DNA of 18,673 nucleotides, from the IMG/VR virus record IMGVR_UViG_2617270979_000006, one strand, 5' to 3'. How positions within the stretch are numbered: the stretch's first letter is position 1; each line of letters begins with the position of its first letter. Shown piece by piece: positions 1 to 18,673 of this stretch. The translations under genes were made by a program, and so were the position numbers. Under the pieces are notes generated by a model. The model was not told the origin of the DNA and ran no database searches. It saw nothing but the letters and a program-made list of their open reading frames with translations. The stretch comes from a virus. Taxonomy: Duplodnaviria; Heunggongvirae; Uroviricota; Caudoviricetes.

Positions 1-483
1 CAGGCTGTTTGCGCATTGATGCCGAGATACGCTTCCAGTCTTCGCGGTCGTTGTCGATAACTTCATTTTTTGCCCAGCGATGGATGCTGCCGTCAATGTT
101 TCCGGCATCCACATCACCAGGCCAGAGAGCGTAGGCCAGTTCGTCATCCAGTGTTTTCCATGTCTGCTTGTATTGCGATGAATGGCAGCAATGACCGGGC
201 TGATTTTTCCTGTTGAATTTTCAGTGTACTGTTGATTGGCTCTGGCGCGGGCGAGATCAACAACAGACGTGTATTTTCCGGTTTCCTTGCGTTCACCTTC
301 GCGACGTTTTTTCCAGATGCGCATCTCTGCCTGAATTTCGGGCCATTTAGCACCAGGAATACATTTATGCTTAACCCACCCAATGGCGTGCAACTTAAGC
401 TCCGGATATTCCCGTCTGAACAGGCGCGTAAGACTGGCAAAATGCCCGTAAAAAGCTCTCAAGGGCAAAGCTGAAGAAACCAT
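1..483 (-). CDS. Hypothetical protein, partial (start in window at 483, 3' end runs off the left edge)
   Basis: Minus-strand frame is open from ATG at 483..481 to position 1 with no stop (161 codons, MVSSALPLRAFYGHFASL...RHQCANSL). Absent from the ORF track only because it has no in-window stop. No clear Shine-Dalgarno; family not recognised. Confidence 0.45.
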   Translation of the reverse strand, partial: MVSSALPLRAFYGHFASLTRLFRREYPELKLHAIGWVKHKCIPGAKWPEIQAEMRIWKKRREGERKETGKYTSVVDLARARANQQYTENSTGKISPVIAAIHRNTSRHGKHWMTNWPTLSGLVMWMPETLTAASIAGQKMKLSTTTAKTGSVSRHQCANSL

Positions 484-903
484 CTGCGGTTGATCCGGAC
501 CTTATCTGGTCATTACCTGATGGAGAAATACGTCGTTACGACAGGCGTCATAATATGATTTGTACTGAGTGTCGTAAAAGCGAAGTTATGCAGCGCATAT
601 TGTCGTTTTATCAGGGGGATGTTCGGTATTTATTGAAGTGACGAGATTAAAGTGCATTAGTTCAGATGCAAATTGACATTTTGTTGCACAGGGTAGAGCT
701 AGCGTGGTTGTCCGCTTTGTGCCAACAGCGGACATTATGGAAGGTCAGAGTTAAAGATTAAAATGGGATGCTGTGTGTTTTCTCCAGGTTTTGCTCTATA
801 CCTTTCGGGATACTCCACCGACAGAATACGAAAATCAACATTATCAACGGCTCGAAGTGTCTAGATTATCCATGGCAATTCATGGGAAATCCCATCCAAC
901 GGC

Positions 904-2295
904 TTATGCTTCATGTTGCTTTTTGAGATCGCTTCTAGCATAGCTCCACTCAATAATGTTGTCGGGTCGTTGCTGATCGAAAAGGATACGGGATTCAATA
1001 CCATTACCTAAAAAGCTGGTATTCCCATCTACGTAAGAAGCTATCCCTTGTGAACCAACACGAAGAATATTTTCTAATGGCTGCTTTGTTCTTGCTGCAT
1101 CGCTAAGGAGATATAAACCCGGGTACGTTTTGTTAGCACGGTGAAAAAAAAGTTCATTGTCAAAACACATGACGATGATTATTTGTCCCGACATGAGATC
1201 GGAGAGCATTTCAGTTGGCAGATGCAAACTCATAAATGGTCGAGACAAAGGGTCAAAGAATGAATCATTTATATTCACAACAGGGCTTTTTATACCGAGA
1301 CTATCCATCCATCCATTGAAGGCAACAAAGCCCATTTCAGAATCACGGTACATACCTAAGAACAAACATTCATCAATAGTATCAATTGCCCAATTTTTTC
1401 CTCCGCGAATAATCTCCCACATTTTAACTAAGCGGTGGGTATAAAATTCAGACGGATGATCTATCTCATTGATTTTAACTTTAGACTGATGAAAGTTGTC
1501 AAAGCCCTCGCCAGTATTAATCGCCTCCAGAACATTCATGCCACGAATGATTTGCCTTTTTATGCGATTAAATTGCTTAACATCATTATCAGGCATATTG
1601 TTAATGAAGTTTTCTTCAAAGTGCGGACATTCTGAGATAACAGAAAATTCAGCAGCTTCATAAAGCTCATTATTCTTTTCACCTGTTTTAACTTCCACGA
1701 GCTGGAAGCCATCCAGTAGATTAAAGGTGACTAAATCTCCCACATGAACAAATGTGCTCATGTCAGAGACAATCGCTACGGAGTGTTTGTCCTGGTTGAT
1801 AAGATCGGCTGCGACCATAGAATCAATTATGTTATCTTCTGATAGATTGTCATTGCTTGCATTAATAGGTAAACGCCGCAAACTAGAGTGTTCTTCATCA
1901 AGAATGCTCCAAATTATTGAGTCAATACAACGGCGAAGAATAAGAATTTCAAATTTTTTTAAACTTATTTCATCAATACACTTTTCTTTATTTTCTTTAT
2001 CCTTGTTTCGATGGTGCTCTTTTTTTTCAGTTTCCAATCTTTTTATATCTCTCAGCCGAATAATAATCTCAAAAGATATGATTTTTTGTGAGTCTTTCCA
2101 ATTTTTGAGACAGGTTTCATACTCTGCAAGAAAATCCTCATCATTGGAAGGTAGTTCTTGAATTGGATTCCCTCCCCTTATCATTTTGGCAAGTGCATGC
2201 ATTAAAGATACATAATGAGGTGATAAAATTGTCCAAAACTTCCTAAACGGTTTGTACTTTTCAAGAAAAGTTGACTCATCAGTATAATTCATCAT
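904..2295 (-). CDS. Uncharacterised 463-aa protein, downstream partner of the AbiH-like gene; central D-x14-E-V-K motif suggests a possible PD-(D/E)xK nuclease core
   Basis: Long ORF in visibly AT-rich DNA. Track start is TTG at 2301; the ATG at 2295 is preferred because GAGG lies 6 nt upstream. Lies 89 nt downstream of the AbiH-like gene on the same strand. Motif HVGDLVTFNLLDGFQLVEVK maps to 1687-1737. Lysine/glutamate-rich segment near the N-terminus. Confidence 0.7.
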   Translation of the reverse strand: MMNYTDESTFLEKYKPFRKFWTILSPHYVSLMHALAKMIRGGNPIQELPSNDEDFLAEYETCLKNWKDSQKIISFEIIIRLRDIKRLETEKKEHHRNKDKENKEKCIDEISLKKFEILILRRCIDSIIWSILDEEHSSLRRLPINASNDNLSEDNIIDSMVAADLINQDKHSVAIVSDMSTFVHVGDLVTFNLLDGFQLVEVKTGEKNNELYEAAEFSVISECPHFEENFINNMPDNDVKQFNRIKRQIIRGMNVLEAINTGEGFDNFHQSKVKINEIDHPSEFYTHRLVKMWEIIRGGKNWAIDTIDECLFLGMYRDSEMGFVAFNGWMDSLGIKSPVVNINDSFFDPLSRPFMSLHLPTEMLSDLMSGQIIIVMCFDNELFFHRANKTYPGLYLLSDAARTKQPLENILRVGSQGIASYVDGNTSFLGNGIESRILFDQQRPDNIIEWSYARSDLKKQHEA

Positions 2296-2384
2296 AACCA
2301 AACCTCATTCCTCTTATCTATTTTCCTCAAGGTATAAAATACCAGCCTTTTTTACATAATTATAGTTATAATATGAAGTCTCAT

Positions 2385-3254
2385 TCAGATATCTTCATAC
2401 TGTACGTAAGAAATATTTGAGCCTCTGATACCATAATCTTCTAAACTGCCTGATTTTTTCTCACCTCTATATAAAGCAACTATCCATCGAGCATTTTCTT
2501 GGATGCTTTTATTTATTTCAGTAAAGTATTCACCGTCAACTTCGGCGAGCGAGTGGCCTAAAACGATGACCTCGTCCACATTTTTAAGCGATGAGAAAAA
2601 AACGTTTTCTTCTTTAATTATGTCTTCGCTGGGCTTGAATGTATTACCGAAGTATTCGTTTATTCTGTCGTATGCCTCTGCTATTCTTGTATCTTGATCC
2701 GGTCCTATATATGGATTTAGTGACTTTTCCACCCTAAAACTATGACCAAGTATGAGATCGTCATCGTAACTACAATTGCCGTGAATATGTATGATTTGCT
2801 CGTCTGGAACGGCATAGATCTGCTGCAAGGTATTTGTATAATTAAATGAAAAATAGATGCTTTCTCTTGGTATGGGCGGGATGTATTGCTTAGGATTGTA
2901 AGCATCGGCTATGTTAATCCCTTTAACCCAATCAGCGAATTGCTCCTTCAAACGAGCTGACAGCATTTGTGTGATTTTATTTACTTCATATTGGTAATCG
3001 TGATGATAAGCATCGCTCCAATCATCGGTATTGTATGAAGCCAAAAATATCTCACTGTTTTGAAGGATAAGCTCATAATCAATTTCACCTAAAGCATTTT
3101 CTAACTCATTCCACTCGTCCCCAGCAGGAATGTATTCTTCTATCGCGTCATATAGATCTTGGTCATTTTTTTCTACATACGACTTAAAGTGCTTGTATCC
3201 TGTTGGTAAGCCATGACGCATGTCAAATCCATTTCCTATTATGTAAAGCCTCAT
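2385..3254 (-). CDS. AbiH-family abortive infection protein (289 aa)
   Basis: N-terminus MRLYIIGNGFDMRHGLPTGYKHF matches the hallmark IIGNGFD-x-HGL motif of the AbiH family (Pfam Bacteriophage abortive infection AbiH), with further FNYTNT, HIHG and LGHS motifs. Start moved from track position 3305 to the internal ATG at 3254, which has AAGGGA about 7 nt upstream. AT-rich codon usage. Confidence 0.75.
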   Translation of the reverse strand: MRLYIIGNGFDMRHGLPTGYKHFKSYVEKNDQDLYDAIEEYIPAGDEWNELENALGEIDYELILQNSEIFLASYNTDDWSDAYHHDYQYEVNKITQMLSARLKEQFADWVKGINIADAYNPKQYIPPIPRESIYFSFNYTNTLQQIYAVPDEQIIHIHGNCSYDDDLILGHSFRVEKSLNPYIGPDQDTRIAEAYDRINEYFGNTFKPSEDIIKEENVFFSSLKNVDEVIVLGHSLAEVDGEYFTEINKSIQENARWIVALYRGEKKSGSLEDYGIRGSNISYVQYEDI

Positions 3255-3357
3255 TGTTTTTCCCTTAGTCGAATTGTATAAAAATACTAACATGGCCTGC
3301 TCCACGTTGACTACTATCCCCTCCTTTGAGTAATGCCTTCATCAGATGTAACAACAT

Positions 3358-3654
3358 TTGCGAGCTTCCACAGTTCGCTCAAAGCGGACTAGAAGGTTAG
3401 CTTGCGTCGGACTTGGCGTATTTAAAGAAGTGCTGGTGGAGACTGGTTGTTGTGTTCCATTTCTACAGAACAAAATCACAGAAACTATACCCAATAGTTA
3501 TATTGAATCAATGATGAGACAGCCTCATATTTATCAGGACTGGTGTACGTCCAATACAGGAGGTTGTCGTGCTGGTTCTCAAATGTGCGCTAGCTATTGC
3601 GGCTGTAATGGCAATTTATTGTCTTGCTGTTGTTCTTACGGATCGCCTTTCTGA
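3358..3654 (+). CDS. Questionable Cys-rich small ORF (98 codons from TTG; 47-aa version from ATG at 3511)
   Basis: C-terminal part MMRQPHIYQDWCTSNTGGCRAGSQMCASYCGCNGNLLSCCCSYGSPF has 9 Cys in 47 residues and is Gly/Ser/Asn-rich. No convincing RBS before any candidate start. Divergent from the AbiH promoter region, upstream of hok. Confidence 0.25.
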   Translation: MRASTVRSKRTRRLACVGLGVFKEVLVETGCCVPFLQNKITETIPNSYIESMMRQPHIYQDWCTSNTGGCRAGSQMCASYCGCNGNLLSCCCSYGSPF

Positions 3655-3812
3655 TTGATTTTATATTGGCGAGGTGACGTGAGTTAAGTAGAATTGCTGC
3701 GGGTGCTTGAGGCTATCTGCCTCAGGCATGAACACCAAAGGCAGATAGAGAAAAGCCCCAGTTAACATTACGCGTCCTGCAAGACGCTTAACATTAATCT
3801 GAGGCCAATTTC

Positions 3813-4025
3813 ATGCTAGACACATGTAGGTTAGCCTCTTACGTGCCGAAAGGCAAGGAGAAGCAGGCTATGAAGCAGCAAAAGGCGATGTTAATCGCCC
3901 TGATCGTCATCTGTTTAACCGTCATAGTGACGGCACTGGTAACGAGGAAAGACCTCTGCGAGGTACGAATCCGAACCGGCCAGACGGAGGTCGCTGTCTT
4001 CACAGCTTACGAACCTGAGGAGTAA
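3813..4025 (+). CDS. Mok-like leader reading frame, in-frame N-terminal extension of Hok
   Basis: MLDTCRLASYVPKGKEKQA precedes the Hok Met in the same frame, the same arrangement as E. coli MokC/HokC (MLNTCR...) as I recall it. Confidence 0.55.
   Translation: MLDTCRLASYVPKGKEKQAMKQQKAMLIALIVICLTVIVTALVTRKDLCEVRIRTGQTEVAVFTAYEPEE
3870..4025 (+). CDS. hokD: Hok/Gef family type I toxin (HokD/RelF-like, 51 aa)
   Basis: MKQQKAMLIALIVICLTVIVTALVTRKDLCEVRIRTGQTEVAVFTAYEPEE: single transmembrane helix plus conserved Hok C-terminus. AAGGAG lies 9 nt upstream of the ATG. Followed by a hairpin (4033-4054) and a terminator. Confidence 0.9.
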   Translation: MKQQKAMLIALIVICLTVIVTALVTRKDLCEVRIRTGQTEVAVFTAYEPEE

Positions 4026-4093
4026 GAGACCAGGCGAGGGAGAAATCCCTCGCCACCTCTGATGTGTCAGGCATCCTCAATGCACCCGCACTT

Positions 4094-4117
4094 AACCCGC
4101 TTCGGCGGGTTTATTTT
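4094..4117 (+). terminator. Intrinsic terminator of the hok transcript
   Basis: Stem aacccgc / gcgggtt with ttcg loop, followed by tatttt. Confidence 0.6.
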
Positions 4118-4483
4118 ATCTGTAAATATTTTTATAAAAATAATGCCCACACACAGCATAAAACAAAAAGTATCACAGATAAAAAAGGAGCGTAATGTGC
4201 AGATTTGTTGTTTTCCATATTTACTCACTTTAACATAATCAATATTGATATGGTTGTTGTTTTGGTGGTTTCAAACGAGATGTTATGGTGATCTGGTAAA
4301 ATTGCATAACATTAAAATTTAATTTATCTAATCGCTTTTAATAATAAGCGTTGTGTTTATCCCAACAATCTGTTGTTTGACTTTTATTCCATTAATGTAG
4401 GGGCTTTACACTGGAACCAGTTTATTTATACTTTATACGCCAGCCTGAACAACTGGCACCTGCTGCGCCAGCAGAGACAACCG

Positions 4484-4762
4484 ATGGCGCACGATACCAA
4501 ATTACACAATTCTGATGATTCTGCCGTCTTTGCCAGCAGGTGCGGACGGCGTTTTCATGCATTCAAATCGGACTGGTTCCAGCATCCACCATGCACTGAA
4601 GAGCAGGCTGAATGGATAATTCAGTGTTACCGCAGGCGCGGATACGAGGTTAAAAAAGCCCTTAGCCTCGACTACCGTCACTGGATAATCTCAGTCAGAT
4701 TGCCTTACTCCGAACGCCCACCGCGTCCGTCCCGTACATTCCAGCAACGCCTCTGGAGGTAA
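4484..4762 (+). CDS. Hypothetical small prophage protein (92 aa), possibly Rem-like by position
   Basis: ORF MAHDTKLHNSDDSAVFASRCGRRFHAFKSDWFQHPPCTEEQAEWIIQCYRRRGYEVKKAL... Its stop (4760-4762) sits one base before the GTG start of the DUF968 gene, suggesting translational coupling. Weak RBS; the track start at 4373 is rejected because the upstream part is AT-rich and low-complexity. Confidence 0.45.
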   Translation: MAHDTKLHNSDDSAVFASRCGRRFHAFKSDWFQHPPCTEEQAEWIIQCYRRRGYEVKKALSLDYRHWIISVRLPYSERPPRPSRTFQQRLWR

Positions 4763-4763
4763 C

Positions 4764-5813
4764 GTGCGGGTATTACTTCGACCTGTTCTGGTACCGGAAC
4801 TCGGGCTGGTGGTCGTTAAGCCGGGCCGTGAATCCATGCCGGTATTCCACAATACCCGGGTACTGGTGGAGCCGGAACCGAAAAGCATGCGTAATCTGCC
4901 GTCCGGGGTCGTTCCTGCCGTTCGCCAGCCGCTGGTGGAAGACAAAACATTGCTGCCGTTTTTCAGTAACGCACGGGTAATTCGTGCTGCTGGTGGTGCT
5001 GGTGCATTGTCTGACTGGCTGTTGCGCCATATTAAATCCTGCCAGTGGCCACACGGCGATTATCATCACAGCGAAACCGTTATTCACCGATATGGTACCG
5101 GCGCAATGGTGTTGTGCTGGCACTGCGACAACCAGCTGCGTGACCAGACATCCGAATCACTCGAGCAACTTGCTCATCAAAACCTGTCAGCATGGATGAT
5201 TGACGTCATCGGTCACGCAATAAGCGGTACGCAGGAGCGTGAATTATCTCTGGGTGAATTATCCTGGTGGGCGGTCCGCAATCAGCTGGCGGACGCGCTA
5301 CCGGAAGCGGTATTACGTCGCTCGCTGGGATTACCAGCGGAAAAAATCTGCTCGGTGTACCGCGAAAGCGACATCGTACCGGGAGAGCAGACCGCCACCA
5401 GCATATTGAAACAGCGCACAAAAAATCTTGCACCGTTGCCTCACGCCCACCAGCAACAAAACCCATCACAGGAAAAGACGGTGGTAAGCATCACCGTTGA
5501 TCCAGAGTCTCCGGAATCTTTCATGAAGCTGCCTAAACGTCACCGGTGGGTTAAGGAGAAATACACACGCTGGGTTAAGACACAGCCGTGTGCTTGCTGC
5601 GGTATGCCAGCCGACGATCCGCATCATCTGATTGGTCACGGGCAGGGCGGAATGGGAACCAAAGCACATGATCTCTTTGTTTTGCCTTTGTGCAGAAAGC
5701 ATCACGACGAGTTGCATACGGATACCGTGGCATTTGAAGAGAAGTATGGCTCCCAACTGGAGCTGATTTTTCGATTTATCGATCGCGCGCTGGCAATTGG
5801 TGTGCTGGCCTAA
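4764..5813 (+). CDS. ydfU: DUF968-family prophage protein (YdfU-like, 349 aa) with C-terminal HNH-like Cys/His cluster
   Basis: GTG start with GGAGG 4 nt upstream. C-terminal [43 protein letters not shown]. Length and position immediately upstream of Q match Qin YdfU as I recall it. Confidence 0.8.
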
Positions 5814-5830
5814 TTTTGTGGAGTAAGTTG

Positions 5831-6208
5831 ATGCGTGATATTCAGATGGTTCTTGAGCGTTGGGGGGCATGGGCGGCTAATAATCATGAAGATGTGACCT
5901 GGTCGTCCATTGCCGCCGGTTTTAAGGGATTAATTCCTTCAAAAGTAAGATCTCGTCCGCAATGCTGTGACGATGACGCGATGATCATTTGTGAATGTAT
6001 GGCTCGCCTGAAAAAAAACAACAGCGATTTACATGATTTATTGGTGGACTATTATATCGGCGGCATGACTTTTATGGCGCTTGCACATAAGCATGGGCGA
6101 TCTGATTGTTGGGTTGGCAGGATGCTCCAGAAAGCTGAGGGCGTAGTGGAGGGCATGCTGATGGTGTTGGATCTCCGATTGGAGATGGATGCTGATTGTT
6201 CGAAATAA
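5831..6208 (+). CDS. quuD: Late-gene antitermination protein Q (QuuD-like, 125 aa)
   Basis: [35 protein letters not shown]... matches my recollection of DLP12 QuuD. ATG at 5831 has GGAG 7 nt upstream; the track start is a TTG at 5816. Confidence 0.8.
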
Positions 6209-6306
6209 TTAAAGGAAAAGTTGCTGTCTGATTTTCATTAGTCTAACATTTTAAATGTTGGAATCGCAACGTAGTTATTATCATATAACAGCTTGTTTCC
6301 TGATTT

Positions 6307-6335
6307 AGCCAGCCTCCCCAAAGGCTGGTTTTTTT
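6307..6335 (+). terminator. tR'-like intrinsic terminator downstream of Q (end of a short late leader RNA)
   Basis: Stem agccagcc / ggctggtt (with one G.U) and loop tccccaaa, followed by a run of 7 T. Position right after Q is where lambdoid phages carry pR'/qut/tR'. Confidence 0.55.
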
Positions 6336-6363
6336 CTAATAAGTATCATTTCGGGTGGGGATT

Positions 6364-6888
6364 TTATTGTTTAACCCATAATAGTTCATTGACATTGAAT
6401 CCCAACTTTTGAGCGGTACGCACATAGTCTGCTTTTACATTATCTGGAATAGTTTGGGTCCTTGCCAGAATCCATAGGTATTCTCTGTTCGGACCACTGA
6501 CAAGAGCATACTTATACTCATCATCCAGTTTGATTACATTATAGCCACCATAGAAGGGGCCAAAAAACGAAACTTTCAACGCTGCAGTTTTAGTATCTCC
6601 AGTAAAGTATGCTTTACCTTCGCTCTCGCTCCATTTGTTTTTCGTTGGATCGTATCCACGGTTAAGTACGCGAATCCCTCCGTCGTTCCGTTTTTCATAA
6701 GTAGCGCTGACCTGTTCCAGACCACGTTCGAACCAGTTCTCGAGGCGAGCTATTTCATACCATTTTCCGAGGTAGCGGTTGGCGTCAAAATTTGTAATCG
6801 GCTGCACACCTTTAGGTGGTGTCGGGGCCTTACATGCTATAAGAGTGAAAGAGAGTGCAATGCCAGTCAACACAGGCCATAACTTCAT
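6364..6888 (-). CDS. blc: Bacterial lipocalin Blc-like outer-membrane lipoprotein (174 aa)
   Basis: MKLWPVLTGIALSFTLIACKAPTPPKG: signal peptide with lipobox LIAC. Strong similarity to E. coli Blc as recalled (NFDANRYLGKWYEIARLENWFERGLE..., KAYFTGDTKTAALKVSFFGPFYGGYNVI). AGGA 7 nt upstream of the start. Confidence 0.85.
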   Translation of the reverse strand: MKLWPVLTGIALSFTLIACKAPTPPKGVQPITNFDANRYLGKWYEIARLENWFERGLEQVSATYEKRNDGGIRVLNRGYDPTKNKWSESEGKAYFTGDTKTAALKVSFFGPFYGGYNVIKLDDEYKYALVSGPNREYLWILARTQTIPDNVKADYVRTAQKLGFNVNELLWVKQ

Positions 6889-7080
6889 AATAAATCCTGT
6901 ACTTTTGATAGTTGAGAGTAAGTATGAAAGATAGATGAGTACGACCGATCACTTAAAGAACTTTCCTACTATATTAGGAATAGTCAATAACAGAAAAATT
7001 GTCAGTGATGAAGCCAGAAAGGCAATTTAGTCCGTGCACTACAAAGTTTATGTGTTAATGAATTAGTCAAGGGGGAGGAA

Positions 7081-8040
7081 ATGATAAAAAAACCTGTGAT
7101 TGGGATCAGCGGTTGTTTGGGCGGTTCTGCTGTTCGTTTTGATGGTGGTCACAAAAGAGATGACTTTTTAATGGACAAATTAGTGGAATGGGTAACATTC
7201 AGACCAGTATGTCCGGAAATGGCTATAGGGCTGCCAGTTCCGCGTCCTGCTCTACGACTTGTGCGCTCGAAGCAAGGAAATATACGGATGTGTTTCAGCC
7301 ACGACCAGAATGAGGATGTGACAGAGAGAATGACAGAGTTTAGTCGTTCTTATATGGACAAATTAAAGGATGTATCGGGGTTTGTGGTTTGTGCTAAATC
7401 TCCCAGCTGTGGCATGGAGCGCGTGCGTGTCTATGATGAAAATGGTAATCGAGGTCGTAAAGATGGAGTGGGACTATTTACGAGCACTTTGATGGAAAAG
7501 TTTTCCTGGCTACCGGTTGAGGAGGATGGGCGATTACATGATCCAGTGCTTCGTGAGAATTTTATTGAAAGAGTTTTTGCTTTGCATGAGCTCAATCACC
7601 TTTACAAGGAGAAATTATCAAGAAGAGAGTTATTAGCTTTTCATAGTCGTTATAAGCTTCAGTTGTTGGCGCATAGCCAGGCAGGCTATAAAGATATGGG
7701 ACCATTTGTGGCTGCAATACACGAGTGGGCGGACCTTGAATCATACTTTGAGGTGTATCGTGATAATCTGATGGCGATTCTCAGAAAACCAGCATCACGT
7801 AAAAATCACACGAATGTGCTGATGCATATACAGGGGTATTTTAGTAATTACTTAAGTACACGCCAGCGTAAAGAGTTGAGCGAGGTTATACTTAACTATC
7901 GCTTTGGCACATTGCCTCTTCTTGCGCCGTTGACTCTGCTGAAGCATTATCTGGGTGAGTATCCTAATGATTACTTGCTTACACAGAATTACTTCGATCC
8001 CTATCCGGAAGAACTGGCTCTAAGACTGAAGGTGAATTAA
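7081..8040 (+). CDS. TudS (DUF523) - DUF1722 fusion protein, RudS-like putative thiouridine desulfidase (319 aa)
   Basis: N-terminal domain carries the three conserved Cys expected for the TudS [4Fe-4S] site (GISGCLGG, RPVCPE, CAKSPSCG). C-terminal half resembles YbgA/DUF1722 (HSRYKLQLLAHSQ, HTNVLMHIQGYFS). Strong RBS GGGGGAGG. Confidence 0.75.
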   Translation: MIKKPVIGISGCLGGSAVRFDGGHKRDDFLMDKLVEWVTFRPVCPEMAIGLPVPRPALRLVRSKQGNIRMCFSHDQNEDVTERMTEFSRSYMDKLKDVSGFVVCAKSPSCGMERVRVYDENGNRGRKDGVGLFTSTLMEKFSWLPVEEDGRLHDPVLRENFIERVFALHELNHLYKEKLSRRELLAFHSRYKLQLLAHSQAGYKDMGPFVAAIHEWADLESYFEVYRDNLMAILRKPASRKNHTNVLMHIQGYFSNYLSTRQRKELSEVILNYRFGTLPLLAPLTLLKHYLGEYPNDYLLTQNYFDPYPEELALRLKVN

Positions 8041-8446
8041 CTGTATGCGATATCATCTGAAAGTGATGAGTTCCTGTATGCAGGATATTTACAATCGTAA
8101 AAACTACGCTATGATGCTCATAGTGTCAGTTTTTATAAAAATCCTGTTCACGCTAAAGAAAACATTGAGATGCAATTTAATGTTGGTAAACATACCAGCC
8201 CCAAAAGATTTTATTCAATCTGTTTTTATATGAAGATATTTCAAGTGAATATAAAGAGCATATAATATTATTATTGCACGCAGCTATTATAATATAACAG
8301 ATTAGTTTAATGATTTGTTTTTTGTGAGTTAAACACATGGTTTTATAGTTGTGATGCAATGAGATTTTCCTTATTGTTGAACTGGCGAATATTGATTTTC
8401 CACCTATACTTACCTGGTGTAACCCCAATGATATCAGGTGGATAAT

Positions 8447-9160
8447 ATGTCATACATATGTTCTATCATTTTGGTGTTGAACTCGTTTGGTGTCCGAATT
8501 GGTAAAGAAGATATTTTGTTTAAAAAAGGAAATGCTGTCCTCATTGAATACAATTTAAAAGATCTTTTTTCGTCAAATACAGATCATCTAATGATCGTAG
8601 ATGTTGAGGAGAAAACAGTTAATGATTTCTTTAAAAACTACACACTCTCACCTTTTTCTGTAAGAAGGTTTTATCCGTCATACTTGATAGTAGAATGTGA
8701 AGATTTTTCATTGTTAAAGAACTTGGTTGCATGCTTGAATTGTGATAGCAAAACCGTGGATGTAGTTAGAAATCAAATATCACTTGCATGTCTTGCTGTC
8801 TTATCTTCAGAGAAAATAGTGCAAAGTTTTTTGTTCGGAAGTCTTAATAACTTAGGTTGTAAAGTTAAGGCTATTATTCACTCGGATATCTCAGCGTCAT
8901 GGAGACTTTGTGATATATCTTCAAGATTATATATGAGCGAGAGTTTGTTAAAAAGAAAATTAAAAGACGAAGGATTATCGTTTAGTAAATTAATTCTTGA
9001 AGAACGAATGATGATGGCGCAAAGATTATTGATCTACAGTAACCATACTGTCGGCAAGGTGGCGGGAATATGCGGGTATGACAATGCATCATATTTTGTA
9101 AGTGTTTTTAGAGGATATTTTGGTGTGCCTCCGCACCAATATTTATCAAGATTTTCTTAG
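8447..9160 (+). CDS. AraC/XylS-family transcriptional regulator, AppY/GadX/YdeO-like (237 aa)
   Basis: C-terminal double HTH (SESLLKRKLKDEGLSFSKLILEERMMMAQRLL, GYDNASYFVSVFRGYFGVPPHQY). N-terminus MSYICSIILVLNSFGVRIG...FKKGNAVL parallels prophage-encoded AppY as recalled. AT-rich gene preceded by about 400 bp of AT-rich DNA. Confidence 0.8.
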   Translation: MSYICSIILVLNSFGVRIGKEDILFKKGNAVLIEYNLKDLFSSNTDHLMIVDVEEKTVNDFFKNYTLSPFSVRRFYPSYLIVECEDFSLLKNLVACLNCDSKTVDVVRNQISLACLAVLSSEKIVQSFLFGSLNNLGCKVKAIIHSDISASWRLCDISSRLYMSESLLKRKLKDEGLSFSKLILEERMMMAQRLLIYSNHTVGKVAGICGYDNASYFVSVFRGYFGVPPHQYLSRFS

Positions 9161-9228
9161 AAGATATGATGTGATGGCATTTTATAAAGTTATTTTTTGA
9201 AGTGTAAGATTATACGATATTTTTAGCT

Positions 9229-9260
9229 ACGCCAGAATAATTGCTGGCGTTTTTCTTTTT
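9229..9260 (+). terminator. Intrinsic terminator after the AraC-like gene
   Basis: Stem acgccag / ctggcgt with 8-nt loop, followed by tttttcttttt. Confidence 0.6.
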
Positions 9261-9350
9261 GAATAGATGTTCGGGCCTTACGCTAATGTAACTTCTTTCC
9301 TTCTTCGAACCAAACCGTGTACACCATCCGTTATCTGCGGAGGTGAGGCT

Positions 9351-9566
9351 ATGAAATCCATGGATAAGTTAACAACGGGCATCGCCTACAGCACCTCTGC
9401 AGGCAGTGCTGGCTACTGGTTTTTACAGTTGCTCGATAAAGTCACGCCCTCACAGTGGGCGGCAATAGGTGTATTGGGTAGTCTGGTATTTGGCATGCTG
9501 ACGTATCTGACAAATCTTTATTTCAAGATTAAAGAAGACAGGCGTAAGGCTGCGAGAGGAGAGTAA
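9351..9566 (+). CDS. Phage-21-type class II holin / pinholin (S21, EssD/EssQ-like, 71 aa) with dual-start motif
   Basis: [71 protein letters not shown], with Met1 and Met4 starts typical of the antiholin/holin pair. RBS GGAGGTGAGG. The upstream extension of the track ORF (9267) is rejected. Confidence 0.85.
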
Positions 9567-9570
9567 TCCA

Positions 9571-9878
9571 ATGACTCAAGACTATGAACTGGTTGTGAAA
9601 GGAGTCCGTAATTTTGAGAATAAAGTTACGGTAACTGTAGCCTTACAGGACAAAGAACGCTTTGACGGTGAAATTTTTGGCCTGGATGTCGCCATGGACC
9701 GTGTTGAAGGAGCTGCGCTGGAGTTTTATGAGGCAGCAGCCAGAATGAGCGTCCGGCAAGTCTTCCTGGAAGTAGCAGAAAAATTGTCAGAAAAAGTTGA
9801 GTCTTATCTGCAGCATCAGTACTCCTTTAAGATTGAAAATCCTGCCAATAAGCACGAGCGTCCTCATCATAAATATCT

Positions 9879-9882
<4 letters not shown>
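9571..9882 (+). CDS. ydfR: Small protein between holin and endolysin (YdfR-like, 103 aa)
   Basis: Length and position between S and R match Qin ydfR as recalled. AGGAG RBS. Stop overlaps the endolysin start (ATGA). Confidence 0.6.
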
Positions 9883-10906
<1,024 letters not shown>

Positions 10907-11269
10907 GGTAATATTAAATCGGAACATTTACATCGCGGAATGTAAAATTTAAATAAAAAGGACTCTTCCATGAGCCAAAATTCCTGAAATCTTAAGGGTA
11001 AGATAAAAGGTCTTAATCAGAATGACACGTTATTATTAATAAATAAAGCTATTCTTTCATTGCTGTGTTTTTCTTTACAAAAGTAATCCTTGCTATGGGT
11101 GGTTAATCATGCGTTAATGGTGTTCTGGTTTGTTACAAATTTATCTGAAGCAGTCATTGTTATAATTTTATTATTTGTACCTCTTGAGATTTCCTTGTTG
11201 GTTTTTCTCTCTGATATTTTTTTTCGGACCATTCTGCCCAAGGGCTAATTTCTTCAAAAGGTAATAATT
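10907..11269 (+). promoter_or_regulatory. Long AT-rich leader/promoter region of the csp gene (candidate cold-shock 5' UTR)
   Basis: About 360 nt of ORF-free AT-rich DNA with a perfect TATAAT near 11160 and TTGCTA-N18-TTAATG near 11085-11115. CspA-family genes are known to have long structured 5' UTRs. The transcription start is not determinable by eye. Confidence 0.4.
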
Positions 11270-11482
11270 ATGTCTAACAAAATGACTGGTTTAGTGAAAT
11301 AGTTTAACCCTGAAAAAGGTTTTGGTTTCATCACGCCGAAAGATGGCAGCAAAGATGTGTTTGTCCATTTCTCAGCAATTCAGAGCAACGATTTCAAAAC
11401 ATTAACTGAGAATCAGGAAGTTGAATTTGGTATTGAGAACGGACCTAAAGGTCCTGCCGCTGTTCATGTAGTGGCGCTTTGA
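11270..11482 (+). pseudogene. cspI: CspA-family cold-shock protein gene (CspI-like) interrupted by an in-frame amber codon at codon 11
   Basis: Reads [72 protein letters not shown]-stop. The TAG at 11300-11302 replaces the invariant Trp (TGG) of the WFN motif. No downstream in-frame Met, so no full-length product without suppression. Confidence 0.8.
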
Positions 11483-11681
11483 GGTAGACAATATTACAAA
11501 CCATATTCACTTTAGATGCCCGTGTTGTCATGGTTCCCAGTATAGAACATCATCTTTTGATGTTTCTGACATGAATCCTTTCGGGGCAAAATGTATCTTT
11601 TGTAAATCAATGATGATTACATTTGATAATATTTCACAATACTTAAATGCCAGCCGTCTGTCGTTGGATTTAAAAAAGTGA
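11472..11681 (+). pseudogene. Zinc-ribbon small ORF (YdfK/YnaE-like, by recollection) lacking a start codon for its conserved N-terminal part
   Basis: Open frame ...FRCPCCHGSQYRTSSFDVSDMNPFGAKCIFCKSMMITFDNISQYLNASRLSLDLKK with two Cys pairs (CPCC, CIFC). No ATG/GTG/TTG between the upstream stop (11469-11471) and the internal ATG at 11571. Confidence 0.35.
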
Positions 11682-11686
11682 AAATG

Positions 11687-11709
11687 AAGGCTCCTTCGGG
11701 AGCTTTTTT
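11687..11709 (+). terminator. Intrinsic terminator after the csp / zinc-ribbon unit
   Basis: Stem aaggctcc / ggagcttt (one G.U) with UUCG tetraloop, followed by a T run. Confidence 0.6.
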
Positions 11710-11753
11710 GCTTGGTATCTATTCGATGGATACTCACATACTACGGTAACATC

Positions 11754-11984
11754 ATGAAAAAAATCATGGTTTTTTTTAACTCTGAACCAGCAGTGGTAGT
11801 GCCAGCGATGACTGGAGTTAACACCATCATGCGTGAATATCCAAATGGCGAAAAAACACACCTTACTGTAATGGCCGCAGGGTTTCCATCTCTGACCGGA
11901 GATCATAAAGTCATTTATGTAGCAGCGGATCGACATGTAACTTCAGAAGAAATTCTGGAAGCAGCAATGAGACTCTTGAATTGA
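11754..11984 (+). CDS. Hypothetical small protein (76 aa)
   Basis: MKKIMVFFNSEPAVVVPAMTGVNTIMREYPNGEKTHLTVMAAGFPSLTGDHKVIYVAADRHVTSEEILEAAMRLLN. Starts just after a terminator. Weak RBS; family not recognised. Confidence 0.4.
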   Translation: MKKIMVFFNSEPAVVVPAMTGVNTIMREYPNGEKTHLTVMAAGFPSLTGDHKVIYVAADRHVTSEEILEAAMRLLN

Positions 11985-12156
11985 TTTGATTCTAATGCAT
12001 TGATAATAAATGATAATCATCTTTATCTGTTTGTGTGAAATTTAGACCGTCGTATGTTGATTATTGCGATGTTTCATCTTATCTTTTATACGTTTGCTCC
12101 ATATAATTGACACTACTGTGTACCAGGACAGTCATAACAGACTAAAAGAGGAAATG

Positions 12157-12330
12157 ATGAACATTGAAGAGTTAAAAACAAAAACAGAAGCAGATATTTC
12201 TGAATATATAACAAAAAAAATCATTGAGCTTAAGAAAAAGACCGGGAAAGAAGTTACCAGTATCCAGTTTACTGCACGGGAAAAAATGACTGGTCTTGAA
12301 AGCTATGATATCAAGATTGATTTAATCTAG
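12157..12330 (+). CDS. gnsB: Gns-family protein (GnsA/GnsB-like, 57 aa)
   Basis: MNIEELKTKTEADISEYITKKIIELKKKTGKEVTSIQFTAREKMTGLESYDIKIDLI resembles GnsB as recalled. AAGAGGAA RBS; a second in-frame ATG lies at 12154. Confidence 0.8.
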   Translation: MNIEELKTKTEADISEYITKKIIELKKKTGKEVTSIQFTAREKMTGLESYDIKIDLI

Positions 12331-12394
12331 CATGTTTATAGTATTAGCATCAATTTCTCATCAGATGCTATTCAACAATACAAATTACCCATAA

Positions 12395-12419
12395 ACCTCG
12401 TTTTTACGGGGTTTTTTTA
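12395..12419 (+). terminator. Intrinsic terminator after gns
   Basis: Stem acctcg / cggggt (one G.U) with loop ttttta, followed by a run of 8 T. Confidence 0.55.
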
Positions 12420-12625
12420 TATTTAAACATTACCGAATAGATATAAATCTCGATTGTCGATGGTATTGGTTATGTGACAATACCTAGTCTTTCCGGTATG
12501 CCTGAAGAGAATACAAACGACAGATTATGTAAGGGAAACGCGCTGAAACTTTCACTCTTTCATGCTGAGTGATTTGACGTTATATTTTTAGCCGCAAGTG
12601 AAGAGCAAACGAATGGAGCGACAAA

Positions 12626-12832
12626 ATGCATAAAGATCAATACACTGATGCCCCCTCCCAGGAGCAGGTTCGTGTAAAAACTATGCTTAATAGCACCATT
12701 TCGATGGGTTACCCGGATGTTGTAATTGCATGTATAGAACATCAAGTATCTCTGGAAGCATTCAGGGCAATTGAGGCCGCGTTAGTAAAGCACGATAAGA
12801 ATACGAAGGATTATTCCCTGGTGGTTGACTGA
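12626..12832 (+). CDS. Hypothetical small protein (68 aa)
   Basis: ORF with GGAG 7 nt upstream of the ATG: [68 protein letters not shown]. Family not recognised. Confidence 0.45.
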
Positions 12833-13197
12833 TCACCATAACTGCTAACCATTCTGACCATTTCACAAGTGACAGAGTCAATATCGTATTCTGTCACTGT
12901 AAGGCTAATACAGTACTGCAATTCAACTACAGCAATGCCTCGTATTTAGGTGAATTTACAATATCGTCCAGTTCGGATGCCGGCTGCATTTCTGAAGATA
13001 AGGCATTTCGGTTCGCGTATTTTCCCCTCATGCTCGTCAGTCCTGCGCGTAGTAAGAAACAGGACACTCACACTAATTTGTGTGGGCATGCTGTGATGTC
13101 CTTCTGAATTATCCCCATGCCATTATGTAAAGCTCTGTTTCAGATGCTCGTCACGGTTGTCAGGCTGTCGGGTCCTCCCAGTGGGGGTCCCTGCCAC

Positions 13198-13215
13198 GGG
13201 GCGGGAGCGTCGCGG
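13198..13215 (+). other. Candidate cosN-like cohesive-end site upstream of the terminase genes
   Basis: GGGGCGGGAGCGTCGCGG resembles the lambda left-end cosN sequence GGGCGGCGACCTCGCGG as I recall it. It lies about 180 nt upstream of the small terminase start, as in lambda. Confidence 0.35.
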
Positions 13216-13394
13216 AAAAAGGCTATTTTTTGCATTTCCATGGCGGCGGCAGCATGTTTGGTAATTTATTGATAATTAAAAGTTATTTCTCTTTTCAGCT
13301 GTACAATATTTTTTTCTCCCTGTCATTAGACTAGTTTGCAATTAATTGAAATATATAAATAAACCTGATTTTCACCTGCCAGATGGAGTTGCTT

Positions 13395-13922
13395 ATGTCA
13401 AATGTGAGCGGGATCGGTGATGCTTATTACTGGAGTGTTTTTAAAATCGCCGAGGCCTTTGGGCTTCACCGGGACACAGTAAAAAAACGGCTCCTCGCGG
13501 CCAACACTCCTGTGGCTGCGACTGTCAGGGGGAACCCCGTTTACGCCCTGCAGCATGTCGGGCCCGCCCTGTTTAGTGTGAAGCATGAGGCAGCAGACTC
13601 TGTTCATGATCCATCCCGTATGGAGCCGAAAGAGAGAAAGGACTGGTACCAGTCTGAAAATGAAAGGATCAAGCTGGAAAAGGAGCAGCGAAAACTCATC
13701 CCAGTTGATGAAGTAGTCATCGTCTATTCGTCCATGAGAAAGGCTGTCGTCCAGGTTCTGGAGACAATTCCGGATGTTCTTGAACGCGATTGCGCCCTGA
13801 CTCCTCAGGCCGTCGGCGTTGTACAGCAGGCCATTGATGACCTGCGATACACTCTTCAGGAAAAATCCTACGAGGCTTGTGCTGCTGAATTAATTCCTGA
13901 TGAGGAAGGAGAGAGTCTCTAG
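13395..13922 (+). CDS. Terminase small subunit (Nu1-like DNA packaging protein, 175 aa)
   Basis: N-terminal HTH (SVFKIAEAFGLHRDTVKKRL) and charged coiled segment (ERKDWYQSENERIKLEKEQRKL). GGAG 6 nt upstream of the ATG at 13395. Immediately precedes terL. Confidence 0.8.
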   Translation: MSNVSGIGDAYYWSVFKIAEAFGLHRDTVKKRLLAANTPVAATVRGNPVYALQHVGPALFSVKHEAADSVHDPSRMEPKERKDWYQSENERIKLEKEQRKLIPVDEVVIVYSSMRKAVVQVLETIPDVLERDCALTPQAVGVVQQAIDDLRYTLQEKSYEACAAELIPDEEGESL

Positions 13923-13930
13923 GAGGAATA

Positions 13931-15556
13931 ATGGGTTTTTCATCAGCCCGAAATTTGGGAAGGGACATATCGGCAGGATTTTCCCCACCACGTCGCATGC
14001 CGATTTCGGAGGCTGTTAAAAAATTCATGCGTGTTCCCAAGGGGGCTGGTAACTCGGTGCCATGGGATCCTGAACTGACACCCTACATCATTGAGCCCAT
14101 GAACTGCCTGGCATCGCGTGAATACGATGCGGTGATTTTTGTTGGTCCTGCGCGAACAGGGAAGACCATTGGTCTGATCGATGGATGGATTGTCTATACC
14201 ATCGTTTGCGATCCTTCGGACATGCTCGTTGTGCAGATGACCGAAGATAAGGCCCGCGAGCATTCTAAAAAGCGCCTCGACAGAACGTTCAGAAGCAGTG
14301 CGGCGGTAAAGAAAAGAATGAGTCCACGTCGTAACGACAATAATGTCCATGATAAGACGTTCAGGGATGGCTCGTTCCTTAAAATTGGTTGGCCCTCGGT
14401 CAACATTATGTCGTCGTCGGATTACCGGTTTGTCGCCTTAACCGATTACGACCGTTTTCCGGAGAATATCGACAGCGAGGGTGATGGTTTCTCCCTGGCC
14501 TCAAAACGTACCACCACATTTATGTCCGCCGCGATGACTCTGGTGGAGAGCTCGCCGGGACGTGACATCTGCGACAGCAAATGGCGACGTAAGTCGCCTC
14601 ATGAAGCGCCACCGACGACTGGTATTCTTTCCCTTTACAATCGTGGTGACCGCCGCCGCTGGTACTGGCCATGTCCGCACTGCGGTGAATATTTTCAGCC
14701 AGCTATGGATGCCATGACCGGCTACCGTAATGAACCGGATCCCTTTAAAGCCAGTGAGGCGGCGTATCTACTTTGCCCACACTGCAGCGGCATTATCACT
14801 GCGGAGAAAAAGCGTGAGCTCAATAGTGCAGGAGTCTGGTTGCGTGAAGGTCAGGTCATTGATCGTAACGGCAACGTTTCCGGTGAACCGCGCCGCTCCC
14901 GTAATGGCAGCAAGGATAAGGAACGCGAGCTTACCATTCAGCCAGGCATTATTTACGATGATCTGAAACCCGGCGAAGAAATCGGAATGGTGAAGTCGGA
15001 TCGCCCAAATCCTAACCTTGAAACTTTTCGTAATGGTCAGTTGCGTGCCGTGGCGGCGGGCAGTCGTCTGAGTTTTTCCAGTACAGCGCGCAACTATAAC
15101 GGCACTTACAGCGCCCAGCGTCAGGAGCTGGTTGAATCCACTGATGGCTACCTGATCCTGCAGGACTGGTTTATTGGTGCCGTCACCCGTCCGATGTATC
15201 GTGCCTGGCTGAAACAGGCTGTGGCATCCGGTGTTATCAGGCTACCCCGCGATCTTGACCTTTCTTCACTGTATACCGCGGTGTATTCCGGACCGGTGAT
15301 GCCGTGGATTGACCCTGTTAAGGAGGCTGAGGCCTGGAAAATCCAGATTCGTGGTGGAGCGGCGACAGAATCAGACTGGGTACGTGCTGGTGGTCGTAAT
15401 CCGGATGATGTCAAACGTCGGCGCAAGGCCGAAATTGATGAAAACCGCAAGCTGGATCTGGTATTTGATACCGATCCGGCCAGTGATAAAGGAGGCAGCA
15501 GTGCCGCAACGAAACGACAGGAGCCGCAGCACACCGACGACCAGTCCGAAGAATAA
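13931..15556 (+). CDS. Terminase large subunit GpA-family ATPase domain, with a C-terminal portion that looks portal-like (possible in-frame terL::portal fusion)
   Basis: Walker A VIFVGPARTGKT; GpA-type zinc-finger region WYWPCPHCGEYF...LLCPHCSGI, collinear with lambda gpA N-terminal half as recalled. C-terminal about 200 aa (SFSSTARNYNGTYSAQ...PWIDPVKEAEAWKI...) lacks nuclease motifs and resembles lambda-type portal C-termini. RBS GGAGG. Confidence 0.7.
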   Translation: MGFSSARNLGRDISAGFSPPRRMPISEAVKKFMRVPKGAGNSVPWDPELTPYIIEPMNCLASREYDAVIFVGPARTGKTIGLIDGWIVYTIVCDPSDMLVVQMTEDKAREHSKKRLDRTFRSSAAVKKRMSPRRNDNNVHDKTFRDGSFLKIGWPSVNIMSSSDYRFVALTDYDRFPENIDSEGDGFSLASKRTTTFMSAAMTLVESSPGRDICDSKWRRKSPHEAPPTTGILSLYNRGDRRRWYWPCPHCGEYFQPAMDAMTGYRNEPDPFKASEAAYLLCPHCSGIITAEKKRELNSAGVWLREGQVIDRNGNVSGEPRRSRNGSKDKERELTIQPGIIYDDLKPGEEIGMVKSDRPNPNLETFRNGQLRAVAAGSRLSFSSTARNYNGTYSAQRQELVESTDGYLILQDWFIGAVTRPMYRAWLKQAVASGVIRLPRDLDLSSLYTAVYSGPVMPWIDPVKEAEAWKIQIRGGAATESDWVRAGGRNPDDVKRRRKAEIDENRKLDLVFDTDPASDKGGSSAATKRQEPQHTDDQSEE

Positions 15557-15569
15557 TTCCTGGTTCAGG

Positions 15570-15665
15570 ATGCAGGCTGGTCACCAGAGTGACGCGGATA
15601 TTTATATTTATGACGAGATTGGTTTCTGGGGTGTTACAGCGAAGCAGTTTAGGGTAAATTCGTAA
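15570..15665 (+). pseudogene. N-terminal stub of a phage head maturation (prohead) protease
   Basis: MQAGHQSDADIYIYDEIGFWGVTAKQFRVNS-stop. The IYIYDEIGFWG...TAKQF pattern is the characteristic N-terminus of ClpP/S49-like prohead proteases; the frame terminates after 31 codons. Confidence 0.4.
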
Positions 15666-15737
15666 TGATTACCTAAATACGTTATTCTTTTGTTCAAAAA
15701 GTGATTTTGCTATAGGTAGGGAGTATGTTCTTGGATT

Positions 15738-15772
15738 AAGAATAAAAATCGCCATGAAAGAGCTTCATGGCG
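15738..15772 (-). terminator. Candidate intrinsic terminator on the minus strand within the AT-rich region
   Basis: Perfect 9-bp stem cgccatgaa / ttcatggcg with a 5-nt loop; on the minus strand it is followed by ATTTTTATT. Confidence 0.45.
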
Positions 15773-16476
15773 AGTACATAAACGTACAAAATATGATGAA
15801 AGTAGAGTGGCGTAAGCCACTATATTAAGATATGACAATAGCGAAGAAAAGTAAATAACATTTTATGGGCGTTTAATTGTTAATTATAAAAACTAGAGTG
15901 CCCGATATTGTTTATCTTGCTTTAAAATAATGTACTCAAACCAAATTTTTGAGCTAAAAGCTCAAATAATATAAATGCAATGATAATGTTTAATAAGACA
16001 ATTAGCTTGCTTTGTATTTTCATTTCGGAATACTGTTAAGTAACTTTGATGACACTAACAATAGATCGGAATTTTCTTAGAGTCAATGGTCACTGTTTTT
16101 GCTTGCAAAGCAAATGTTTTTGGTGGTTATAAGTTTTCTTAATATAGTCACCTATGCAACTTGTTCCGTGTGGAGATTAAAGGTTAAAATTTAATGCGAA
16201 GATGGAATTATAATATATTTTTTTATAATTAATTTAACCTTAACATCGTTGCTGGCGGCATGGAAGAAATATCGGGTCTTGCTGATGTCGTGTTGGCACT
16301 TCCTTAGTGCGGTTATCGAATGGCCAGCTGTACCTGTGGGGTAAAAACTTTATATGGGTGCTATTTTTATAATAGCTGGTAAAAACTGGCCGAACTGAAA
16401 TTCACTGTTGATAAAAAAGATGTGTTTGAGTGTATGTCATTGTTTTCTTAATGGAATCCACTAGAATGCAGCGAAT

Positions 16477-16674
16477 TTAAGAAGGTGGGTTTTTATTGGA
16501 ATATAAACTACAATAATGCTCAACTCGTTCGTAGAATTGTTTTTTCTTATTTTTTGGAATGCTAACCATTATATGCATTATGGGGGCGATACTTCCTGAT
16601 AATTTACATGATGCATACATTGAAGCAATAAATTCAATATCATTGTCATCAAAGTTAAAGCTTTCTCCGTCCAT
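16477..16674 (-). CDS. Candidate small protein (65 aa) inside the AT-rich ORF-poor region
   Basis: MDGESFNFDDNDIEFIASMYASCKLSGSIAPIMHIMVSIPKNKKKQFYERVEHYCSLYSNKNPPS, with AAGGAA 5-6 nt upstream of the ATG. No recognisable family; AT-rich DNA produces ORFs by chance. Confidence 0.3.
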   Translation of the reverse strand: MDGESFNFDDNDIEFIASMYASCKLSGSIAPIMHIMVSIPKNKKKQFYERVEHYCSLYSNKNPPS

Positions 16675-17389
16675 TTCAATTCCTTATGTGTTTGGCACAA
16701 CTGATGCTGTATCCCATGAGAATTTATGCAAGTTGTTATGTTTGATTTGATATTGCAATGATAATTGTAGCTAATTGTTTTCAATTGAGTGAAAGTTTAT
16801 TTCGAGTGATTAAGTCGAAAAAAAAGATTTCTCACGGTTAGTAAGCGTATTAGGTTAGTATTCAGATATGAATGGTATTAATGACTAAATTTTCAATCAT
16901 ATATGGATTTTTATGCTGATGAAGATGTTTTATTTGGCGATTCGTCAAGCATCTTCACTTAAGTAATCGTATATTTTAAGAGTGCAAAAGAGAAAGGGAC
17001 AACGTTGCTCGCACTCTGGATTAAATATAGGGTGTTGTTAAACTGCGTTGATACATAATTGTACCGGATATTGAGTGGTCTGAAGTCCCAGTCATTAAGT
17101 AATCGTTTCGTGATATGCCGCAGAAACGTTGTATGCAATAACGTTCTGCGGTTGGCTGATGCACTTTCGAGAGTGTATTGAATAATTTCAAGCCGTTATT
17201 GTTTTTACGCGTAACACCATGAAAAGACTGCTTATCTGTTGGGTATTTTTTGGGGCATATATGGGACAGAAATAGGCCACAGATAGATAGTAAGATCGAA
17301 CTCAGGATGCTTTTGAAAAAATGTAACTATCTGAAAAAACCTAGAAAGCGCCAAGGAAACCACAGAATGAGAAAAAACATCTGTGAATT

Positions 17390-18673
17390 ATGGATTTCCA
17401 GTTATATTCGCTCGGCGCAGCGTTAGTGTTTCATGAAATATTTTTTCCTGAATCATCAACGGCAATGGCGTTAATTTTGGCAATGGGAACCTACGGTGCA
17501 GGTTATGTGGCGCGTATTGTCGGAGCATTTATTTTCGGCAAAATGGGCGACAGAATAGGGCGTAAAAAAGTGCTCTTTATTACCATCACCATGATGGGGA
17601 TCTGTACCACCTTAATTGGTGTGTTACCGACCTATGCACAGATTGGTGTTTTTGCCCCCATCTTGCTGGTGACGCTGCGTATTATTCAGGGGTTGGGTGC
17701 AGGTGCGGAAATTTCCGGTGCCGGTACGATGCTGGCGGAATATGCACCAAAAGGTAAGCGCGGAATTATCTCCTCATTTGTAGCTATGGGAACTAACTGC
17801 GGAACCTTGAGCGCAACGGCAATCTGGGCCTTTATGTTCTTCATTCTCAGTAAAGAGGAACTGCTGGCGTGGGGATGGCGTATACCGTTCCTGGCGAGCG
17901 TTGTCGTGATGGTCTTTGCTATCTGGTTACGTATGAATCTGAAAGAAAGCCCGGTCTTTGAGAAGGTTAATGACAGCAACCAACCCACAGCAAAACCTGC
18001 ACCTGCTGGTAGCATGTTCCAGAGCAAATCCTTCTGGCTGGCAACAGGGCTGCGTTTTGGTCAGGCGGGTAACTCCGGGTTAATTCAGACTTTCCTTGCA
18101 GGCTATTTAGTGCAGACGTTATTGTTTAACAAAGCAATTCCAACAGATGCATTGATGATTAGTTCGATTCTCGGCTTTATGACCATTCCGTTCCTTGGTT
18201 GGTTATCCGATAAAATTGGTCGCCGGATCCCGTATATTATTATGAATACCTCCGCGATTGTGCTGGCATGGCCAATGCTTTCTATCATTGTAGATAAAAG
18301 CTATGCCCCGAGCACCATTATGGTTGCACTGATTGTGATTCATAACTGTGCGGTGCTGGGATTATTTGCTCTGGAAAACATTACCATGGCAGAAATGTTC
18401 GGCTGTAAAAACCGCTTTACCCGGATGGCTATTTCTAAAGAAATTGGTGGTCTTATCGCTTCCGGTTTTGGTCCTATCCTGGCGGGTATTTTCTGCACCA
18501 TGACGGAATCCTGGTATCCGATCGCCATTATGATCATGGCATATTCAGTAATTGGTTTAATCTCTGCGCTGAAAATGCCAGAGGTGAAAGACCGTGATTT
18601 AAGTGCGCTGGAAGACGCTGCGGAAGATCAACCGCGTGTTGTAAGAGCTGCGCAACCTTCCAGAAGTCTGTAA
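17390..18673 (+). CDS. ydfJ: MFS metabolite:H+ symporter-family transporter YdfJ, N-terminally truncated at the prophage junction (427 aa)
   Basis: Typical MFS motifs (GKMGDRIGRKK, GWLSDKIGRRIPY). The ORF begins in the middle of what should be TM1 (aligns to the W-x-DF-x-LYG motif region of ShiA/KgtP-type symporters) and is bounded by an in-frame TGA at 17384-17386. Length matches E. coli K-12 YdfJ as recalled. Confidence 0.85.
   Translation: MDFQLYSLGAALVFHEIFFPESSTAMALILAMGTYGAGYVARIVGAFIFGKMGDRIGRKKVLFITITMMGICTTLIGVLPTYAQIGVFAPILLVTLRIIQGLGAGAEISGAGTMLAEYAPKGKRGIISSFVAMGTNCGTLSATAIWAFMFFILSKEELLAWGWRIPFLASVVVMVFAIWLRMNLKESPVFEKVNDSNQPTAKPAPAGSMFQSKSFWLATGLRFGQAGNSGLIQTFLAGYLVQTLLFNKAIPTDALMISSILGFMTIPFLGWLSDKIGRRIPYIIMNTSAIVLAWPMLSIIVDKSYAPSTIMVALIVIHNCAVLGLFALENITMAEMFGCKNRFTRMAISKEIGGLIASGFGPILAGIFCTMTESWYPIAIMIMAYSVIGLISALKMPEVKDRDLSALEDAAEDQPRVVRAAQPSRSL

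Follow-up and report, generated by a model that had tools for sequence, protein, structure and literature searches.

We found that the AT-rich island near one end of the window (the whole stretch of 18,673 nucleotides analysed here) is very probably a mobile cargo cassette in which two separate single-gene anti-phage systems, AbiH and DS-37, lie head to tail, and not one two-component system. Because each gene is found or works without the other, the island reads as two stacked, autonomous and known defence genes, with no new two-gene architecture. The preliminary description of this DNA had proposed such an architecture, in a candidate novel module that paired AbiH with an uncharacterised 463-aa protein. 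This was not borne out: a clone of the downstream gene that lacks AbiH is active, AbiH occurs alone elsewhere, and both genes had already been described. As a discovery claim the cassette matters little, since AbiH dates back to 1996 and the downstream gene was validated as DS-37 in 2026; it offers instead a base-pair view of prophage defence cargo built from separable single-gene modules, with a junction near position 2358 (Table 1).

The host element is an E. coli Qin-type cryptic prophage, in which ydfJ, pinQ, tfaQ, cspI, rrrQ and ydfU are present. Within it, the cassette occupies 2.7 kb and consists of two co-directional minus-strand genes, which lie where the preliminary description had placed them, with exactly the 89 nt between them that it had reported. 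The island is also more AT-rich than its flanks, as had been proposed: its GC content is 0.376 (0.281 in the spacer), compared with 0.476 in the left flank, 0.44 in sok/hok, 0.467 in the DUF968-rusA-Q region and 0.426 in the whole window. Other AT-rich stretches of the window are as low or lower (about 8000-9250, 10750-12500 and 15500-17250). The hok-adjacent prophage setting was likewise confirmed, with a sok RNA at 3701-3875 (Rfam RF01794, 119.9 bits) and hokD at 3870-4025 on the plus strand (annotated at the equivalent position) adjoining the island. Comparison by blastn with unrelated elements delimited the mobile unit. A Klebsiella lambdoid prophage has only window positions 709-3389 in common with this DNA (88.5% identity) and an Enterobacter IncFIB plasmid only 882-3291 (93.2%), and the flanks are unrelated in both. 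In three kinds of element the two genes travel together, with 88-93% identity at the DNA level and a spacer that stays at 88-90 nt. The island is a defence cargo slot within the prophage.

Table 1. Features of the cassette and its surroundings, in window coordinates.
Feature	Position	Strand	Remarks
Low-GC defence cassette	709..3390	-	limits set by blastn matches to copies of the cassette on other mobile elements
Published pCV1-SC24 (DS-37) clone	802..2384	-	both Table S11 primers match the window uniquely
DS-37 gene	904..2295	-	463 aa, WP_000982358.1; single-gene anti-phage system, D187...E201-x-K203 motif
Spacer with module junction (about 2358)	2296..2384	-	89 nt; only upstream DNA in the published active DS-37 clone
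AbiH gene	2385..3254	-	289 aa from an ATG with a good Shine-Dalgarno sequence
AbiH upstream region	3255..3390	-	putative promoter; travels with AbiH
sok antisense RNA and hokD toxin gene	3701..4025	+	context only, outside the cassette

To the downstream gene we could assign a published identity. The 463-aa protein is WP_000982358.1, found in RefSeq on identical DNA, and the same sequence is listed as SC24, or DS-37, in Tables S6 and S8 of the DefensePredictor study (DeWeirdt et al., Science 2026, PMC13092281). We mapped the published SC24 primers and observed exact and unique matches in the window, the forward primer at 2384..2346 on the minus strand and the other at 802-822 on the plus strand. 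The clone begins at the first base past the AbiH stop codon and does not contain AbiH. According to the supplementary data of that study, the clone in E. coli MG1655 (vector pCV1) gave a -log10(EOP) of 4.32 on Bas69 and 1.94 on SECphi27, which corresponds to reductions in plating of about 10^4.3-fold and 10^1.9-fold, with replication recorded as TRUE (PMC13092281). Because this clone lacks AbiH yet defends, DS-37 needs no AbiH; it is autonomous, and the phenotype does not require both genes. The proposal that the 463-aa gene is an anti-phage gene was therefore correct. The gene itself is the same in both settings, in length and in its exact primer matches; the difference is that DS-37 is handled in isolation in that paper, whereas here AbiH lies upstream. 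In the searched passages and supplementary tables of PMC13092281, the adjacency to AbiH is not discussed.

The upstream gene had been recognized as AbiH from its N-terminus, MRLYIIGNGFDMRHGLP, and this assignment held. Its product matches Pfam PF14253 over the full length (E=6.6e-69; 233.3 bits against a cutoff of 30.9), with residues 3-259 aligned to profile positions 1-258 of 260, and it matches the PADLOC AbiH model in three partial stretches (E=1.3e-27). The family motifs GNGFD-x2-H, NYT, HG and GHS are all present, and residues G7-N8-G9-F10-D11, H14, N138-Y139-T140, H158-G159 and G233-H234-S235 are invariant among 26 homologues, down to 42% identity. RefSeq places the start at 3293, giving a protein of 302 aa (WP_001297700.1). 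The founder of the family is reportedly the Lactococcus lactis abortive-infection gene described by Prevots in 1996. Lactococcal and S. thermophilus AbiH each work as a single gene, and DefenseFinder and PADLOC treat AbiH as a single-gene system. Unlike the lactococcal gene, of which it is a distant orthologue, the present gene is enterobacterial and prophage-borne and has DS-37 downstream. A review of the recent literature describes AbiH proteins as sirtuin (SIR2)-like; when our AbiH alignment was used as a profile against PDB sequences, nothing was found and no sirtuin was recovered. AbiH would most likely abort infection by consuming NAD+.

Close orthologues of the present AbiH gene also have a single-gene arrangement. 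An orthologue with 91% identity stands alone in two different Morganellaceae islands, in Providencia and Morganella, without a constant neighbour. These loci match window positions 2358-3390 by blastn at 89.7% identity, a segment that comprises the gene and some 135 nt in front of it. The genomic context of these orthologues indicates that AbiH stands alone as a gene. Homology to the solo loci ends at 2358, inside the spacer, and AbiH and DS-37 would have been joined by recombination near this position. Once joined, the cassette may have passed between lambdoid prophages and SSU5-like phage-plasmids in the Enterobacteriaceae, where stacked defences with differing phage ranges would benefit the prophage. 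On the minus strand, a scan of the spacer detected no hairpin resembling a terminator, and promoter-like matches in it were not above chance; a TATAAT hexamer can be read at 2364-2359.

To determine how far the two genes keep company, we compared their distributions. Pairing of AbiH with DS-37 is restricted to partners of at least 85% identity (25 of 25 AbiH-linked loci). The E. coli pair represents one clonal cassette, with 65 intact AbiH and 64 intact DS-37 copies in 5426 genomes, all at least 99% identical. Prophages of E. coli and Klebsiella carry the pair, as do IncFIB phage-plasmid-like replicons, and joint occurrence in SSU5-like phage-plasmids has been reported. Solitary relatives of DS-37 are present in P2-like prophages, a Serratia ICE, a Yersinia island, and on Rahnella, Ewingella and Mob-type plasmids; in Aeromonas, DS-37 stands beside Gabija without AbiH. 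Others lie downstream of PD-T4-5-like Abi_2, PDC-S19, AbiK, TIR-like, Mrr/PDC-S02, PDC-S54 and PDC-S18 genes, repeatedly at a distance of 0-40 nt from a single-gene defence. A scan of genome contigs for related loci found three only, and tblastn found no DS-37 relatives in the phage collection. Co-occurrence in other genomes, which the preliminary description had put forward as a check, was thus seen in part: the pair is kept in a single cassette lineage of recent origin (at least 85% identity), and beyond it each gene occurs apart, AbiH alone at 91% and DS-37 relatives alone or with other defences, which argues against a conserved AbiH partner. Two other roles for DS-37 were considered. That of an antitoxin or regulator of the upstream gene was rejected because solo copies are numerous and the clone is active without AbiH, and that of a mobility gene, suggested by integrases and resolvases near several loci, was rejected since the neighbours are overwhelmingly defence genes and a defence phenotype has been published.

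How DS-37 acts is suggested by its conserved residues. The protein has no match in Pfam, PADLOC v2, NCBIfam or PHROG, and its family comprises 681 clusters at 50% identity, with no Pfam match in any of the members scanned. Residues D178, D187, E201, K203, G205, R244, Q248 and P444 are invariant among 47 homologues, down to 20% identity, and the family signature D-D-ExK-Q is invariant. The predicted layout begins with a long helical region at the N-terminus, followed by an alpha/beta core that bears the invariant D...D...E-x-K in the centre and by a C-terminal alpha/beta domain. Near the motif, the model has a helix (153-167), three strands (172-176, 188-192 and 196-200) and a helix (206-221), with D187 at the start of the second strand and E201 and K203 at the end of the third. 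This order fits a PD-(D/E)xK core, in a model whose core pLDDT was 52-66 once the N-terminal helices had been removed. DS-37 would most likely act as a PD-(D/E)xK-type nuclease, with an activity predicted from the motif that it carries, and would cut phage or host nucleic acid after infection is sensed. In its invariant D...D...E-x-K, which the model sets on a helix-strand-strand-strand-helix segment, DS-37 resembles PD-(D/E)xK nuclease defence proteins (such as NERD-domain, Mrr-like and restriction-endonuclease-fold effectors). Foldseek against the PDB returned helical-repeat proteins only and no nuclease, so we do not place DS-37 in the nuclease superfamily at the level of fold. The DS-37 alignment, used as a profile against PDB sequences, gave zero matches, and these searches together with Pfam detected no similarity to a known PD-(D/E)xK member. 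The authors of PMC13092281 file DS-37 under PD-(D/E)XK, but their HHpred match to NERD has a probability of only 0.47, and the nuclease reading is accordingly weak. We set aside the 'EXK position / D position' columns of Table S8 in that paper because the numbers in several rows exceed the protein length; values that fit DS-37 (201-203 / 187) stand in the row of another system. In distant relatives of 669-690 aa the N-terminus is longer by about 250 residues, and a search for gene fusions as evidence of partnership found no Pfam match in these or other distant relatives.

That AbiH and DS-37 form an obligate two-gene system, as sensor and effector or as toxin and regulator, is extremely improbable. 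The genes are indeed co-directional and closely spaced with no terminator between them, and they are kept jointly in the prophages and phage-plasmid-like replicons described above; against this, DS-37 defends when cloned without AbiH, AbiH at 91% identity is solo with a homology break inside the spacer, and DS-37 relatives are solo in many elements. A looser coupling is unlikely, with an appreciable chance of being right: the two genes would each be autonomous yet co-transcribed from the AbiH promoter and selected jointly for synergy or back-up, for example with DS-37 stepping in against a phage that blocks NAD+ depletion. Because the pair travels as a unit with its spacer kept and no terminator, co-transcription or synergy may exist. 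The joint reports in SSU5-like phage-plasmids and the recurrence of DS-37 relatives shortly downstream of other single-gene defences are consistent with such coupling. However, defence islands commonly hold unrelated defence genes stacked tightly in one orientation, and on a plasmid DS-37 is active with the 89-nt spacer as its only upstream DNA. This suggests a promoter of its own, though vector read-through is possible. Two stacked, separate systems remain our preferred reading.

A recurring arrangement with another upstream gene bears on the history of the family. In Pantoea, Erwinia and other loci, a PD-T4-5-like Abi_2 gene occupies the position of AbiH directly upstream of a DS-37 relative. 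PD-T4-5 (Abi_2 / AbiD-F-like) has been validated when carried singly on a plasmid (Vassallo et al. 2022, PMC9519451) and belongs to a HEPN-type family, in contrast to the SIR2-like AbiH. Three separate branches of the DS-37 tree contain such pairs; their spacers measure 16-40 nt, and identities for Abi_2 and its partner are 91-95% with 78-86%, 77.5% with 72%, and 56-57% with 43-45%. Abi_2 and the DS-37-like gene therefore appear to co-diverge across lineages. One possible explanation is that the DS-37 family is a portable accessory module, ancestrally in an operon with an upstream Abi-type effector, and that AbiH replaced Abi_2 in the E. coli/Klebsiella lineage. In a quick neighbour-joining tree, which carries no support values, the closest neighbours of the E. 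coli clade, as sister groups, are the Pantoea Abi_2-linked clade and a solo plasmid copy, consistent with this scenario; in the same tree, however, solo members are interleaved. Given that DS-37 of E. coli works without a partner, that PD-T4-5 has been validated on its own, and that correlated divergence is also expected from two independent genes hitch-hiking on one cassette, we regard this history as very doubtful. The broader proposal that DS-37-family genes are more than stacked, and make up enduring operons in which they co-evolve with a single-gene abortive-infection effector upstream (Abi_2/PD-T4-5-like, AbiH, TIR-like, PDC-S19 or AbiK), also seems quite unlikely. If true, the two genes of each operon would be functional partners, for instance in a layered or back-up response, with an effector that can be swapped at the spacer junction, and the AbiH and DS-37 cassette would be the latest such swap. 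The recurring Abi_2 and DS-37-like pair offers a concrete and cheap hypothesis on the synergy of stacked defences.

Two single-gene defences, each autonomous, are stacked in a cargo slot and make up the AT-rich island of this prophage: an AbiH gene and a gene for a 463-aa protein, which appear to have been joined near window position 2358. The preliminary description of two co-directional genes in an AT-rich prophage island beside hok agreed with the coordinates, base composition and neighbours. GC content was 0.376 in the cassette and 0.281 in the spacer between the genes, compared with 0.476 in the left flank, 0.44 in sok/hok and 0.426 in the whole window; further stretches of the window were as AT-rich as the cassette. 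The surroundings are an E. coli Qin-type cryptic prophage (ydfJ, pinQ, tfaQ, cspI, rrrQ, ydfU and hokD), in which the island is bordered by sok/hokD on one side and by a DUF977 gene belonging to the replication module on the other.

Features of the window and loci with Abi_2 and DS-37-like genes (L-numbers are loci of homologues in other genomes)
Feature	Position	Strand	Remarks
AbiH gene	3254-2385	minus	289 aa; RefSeq alternative ATG at 3293 gives 302 aa, WP_001297700.1
Second gene (DS-37)	2295-904	minus	463 aa, WP_000982358.1
Spacer AbiH/DS-37			89 nt
sok	3701-3875		Rfam match
Lipocalin-family gene	6364-6888	minus	second cargo region
YbgA-family gene	7081-8040		second cargo region
240-aa HTH-domain gene	8438-9160		second cargo region; very AT-rich, GC ~0.31
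Abi_2 + DS-37-like loci	L002:6914-9386; L010:4918-7395; L036:3911-6473; L077:2872-5440; also L070-L075, L078

The proposed AbiH identity of the upstream gene was confirmed by an end-to-end Pfam AbiH match (233 bits; cutoff 30.9), by the PADLOC AbiH model and by the motifs GNGFD-x2-H, NYT, HG and GHS, invariant in 26 homologues down to 42% identity. Single-gene action of AbiH has been described in Lactococcus and S. thermophilus. The protein probably causes abortive infection through a SIR2-like, NAD+-consuming activity, as suggested by the literature and by conserved N138 and H158; an AbiH profile search of PDB sequences did not recover a sirtuin.

The 463-aa protein is listed in the DefensePredictor supplement (Science 2026, PMC13092281), whose tables give it as SC24, "Predicted novel defense gene", defensive TRUE, and as DS-37, replication TRUE. 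In that study, transcription units were defined as co-directional genes at most 30 bp apart and were cloned one by one, together with the predicted native promoter, into MG1655 on a low-copy plasmid (here MG1655 pCV1-SC24); -log10(EOP) was 4.32 for Bas69 and 1.94 for SECphi27 (Table S7). Because each of the two cloning primers (Table S11) has a single site in the window, 2384..2346 on the minus strand and 802..822, the active clone corresponds to window 802-2384. Its first base is the first after the AbiH stop codon, and AbiH is absent. Both are defence genes, as first supposed, but the module is not novel, since DS-37 was already published. Both genes are also among the systems of SSU5-like elements in a phage-plasmid survey.

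DS-37 had zero matches in Pfam, PADLOC v2.0, NCBIfam and PHROGs, and the distant members scanned had no Pfam family match. A word-indexed search gave 48 close clusters, exclusively from Enterobacterales or Aeromonas; an exhaustive profile search yielded 681 clusters (50% identity) with E ≤1e-3, 500 of them at ≤1e-10. D178, D187, E201, K203, G205, R244, Q248 and P444 were invariant in 47 members, down to 20% identity. In the AlphaFold model (pLDDT 80.5, pTM 0.81), long helices at the N terminus (52-131) are followed by a central alpha/beta region, and the C-terminal domain is likewise alpha/beta; D187 is placed at the start of strand 188-192, and E201 and K203 at the end of strand 196-200, a predicted order compatible with a PD-(D/E)xK core. 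Table S8 files DS-37 under PDDEXK via an HHpred NERD match (residues 154-204, probability 0.47). Because our fold searches gave no support for nuclease-superfamily membership, a nuclease reading is based on the motif rather than on fold similarity. DS-37 probably uses the D-D-ExK site as a nuclease, and the helical N terminus and the C-terminal domain may serve in sensing or oligomerization. In the stored copy of sheet hhpred_domains (Table S8), several 'EXK position / D position' values exceed protein length, so for several rows these cannot be residue numbers; values matching DS-37 (201-203 / 187) stand on the RED7 row. Relatives of 485-490 aa (P0028-P0047 in our alignment A1) carry a Lys/Arg-rich C-terminal tail of ~25 residues, possibly a nucleic-acid-binding extension, that is missing from the E. 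coli/Klebsiella and Pantoea proteins.

The pair is conserved only within one young lineage, and outside it the genes part. Among 5426 complete E. coli genomes, AbiH was intact in 65 and DS-37 in 64, all ≥99% identical. The pair also occurs in Klebsiella lambdoid prophages, with lambda-P-like replication genes on one side and a dGTPase / DinI / DUF968 region on the other, and on ~110-140 kb replicons of Enterobacter, Klebsiella and Raoultella (IncFIB where typing was read); DNA homology of these elements to the window is confined to the cassette (709-3389 at 88.5%; 882-3291 at 93.2%). In one Klebsiella prophage (L015:2503-4751), the cassette's neighbours are an unannotated 237-aa gene and a dGTPase-type defence gene (PADLOC 2.6e-142), so that three or four defence genes cluster at the same prophage position. 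Part of the E. coli population is losing the cassette: ~51 complete genomes retain only the 5' part of AbiH (matching window 2728-3254 and 3064-3254), having lost the remainder of the gene and the whole of DS-37, and genome H47 carries an IS1 insertion in AbiH.

No terminator separates AbiH and DS-37, and the spacer is preserved in every occurrence of the pair, which leaves room for co-transcription or synergy, although we consider such coupling unlikely. The two-gene AbiH architecture proposed initially was not supported: the DS-37 clone was active without AbiH, the AbiH orthologue occurs solo, and DS-37 relatives occur solo or with other genes. The Providencia/Morganella orthologue (91% identical) is found in two distinct islands and has no recurrent neighbour; DNA homology of these loci covers window 2358-3390 only, stopping within the spacer, 27 nt past the AbiH stop codon. 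Solo DS-37 relatives were found in P2-like prophages, a Serratia ICE, a Yersinia island near PD-T7-1, Rahnella and Ewingella plasmids and a Mob-type contig, and an Aeromonas relative lies between Gabija and an Argonaute-associated nuclease. Others lie directly 3' of differing single-gene defences (Abi_2/PD-T4-5-like, PDC-S19/DUF3644, AbiK, TIR-like, Mrr/PDC-S02, PDC-S54 and PDC-S18).

The remaining new element is the recurrence of Abi_2 + DS-37-like pairs with correlated divergence. In three separate branches of the DS-37 tree, a relative of DS-37 is preceded by Abi_2 (PD-T4-5-like, ~355 aa) at a distance of 16-40 nt; identities of Abi_2 and its partner are 91-95% and 78-86%, 77.5% and 72%, and 56-57% and 43-45%. 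Either a lasting functional partnership or simple hitch-hiking on one cassette could account for this correlation.

Other neighbours were also observed. Upstream of distant relatives (28-29% identity; L095:797-2901, L101:115-1805, L102:2939-5035), at a distance of 2-12 nt, is a 260-aa protein whose weak matches are TIR-effector / nucleoside deoxyribosyltransferase-like; by analogy with AbiH, it would be a second NADase-type neighbour of the family. DUF3644-type proteins (PDC-S19, HEC-08) flank relatives three times, upstream, downstream or convergent (Dickeya L009:4685-5983, Rahnella L026:5595-6308, Serratia L031:6728-7645). On a Bacillus cereus plasmid (L028:2060-5166), an AbiK-type reverse transcriptase (PADLOC 1.3e-196) precedes a DS-37-like gene in three ORFs, likely a pseudogene and the sole Firmicute relative seen.

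About 5 kb present in strains MDR_56 and JSMCR1 (ydfD, dicB, repressor, YdaT and replisome organiser) is missing from the window prophage, and an exonuclease gene fragment is fused straight to the DUF977 region (window 1-408 joined to 404 onward); this copy is therefore a Qin-type remnant in a more advanced state of decay, in which the defence cassette is nevertheless retained. A second cargo region, unlike strain MDR_56, follows the Q antiterminator (6364-9160), and an Rfam match to the cspA thermoregulator (107.9 bits; 11124-11509, plus strand) precedes cspI, the cold-shock gene of the prophage.

Follow-up and report, generated by a model that had tools for sequence, protein, structure and literature searches.

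RudS proteins join a TudS domain to a DUF1722 domain, and in the published RudS model the DUF1722 part is the one that binds tRNA (PMC11417400). The closest described relative of the gene studied here is gp66 of Escherichia phage 1H12 (H3V29_gp66 / YP_009909557), which is the RudS_vir of Jamontas et al. (Nucleic Acids Res 2024; PMC11417400). Table 1 of that paper lists Cys12, Cys44 and Cys110 as ligands of H3V29_gp66, and RudS_ST carries the same cysteine numbers. The gene for RudS_vir was synthesised and then overexpressed in E. coli, upon which the 4-thiouridine (s4U) content of tRNA was lowered; all six RudS orthologues assayed, RudS_vir among them, reduced tRNA s4U in this host (PMC11417400). 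By the same study, stand-alone TudS left tRNA s4U unchanged in vivo and YbgA had no effect on s4U. The activity of RudS_KT was abolished by mutating the cysteines, E51, S111, S113 or R60, and a UVA growth-delay phenotype was shown only with this Pseudomonas protein, overexpressed (PMC11417400). Ten viral RudS sequences are mentioned there, RudS is tied to light-responsive operons and light stress, and E. coli is said to be devoid of RudS (PMC11417400), a statement that is found likewise in reviews of 2025-2026.

Within the window, by which we mean the whole stretch of 18,673 nucleotides that was analysed, an ORF preceded by a strong Shine-Dalgarno ribosome-binding site (GGGGGAGG) encodes a protein of this type (Table 1). 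A sequence-only reading of this DNA had proposed a TudS domain fused to DUF1722. The Pfam search bears this out, both domains being full length with E-values of about 1e-40: PF04463 (2-thiouracil desulfurase/DUF523/TudS) covers residues 7-149 (profile positions 1-141 of 141, E=5.8e-40), and PF08349 (DUF1722) covers residues 192-309 (profile positions 1-117 of 117, E=9.4e-40). When all PDB chains were searched by phmmer, TudS (6Z92) was the sole return, at a weak similarity (E=8e-4). The three-cysteine Fe-S signature also claimed in that reading is recovered in this alignment, in which C12, C44 and C110 fall on the TudS ligands Cys10, Cys43 and Cys104, within the shared motifs CL.G, CPE and SPSCG. 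E46 lies within CPE, S107 and S109 lie within SPSCG, and R55 is the putative catalytic arginine; the correspondence of these four residues to E51, S111, S113 and R60 of RudS_KT was drawn by constant offset from the cysteine ligands and not from a direct alignment with RudS_KT. Across 76 distinct aligned homologues C12, C44, E46, R55, S107, S109 and C110 are invariant, as are R19 and K106. A single-sequence AlphaFold2 model of the protein was unusable (mean pLDDT 42.9).

Table 1. Features of the cargo region and its borders, in positions of the window
Feature	Position	Strand	Basis and remarks
Antiterminator Q (PF06530)	5816-6208	+	Pfam E=2.1e-50; RefSeq 'antiterminator Q family protein' at the identical locus of strain 1919D62; left border of the slot
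Intrinsic-terminator hairpin with run of seven T	6307-6337	+	Terminator scan; fold -14.9 kcal/mol, z=-3.5; ~100 nt past the Q stop; candidate tR'
Blc-type outer-membrane lipocalin lipoprotein	6364-6888	-	Lipocalin_2 E=7e-43; NCBIfam Blc subfamily 310 bits, cut-off 267
blc/rudS divergent intergenic region	6889-7080		192 nt
rudS (TudS-DUF1722 fusion)	7081-8040	+	ORF call and Pfam; ATG start, 319 aa
TudS domain	7099-7527	+	Inside rudS
DUF1722 domain	7654-8007	+	Inside rudS
Key RudS residues	C12, C44, C110, E46, R55, S107, S109		
A-tract/hairpin/T-tract stem-loop	8097-8136	+	57 nt past the rudS stop; fold -17.6 kcal/mol, z=-7.0; candidate rudS terminator
AraC-family regulator (YdeO/GadX-like)	8438-9160	+	HTH_18 E=3e-16; PHROG 1450; RefSeq start at 8447
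Terminator-like hairpin with T-run	9229-9258	+	Between the AraC-family gene and holin; fold -11.3 kcal/mol, z=-2.7
Holin (P21 S type, essD-like)	9351-9566	+	PF04971 E=6e-34; essD coordinates transferred from RefSeq annotation of strain 1919D62; right border of the slot

The protein of the window and RudS_vir are 92% identical over all 319 residues, with no gaps. They share the cysteines 12, 44 and 110 and stand in the same cassette, in the order Q, Blc (on the minus strand), RudS, regulator and holin; none of their 26 amino-acid differences lies at a ligand or a catalytic residue. The two loci differ in that the AraC-type neighbour in the window is only 76% identical to that of 1H12, and in that the element in the window is a defective Qin-type prophage whereas 1H12 is a free Jouyvirus phage. 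All sequence-level hallmarks of the RudS family, namely both domains, their order in the fusion, the cysteine ligands and the catalytic residues, are present. Together with the identity to RudS_vir they support the RudS-like assignment made earlier and, as far as sequence can tell, the two-domain RudS feature is real, far beyond chance. The novelty implied in that reading does not stand, since a phage RudS from the same Q-S cassette had already been cloned and assayed (PMC11417400). Both the enzyme and an orthologue of it in phages had been described before, and neither a new enzyme nor a new mechanism is reported here; what we add is the fixed cassette, its prevalence in E. coli, the linkage with Blc, the missing MerR regulator and the placement in the late operon.

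Two other described proteins resemble parts of the window RudS. With TudS (6Z92) it shares the catalytic domain, the three-cysteine [4Fe-4S] site and the CPE and SPSCG motifs; TudS, of about 166 aa, has no DUF1722, whereas the window protein is a 319-aa fusion and so not a stand-alone TudS. E. coli YbgA (b0707) is a stand-alone DUF1722 protein, to the model of which the C-terminal 155 residues of RudS match with 189.3 bits. An identification as YbgA, for which a DUF1722-only protein of about 169 aa with a score over the PRK10167 cut-off was looked for, was rejected, as the score falls below the NCBIfam PRK10167 equivalog cut-off of 237 and the protein has an extra catalytic domain of 160 residues. 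RefSeq nevertheless names the protein (WP_032264514.1) 'YbgA family protein', and PHROG 3275 is listed with unknown function. As these labels of RefSeq and PHROGs hide both the catalytic TudS domain and the published function of RudS, the annotation should be corrected.

The Q-S cargo slot in which the earlier reading had put the gene was confirmed, rudS lying between antiterminator Q and holin. From Pfam and the RefSeq annotation of the identical locus in strain 1919D62, the gene order is DUF968/YdfU, Q, blc (minus strand), rudS, the AraC-family gene, P21-type holin, DUF1327, lysozyme, Rz, cspI, ynfN and gnsB. The AraC-family gene has 33% GC, and its product remains under every NCBIfam cut-off, that of YdeO (112 bits) included. 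This arrangement is that of the morons carried by lambdoid phages between Q and S, for instance stx in Stx phages, with which the locus shares the slot past Q and the candidate tR' and before holin, the foreign composition and a candidate terminator of its own. Unlike the stx morons, the cargo here consists of a tRNA-demodifying enzyme, a lipocalin and a regulator, and includes no toxin. In the library of papers that was searched, nothing relevant came up on what RudS/DUF1722 might do in phages or prophages, nor on a lipocalin in the Q region. A link of lipocalin to LitR light regulons was not confirmed by search of this library and is not relied on.

The prophage that carries this cargo is a defective one of Qin type, because the ORF at 13931-15556 joins the N-terminal part of the large terminase to the C-terminal part of the portal (a deletion fusion that removes packaging), and there are no head or tail genes. 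Phage homology ceases near 15651, and head and tail genes are absent up to the MFS gene ydfJ, a marker of the Qin attachment region, which starts at 17390 and with which the part 17390-18673 of the window begins. Between the prophage end and ydfJ lie ~1.6 kb (15600-17250) of 30-36% GC, where ORFs do not exceed 68 aa; annotation of other genomes places tail-fibre and tfaQ remnants in this neighbourhood. Towards the other end of the window, Pfam, NCBIfam, PHROGs and PADLOC gave no match to an ORF of 464 aa (904-2301, minus strand). This ORF adjoins an AbiH abortive-infection gene (2385-3305, minus strand; Pfam E=8e-69) within an island of 32-38% GC, and may encode a so far uncharacterised AbiH partner; an ISVsa5 insertion interrupts it in strain 1919D62. 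The Rfam scan of the whole window returned only the sok antitoxin RNA, part of a hok/sok module (3701-3875, plus strand, 119.9 bits), and a cspA-type thermoregulator 5' UTR ahead of cspI (11124-11509, plus strand, 107.9 bits), the cargo region being empty.

Three terminator-like hairpins are found around the cargo genes. The one past Q, which also faces the 3' end of blc, is a candidate tR', at which polymerase modified by Q would not stop, by analogy with the lambdoid late operon. The stem-loop past rudS is a candidate terminator of this gene: none of 200 shuffles was as stable, and it is the best-conserved block in the first half of an otherwise diverged rudS-AraC spacer. With these hairpins around it, rudS looks like an insulated unit, one that Q-modified polymerase would cross in the sense direction after induction. 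A point against a functional rudS is that a sigma-70 promoter scan of the 192 nt between blc and rudS gave no site at threshold; across the region, promoter-like sites are as numerous as shuffling would lead one to expect. Within the blc-rudS intergenic region, the two phage alleles show conservation. A regulatory sequence shared with chromosomal loci was sought in it by alignment of phage and Citrobacter sequences, and was discarded for want of conservation. The AraC-family protein could regulate rudS or blc.

DNA of the cassette (window positions 6900-8300) was detected in 1,146 of the 5,426 complete genomes of E. coli, and no less than 80% of the rudS ORF in 1,064 of the same 5,426 (~20%). 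By megablast against phage genomes, the cassette was found in 12 GenBank phage records, including those of the isolated viable phages 1H12 and IdasGreatGrand. The order Q (plus), Blc (minus), RudS (plus), AraC (plus), holin (plus) is kept in more than 70 of 80 IMG/VR contigs, among which the modules next to it (YdfU, YdfR, lysozyme type) differ. The AraC-type gene always sits between rudS and holin, being 76-85% identical between alleles as against 92-97% for RudS. Two contigs of a 'Candidatus Nanosynbacter' MAG (JARKOR010000151.1 and JARKOR010000135.1) also carry the coliphage cassette, with Q, Blc, RudS, AraC and holin genes at 92-97% protein identity; they are almost certainly a mis-binned coliphage fragment.

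Comparison of the rudS alleles of the window and of 1H12 yielded dS=0.30 and dN=0.042 (dN/dS=0.14), which denotes purifying selection, and each of the 139 full-length copies recovered from collections of genomes and viruses is intact. These data bear on the possibility that rudS is an inert passenger, left over from an old capture in a decaying cryptic prophage and neither expressed nor selected. That the prophage of the window is defective, that the promoter scan found no site upstream of rudS and that disrupted copies are known (few, comprising one IS1 insertion and a 147-nt remnant in derivatives of E. coli B) would agree with such a passenger. Nevertheless, with a dN/dS this low, no broken copy among those of full length, invariant catalytic residues, and a cassette that travels in viable phages and is kept by about a fifth of E. 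coli genomes, we consider it extremely unlikely.

The remnant deserves a separate remark. In NEBExpress (NZ_CP053599.1, 2847011-2847157) and B-ZidR (NZ_CP117469.1, 3004502-3004648), rudS is cut down to its first 147 nt, which are 100% identical, and the piece is annotated '2-thiouracil desulfurase family protein'. This truncation may account for the apparent lack of RudS in laboratory B strains, a lack that K-12 shares. The statement that E. coli lacks RudS holds for K-12 and B and not for the species.

Relatives of the window RudS with 65-76% identity are encoded by Citrobacter, Enterobacter, Leclercia, Kluyvera, Klebsiella, Pectobacterium and other genera. The chromosomal copies of the Enterobacteriaceae (Salmonella ORF319/STM1389, which is RudS_ST, and those of Enterobacter cloacae and Citrobacter) share its length and, in the case of RudS_ST, its cysteine numbering; usually they come after genes for a MerR/MlrA-like regulator and a transthyretin-like protein, or else stand at the end of a cluster of light-stress type. 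In most Enterobacter-type loci a divergent Blc homologue, 75-80% identical to phage Blc, lies ~1.45 kb upstream of rudS; the MerR/MlrA-like regulator, which rudS follows, and a transthyretin/HIUase-like gene are placed between the two. C. sedlakii and Citrobacter sp. JGM124 show the arrangement of the phages, with blc and rudS as immediate, divergent neighbours. C. braakii has two rudS copies on separate contigs, one of them between genes for an AI-2E transporter and a GGDEF-EAL protein. The other closes a cluster (positions 1257-7944 of our locus L003) formed with genes for amine oxidase, DUF1365, CFA-synthase-like, DUF2878 and DUF3833 proteins; past it comes the gene of an SOS-response-associated peptidase (SRAP). 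This cluster fits the link of RudS to light-responsive operons (PMC11417400), and we count it in favour of a RudS role for the window protein.

A MerR-type regulator accompanies 43 of the 64 chromosomal loci and none of the 82 phage loci; on the side of regulation, this counts against the role proposed below for the phage enzyme. A tblastn search with the Enterobacter MlrA-like protein likewise gave 0 matches in the 82 phage loci. The AraC neighbour was considered as the phage counterpart of the chromosomal MerR regulator, an idea that was rejected because the protein is AraC/YdeO-like. Base composition sets the two groups apart as well, blc and rudS of the phages having 43-44% GC (43% for rudS) as against chromosomal medians of 58-59% (58% for rudS). 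We infer that blc and rudS joined the phage lineage as a pair, leaving their regulator behind, that this capture was not a recent one from any of the sampled genera, and that the AraC-type gene was acquired separately.

At 19 positions, all phage alleles have a fixed residue that is found in none of the 57 chromosomal homologues. These residues are not catalytic; they include P142S as well as R175Y and R255S, by which two otherwise conserved arginines are lost, and these substitutions are a further point against an unchanged RudS function. Also on this side are the published results with RudS_vir, a comparatively weak tRNA desulfidase although its soluble protein was high, and the RudS protein with which a uracil auxotroph fed free 4-thiouracil had the shortest lag (PMC11417400). 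The fixed residues, together with the weak tRNA activity and better 4-thiouracil use of RudS_vir, leave room for a shift in the substrate preference of phage RudS, which may have occurred but is a minority possibility. In its full form, the argument would be that the substrates of the phage enzyme are, as with TudS, chiefly thiolated pyrimidines or nucleotides in free form (4-thiouracil, 4-thio-UMP), and that it serves the salvage or detoxification of products of tRNA turnover instead of removing s4U from whole tRNA. The loss of R175 and R255 from the linker/DUF1722 part, to which tRNA binding is attributed, would be in line with it. We judge this reading unlikely, taking into account that RudS_vir still lowered tRNA s4U in vivo, which stand-alone TudS did not, that no RudS equalled TudS in supporting growth on thiouracil (PMC11417400), and that purifying selection acts on a DUF1722 domain of full length.

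Considering the domain architecture, the conserved cassette and the selection acting on it, we hold it very probable that the window encodes a functional RudS which, with the divergent blc, forms a self-contained cargo unit between Q and the lysis genes in a lambdoid prophage of Qin type, and which would protect the lysogen or the phage from UVA. RudS would be a [4Fe-4S] desulfidase, the TudS domain of which would turn 4-thiouridine at tRNA position 8 back into uridine while the helical DUF1722 domain would grip the tRNA via its anticodon arm. In the lysogen, expression of rudS may be weak, or conditional from a putative promoter; after induction, Q-modified RNA polymerase would pass tR' and transcribe rudS in the sense direction. 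With less s4U in tRNA, UVA would be expected to cause less tRNA cross-linking, less stalling of translation and a shorter growth delay. The beneficiary might be the UV-stressed lysogen, or the UV-induced phage in need of late protein synthesis.

The position of rudS downstream of Q and of the candidate tR', in the sense of late transcription, could also be taken to mean that the enzyme is a weapon of the lytic cycle. Loss of s4U8 would then mark host tRNAs (e.g. tRNA-Tyr or tRNA-Ser) for decay by the degradosome, or would evade a tRNA-directed defence, and translation would be shifted to the advantage of the phage. When RudS_KT was overexpressed, two tRNAs fell to about half their abundance, and loss of s4U in Vibrio cholerae leads to degradosome attack on tRNA-Tyr. 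However, the effect on tRNA in E. coli is small, and the pairing with Blc and the candidate terminator of its own are rather those of a lysogenic-conversion moron. By PADLOC, neither RudS nor the AraC-type protein matches any defence family, and we know of no defence system that depends on s4U. A role of this kind appears very unlikely to us, and a functional RudS with a putative part in UVA protection is the reading that we retain.

RudS is among the very few bacterial tRNA modification 'erasers' known. As ~20% of complete E. coli genomes hold an intact prophage copy, an effect of the prophage on s4U and on near-UV growth delay can be tested in natural isolates. A bolder proposal, which we put forward as a conjecture with doubts of our own, is that blc-rudS is a sunlight-tolerance module built into the induction circuit, in which UV damage would induce the prophage, antitermination by Q would drive RudS, and RudS would erase s4U8 and so keep UVA-cross-linked tRNA and stalled translation from impeding late protein synthesis of the phage; domesticated in defective prophages, the module would shorten the UVA growth delay relative to K-12 in about one fifth of E. 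coli strains. If this were true, the textbook near-UV response of 'E. coli' would differ among strains through a prophage.

Follow-up and report, generated by a model that had tools for sequence, protein, structure and literature searches.

The stretch of DNA analysed here (the window, 18,673 nucleotides) belongs to an E. coli prophage at the Qin site. The prophage is defective: its terminase and a fragment of the portal form a fusion, and ydfJ lies at the end of the window. Its late region carries a regulator of the AraC/XylS family together with two further cargo genes, which encode a Blc-like lipocalin and a YbgA-family protein (Table 1). The initial annotation had described a 237-aa AraC-family regulator, carried as late-region cargo with a terminator of its own, and the open reading frame, the protein families, the position within the late region and a conserved hairpin all agree with this. 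It had also placed the regulator between Q and the holin; the order is right, but the gene is not adjacent to Q, as the blc-like and ybgA-like genes intervene. The DUF1327, lysozyme and Rz genes are found 3' of the holin.

Table 1. Features of the cargo locus and its flanks, with positions in the window
Feature	Position	Strand	Evidence
Antiterminator Q gene, start of the late region	5816-6208	+	Pfam PF06530 (Phage_antitermQ), E=2e-50
Post-Q leader: candidate late promoters, tR'-like terminator (6307-6330) and T-run	6209-6340	+	Sequence
Blc-like outer-membrane lipocalin gene, first cargo gene	6364-6888	-	Pfam Lipocalin_2, E=7.5e-43
YbgA-family gene (2-thiouracil desulfurase-like/TudS domain and DUF1722), second cargo gene	7081-8040	+	Pfam PF04463, E=5.8e-40; PF08349, E=9.4e-40
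Non-coding AT-rich gap 5' of the regulator (406 bp, 31% GC)	8041-8446	+	Composition, alignment
Distal sigma-70-like promoter match (TTTACA-16-TATGAT)	8088-8115	+	10/12 consensus matches
Candidate core promoter of the regulator (-35 CTGGCG, 17-nt spacer, -10 TATACT)	8382-8410	+	Phylogenetic footprint
Shine-Dalgarno sequence AGGTGG, 5 nt 5' of ATG 8447	8436-8441	+	Sequence
AraC/XylS regulator coding sequence (237 aa)	8447-9160	+	Pfam, NCBIfam, AF2 model
Intrinsic terminator of the regulator, about 90 nt 5' of the holin start	9229-9260	+	Hairpin and T-run
P21-type holin gene (EssD-like), first lysis gene	9351-9566	+	Pfam PF04971, E=6e-34; RefSeq essD

The frame of the regulator is open from GTG 8438 (240 aa) or ATG 8447 (237 aa) to the stop codon at 9158-9160. 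ATG 8447 is the likely start because a Shine-Dalgarno sequence is located 5 nt 5' of it and because RefSeq annotates the 237-aa version in genomes that are 99.9% identical. Of six aligned family members, only PatE departs from this Shine-Dalgarno sequence, with GGGGGG. The protein matches the Pfam families HTH_18 (E=3.1e-16; 59.9 bits, cut-off 33.6) and HTH_AraC (E=5.9e-11), and consists of a beta-rich N-terminal domain (about residues 1-85), a helical linker and a C-terminal domain with a double helix-turn-helix (about residues 135-235). Two helix-turn-helix motifs in the C-terminal 100 or so residues, the hallmark of AraC/XylS proteins, were thus detected by Pfam and in the modelled domain. 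Databases label the protein only as “helix-turn-helix domain-containing protein” or as of “unknown function”, and a literature search on its accession or on the blc-ybgA-araC cassette found no paper.

Within this family, size class (about 240-275 aa) and homology over the full length, N-terminal domain included, place the regulator in the GadX/GadW/YdeO/AppY-type subgroup. Residues 1-231 align to positions 1-229 of the 253 in the NCBIfam YdeO model (E=4e-32), a score (111.8 bits) that falls short of the equivalog cut-off of 348, as does that for GadX (91.1 bits, cut-off 500). A multiple alignment showed that the regulator is colinear with PatE, PsrA, GadW, AppY and YdeO from the N-terminal “xCS[IV]I” motif (conserved Cys5-Ser6) onwards, and it also matches PHROG 1450 over its full length. 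The AF2 model has a mean pLDDT of 87 and a pTM of 0.80, and its DNA-binding domain superposes on that of GadX (3mkl) with an rmsd of 1.2-1.5 Å and a TM-score of 0.87-0.90. Using the whole chain, Foldseek returned the virulence regulators CsvR, Rns and ToxT as best matches (E 1e-10 to 2e-7), and sequence hits to ToxT reach into the N-terminal domain. These proteins differ in their genetic context, are only 17-20% identical and superpose poorly over the whole chain (TM-score 0.40-0.46, 14-16 Å rmsd) owing to a different arrangement of the domains.

The regulator had been called AppY/GadX-like in the initial annotation, which is correct as to type, while its closest relatives proved to be other prophage proteins. 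The nearest characterised relative is PatE, at 47% identity across the 237 residues; the value rises to 64% for the DNA-binding domain and to 83% for the first helix-turn-helix region. PsrA comes next (38% over the full length, 53% in the DNA-binding domain). Identity is 30% over 238 aa to AppY, 29% to YdeO and 29-33% to the AppY/GadW/YdeO group as a whole, and the alignment with GadX is confined to the C-terminal 101 aa (42%). Two further relatives, P0013 and P0015, share 59% and 50% identity with the regulator. The initial annotation had proposed a phylogeny against AppY, GadX, YdeO and PsrA/B. A neighbour-joining distance tree was computed on 14 sequences (200 bootstraps), with PsrB left out. 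In this tree, the regulator is sister to PatE (bootstrap 100) in a prophage clade that includes PsrA (92), and AppY and GadW are separate. The regulator is encoded on a lambdoid prophage and groups with PatE and PsrA apart from the chromosomal paralogues, as expected of the prophage branch.

The regulator is neither PatE, PsrA nor PsrB itself, since identities of 47% to PatE and 38% to PsrA are not those of orthologues. For PatE, this is most evident from the N-terminal domain, which is only 34% identical; the true PatE cluster (P0017 and P0018) is 98% identical to ECs_0287 and only 46-47% to the regulator. Nor is it an AppY orthologue, given the 30% identity and the grouping of AppY with GadW outside the clade. 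PatE (Z0321/ECs_0287, CP-933H/Sp1, E. coli O157:H7) resembles the regulator in being prophage-borne, in its -35/-10 footprint and in the context of its Shine-Dalgarno sequence, but is encoded terminally in a remnant prophage rather than beside blc and ybgA between Q and a holin. PsrA/PsrB (Z1789, Z2104; ECs_1087 in Sakai Sp4) are also of the prophage clade, and psrA is located 3' of Q in the late cargo slot and has a proximal sigma-70-like promoter about 40 nt 5' of its start codon; however, its neighbours are tRNA genes and effector/Pch loci, not blc/ybgA. AppY (DLP12), GadW, GadX, YdeO and EnvY of E. coli K-12 share size class and two-domain layout with the regulator. The gene appY maps to one end of its prophage, outside the Q-holin interval.

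The gap 5' of the regulator and the coding sequence (33.2% GC) form a tract of 1.2 kb at 32% GC, with a minimum of about 26% in 200-nt windows; the window as a whole has 42.6% and the genes next to the tract have 43-47%. The initial annotation had reported about 400 bp of AT-rich DNA free of open reading frames. Its size and composition (31.0% GC) hold, but two mechanical open reading frames are present, 8045-8233 (+) and 8177-8428 (-). We rejected both as genes, as indels of 1 nt and 54 bp break their frames in relatives and RefSeq annotates neither. The longer indel corresponds to an insertion at about 8201-8254 that is specific to the window in the alignment with related copies. No Rfam family was detected at the gathering threshold within 8041-9260. 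Elsewhere in the window, the only Rfam matches are sok (3701-3875) and the cspA thermoregulator (11124-11509).

The proximal candidate is likely to be the core promoter of the regulator, with transcription predicted to start near 8417. Its -35 and -10 elements are the only upstream blocks kept in alignments from the regulator out to PatE, at 47% protein identity. The -35 element is poor in the window (three of six consensus positions; the family consensus is TTGGCA), and a promoter scan made no call here. The distal promoter match is almost invariant across the four cassette variants aligned (2 of 28 positions variable); a hairpin that overlaps it (8106-8126) could instead terminate ybgA. The palindrome CTATGAtgcTCATAG (8109-8123) was considered as an operator and discarded, as other alleles do not conserve it. 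An 11-nt inverted repeat (8395-8405 and 8436-8446) is complementary to the ribosome-binding site and persists in the 76%-identical allele, and the anti-Shine-Dalgarno arm is missing from P0013, P0015 and PatE in the alignment. Because this arm is located in the spacer of the conserved promoter, it would not be part of the main transcript. It would be present in read-through or late transcripts only, where it could, with low probability, block translation. An RNA thermometer or a leader that hides the Shine-Dalgarno sequence was rejected on weak folding z-scores (-0.2 and -0.7 here; -2.5 for L008).

An AT-rich tract of this length, well under the genome average, has the composition of an H-NS target. 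The high-affinity H-NS motif (a 10-mer, TCGATAAATT-like) has no match within two mismatches in 8041-8446, and the whole window contains 21 matches compared with 33 expected. AppY is prophage-encoded and reported to be H-NS-controlled (PMC10057817), and psrA responds to Hha/H-NS-linked control (HnrS sRNA paper), a result without direct bearing on this locus. On AT-richness and family precedent, the regulator region may be silenced by H-NS.

Upstream of the cargo, RefSeq annotates Q at the 99.9%-identical locus as “antiterminator Q family protein”, and the hairpin in the leader that follows has nine pairs and the T-run TTTTTTT. By analogy with lambdoid architecture, we infer that this leader corresponds to pR'/tR'; the regulator would therefore lie inside a Q-dependent late transcription unit. 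As the prophage is defective, Q-driven expression may never occur in the source strain. The terminator of the regulator (ACGCCAG-N8-CTGGCGT followed by TTTTTCTTTTT) has a GC-rich stem of 7 bp, a loop of 8 nt and a calculated energy of -10.8 kcal/mol. Terminator-like sites number seven in this region compared with 2.5 expected. The hairpin is kept in the 85%- and 76%-identical alleles, and a similar one lies 3' of a relative with 50% identity.

An own terminator and deviant GC content (0.32 compared with 0.43-0.47 in the flanks) between conserved phage genes give the regulator the anatomy of a moron. The Q-holin slot is variable; its occupants are the regulator with blc and ybgA here, stx (Stx phages), psrA (Sakai Sp4) and cspB/cspF (K-12 Qin). 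The free phages IdasGreatGrand and Lambda_2G7a carry their homologues of the regulator in this slot too. The regulator resembles the lambdoid morons of this slot (stx, cspB/cspF) in its putative autonomous promoter, single gene, terminator, deviant GC content and insertion between Q/pR' and the holin. It differs in belonging to a block of three genes, one of them on the opposite strand, and in that its promoter is deduced. A moron between Q/pR' and the holin could therefore be transcribed in the lysogen and then once more through Q read-through.

Together, we consider it fairly probable that the regulator functions in lysogenic conversion, as a transcription factor of the prophage branch (PatE/Psr) within the GadX/GadW/YdeO/AppY group. 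In the lysogen, it would be transcribed from its own weak sigma-70 promoter, with H-NS-type silencing of the AT-rich 1.2-kb tract probably limiting its expression. Once the prophage is induced, Q-modified RNA polymerase initiating 3' of the Q gene would transcribe past the regulator and its terminator and reach the lysis genes. The protein would bind DNA via its two helix-turn-helix motifs and activate host promoters. Those of the acid-fitness island are the most likely targets because the DNA-binding domain is PatE-like and because PatE, PsrB and AppY act on gadE/hdeA; acid resistance would increase, with knock-on effects on other regulons. Activation of gadE/hdeA by PatE is experimental (PMC10877973), and gadE/hdeA and acid resistance are under the positive control of PatE, PsrA/B and AppY (PMC10877973, PMC10057817). 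Activation of gadE/hdeA, acid resistance or repression of type III secretion is known for PatE, PsrA/B and AppY only. Target and signal specificity may differ from those of PatE, considering the identity overall and in the N-terminal domain.

AraC-type regulators often control neighbouring genes, and the composition of the cassette could suggest a local role, in which the regulator mainly controls the adjacent blc and/or ybgA, or its own promoter, and not a host regulon. The lipocalin exceeds the cut-off of the NCBIfam Blc subfamily (312.6 bits, cut-off 267), and each of the 75 close copies that extend far enough upstream (window, 85% and 76% alleles) links blc and ybgA with the regulator, as do the free phages IdasGreatGrand and Lambda_2G7a. 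The whole-chain fold also matches the fatty-acid-binding Rns, CsvR and ToxT, and Blc binds lipids, so that a local regulator might sense a lipid or fatty-acid ligand via a Rns/ToxT-like N-terminal domain. However, P0013, P0015, PsrA and PatE occur in the slot or in prophages without blc/ybgA (P0013 and P0015 directly 3' of other Q types), and the clade is therefore independent of these two genes. Furthermore, dS is 0.05 for blc and ybgA and 0.33 for the regulator gene, inside which there is a recombination break, which argues for mosaic co-travel rather than a co-adapted unit. We thus regard control of the neighbouring genes as unlikely.

A second possibility is that the gene is a relic without present function, which the defective prophage carries as a decaying or silent passenger. 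The prophage is truncated, the -35 element is weak, and the 85%-identical sister allele has a frameshifting T7 tract in 239 complete genomes compared with the intact T8 in 243, a frameshifted share of about 45% to half. Since the sister allele is so often frameshifted, the function is dispensable in many lineages; this allele may toggle on and off via slippage in its coding T6/T7/T8 tract. In contrast, the window allele has no slippery T8 tract (it reads GATCTTTTTTCG), has a good Shine-Dalgarno sequence and is intact in the window and in 30 of the 31 copies sampled, the exception being the frameshifted L039. Frameshifts in relatives, which the initial annotation had named as evidence for a non-functional protein, are thus common in the sister allele and rare in the window allele. 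Of the 82 copies sampled overall, 80 have an intact gene. Selection on it is purifying, with a dN/dS of 0.21-0.22 overall (0.21 for the window allele) and 0.11-0.15 in the DNA-binding domain. Homologues are present in the free phages IdasGreatGrand, Lambda_2G7a/1H12 and mEp332, and complete genomes of free phages carry the gene. These observations make a passenger without function quite unlikely.

We consider it very unlikely that the regulator acts as the sensor of a co-inherited conversion cassette (Blc, the YbgA-TudS-like protein and the regulator) that responds to lipids or fatty acids and has a target other than the acid-fitness island. This judgement covers the Rns/ToxT-like pocket; T-tract switching and the anti-Shine-Dalgarno block would be two extra layers of control.

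Lambdoid phages with other cargo in the slot, such as K-12 Qin and DLP12, lyse normally. That the regulator modulates phage late or lysis genes or the lysogeny decision instead of host genes is highly improbable: it lies directly 5' of the lysis cassette inside the late operon, and certain transcription factors of prophages act on phage as well as host operons (PMC11879457), but the characterised members of the branch (PatE, PsrA/B and AppY) all act on host promoters, and no repeated operator-like motif is common to the upstream region of the regulator and the lysis-gene leader.

The lysogenic-conversion factor favoured here is an intact, uncharacterised cousin of the known prophage regulators PatE, PsrA/B and AppY, a plausible and fairly ordinary one that extends a known theme by one member and leaves the theme itself unchanged. 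The gene or its sister alleles are present in 974 of 5426 complete E. coli genomes (about 18%), and a species-level scan detected no close copy outside Escherichia save on one MAG contig that is likely contaminated. If the regulator acts like PatE, PsrB and AppY, it would be another widespread phage-borne input to the acid-resistance network, with commensal, livestock and multidrug-resistant lineages among those concerned. In that case, its presence, absence or frameshift state could explain differences in acid tolerance between strains.

The regulator gene in the window is intact and constrained, encodes an AraC-type protein of the PatE/Psr branch, has its own terminator and a deviant base composition, and occupies the cargo slot between Q and the holin in a lambdoid Escherichia coli prophage at the Qin site. 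The initial annotation was correct about the ORF, the AT-rich gap upstream and the terminator, as seen from the ORF call, the GC content (31% in the gap, 33% in the coding sequence and 43-47% in flanking genes) and a clean 7-bp GC-rich hairpin with a T-run that is kept in diverged alleles. It also placed the gene rightly between Q and the holin, but two other cargo genes, blc and ybgA, separate the regulator from Q. The gap had been called ORF-free; two mechanical ORFs exist in it but were rejected as genes because indels in relatives break their frames. The start of the regulator is more likely the ATG at 8447 than the alternative GTG at 8438, since AGGTGG lies 5 nt upstream and the RefSeq-annotated 237-aa product results.

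Features of the prophage and of the regulator region
Feature	Coordinates	Strand	Remark
465-aa ORF	904-2301	-	follows AbiH gene
AbiH abortive-infection gene	2385-3305	-	Pfam E=8e-69; PADLOC AbiH
sok antitoxin RNA	3701-3875		Rfam, 120 bits
Q antiterminator	5816-6208	+	PF06530
Second terminator-like hairpin	6307-6336		T7 run; ~100 nt past Q stop codon
Blc-like lipocalin gene	6364-6888	-	
YbgA/TudS+DUF1722 protein gene	7081-8040	+	
406-bp gap	8041-8446		
TTTACA-16-TATGAT	8088-8115		just past ybgA, overlapping hairpin
Fixed element 1, TTGGCA-like hexamer	8382-8387		CTGGCG in window
11-nt inverted repeat	8395-8405 / 8436-8446		10/11 complementary
Fixed element 2, TATACT	8405-8410		17-18 nt after element 1
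Fixed element 3			Shine-Dalgarno and start region
AraC-type ORF	8447-9160	+	
Intrinsic terminator	9229-9260		
P21-type holin gene	9351-9566	+	then DUF1327, lysozyme and Rz genes
cspA-type thermoregulator leader	11124-11509		Rfam, 108 bits
'Terminase' (large-subunit) ORF	13931-15556		gpA ATPase domain fused to portal C-terminal fragment
ydfJ	17390-18673		host MFS gene at window end

Using Pfam, we found an AraC double helix-turn-helix domain in the protein. The NCBIfam YdeO model spans the full length of the protein (112 bits, cut-off 348) and the GadX model scores 91 bits (cut-off 500). In BLASTP against proteins from K-12 and Sakai, the best match was PatE (ECs_0287; 47% identity over 237 aa), followed by PsrA (ECs_1087, extended to its full frame; 38% over 237 aa), GadW (33%, 233 aa), EnvY (31%, 223 aa), AppY (30%, 238 aa), YdeO (29%, 230 aa) and YbcM (22%, 125 aa), while GadX aligned at 42% over the C-terminal 101 aa only. 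With PatE the protein shares 34% identity over the N-terminal domain, 64% over the DNA-binding domain and 83% over the first helix-turn-helix region. Sakai psrA (L006:18678-19391 in our comparison set) is annotated as 195 aa, yet an upstream ATG in the same open frame (MVVVCSVIMV...) recovers the conserved N-terminus, for a product of ~237 aa colinear with the family.

In a neighbour-joining tree, a 59% relative groups with the window protein and the 85% and 76% alleles in one clade (bootstrap 100), whose sister comprises PatE and a 50% relative (bootstrap 100); PsrA comes next (92), and AppY and GadW fall in a separate clade. The AF2 model (pLDDT 87, pTM 0.80) has an N-terminal domain rich in beta structure, joined by a helical linker to a DNA-binding domain that can be superposed on the crystal structure of GadX at 1.2 Å; as a whole chain it matches CsvR, Rns and ToxT with E about 1e-10 and TM only about 0.45. 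The protein thus belongs to the PatE/Psr branch of the GadX/YdeO/AppY group and is the orthologue of no named protein. The earlier description as AppY/GadX-like holds at the level of the group, but the nearest characterised relative is PatE and AppY belongs to the other clade. PHROG 1450 matches full length and is labelled 'unknown function', and the literature searched contained no mention of the protein's accession.

The central 1.2 kb of the window is 99.9% identical to many complete genomes, where the RefSeq neighbours are hokD, rem, ydfU, antiterminator Q, lipocalin, YbgA family, 'helix-turn-helix domain-containing protein', essD, ydfR, rrrQ, rzpQ and cspI. None of the complete genomes matches the window colinearly from end to end, the best covering 88% of it over 26-27 kb, and the prophage is a defective, deleted Qin-like remnant. 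In its early region, the AbiH gene and the 465-aa ORF, which has no match in Pfam or PADLOC, may form a two-gene defence module (904-3305, minus strand). The sok RNA adjoins a hokD-like gene and the thermoregulator leader precedes a cspI-like gene.

For 75 copies of the three alleles (window, 85% and 76%), 2.7 kb or more of upstream sequence is available; blc and ybgA are present in every one of them, and 74 share one Q type. The same cassette is found in the free phages IdasGreatGrand and Lambda_2G7a/1H12; in more distant relatives the regulator gene lacks blc and ybgA and immediately follows a Q of another type. When the window is compared with the 85% allele cassette (locus L042 for the regulator gene), dS increases along the cassette: it is 0.05 in blc and ybgA, 0.12 and 0.76 in the N-terminal and DNA-binding halves of the regulator gene, and 0.66 in the holin. 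The regulator gene therefore contains a recombination junction, a case of ordinary lambdoid mosaicism that speaks against close co-adaptation of the three genes as a unit. That the protein is a local regulator of blc/ybgA, its constant neighbours in these 75 copies, appears rather unlikely. The lipocalin and YbgA-family genes belong to PHROGs 2809 and 3275, both labelled 'unknown function'; the YbgA-family gene encodes a thionucleobase desulfidase-like enzyme, with a 2-thiouracil-desulfurase-like domain and DUF1722.

In lambdoid phages, the terminator of the short pR' transcript is usually located at about the distance after Q at which the second hairpin is found. This hairpin is a candidate for that terminator, which would make the whole blc-ybgA-regulator block part of the Q-dependent late unit, ahead of the lysis genes. 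The same slot is occupied by psrA in Sakai Sp4, by stx in Stx phages and by cspB/cspF in K-12 Qin.

Upstream alignment of four cassette variants showed a 54-bp insertion specific to the window and three conserved blocks; when the last 120 nt were aligned out to PatE, only three elements stayed fixed. From this phylogenetic footprint, CTGGCG and TATACT are read as a putative core promoter with a start near 8417, its -35 being weak in the window allele. The closer consensus match past ybgA could serve either as a distal promoter or as the terminator of ybgA. In the inverted repeat, a CCACCT element pairs with the Shine-Dalgarno AGGTGG; one arm falls within the spacer of the proposed promoter, so that only transcripts starting further upstream would contain the repeat, and its folding statistics are weak. 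H-NS silencing, already suspected in the initial annotation, is plausible because of the ~32% GC over 1.2 kb and of family precedent, as appY is reported to be under H-NS control (PMC10057817) and psrA responds to an Hha-directed sRNA. No high-affinity H-NS motif was found in the gap with up to 2 mismatches allowed.

The dN/dS of the window allele against the 85% and 76% alleles is 0.21-0.22, and 0.11-0.15 in the DNA-binding half. The frame is intact (237-248 aa) in 80 of 82 loci readable from the start codon. Frameshifts in relatives, proposed earlier as evidence against function, divide the alleles: window-type copies are intact in 30/31 cases, but a T7 version of the 85% allele is frameshifted. 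In this allele, codons 39-41 contain a T8 run (locus L009:6351-7081), and complete E. coli genomes contain the exact T8 version 243 times and the T7 version 239 times, with at least one T6 copy; the sister allele is recorded for 534 E. coli genomes. Most T7 copies come from clinical genomes of similar size, in which they lie at a similar chromosomal position; T8 copies are also found in such genomes. The T7 copies may be clonal pseudogenes or products of slipped-strand switching. Downstream restart after the T7 frameshift gives a 195-aa form, which is found as a large protein cluster (P0012, 623 members). At the corresponding place the window allele has GATCTTTTTTCG and is not affected. A silent passenger, as the T7 copies might suggest, is an unlikely reading of a gene under such constraint.

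In the lysogen, the regulator would be expressed at a low level from its own putative promoter, probably damped by H-NS, and Q activation would add read-through expression where the prophage is still inducible. The protein would then activate host promoters, the most probable being gadE/hdeA in the acid-fitness island by analogy with PatE, PsrB and AppY, which activate them (PMC10877973, PMC10057817). A phage-directed regulator, for all its place before the lysis genes, is very unlikely beside such relatives.

The regulator gene is widespread: 974 of 5426 complete E. coli genomes carry it or a sister allele. An 84%-identical copy on a 3.2-kb contig (JARKOR010000151.1) in a metagenome bin labelled 'Candidatus Nanosynbacter' is almost certainly bin contamination. 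The anatomy fits the established picture of prophage-borne AraC-like morons throughout. Three features are of modest interest: the conserved cargo block of three genes, the recombination junction within the regulator gene, and the polymorphic T-tract, by which about half of the sister allele is inactivated.

Follow-up and report, generated by a model that had tools for sequence, protein, structure and literature searches.

Introduction

The cold-shock gene cspI of Escherichia coli (CspI, b1552, WP_000066495.1) is located in the Qin cryptic prophage and is one of nine csp paralogues. According to the passage of PMC4956666 that cites Xia et al. (2001), four csp genes have to be deleted before the cells become cold-sensitive. 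On the other hand, a K-12 cspI knockout loses long-term stationary-phase competitions (PMC7406224). The leader of cspI was recently characterised as an RNA thermometer (PMC13271884).

In this work we analysed one stretch of viral DNA of 18,673 nucleotides (IMG/VR record IMGVR_UViG_2617270979_000006), which is called the window below and which carries a cspI gene. When compared with E. coli cspI, the gene in the window has the same 69 out of 70 codons and the same DNA except for 1 base, and both are found in the gene order rzpQ-cspI-ynfQ-ynfR-ynfN-gnsB. The difference is at codon 11, which is TGG in E. coli cspI whereas it is TAG in the window, and so the full-length protein is not encoded. We describe the locus and its distribution, and then weigh the explanations of the amber codon.

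Results

The cspI locus

The features of the locus are collected in Table 1. Translation of the window identified the gene as cspI in a Qin-type cryptic prophage, and RefSeq names the homologous gene cspI in every close relative. Once Trp11 is restored, the 70-aa product is an exact match to CspI of E. coli, and it scores 108.4 bits (E = 1.6e-31) against the Pfam CSD family PF00313. Both RNP1 (K-G-F-G-F-I) and RNP2 (V-F-V-H-F) are encoded in frame downstream of the TAG. A sequence-only reading of the window had described a 70-codon ORF of the CspA family with TAG at codon 11 by a single TGG to TAG change, and this was confirmed by the translation and the 1-base difference. The same reading had placed the stop at the invariant Trp of the RNA-binding motif, which holds in part. 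When aligned to the solved structures, Trp11 (in K-W-F-N) is conserved in CspA, CspC and CspE, but it is located in strand beta1, upstream of both RNP1 and RNP2, and is inside neither of the two named motifs as they are defined in PMC7825780 (RNP1 as [YF]-G-F-I). The unbroken frame for a complete five-strand beta-barrel is absent at the cspI locus, in which the stop falls at codon 11. Judged from its sequence, the locus is a pseudogene allele and not a functional member of the CspA family.

Table 1. Coordinates of the features at the cspI locus of the window.
Feature	Position	Strand	Evidence or remark
cspI 5' untranslated leader (cspA-type thermoregulator), same as wild type	11124..11269	+	Rfam RF01766; no difference from E308
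cspI coding region, 70 codons + TGA, broken at codon 11	11270..11482	+	Translation; cspI annotation in all close relatives; Pfam CSD with Trp restored
Amber TAG for TGG (Trp11); derived base A at 11301; +4 base T	11300..11302	+	Sequence, alignment, SNP list
Residual in-frame GTG ORF, 41 aa, gene-finder call (KDZ42318.1, KDZ46324.1)	11357..11482	+	Lacks beta1, beta2 and RNP1; no Shine-Dalgarno
ynfQ, YmcF-like small protein, 62 aa, ATT start	11493..11681	+	RefSeq annotation of relatives; Pfam PF23641, 109.9 bits; identical to E308
Hairpin GCTCCTTCGGGAGC followed by TTTTTT; overlaps 21-codon ynfR	11690..11709	+	Sequence; hairpin scan 11690-11703 (listed on - strand); ynfR annotation

The surroundings of the amber codon were compared with the available E. 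coli records. Over positions 11100-11720 (621 bp, including the promoter, leader, cspI, ynfQ and hairpin), there is 1 mismatch (99.8% identity) to the best of the 2,148 matching records, and both the alignment and the SNP list place this sole mismatch at 11301, where the window has A and the record has G. The comparison with strain E308 covers a gap-free colinear block of 12,978 bp with 25 SNPs. The SNP in cspI is the only one to create a stop; among the annotated genes compared there, the other 18 are all still open.

The consequence of the substitution for RNA folding was also evaluated. The Rfam cspA model flags 11301 as a broken or non-canonical pair. In the ViennaRNA calculations at 37 C and 15 C, the same position is mostly unpaired in the wild type (P <= 0.45), and the G to A change alters the minimum free energy by 0.4-1.4 kcal/mol. 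Since the predicted folding effect is negligible, an RNA-structure rationale for the change was rejected, and no RNA-level rationale is needed.

The Rfam family RF01766 (cspA thermoregulator) matches 11124-11509 with 107.9 bits, the gathering score being 78. The match spans the whole model but for the terminator hairpin at its 3' end, which is deleted. No terminator was found directly after cspI, and the nearest hairpin with a T-run on the + strand comes after ynfQ. The claim that the promoter, leader and terminator are all intact can therefore be kept for the promoter and leader, which are wild type, but not for a terminator directly 3' of cspI, the hairpin after ynfQ being the unchanged one. 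From its sequence, GCTCCTTCGGGAGC-TTTTTT is likely to be the intrinsic terminator of a cspI-ynfQ transcript. The 21-codon ORF ynfR (11684-11749) has coding sequence inside this likely terminator (11690-11709).

ynfQ is probably co-transcribed with cspI. It starts 10 bases past the cspI stop, and a GAGG, the likely Shine-Dalgarno sequence, overlaps the TGA of cspI. This spacing and overlap suggest that the translation of ynfQ is coupled to that of cspI. The amber codon would abolish such a coupling, and it is possible that the lost upstream translation alters the expression of the closely following gene. In the 190 nt that go untranslated, the C/G ratio is 0.76, with G in excess over C, and the stretch does not resemble a site of Rho loading; strong Rho-dependent polarity on ynfQ is not predicted because this stretch is neither C-rich nor G-poor. 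The ATT start codon given for ynfQ in RefSeq is of a rare type.

The residual ORF downstream of the TAG was considered as well. The GTG at 11357 is the only in-frame restart, no in-frame start with a Shine-Dalgarno sequence was found downstream of the TAG, and the out-of-frame ORFs at cspI have at most 27 aa. The GTG-start fragment of 41 aa is probably not a functional product. This residue of the amber allele is already held in GenBank as a 41-aa "cold shock-like protein CspG", and the remnant is still flagged as PF00313 in the protein collection. The entry should be annotated as a cspI pseudogene.

Carriers of the allele

Contigs with the amber allele were traced by looking up the 41-aa residual ORF, and three contigs were found. 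JNRS01000016.1 (GCA_000704805.1; E. coli 3_020_07_S4_C2) matches the window, with a shift of one base, at each of the 17,317 positions compared, and it is the source of the window. JNRT01000042.1 (GCA_000704825.1; isolate 3_020_07_S4_C3) has the same TAG with identical flanks. From Table S1 of Richter et al. 2018 (PMC6222053), S4_C2 and S4_C3 are two colonies from one 6-month stool of one Tanzanian infant, and both belong to ST5617, phylogroup B1, O131:H8. They have different sample ids (SRS568247 and SRS568235), and their assemblies are of 5,260,928 and 5,298,396 bp in 191 and 162 contigs. The amber-bearing contigs also differ in structure, with lengths of 127,199 bp and 24,777 bp and opposite orientations. 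For both isolates, 100-bp reads from a HiSeq 2000 were assembled with MaSuRCA. The two isolates, which share one stool and one sequencing centre, establish the base call as real, and not the persistence or spread of the allele.

A metagenome scaffold of 520 bp (ENA ERZ28666879 scaffold_20857) was rejected as a third amber carrier, since unrelated sequence takes the place of the first 29 codons of its cspI, up to a junction exactly at the equivalent of the GTG at 11357. The 3' end of the scaffold also diverges, after ynfR. This scaffold is probably chimeric or rearranged, and the same 41-aa call is a coincidence. Another contig, JAGZPX010000007.1, is labelled as a Veillonella parvula MAG and includes an E. 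coli cspI locus of the wild-type form, which shares about 96% identity with the window; the contig is almost certainly a binning contaminant.

The distribution of the allele was then evaluated with short exact sequences. The cspI locus is present in 2,147 of the 5,426 complete E. coli genomes. The 61-mer with TAG has 0 exact matches in the 2,140 cspI-carrying genomes among them, while its wild-type counterpart with TGG matches at least 2,063 records at 100% identity. A 34-mer centred on the TAG, which cannot seed on wild-type DNA, also has 0 matches in the 5,426 complete genomes. The exact 44-mer with TAG is absent from the contigs of species-representative genomes, the JGI metagenome contigs and the IMG/VR viral contigs; as a positive control, the pattern was given an R at the variable position, and it then recovered five wild-type loci. 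Only the source assembly and the sister isolate were found to carry the amber allele.

When compared with the wild type, no second lesion was found in cspI or its leader, and the amber allele is taken to be very young for this reason. As judged from these searches, it is derived and private to one clone. The sequence-only reading had proposed a comparison with related strains and had offered a very recent pseudogene as one of its explanations. The comparison shows that the relatives carry TGG, and the explanation is well borne out by a single derived G to A change, with no other change in the gene, the leader or the 621-bp flank, in one clone only. The change is derived and disabling, it is absent from the close relatives, and it is accompanied by no compensating feature, as is expected of a recent pseudogene.

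Prophage context

Gene content and profile matches identify the window as the late region of a Qin-type cryptic lambdoid prophage. The gene order starts with hok/sok (hokD), ydfU and antiterminator Q. It continues with three cargo genes (lipocalin, YbgA-family and AraC-family), the holin essQ, ydfR, the lysozyme rrrQ and rzpQ, and it ends with cspI, ynfQ, ynfR, ynfN, gnsB, the small terminase, a truncated terminase-portal fusion and ydfJ.

Several other features of the window are worth recording. A complete hok/sok type I toxin-antitoxin locus lies at 3701-4025, with an Rfam sok match of 119.9 bits at 3701-3875; hokD occupies 3870-4025 and is overlapped by a mok-like frame of 70 codons from 3813. 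On the - strand there is an AbiH abortive-infection gene at 2385-3293 (Pfam 233 bits; PADLOC AbiH), adjoined by an intact ORF of 465 aa at 904-2301 with no Pfam or PADLOC match. The two may form a two-gene defence cassette in the prophage. In strain E308, the region matching 904-3293 is broken by IS1. The three cargo genes, which are not of phage type, lie at 6364-9160 between antiterminator Q and the holin. They encode a lipocalin (- strand), a YbgA-family protein (2-thiouracil desulfurase + DUF1722) and an AraC-family regulator. Morons under late transcription are usually found at this site. At 13931-15556, an ORF of 541 aa has a terminase large-subunit ATPase domain fused to a C-terminal fragment of a lambda-family portal protein. 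This fusion is a deletion scar, and the prophage is defective, with its structural genes lost. When compared with E308, the window is also without the segment of tape-measure, tfaQ and pinQ.

Discussion

We consider that the TAG in cspI represents a genuine and very recent loss-of-function allele of a cold-inducible RNA/ssDNA chaperone gene of the CspA family in a Qin-type cryptic prophage, and from the sequence comparisons we give this reading a probability of about 0.88. A single G to A transition, in the ancestor of one clone of E. coli (ST5617, B1, O131:H8; Tanzanian infant), would have converted TGG (Trp11) to TAG. Transcription and the thermosensing leader appear unchanged, so that the cspI mRNA is presumably still made and cold-induced. 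From the coding sequence, ribosomes would stop after the decapeptide MSNKMTGLVK, and functional CspI would be absent save for a trace of near-cognate read-through. The loss would be tolerated because cspI is an accessory gene and because, according to the literature, the nine csp paralogues are partly redundant. It is perhaps not fully neutral, since the K-12 knockout loses stationary-phase competitions, and the amber allele may be mildly deleterious and transient rather than strictly neutral.

The explanations competing with a recent loss of function concern the base call, the rescue of the product and a benefit from its loss. A sequencing or assembly error, with G as the true base, was another explanation offered by the sequence-only reading, and a single-base difference in a draft Illumina assembly is where such an error might be sought. 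It is very unlikely because two independent libraries and assemblies both call A, in isolates whose contig structures and sample ids differ, and the site at 11300-11302 is outside any homopolymer or repeat. A G at 11301 on resequencing had been named as the result that would overturn the original observation. The separately sequenced sister colony (JNRT01000042.1) has A at this base as well, and the error explanation is effectively refuted. Alternatively, cspI may be functional by amber suppression, either through a host tRNA of the supE, supF or supD type, chromosomal or mobile, or through enough read-through, with Gln, Tyr, Ser, Lys or Trp at position 11. In its favour, the ORF past the TAG is fully intact and the leader is wild type, and insertion of the near-cognate Q, Y, W, K and E at UAG is documented in E. 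coli, mainly in RF1-deficient strains (PMC4333366). However, an intact downstream ORF is expected of any very young nonsense allele and so carries no weight, and there are no tRNA genes in the 18.7-kb window. The stop tetranucleotide is UAG-U; in E. coli, a U at +4 is linked to lower read-through, and suppression is least efficient in this context (PMC5289835). Neither a context favouring read-through nor conservation of the TAG among relatives was found, the +4 base being U and the TAG being in no other genome. Moreover, TAG is also the stop codon of four other genes in the window, which a strong suppressor host would extend. Suppressor tRNAs are uncommon in natural isolates. Trp11 contributes to the aromatic nucleic-acid-binding surface, and its replacement by a non-aromatic residue would weaken binding. 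Taking these points together, we regard a functional cspI through suppression as very improbable.

The remaining possibility is that the knock-out is adaptive or regulatory, in that the loss of CspI, or a change in the expression of ynfQ and ynfR through the lost translation of cspI, was selected in the gut. Two of three colonies picked from one stool belong to the clone, which speaks for its abundance, but both colonies may be siblings of whatever clone dominated. Some translational coupling is plausible in view of the position of ynfQ and its likely Shine-Dalgarno sequence; against this, the base composition of the untranslated stretch predicts no strong Rho polarity. In addition, the allele occurred once and did not recur in the 2,140 other genomes, and in the sole competition assay available the K-12 cspI knockout was at a disadvantage (PMC7406224). 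There is no sign that the amber allele, which arose once and did not recur, was selected, and we consider an adaptive loss improbable. More speculative forms of these two ideas can also be imagined. A Trp11-substituted CspI might be made at a reduced and tunable level by means of an unrecognised natural suppressor of amber codons, encoded for instance by a plasmid or prophage, or of UAG read-through raised in the cold, or the nonsense codon might have been selected for uncoupling ynfQ and ynfR from the translation of cspI; we regard these as a long shot. Functional suppression and an adaptive role each keep only a slight residual probability.

As a recent loss-of-function allele, the amber cspI documents the loss of an accessory cold-shock paralogue in commensal E. 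coli that is private to a clone and on the scale of a single host. It provides one small data point on gene decay in cryptic prophages and on csp redundancy.

Two kinds of known systems can be compared with the allele. The classical amber alleles rescued by supE or supF in laboratory strains likewise have TGG changed to TAG in an otherwise intact gene. In contrast, the host of the window is a natural isolate that shows no sign of a suppressor, and with U at +4 the context is a poor one for suppression. On the other hand, the ordinary nonsense pseudogenes in the decaying cryptic prophages of E. coli and Shigella show the same single-step loss of a non-essential cargo gene. When compared with them, the cspI of the window is extremely young, with no second lesion and with its occurrence in one clone in one host. 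No new mechanism is involved, and in the amber cspI a prophage gene that is both known and redundant has become a young pseudogene of the ordinary kind.

What the first reader, a model, noticed from the sequence alone, without database searches (positions are those of the whole stretch)
13931..15665. Terminase large subunit with a portal-like C-terminus followed by a protease stub: likely deletion scars in the packaging/head module
The first 300 or so residues align with the GpA-type ATPase and zinc-finger region, but the remainder resembles the C-terminus of lambda-type portal proteins rather than the terminase nuclease domain, and the ORF stays in frame. Immediately after it only 31 codons of a prohead protease remain. 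This suggests two deletions, one in-frame between terL and portal and one after the protease N-terminus, leaving a prophage that cannot package DNA.
Basis: inference. Interest (0 to 1): 0.45.

Follow-up and report, generated by a model that had tools for sequence, protein, structure and literature searches.

The report
Terminase–portal fusion scar in prophage
A decayed Qin-type prophage of E. coli has lost 2.2 kb and 18.6 kb of its packaging, head and tail genes, leaving an in-frame terminase–portal chimera and a protease stub. This is ordinary prophage decay, although the scars sit at re-used TA sites.

Summary

- **The ORF.** ORF 13931..15556 (541 aa) is TerL residues 1-324 joined in frame to portal residues 286-502. 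TerL keeps the whole GpA ATPase and Cys-motif region. It is followed by the first 50 codons of a ClpP-protease/major-capsid gene.
- **The progenitor.** A near-identical intact prophage at the same ydfJ site (E. coli Combat11I9) fixes both scars.
  - Deletion 1 is 2,191 bp, with its junction at GTA (14901-14903).
  - Deletion 2 is 18,589 bp, with its junction at TA (15650-15651). It runs to 8 nt before the tfaQ stop.
- **What was lost.** The TerL nuclease domain, gpW, the portal N-terminus, the capsid gene and all tail genes. The element cannot package DNA.
- **Is it real?** The exact allele occurs on at least 24 contigs in the same context, so it is not a misassembly. It is in none of 5,426 complete E. 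coli genomes. NCBI names it "phage portal protein".
- **Is it a designed architecture?** No. I mapped about 26 other terL-anchored deletion alleles with other breakpoints.

One thing is unexplained. Nine of 11 junctions mapped at nucleotide level, including all three in this window, carry TA in the microhomology, against 2-6% expected. The same sites recur with different partners.

The parts
13383..13922 (+). Small terminase subunit gene (DUF1441 family), intact. RefSeq relatives start it 12 nt later, giving 175 aa.
   Evidence: Pfam DUF1441 E=2e-44. PHROG 141 terminase small subunit E=4e-65. Same gene as WP_001389340.1 in relatives.
13931..14903 (+). 5' part of terL: codons 1-324, covering the whole GpA ATPase domain with Walker A (GPARTGKT) and the two CPHC motifs.
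   Evidence: 324 of 327 residues identical to intact TerL of Combat11I9. Pfam GpA_ATPase 40-303. DNA has 1 mismatch in 1604 nt to L003 8209-9812.
14901..14903 (.). Junction 1: a 3-nt microhomology GTA shared by terL (CCCGTA|TCGCC) and portal (GATGGTA|ATGGC). 2,191 bp are deleted relative to the intact relative.
   Evidence: The same left site CCCGTA is the left breakpoint of two other deletion alleles, L012 and L014.
14904..15556 (+). 3' part of the portal gene: codons 286-502 plus the stop, read in frame with terL.
   Evidence: 217 of 217 residues identical to the Combat11I9 portal. DNA 100% identical to L003 12001-12751. Aligns to lambda gpB about 332-434 and to portal 8vhx 353-549.
15501..15651 (+). 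5' stub of the ClpP-like prohead protease / major capsid fusion gene: 50 native codons from the GTG start (Shine-Dalgarno AAAGGAGG at 15488-15495), or 27 from the ATG at 15570. The open frame then reads RVNS and stops at 15663-15665.
   Evidence: 100% identical to the start of the 675-aa gene L003 12601-14628. PHROG 133 head maturation protease E=1e-13. Sequence read.
15650..15651 (.). Junction 2: a 2-nt microhomology TA between the protease gene (CAGTTTA|TCAG) and the 3' end of tfaQ (CACCTATA|GGGTAA). 18,589 bp are deleted relative to the intact relative.
   Evidence: GC content drops from about 55% to about 30% here.
15652..17389 (.). Last 6 nt of tfaQ plus the AT-rich right arm of the prophage up to the attachment junction. 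It includes a conserved 65-aa ORF at 16477..16674 (-).
   Evidence: 99.5-99.9% identical to the region downstream of tfaQ in AR_0128, TW14425 and Combat11I9.
17390..18673 (+). ydfJ', the host MFS transporter gene truncated at its 5' end by prophage integration (427 aa). It marks this as the Qin-type integration site.
   Evidence: Annotated as ydfJ missing its N-terminus in all relatives. PMC6379469 describes Qin integration at the 5' end of ydfJ.

Best explanation
This is the decaying packaging/head end of a Qin-type lambdoid prophage integrated in ydfJ of E. coli.

Two illegitimate break-and-join deletions hit a prophage that was originally like the intact one in strain Combat11I9.
- **Deletion 1 (2,191 bp).** It joined terL codon 324/325 to portal codon 285/286 at a shared GTA. 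It happened to keep the reading frame. It removed the TerL nuclease domain, the gpW-like gene and the first 285 portal codons.
- **Deletion 2 (18,589 bp).** It joined codon 50/51 of the ClpP-protease/major-capsid gene to a TA 8 nt before the tfaQ stop. It removed the capsid, head-completion and tail genes.

The resulting 541-aa ORF is a by-product, not a designed protein. It has a complete ATPase domain. Its portal piece covers only the end of the clip, the second stem helix, the second wing segment and the crown, and lacks the N-terminal wing. It can therefore neither cut cos DNA nor form a portal ring.

Basis of each step:
- Shown: the two junctions, their sizes, what was lost, and that the allele is real and inherited.
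- Inferred: loss of packaging ability, lack of function of the chimera, and the enzymology of the deletions.
For: - **Domains.** The split at residue 324/325 is seen in Pfam and PHROGs.
- **Identity to the parts.** 324 of 327 residues match intact TerL and 217 of 217 match the intact portal.
- **Intact TerL for comparison.** It has GpA_ATPase 40-303 plus GpA_nuclease 325-643.
- **Colinearity.** The DNA is colinear with Combat11I9 at 99.9-100% on both sides of both junctions.
- **Junctions.** GTA and TA microhomologies were read directly.
- **The progenitor is complete.** Combat11I9 carries the full head and tail module at the same ydfJ site.
- **The allele is real.** The exact protein is in NCBI, ENA and Logan on at least 24 contigs, all in the same context. 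Three loci are 100% identical over 13300-17400.
- **Other alleles exist.** About 26 other terL-anchored deletion alleles have other breakpoints and partners: portal, capsid, tape measure, gpJ, stf and tfa.
- **Portal piece.** Lambda gpB domain limits come from PMC10721106, combined with the alignment.
- **Locus is known to vary.** Qin-site size variation of 11-97 kb is documented (PMC6379469).
Against: Nothing contradicts the deletion reading. Four caveats remain.
- No genome with only one of the two deletions was found, so their order is unknown.
- All carriers are nearly identical, so selection on the chimera cannot be assessed. One variant, E349D, exists.
- Expression was not tested.
- The junctions are not what random microhomology-mediated deletion predicts. 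They lie at TA dinucleotides and at sites re-used in other alleles. The word "illegitimate" therefore hides an unidentified, apparently site-preferring mechanism.
Confidence: 0.94

Rival explanations
1. The chimeric TerL-ATPase::portal-C protein is retained because it does something useful. For example, it could act as a dominant-negative packaging inhibitor against superinfecting relatives, or as a domesticated ATPase.
For: - The frame is open over 541 codons with no later damage.
- The ATPase domain is complete, ending exactly where Pfam's nuclease domain starts.
- The terS gene upstream is intact.
- The allele is found on at least 24 contigs.
Against: - Carriers are nearly clonal (100% identity over 4.1 kb), so persistence needs no selection.
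- One in three random deletions is in frame.
- Other alleles break TerL at 126, 167, 173, 265, 272, 366, 393, 426, 463 and 508, and some are out of frame.
- There is no PADLOC match.
- The allele is absent from 5,426 complete genomes.
Confidence: 0.03
2. The fusion is an assembly or chimeric-contig artefact rather than a real genomic arrangement.
For: No complete (long-read) E. coli genome in RefSeq shows this configuration. All carriers found are draft or metagenome contigs.
Against: - Identical junctions occur in independent NCBI, ENA and Logan assemblies, on contigs up to 291 kb.
- The 2-3-nt overlaps are too short to mislead an assembler.
- Both flanks continue colinearly into host genes.
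Confidence: 0.01
3. The 541-aa protein is a native bifunctional architecture of some phage lineage, not a scar.
For: Both halves have significant family matches and the ORF is uninterrupted.
Against: - Only the last 95 of 354 portal profile positions are present.
- Both halves are 99-100% identical to separate full-length genes in an intact prophage.
- The only near-full-length hit in 5.8 billion clustered proteins is the same allele with a later start, P0002. All others cover 62% or less of the query.
Confidence: 0.01

Closest known systems
Qin cryptic prophage of E. coli K-12 and its strain variants at ydfJ
   Same: Same integration site, leaving ydfJ' at 427 aa. Same late-region genes: ydfU, Q antiterminator, essQ, ydfR, rrrQ, rzpQ, cspI, ynfN, gnsB and DUF1441 terS. 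Strain-to-strain size variation through deletions is documented (PMC6379469).
   Different: This allele has its own pair of breakpoints, found in no complete genome. K-12 and the listed relatives keep other remnants, such as stfQ/tfaQ/pinQ or terL truncated at codon 426 or 508.
Intact lambdoid prophage at ydfJ in E. coli Combat11I9 (NZ_CP021726.1)
   Same: 99.9-100% nucleotide identity on both sides of both junctions. Same gene order: terS, terL, gpW-like, portal, protease/capsid fusion, then tail genes, stf and tfaQ.
   Different: It carries the 2,191 bp and 18,589 bp that are missing here. It also has an IS1 and an IS903B that the window lacks.
Lambda gpA (TerL) and gpB (portal)
   Same: Same Pfam families (GpA_ATPase and Phage_portal_2, lambda family) and the same gene order Nu1-A-W-B-C.
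   Different: Only 23% and 26% identity to lambda. The head protease here is ClpP-like and fused to the capsid protein, rather than lambda's S49 gpC plus a separate gpE.
Other terL-anchored deletion chimeras in E. coli databases (e.g. 824-aa 'terminase gpA endonuclease subunit', 768-aa 'phage tail tape measure protein', 471-aa TerL::Tfa)
   Same: Same terL gene, same kind of deletion fusion, and the same tendency to be named after the downstream partner. P0042 and P0029 use the very same left breakpoint, CCCGTA.
   Different: Different right-hand partners (stf, tape measure, capsid, gpJ, tfa) and mostly different TerL breakpoints.

Membership tests
GpA-type terminase large subunit (PF05876 + PF20454) | N-terminal packaging ATPase domain with Walker A | tested here: met
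   GpA_ATPase covers residues 40-303, E=3e-81. GPARTGKT is present in the translation.
GpA-type terminase large subunit (PF05876 + PF20454) | C-terminal endonuclease domain (GpA_nuclease) | tested here: not met
   No PF20454 match in the 541-aa ORF. The intact relative has it at 325-643. The DNA encoding it is deleted.
Lambda-family portal protein (PF05136) | Full portal fold: N-terminal wing, both stem helices, clip and crown | tested here: not met
   Only profile positions 260-354 of 354 match. Portal residues 1-285 are absent. By alignment to gpB about 332-434 and the domain limits in PMC10721106, only the end of the clip, stem 2, wing 2 and the crown remain.
ClpP-like prohead protease / major capsid fusion protein | ClpP protease domain and capsid domain | tested here: not met
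   In the intact 675-aa protein, CLP_protease spans 31-191 and Phage_capsid_4 spans 377-672. Only codons 1-50 remain here.
Qin-type prophage at ydfJ | Integration at the 5' end of ydfJ, leaving a truncated 427-aa ydfJ' next to the right arm | tested here: met
   ORF 17390..18673 is 427 aa. The flank is identical in ydfJ-site prophages. PMC6379469.
Qin-type prophage at ydfJ | Shared Qin late-region gene set | tested here: met
   Window 404-14903 is 99.8% identical to the JSMCR1 locus annotated with ydfU, essQ, ydfR, rrrQ, rzpQ, cspI, ynfN and gnsB. Pfam matches.
Deletion scar by illegitimate (short-homology) recombination | Colinearity with an intact relative on both sides, with an abrupt switch | tested here: met
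Deletion scar by illegitimate (short-homology) recombination | Junction positions and microhomology sequences random with respect to sequence | tested here: not met
   9 of 11 nucleotide-level junctions in this prophage family have TA in the microhomology, against 2-6% expected. Sites are re-used with different partners.

The most novel reading that the evidence does not exclude
The scars in this window were not made by random microhomology slippage. They were made by a TA-specific, site-preferring break-and-join activity that repeatedly uses the same TA sites in this prophage family.

Candidate enzymes are a T|A-cleaving type IA topoisomerase or nickase, or a hit-and-run TA-targeting transposase.

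- The window's left site CCCGTA is the left end of three different deletions.
- TerL codon 426 has six different partners and codon 463 has five.
- Portal codon 64 serves as both a left and a right end.
Probability: 0.35. Interest if true: 0.55.

Novelty: already known. Interest (0 to 1): 0.17.

Why it matters
As a finding it matters little. It is one more strain-specific decay state of a well-known cryptic prophage locus.

Its practical value is as an annotation warning. The 541-aa chimera is deposited as "phage portal protein". Sister chimeras are named after whichever tail gene they ran into.

The part that could matter is the side observation. Deletion scars in this prophage family sit at TA dinucleotides, and the same sites are re-used in different combinations. 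If that holds in a systematic survey, prophage decay in E. coli is partly driven by a sequence-preferring enzyme rather than by random slippage. That would be testable in defined mutants.

Tried and rejected
**Comparisons that added little**
The near-identical intact relative supersedes them.

**Searches that found nothing**
- Exact junction-1 40-mer in GTDB species representatives: no hit.
- Exact junction-2 40-mer in JGI metagenomes: no hit.
- Left-site patterns in IMG/VR: no hits.
- PADLOC on the chimera: no hit.
- A genome with only one of the two deletions, which would order them: none found.
- Literature on TA-bounded prophage deletions: nothing relevant.

**Explanations for the TA and hot-site pattern that were tested**
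- Hairpin or loop context: not supported. MFE is -7.7 against -8.0 kcal/mol for background TA sites, and TA is unpaired in 64% against 62%.
- Pin/gix-like invertase sites: none found.
- IS elements at the junctions: none seen in the annotated relatives.
- E. coli topoisomerase I rule, C four nt upstream of T|A (PMC9352719): weak. 16 of 22 sites fit against a 53% background (p=0.05). Same-strand pairs fit in 6 of 15 against 20% (p=0.06).
- A GRTA/TAYC context is enriched, 19 of 25 against 39% (p=2e-4). This test was chosen after seeing the data.

**A test that cannot be made from these data**
- An apparent excess of in-frame chimeras cannot be assessed from the protein database. Out-of-frame alleles collapse into clusters of truncated TerL.

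Full report
**1. The observation**

The window holds an uninterrupted ORF at 13931..15556 (+, 541 aa).
- Pfam places a complete GpA_ATPase domain at residues 40-303 (E=3e-81).
- Pfam also finds a Phage_portal_2 match at 317-411, but it covers only the last 95 of 354 profile positions. The GpA nuclease domain is not found.
- PHROGs split the protein cleanly: terminase large subunit 2-324 and portal 325-540.
- The next ORF (15309..15665) matches head-maturation proteases only over their first 40 or so positions.

**2. What it is**

The flanking gene is ydfJ' (17390..18673, 427 aa). The whole window is a Qin-type lambdoid prophage integrated in ydfJ. The literature describes this site and its large size variation between strains (PMC6379469).

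Strain Combat11I9 (NZ_CP021726.1) carries an essentially intact prophage at the same site:
- terS (DUF1441)
- terL (699 aa; ATPase 40-303 and nuclease 325-643)
- a gpW-like gene
- portal (502 aa)
- a ClpP-protease/major-capsid fusion (675 aa)
- the tail genes, stf and tfaQ

The window aligns to it in three colinear blocks:

| Window | Combat11I9 | Identity |
|---|---|---|
| 13300-14903 | terS/terL | 1 mismatch in 1604 nt |
| 14901-15651 | portal 3' end plus protease 5' end | 100% |
| 15650-16867 | last 8 nt of tfaQ plus the right arm | 99.9% |

**3. The two junctions**
- Junction 1 joins CCCGTA|TCGCC (terL) to GATGGTA|ATGGC (portal) at a shared GTA (14901-14903). It removes 2,191 bp.
- Junction 2 joins CAGTTTA|TCAG (protease gene) to CACCTATA|GGGTAA (tfaQ end) at a shared TA (15650-15651). 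It removes 18,589 bp.
- GC content falls from about 55% to about 30% at junction 2.

At protein level the ORF is TerL 1-324 (324 of 327 aligned residues identical) plus portal 286-502 (217 of 217 identical). The frame is preserved by chance: terL position 973 is a first codon position, and the next retained portal base is a second codon position.

**4. What is left and what is lost**

The chimera keeps the entire ATPase domain, including Walker A and the two CPHC motifs. It loses the whole nuclease domain.

The retained portal piece aligns to lambda gpB about 332-434. Using the published gpB domain limits (PMC10721106), I infer that this piece is the end of the clip, the second stem helix, the second wing segment and the crown. 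The large N-terminal wing and the first stem helix are missing.

Between junction 2 and ydfJ' there is only the AT-rich right arm. The element therefore has no capsid gene, no tail genes and no working terminase or portal.

"Cannot package DNA" is an inference, but a secure one.

**5. A small correction on the stub**

RefSeq starts the intact protease/capsid gene at the equivalent of GTG 15501, inside the portal 3' end. A strong Shine-Dalgarno sequence (AAAGGAGG, 15488-15495) sits 5 nt upstream. On that start the stub has 50 native codons plus 4 read-through codons.

**6. Real, but rare**

The exact 541-aa sequence is in NCBI, ENA and Logan (for example EFC6451366.1). It is named "phage portal protein".

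It was found on at least 24 contigs, always between terS and the ydfJ' arm. Three fetched loci are 100% identical to the window over 13300-17400, and one is 99.9% identical. That excludes an assembly artefact.

None of 5,426 complete RefSeq E. coli genomes has either junction. Neither do GTDB species representatives, JGI metagenomes or IMG/VR. The allele belongs to a narrow, nearly clonal lineage. That also means nothing can be said about selection on the chimera.

**7. Rivals**
- *A native bifunctional architecture* is excluded. In a search of 5.8 billion clustered proteins, the only near-full-length hit is the same allele called from a later start. All others cover 62% or less of the query.
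- *An exapted function* cannot be excluded but has no support. There is no defence-family match. I mapped about 26 other terL-anchored deletion alleles in that search. Their TerL breakpoints are at 126, 167, 173, 265, 272, 366, 393, 426, 463 and 508. Their partners are portal, capsid, tape measure, gpJ, stf or tfa, and several are out of frame.

**8. Other decay marks in the window**
- Relative to strain JSMCR1, about 5.0 kb of the early region is missing at window 404-408. This removes ydfD, dicB, ydfA, the repressor pair, ydaT and the replication organiser.
- cspI carries a TGG-to-TAG nonsense codon at 11300-11302.

**9. The unexplained part**

I mapped 11 junctions of this prophage family at nucleotide level against intact references. 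Nine have TA inside the microhomology:
- all three in this window (GTA, TA, TA);
- AR_0128 TerL426::stf814;
- TW14425 portal64::tfa44;
- JSMCR1 TerL508::gpW and portal64::TMP740;
- P0042 TerL324::tfa44;
- P0028 TerL463::capsid279.

A simulation on the same DNA expects TA in 2% of 2-nt, 4.5% of 3-nt and 6.4% of 4-nt microhomologies.

Two further junctions were seen but not scored because the right-hand parent allele was not available. They are L014 (TerL324::stf') and JSMCR1 TMP891::stf'.

The same sites are also re-used with different partners:
- The window's left site CCCGTA is also the left end of the P0042 and P0029 alleles.
- TerL codon 426 has six partners, codon 463 has five and codon 265 has three.
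- Portal codon 64 acts as a right end in two alleles and as a left end in two others.
- One site in tfa (GATA|TTGCACC) receives three different left ends.

Two junctions are exceptions, with microhomologies A and GA.

I tested several explanations:
- hairpin context: none;
- invertase sites: none;
- IS elements at the junctions: none annotated;
- the in vivo cleavage rule of E. coli topoisomerase I, T|A with C at -4 (PMC9352719): only weak, p about 0.05;
- a GRTA/TAYC context: enriched, but the test was chosen after seeing the data.

The pattern itself is statistically solid on the junctions I could read. The sample is small and was not de-duplicated by phylogeny. The mechanism remains open.

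**10. Verdict**

The finding is an ordinary, already well-understood kind of thing: a deletion-scarred cryptic prophage at a classic locus. Its only practical consequence is a misleading database name.

Interest is low. The TA-bounded, re-used breakpoints are the one lead worth a systematic follow-up.

Noticed in passing
window 14901-14903, 15650-15651 and 407-408; L001, L002, L004, L012, L014, L016, L017: Deletion junctions in this prophage family sit at TA. Nine of 11 nucleotide-level junctions have TA in the microhomology, against 2-6% expected. The same TA sites are re-used with different partners: TerL codons 265, 324, 426 and 463, portal codon 64, and tfa codon 44. The mechanism is unknown. 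Hairpin, invertase-site and IS explanations were not supported. The topoisomerase I rule gave only weak support.
   Followed up: partly
window 404-408: A third deletion scar. Relative to strain JSMCR1 (L004 910-5925), about 5.0 kb of the early region is missing: ydfD, dicB, ydfA, the repressor/cro-like pair, ydaT and the replisome organiser. It joins an exonuclease gene fragment to a DUF977 gene at a shared TA.
   Followed up: partly
window 11270-11482: cspI carries a premature stop: TGG to TAG at codon 11 (11300-11302). It is otherwise 212 of 213 nt identical to the intact gene in JSMCR1.
   Followed up: yes
window 904-3305 (- strand): An AbiH-family abortive-infection gene (2385..3305) lies next to a 465-aa ORF (904..2301) with no Pfam or PADLOC match. 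The same pair is present in JSMCR1 and LR-27. It may be a two-gene defence cassette carried by the prophage.
   Followed up: partly
window 13931-15556; proteins P0001, P0024, P0023, P0040: Public annotation names these chimeras after the downstream partner. The 541-aa fusion is "phage portal protein". Others are "phage tail tape measure protein" and [quoted passage not shown]. The TerL half is hidden by these names.
   Followed up: yes
P0014 (668 aa, Logan contig); TerL residues about 302-309 and portal residues about 139-147: TerL (GVWLREGQVI) and portal (TWLRDGEVFAQ) share a short motif. In a TerL lineage 72% identical to this one, an independent TerL::portal fusion appears to have its junction exactly on this motif.
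   Followed up: no
H124, NZ_CP028110.1 (E. coli O121 RM8352), terL nt 982-2100: One complete genome keeps only the terL part downstream of about nt 982. Its breakpoint therefore lies within a few bases of the window's junction-1 site, but here as a right-hand end. This was not examined at nucleotide level.
   Followed up: no

Follow-up and report, generated by a model that had tools for sequence, protein, structure and literature searches.

Probable architecture of the right end of a defective Qin-like lambdoid prophage in ydfJ: tfa gene remnants and a candidate YncL-like small-protein cassette

The DNA studied here, referred to as the window, is a stretch of 18,673 nucleotides from a Caudoviricetes virus (IMG/VR record IMGVR_UViG_2617270979_000006), in which positions 15666-17389 lie between a truncated phage protease gene and ydfJ. 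The initial annotation described these 1.7 kb as AT-rich DNA with several hairpins and no long ORF, and this description stands. The G+C content is 33.4% over 15666-17389, and in a sliding-window profile it stays at 0.30-0.36 within the region, whereas the phage genes on the left have 0.50-0.55 and ydfJ has 0.45-0.50. The longest ORFs encode 65 aa (ATG start, 16477-16674, minus strand) and 68 aa (TTG start). Because the longest ATG-initiated ORF in 1000 dinucleotide shuffles averages 64.6 aa, with a probability of 0.42 of reaching at least 65 aa, these lengths are what chance alone would produce. In addition to the terminator described below, hairpins are present at 15806-15822, 15948-15966 and 17118-17152, the last with a folding energy of about -21 kcal/mol. 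The two flanking genes had been named correctly as well: other E. coli have a 100% identical counterpart of 14901-15651 that covers the end of the portal gene and the N-terminus of a ClpP-like prohead protease, while the 427-aa ORF on the right carries the YdfJ annotation in relatives and is missing its N-terminus.

The left boundary of the region is a deletion junction at 15650/15651, which the initial annotation had missed and which joins the ClpP-like protease stub to a remnant of the tail fibre assembly gene tfa. This remnant consists of the last 7 nt of the gene (15651-15657, plus strand), ending with the stop codon TAA at 15655-15657, and alignments with PT62, 13C1079T and phage ev099 turn identical from 15651 rightward. 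The exact junction was found neither in species-representative genomes nor in any of the complete RefSeq E. coli genomes. The prophage as a whole is heavily deleted. The complete 1.7 kb, for which recurrence in other prophages or islands had been proposed as a check, recurs in 578 of 5426 complete E. coli genomes with tfa on one side and ydfJ on the other, and a comparison of genomes and phage records revealed that its segments differ from one another in distribution.

At the right boundary, the suggestion that the region could hold an arm of the phage attachment site is borne out. Positions 17118-17398 are collinear with the attP region of phage HannyBb, homology to phage attP ends at 17398, and a three-way alignment of attR, attP and attL places the att core (crossover region) at 17384-17398 (TGAATTATGGATTTC), with TGAATT(T)ATGGATTTC common to the attR of the window, the attP of HannyBb and the attL of PT62. 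PT62 is among the strains that have an intact integrase at ydfJ. An att sequence of 18-19 bp was reported for ydfJ prophages (PMC8112680). The P arm of attR (17212-17383) is specific to phages that integrate into ydfJ; it shows collinearity, with an identity of about 86%, to the attP regions of HannyBb, Tritos and mEp460_ev081 and also to the K-12 prophage Qin. The locus has the composition of an attR, namely a shared core with a phage arm on one side and a truncated host gene on the other, and the ydfJ reading frame runs on across the core. The ATG at 17390 is an internal Met of YdfJ (..EFMDF..) situated inside the att core, a feature that had escaped the initial annotation. Weak TGGGGCA repeats occur in both the P and the P' arms and may be integrase arm sites, while an exact IHF consensus was not found in the P arm.

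The resemblance to Qin extends beyond the attachment site. Qin, a cryptic prophage of K-12, and other ydfJ prophages break the host gene at the point seen here, and these prophages have in common with the window a cspI-type thermoregulator, hok/sok and rzpQ. Over the final 258 nt ahead of ydfJ the identity to Qin is 86% and, since K-12 shares just these 258 nt, it has neither the cassette nor the two tfa fossils described below, and only half of the hairpin at 17118-17152. In K-12, ydfK and pinQ occupy the interval between tfaQ and ydfJ.

Immediately to the left of the P arm lies a conserved element of about 96 nt (17118-17211), composed of the hairpin 17118-17152 followed by about 60 nt. The element was found in more than 100 lambdoid loci, beside different integrases, and its copies match positions 304,224-304,319 of K-12, in the ykgJ-ecpE spacer, with 74-93% identity along up to 96 nt. 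The copy of the window, with 79.5% identity to K-12 over 83 nt, is among the more divergent ones. The hairpin stem covaries, as 28 of 30 variants, folded one by one, form the hairpin and several stem positions show up to four standard pair types (G-U included); RNAalifold under-called the stem owing to a bulge register problem. Nakamura et al. (2021) described attB-in-PP_2, a 96-bp intra-prophage attachment sequence about 81% identical to the ykgJ/ecpE spacer, which is present in ydfJ prophages and into which other lambda-like phages integrate (PMC8112680). Positions 17118-17211 are most likely a copy of attB-in-PP_2, matched by their length, their homology to the spacer and their location at a lambdoid prophage end, the published bases being in figures. 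Like attB-in-PP_2, the element is situated at right ends of lambdoid prophages, ydfJ prophages among them, and its copies differ considerably from one another. The copy of the window differs from most others in adjoining a tfa fossil without their A-rich left flank and, whereas other lambda-like phages integrate into attB-in-PP_2, no phage is integrated in it. It would thus represent a potential secondary integration site inside the prophage.

For this hairpin, the identity of a sib/tI retroregulator was considered as well and was rejected for the window. The same hairpin occurs 20 nt after lambda tfa and is homologous to the ykgJ-ecpE spacer, and because it adjoins lambda's own sib/tI in a phage with the lambda integrase, the two are separate elements. 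In the P arm of the window, 150-280 nt from the core, a sib/tI should appear as a strong hairpin whose U-tract is on the int strand. The corresponding segment (17205-17300, minus strand) does not fold significantly (z=+0.7), compared with z=-5.9 for lambda's own element. The hairpin 17118-17152 itself is devoid of a U-tract in the window, while in HannyBb it is followed by U5 on the int strand, hence a tI-like role is possible in HannyBb.

The middle of the region corresponds to decayed cargo, as had been considered, in the specific form of two fossil tfa 3' ends separated by an orphan insert. The first fossil (16243-16344, plus strand) translates as ..LLAAWKKYRVLL..IEWPAVPVG*, has 75-78% identity with intact tfa genes at their 3' ends and forms a direct repeat with 16999-17037. 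The second (16985-17102, plus strand) is of lambda type and frameshifted (..LLALWIKYRVLLNCVDT* / ..PDIEWSEVPVIK*); the end of lambda tfa aligns with it, and its phage matches are annotated as tail fibre assembly protein. For the orphan AT-rich insert between them (16345-16984), a search of 50,697 phage records with the sensitivity of blastn gave no match, and the insert is known only from E. coli prophages at ydfJ. A sub-threshold match to the Rfam family IS009 (RF02111) covers the first fossil; with 40.8 and 32 bits against a gathering threshold of 117, and with the matched part being the coding sequence of the tfa C-terminus, an IS009 identity was rejected.

The orphan insert contains the 65-codon ORF (16477-16674, minus strand), which the initial annotation had put forward as a candidate small protein with a good RBS and which PGAP annotates as a hypothetical protein (WP_000348576.1 in PT62). 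The RBS is acceptable, with AAGGA 6 nt before the ATG start, but the status of the ORF as a gene did not hold up. A promoter-like site at 16793-16764, an annotation as hypothetical protein in hundreds of genomes and the mostly intact N-terminal 40 residues among variants would agree with a real small-protein gene. On the other hand, the length of the ORF is that expected by chance (P=0.42), its density of variable sites equals that of its flanks and its pN/pS of 0.74 gives no sign of purifying selection. Many variants are frameshifted after a poly-A run and one has an internal duplication. Homologues form just 13 protein clusters, all of them near-identical E. coli copies with no distant relatives, and scans of the Pfam, PHROGs, NCBIfam and PADLOC families returned nothing credible. 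A genuine gene is consequently very unlikely here, and the 65-codon ORF is probably not functional.

To the left of the first fossil, positions 15658-16236 form a mobile unit, invariably located after the stop codon of a tfa gene and referred to as the post-tfa module ('module A'). This module is present at 45 IMG/VR loci with sharp limits at 15650-16236. In its 586-bp form, it is common to the temperate phages ev099, mEp332 and PhiR70_1 at 92-96% identity, and it is absent from the lambda sequence after tfa. Its central 356 bp (15735-16090), hereafter the cassette, were detected in 816 of the 5426 complete E. coli genomes; 22 E. coli copies have an identity of 80-95%. The carriers include phages deposited as complete genomes, for which E. 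coli K-12 or E. coli C is the listed host. The cassette has a G+C content of about 30%, versus about 50% in the neighbouring phage genes, and an inverted repeat (15806-15830 / 16137-16161) is found in the module.

On the minus strand, the cassette ends with an intrinsic terminator (15739-15773), reported initially as a perfect 9-bp stem with a U-tract at 15738-15772, which was essentially right. The stem-loop occupies 15749-15773 and is followed by the U-tract at 15748-15739 (UUUUUAUUCUU). A consensus scan counts 11 pairs in the stem and RNAfold 10 pairs (-15.2 kcal/mol, z=-4.7), and none of 200 shuffled sequences folds as well. The stem is unchanged in six relatives ascertained by BLAST, and the HB37 copy has one change in the loop and one just 3' of the stem. 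A small hairpin of 6 bp (15806-15822, minus strand) precedes the terminator in the proposed 3' UTR, and the two folded together (15735-15830) give z=-6.1. At the other end of the cassette, a sigma-70-like promoter candidate (16058-16086, minus strand) consists of TTGACT, a spacer of 17 nt and TATTGT, with a predicted start near 16051. It agrees with the consensus at 9 of 12 positions, a degree of match seen 4 times here, no more often than in shuffles, which lead to an expectation of 8.1. It contains one variable site among 31 unique sequences and aligns, with some similarity, with the region upstream of K-12 yncL. Read leftward, the cassette would run from the promoter-like site (16086-16058) through a 33-codon ORF (16023-15922) to the terminator (15773-15739), the proposed 3' end of a yncL-like transcript. 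This transcript would be about 310 nt long, starting near 16051 and ending at about 15740, and the terminator would keep it out of the tail genes.

The 33-codon ORF (MKIQSKLIVLLNIIIAFILFELLAQKFGLSTLF; 15922-16023, minus strand) is unannotated and is a candidate for a YncL-like small membrane protein. It matches the NCBIfam model NF000537 (YncL) over positions 1-28 of 30 with E=1.3e-5 and 25 bits; the curated cut-off of this model being 35 bits, the ORF is to be regarded as a YncL-like relative and not as an equivalog. BLASTP against K-12 YncL gives 11 of 28 identical and 18 of 28 similar residues (39% and 64%) without gaps (E=2e-7). The local alignment score is 60, compared with 20.3 +/- 4.1 and a maximum of 45 among 20,000 composition-preserving shuffles. 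At the DNA level, the alignment with K-12 yncL is in frame and free of gaps from the ATG to codon 28. Like YncL-type proteins, the predicted product is about 30 residues long, with a polar and basic N-terminus, a single hydrophobic helix and shared conserved positions. YncL (b4598 of K-12) is a stress-induced small membrane protein of 31 aa, against 33 aa for the phage ORF. Both begin with M-x-x-x-S-[KR] followed by one hydrophobic helix, which as read from the sequence spans L7-L23 in the phage product, and they have in common VL[IL]N and LF in the helix as well as a C-terminal [KR]FG. Their C-terminal tails differ (LSTLF in the phage ORF, WFI in YncL). Both genes would be short monocistronic units with promoter-like hexamers at comparable positions, although the terminators differ and K-12 yncL lies in the chromosomal patD-ortT spacer, while the phage ORF lies in a module after tfa. 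An exhaustive search of 1.84 billion representatives for intermediate relatives recovered only the ORF itself and one 93% variant, and a back-translated pattern scan of viral contigs recovered the same loci and no further relatives. The link to the family thus depends on two matches, one to the HMM and one pairwise. This ORF is almost absent from the output of gene callers, with three calls among about 15 billion proteins.

The pattern of variation argues that the reading frame is under purifying selection. The ORF together with its 5' UTR (15916-16052) has only 2 variable sites, versus 17 in the 142 nt to its left. Substitutions within the ORF comprise 5 synonymous and 2 nonsynonymous changes, a bias with a binomial P of 0.0045 on just 7 substitutions, and pN/pS is 0.06 relative to the HB37 copy. 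In 51 of 51 copies examined, the ORF is intact and free of frameshifts. These observations bear on the idea that the whole 1.7 kb is neutrally decaying debris, with the conservation of the 33-codon ORF due to recent spread. Consistent with debris are the extensive deletion of the prophage, the IS1 insertions and duplications in the region, the low overall divergence among copies, which makes constraint hard to measure, and the fact that expression of the cassette is deduced from sequence. Nevertheless, the ORF coincides with a local drop in variation and its changes are mostly synonymous, phages deposited as complete genomes carry the cassette, and the att core, the P arm and the hairpin element are common to intact phages, with covariation in the last. 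Debris as an account of the entire region is therefore highly improbable. The initial proposal of a small protein was right in kind, with the protein found upstream of the reported terminator instead of in the 65-codon ORF, which shows no signs of a gene. The better candidate is the 33-codon ORF, which appears to be a YncL homologue under purifying selection and would encode a single-pass membrane product.

A translated ORF is to be weighed against an RNA function, as no Shine-Dalgarno sequence precedes the 33-codon ORF (UUCCGAAAUG), while K-12 yncL has AAGGUGG. The leftward transcript ending at 15749-15773 could be an Hfq-dependent regulatory sRNA, with the ORF untranslated or the RNA having a dual role. 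A short transcript of about 310 nt ending in a terminator hairpin with a U-tract would suit such an RNA, as would a perfect 14-nt complement to the 5' UTR (16041-16054) located at 16644-16657. Salmonella yncL was itself first catalogued as the sRNA STnc1110 (PMC5437024), and EPEC prophages encode minus-strand sRNAs between late genes, such as PasB between tail genes (PMC8550237). Like PasB and other Hfq-dependent prophage sRNAs (PMC8550237; bioRxiv 10.64898/2026.05.13.724894), the unit described here is short, on the minus strand, provided with a terminator and set among the late structural genes of a lambdoid prophage, with Rfam IS009 matches nearby. However, unlike PasB, it has a conserved coding frame. 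The bias of substitutions to synonymous codon positions and a protein-level similarity to YncL far above that due to composition speak against an untranslated RNA, and the U-tract is just 5-6 nt long. No Rfam family matches the unit: a scan of the window at gathering thresholds detected only sok and the cspA thermoregulator, both elsewhere in the window, and a permissive scan added the sub-threshold IS009 match to tfa coding sequence and a meaningless MicC tail. Identity with PasB was rejected, given the location of PasB between tail genes I and J and the absence of the PasB probe sequence from the window. An sRNA as the main product is accordingly unlikely, and a YncL-like coding unit is the preferred reading of the cassette.

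YncL is made in the cell and inserted in the inner membrane, is induced by stress or in stationary phase (PMC12542507, PMC5437024, PMC10470546) and its production partially depolarises the E. coli membrane (PMC12542507). DiBAC4(3) fluorescence, pspA induction and nucleoid condensation have been measured for YncL. A small hydrophobic peptide whose relative depolarises the membrane upon overproduction could also be a type I toxin, silenced by an RNA antitoxin that is antisense to it or encoded nearby, with hok/sok, ibs/sib and tisB/istR as models. An antisense RNA would start from a plus-strand promoter-like site at 15832-15861, but this site is poorly conserved, with 5 variable positions within it. 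The 14-nt complement to the 5' UTR, 600 bp away, would offer another partner, but it belongs to a segment that most copies of the cassette lack. Furthermore, the family scans matched no type I toxin family and YncL itself is not known as a component of a toxin-antitoxin system. A type I toxin is very unlikely. The YncL-like reading of the ORF is retained below.

In lambda, the b region is non-essential DNA between the tail-fibre genes and attP, and morons are independent promoter-gene-terminator units inserted in such DNA. The present region occupies the position of the b region and would be non-essential too: it lies after tfa and before att and has a lower G+C content than the neighbouring phage genes. 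Like a moron, the cassette is found in some phages (ev099, mEp332 and PhiR70_1, each time after tfa) and missing from others that are otherwise related, deviates in composition and has its own factor-independent terminator (stem of 10-11 bp, -15.2 kcal/mol, U5-6, z=-4.7). A candidate promoter lies upstream of its ORF. The orientation of the cassette against the late operon is that of ea47-ea59 in lambda. The promoter-like site, the small membrane-protein ORF and the terminator together give the cassette the form of a phage moron, possibly expressed in the prophage. It differs from usual morons in that its cargo is a 33-codon ORF and not a gene of normal size, and the rest of the region is mostly tfa fossils and filler. 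Judged by these sequence features, the cassette seems to be the sole unit in the region that behaves like a live gene, with its expression a prediction.

The 1.7 kb is thus likely to be the right end of a defective Qin-like lambdoid prophage in ydfJ, formed by a patchwork of tfa ends and one YncL-like cassette. Repeated recombination at the conserved 3' ends of tfa genes may have produced this patchwork. From left to right, it would comprise the stop end of the current tfa, the body of which is deleted, the mobile post-tfa cassette, an older tfa fossil end, the orphan AT-rich filler, a still older lambda-type tfa fossil with its downstream hairpin, and the att arm and core. In this respect, the region is ordinary prophage architecture with one further candidate small protein of the YncL family, and the segment offers a textbook case of lambdoid prophage ends growing by accretion and decay. 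The tfa fossils, the secondary attachment sequence and the arm and core of attR can be annotated with confidence, and two existing annotations are corrected, namely the 65-aa 'hypothetical protein' and the start codon of ydfJ, in fact an internal Met codon located within the att core.

The new item is the phage-borne 33-codon YncL-like ORF, with carriers numbering 816 among the 5426 complete E. coli genomes. The connection of YncL-type proteins with membrane depolarisation and metabolic silencing is recent, and a phage-borne copy provides a natural gain-of-function system for studying the purpose of the family and its exploitation by phages. One tentative and rather doubtful extension is that temperate lambdoid phages carry a dedicated YncL-type gene after the tail-fibre genes, which is expressed by the prophage and tunes the membrane potential of the host. 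If so, lysogens could gain stress tolerance, low metabolism or phage exclusion, the YncL family would have an unannotated second (or third or fourth) member in about 15% of sequenced E. coli, and the short mRNA of this gene might also have a regulatory function as an RNA.

At one locus (L038), the terminator seemed to travel alone with the tfa end, an interpretation that was rejected, as this locus is an IS1 insertion at 15777.

The segment at 15666-17389, which lies between a protease stub and ydfJ, is AT-rich and ORF-poor as stated in the initial annotation, with 33.4% G+C (50-55% in the neighbouring phage genes and 45-50% in ydfJ) and a longest ORF of at most 68 codons. Both flanks were also correctly assigned: the stretch 14901-15651 has a 100% identical match in other E. 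coli, where it covers the end of a portal gene and the start of the coding sequence for a ClpP-like prohead protease, and the 427-aa ORF on the right is YdfJ without its N-terminus. A BLASTN search, proposed at the outset as a check, revealed that at least 80% of the 1.7 kb is present in 578 of 5426 complete E. coli genomes, that the whole of it occurs in hundreds of genomes at an identity of at least 99%, and that parts of it are found in temperate phages. Most of the segment is ordinary: it is the right end of a lambdoid prophage, built up by accretion and in decay, and includes attR, a probable secondary attachment sequence and scars of the tail-fibre-assembly gene tfa. The prophage is a Qin-like remnant, whose relatives carry cspI, ynfN, gnsB, rzpQ and an integrase beside rspB. 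Elsewhere in the prophage, Rfam recognises a sok antitoxin RNA at 3701-3875 (119.9 bits) and a cspA-type thermoregulator at 11124-11509 (107.9 bits), consistent with a Qin-like element.

In the two genomes examined, those of E. coli PT62 and 13C1079T, the 1.7 kb is flanked by tfa and a truncated ydfJ. The window lacks tfa and its identity with three relatives starts at 15651, 7 nt ahead of the tfa stop codon. Because the relatives are identical only from this point on, a deletion must have joined the protease stub to what is left of tfa, its final 7 nt. Another deletion brought the N-terminus of the terminase together with the C-terminus of the portal protein. The 541-aa "terminase" ORF (13931-15556) is thus a chimera with an internal deletion near 14900, in which residues 40-303 match the GpA ATPase domain of terminase, whereas the C-terminal part of a portal protein of the lambda family is matched by residues 317-411. 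The exact deletion junctions were found in none of the complete RefSeq E. coli or species-representative genomes.

Partial matches to the segment sort into classes with sharp borders. The first, module A (15651-16236), follows the tfa stop codon in the temperate phages ev099, mEp332 and PhiR70_1 (92-96% identity). A further group of E. coli prophages also contains it, with an AraC-type regulator some distance beyond. In the window, module A is followed by a tfa fossil (16243-16344), the translation of which, ..LLAAWKKYRVLL..IEWPAVPVG*, is the Tfa C-terminus and which shares 75-78% identity with intact tfa genes at their ends. An orphan insert (16345-16984), with zero matches among 50,697 phage records, separates it from a second, frameshifted tfa fossil (16985-17102), which aligns with the end of lambda tfa. 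The best direct repeat of the region is formed by these two fossils, which bear out the initial suggestion of decayed cargo. They also account for two sub-threshold Rfam matches to IS009, since the 3′ half of the IS009 model is the same tfa coding sequence. Tail-fibre modules would have recombined in one after another through the conserved 3′ end of tfa, each bringing the DNA downstream of it and leaving an older tfa end behind as a scar. IS1 is inserted in the AT-rich region of several genomes, in one case (L038, 12558-13090) directly after the terminator described below, at window position 15777.

Over the last class (17118-17398), the window runs collinear with attP-region DNA of phages HannyBb, Tritos and mEp460_ev081, as well as with K-12 Qin, in agreement with the attachment-site arm considered initially. 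Homology with HannyBb attP ends at 17398. In a three-way alignment of attR (window), attP (HannyBb) and attL (PT62, between rspB and the integrase), only TGAATT(T)ATGGATTTC (window 17384-17398) is shared by all of the sequences. The missing YdfJ N-terminus (MTIEKHERSTKDLVKAAVSGWLGTALEFMDF..) comes from the attL side, hence the ATG at 17390 is an internal Met codon within the core. Prophages at ydfJ were reported to have an 18-19-bp att sequence and to form clusters at this site (Nakamura et al., PMC8112680). The motif TGGGGCA is repeated in both arms, although its assignment to integrase arm sites is only a guess. Folding of the P arm proper (17212-17383) revealed no significant structure of its own. 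In one genome of the collection, that of strain FXCREC035 (NZ_CM135826.1, 3,239,865-3,242,787), an integrase gene directly follows the 1.7-kb region, which indicates tandem prophages at ydfJ joined by an attP-like junction.

At the left end of this attachment region, a hairpin (17118-17152) has a counterpart in HannyBb about 290 nt beyond the int stop codon, followed by U5 on the int strand and differing from the window by a compensatory A-T to C-G change. A sib/tI-like element was considered for it and abandoned after three results: the identical hairpin type lies 20 nt past the lambda tfa stop codon; a pattern scan found the hairpin in more than 100 lambdoid loci, after tfa, a Pin-type invertase or other genes, adjoining at least four kinds of integration module; and in a phage with lambda Int it lies immediately left of lambda's own sib/tI hairpin. 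The conserved unit consists of the hairpin and about 60 nt, approximately 96 nt in total, and shares 74-93% identity with the ykgJ-ecpE spacer of K-12 (79.5% over 83 nt for the window copy). A 96-bp intra-prophage attachment sequence named attB-in-PP_2, about 81% identical to ykgJ/ecpE and present in ydfJ prophages, was described as the integration site for other lambda-like phages entering a resident prophage (PMC8112680). The approximately 96-nt element appears to be this sequence, judging from shared properties, as the published sequence is given in figures only.

Variants of the hairpin were collected via the right half of the element, leaving the hairpin itself unconstrained. The fold is kept despite a widely varying stem, with a hairpin formed in 28 of 30 variants, up to four standard pair types (counting G-U) at several stem positions and a near-constant loop, CGTATGCAAGAAC. 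Most copies have an A-rich left flank giving a minus-strand U-tract, which the window copy lacks because a tfa fossil abuts there. Lambda carries two copies of the element, a partial one about 20 nt past the tfa stop codon and a full one inside the b region (L014 3163-3260, lambda 24,162-24,260), followed by sequence like the tRNA-type att remnants of other loci, an arrangement suggestive of older phage ends nested as fossils. In some phages (L070 and similar loci, compared with K-12 L173, 2184-2495), homology to the K-12 spacer extends past the 96 nt in the direction of an 82-aa ORF and an integrase. The chromosomal ykgJ-ecpE "attB" region may be a scar left by a prophage and not the source of the phage sequence.

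The minus-strand terminator of the initial annotation was recovered as a stem-loop at 15749-15773, followed by UUUUUAUUCUU. Its folding energy is -15.2 kcal/mol (z=-4.7; 0 of 200 shuffles as stable) and it is invariant in six copies ascertained by BLAST. The window lacks one A of the adjacent A-run (15743), giving a U-tract of 5 instead of 6. This terminator does point to a gene candidate of a known family: upstream of it on the minus strand, a 33-codon ORF (16023-15922; MKIQSKLIVLLNIIIAFILFELLAQKFGLSTLF) is probably an unannotated, conserved, phage-borne relative of YncL. Its only NCBIfam match is the YncL "stress response membrane protein" (E=1.3e-5, model positions 1-28 of 30), with a score of 25 bits that is below the cut-off of 35. 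BLASTP against YncL taken from the K-12 genome gave 11/28 identities and 18/28 positives without gaps (E=2e-7). The local alignment score of 60 exceeds that of every one of 20,000 ORF shuffles (20.3 +/- 4.1, maximum 45), so the match is not a product of composition. At the DNA level, the ORF and K-12 yncL align in frame from the ATG to codon 28, with some similarity around the promoter hexamers. Protein and pattern searches found no intermediate relatives between the ORF and YncL.

The ORF lies in the central 356 bp of module A (15735-16090), a cassette present in 816 of 5426 complete E. coli genomes, at up to four places per genome. Its reading frame is kept in 51 of 51 copies examined. Among 31 unique module A copies, in which conservation of the terminator is uninformative since it served as the search pattern, 15916-16052 (the ORF and predicted 5′ UTR) has 2 variable sites, compared with 17 in 142 nt to the left and 40 in 217 nt to the right. 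The copy of strain HB37 (95% identity) differs in the ORF by four synonymous changes and A24D (pN/pS 0.06), and two other alleles carry a synonymous change at I14 and I18V. The total of 5 synonymous to 2 nonsynonymous changes, where 80% nonsynonymous is expected, gives a binomial P of 0.0045 from 7 events only. No annotation was present beneath the cassette among the 30 matches listed, and the ORF was called 3 times among about 15 billion predicted proteins, never with a name. In HB37 (L263, 1417-3357), the cassette has a different cargo context: the post-tfa module, the most diverged, lies beside ykgJ-ecpE-like sequence and the sitD/sitC iron/manganese transporter genes.

YncL is a 31-aa membrane protein induced by minimal medium, stationary phase and heat shock, the production of which leads to sublethal membrane depolarisation, nucleoid condensation and the phage-shock response (PMC12542507). 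It is an RseP substrate in vivo (PMC10470546), and the transcript that contains its Salmonella orthologue depends on sigma-S and was originally catalogued as the sRNA STnc1110 (PMC5437024). By analogy, the phage ORF would encode a single-pass membrane protein from a short transcript of approximately 310 nt. A promoter-like site, TTGACT-17-TATTGT (16086-16058, minus strand), is a consensus match only, of a kind not enriched in this segment. Less probably, the cassette transcript is a non-coding or dual-function RNA. The phage ORF is without a Shine-Dalgarno sequence, whereas K-12 yncL has one. The predicted transcript folds with a z of -3.4 against shuffles, mainly owing to the 3′ hairpins. The bias towards synonymous changes speaks against a purely non-coding role. 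Phages carrying the YncL-like ORF are already in collections. A 25-nt inverted repeat with 80% complementarity (15806-15830/16137-16161) brackets the ORF and promoter-like site, and its two arms could be the termini of a small unit that was inserted here; no target duplication is evident at the repeat.

The initial proposal of a small protein probably holds for the region, which contains this 33-codon candidate, but is not supported for the 65-codon ORF it had put forward. The latter (16477-16674) exists, with AAGGA 6 nt ahead of its ATG, yet we see no reason to consider it a gene. An ATG ORF of at least 65 codons occurs in 42% of dinucleotide shuffles of the segment, hence its length is no evidence for a gene. 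The 13 matching protein clusters are all from E. coli with at least 88% identity, and many variants are truncated or extended by a frameshift past a KNKKK (poly-A) run. It is labelled a hypothetical protein by PGAP and others, and no credible match was found in Pfam, PHROGs, NCBIfam or PADLOC. Among 15 unique copies, variable sites are as dense in the ORF (6 in 198 nt) as on either side of it, and 7 of 9 changes relative to the most diverged copy are nonsynonymous (pN/pS 0.74). One copy (L011, draft genome GCA_038712125.1) has a tandem duplication of about 200 bp inside this region, roughly at window 16411-16585. Codons 6-10 of the 65-codon ORF (16644-16657) form a perfect 14-nt inverted repeat with part of the predicted 5′ UTR of the YncL-like ORF (16041-16054); a complement of at least 14 nt arises in 0.7% of shuffles, and the 13 nt of most alleles in 6.7%. 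Finally, the window carries a single-base deletion at 17240, where all 14 other unique copies have a G.
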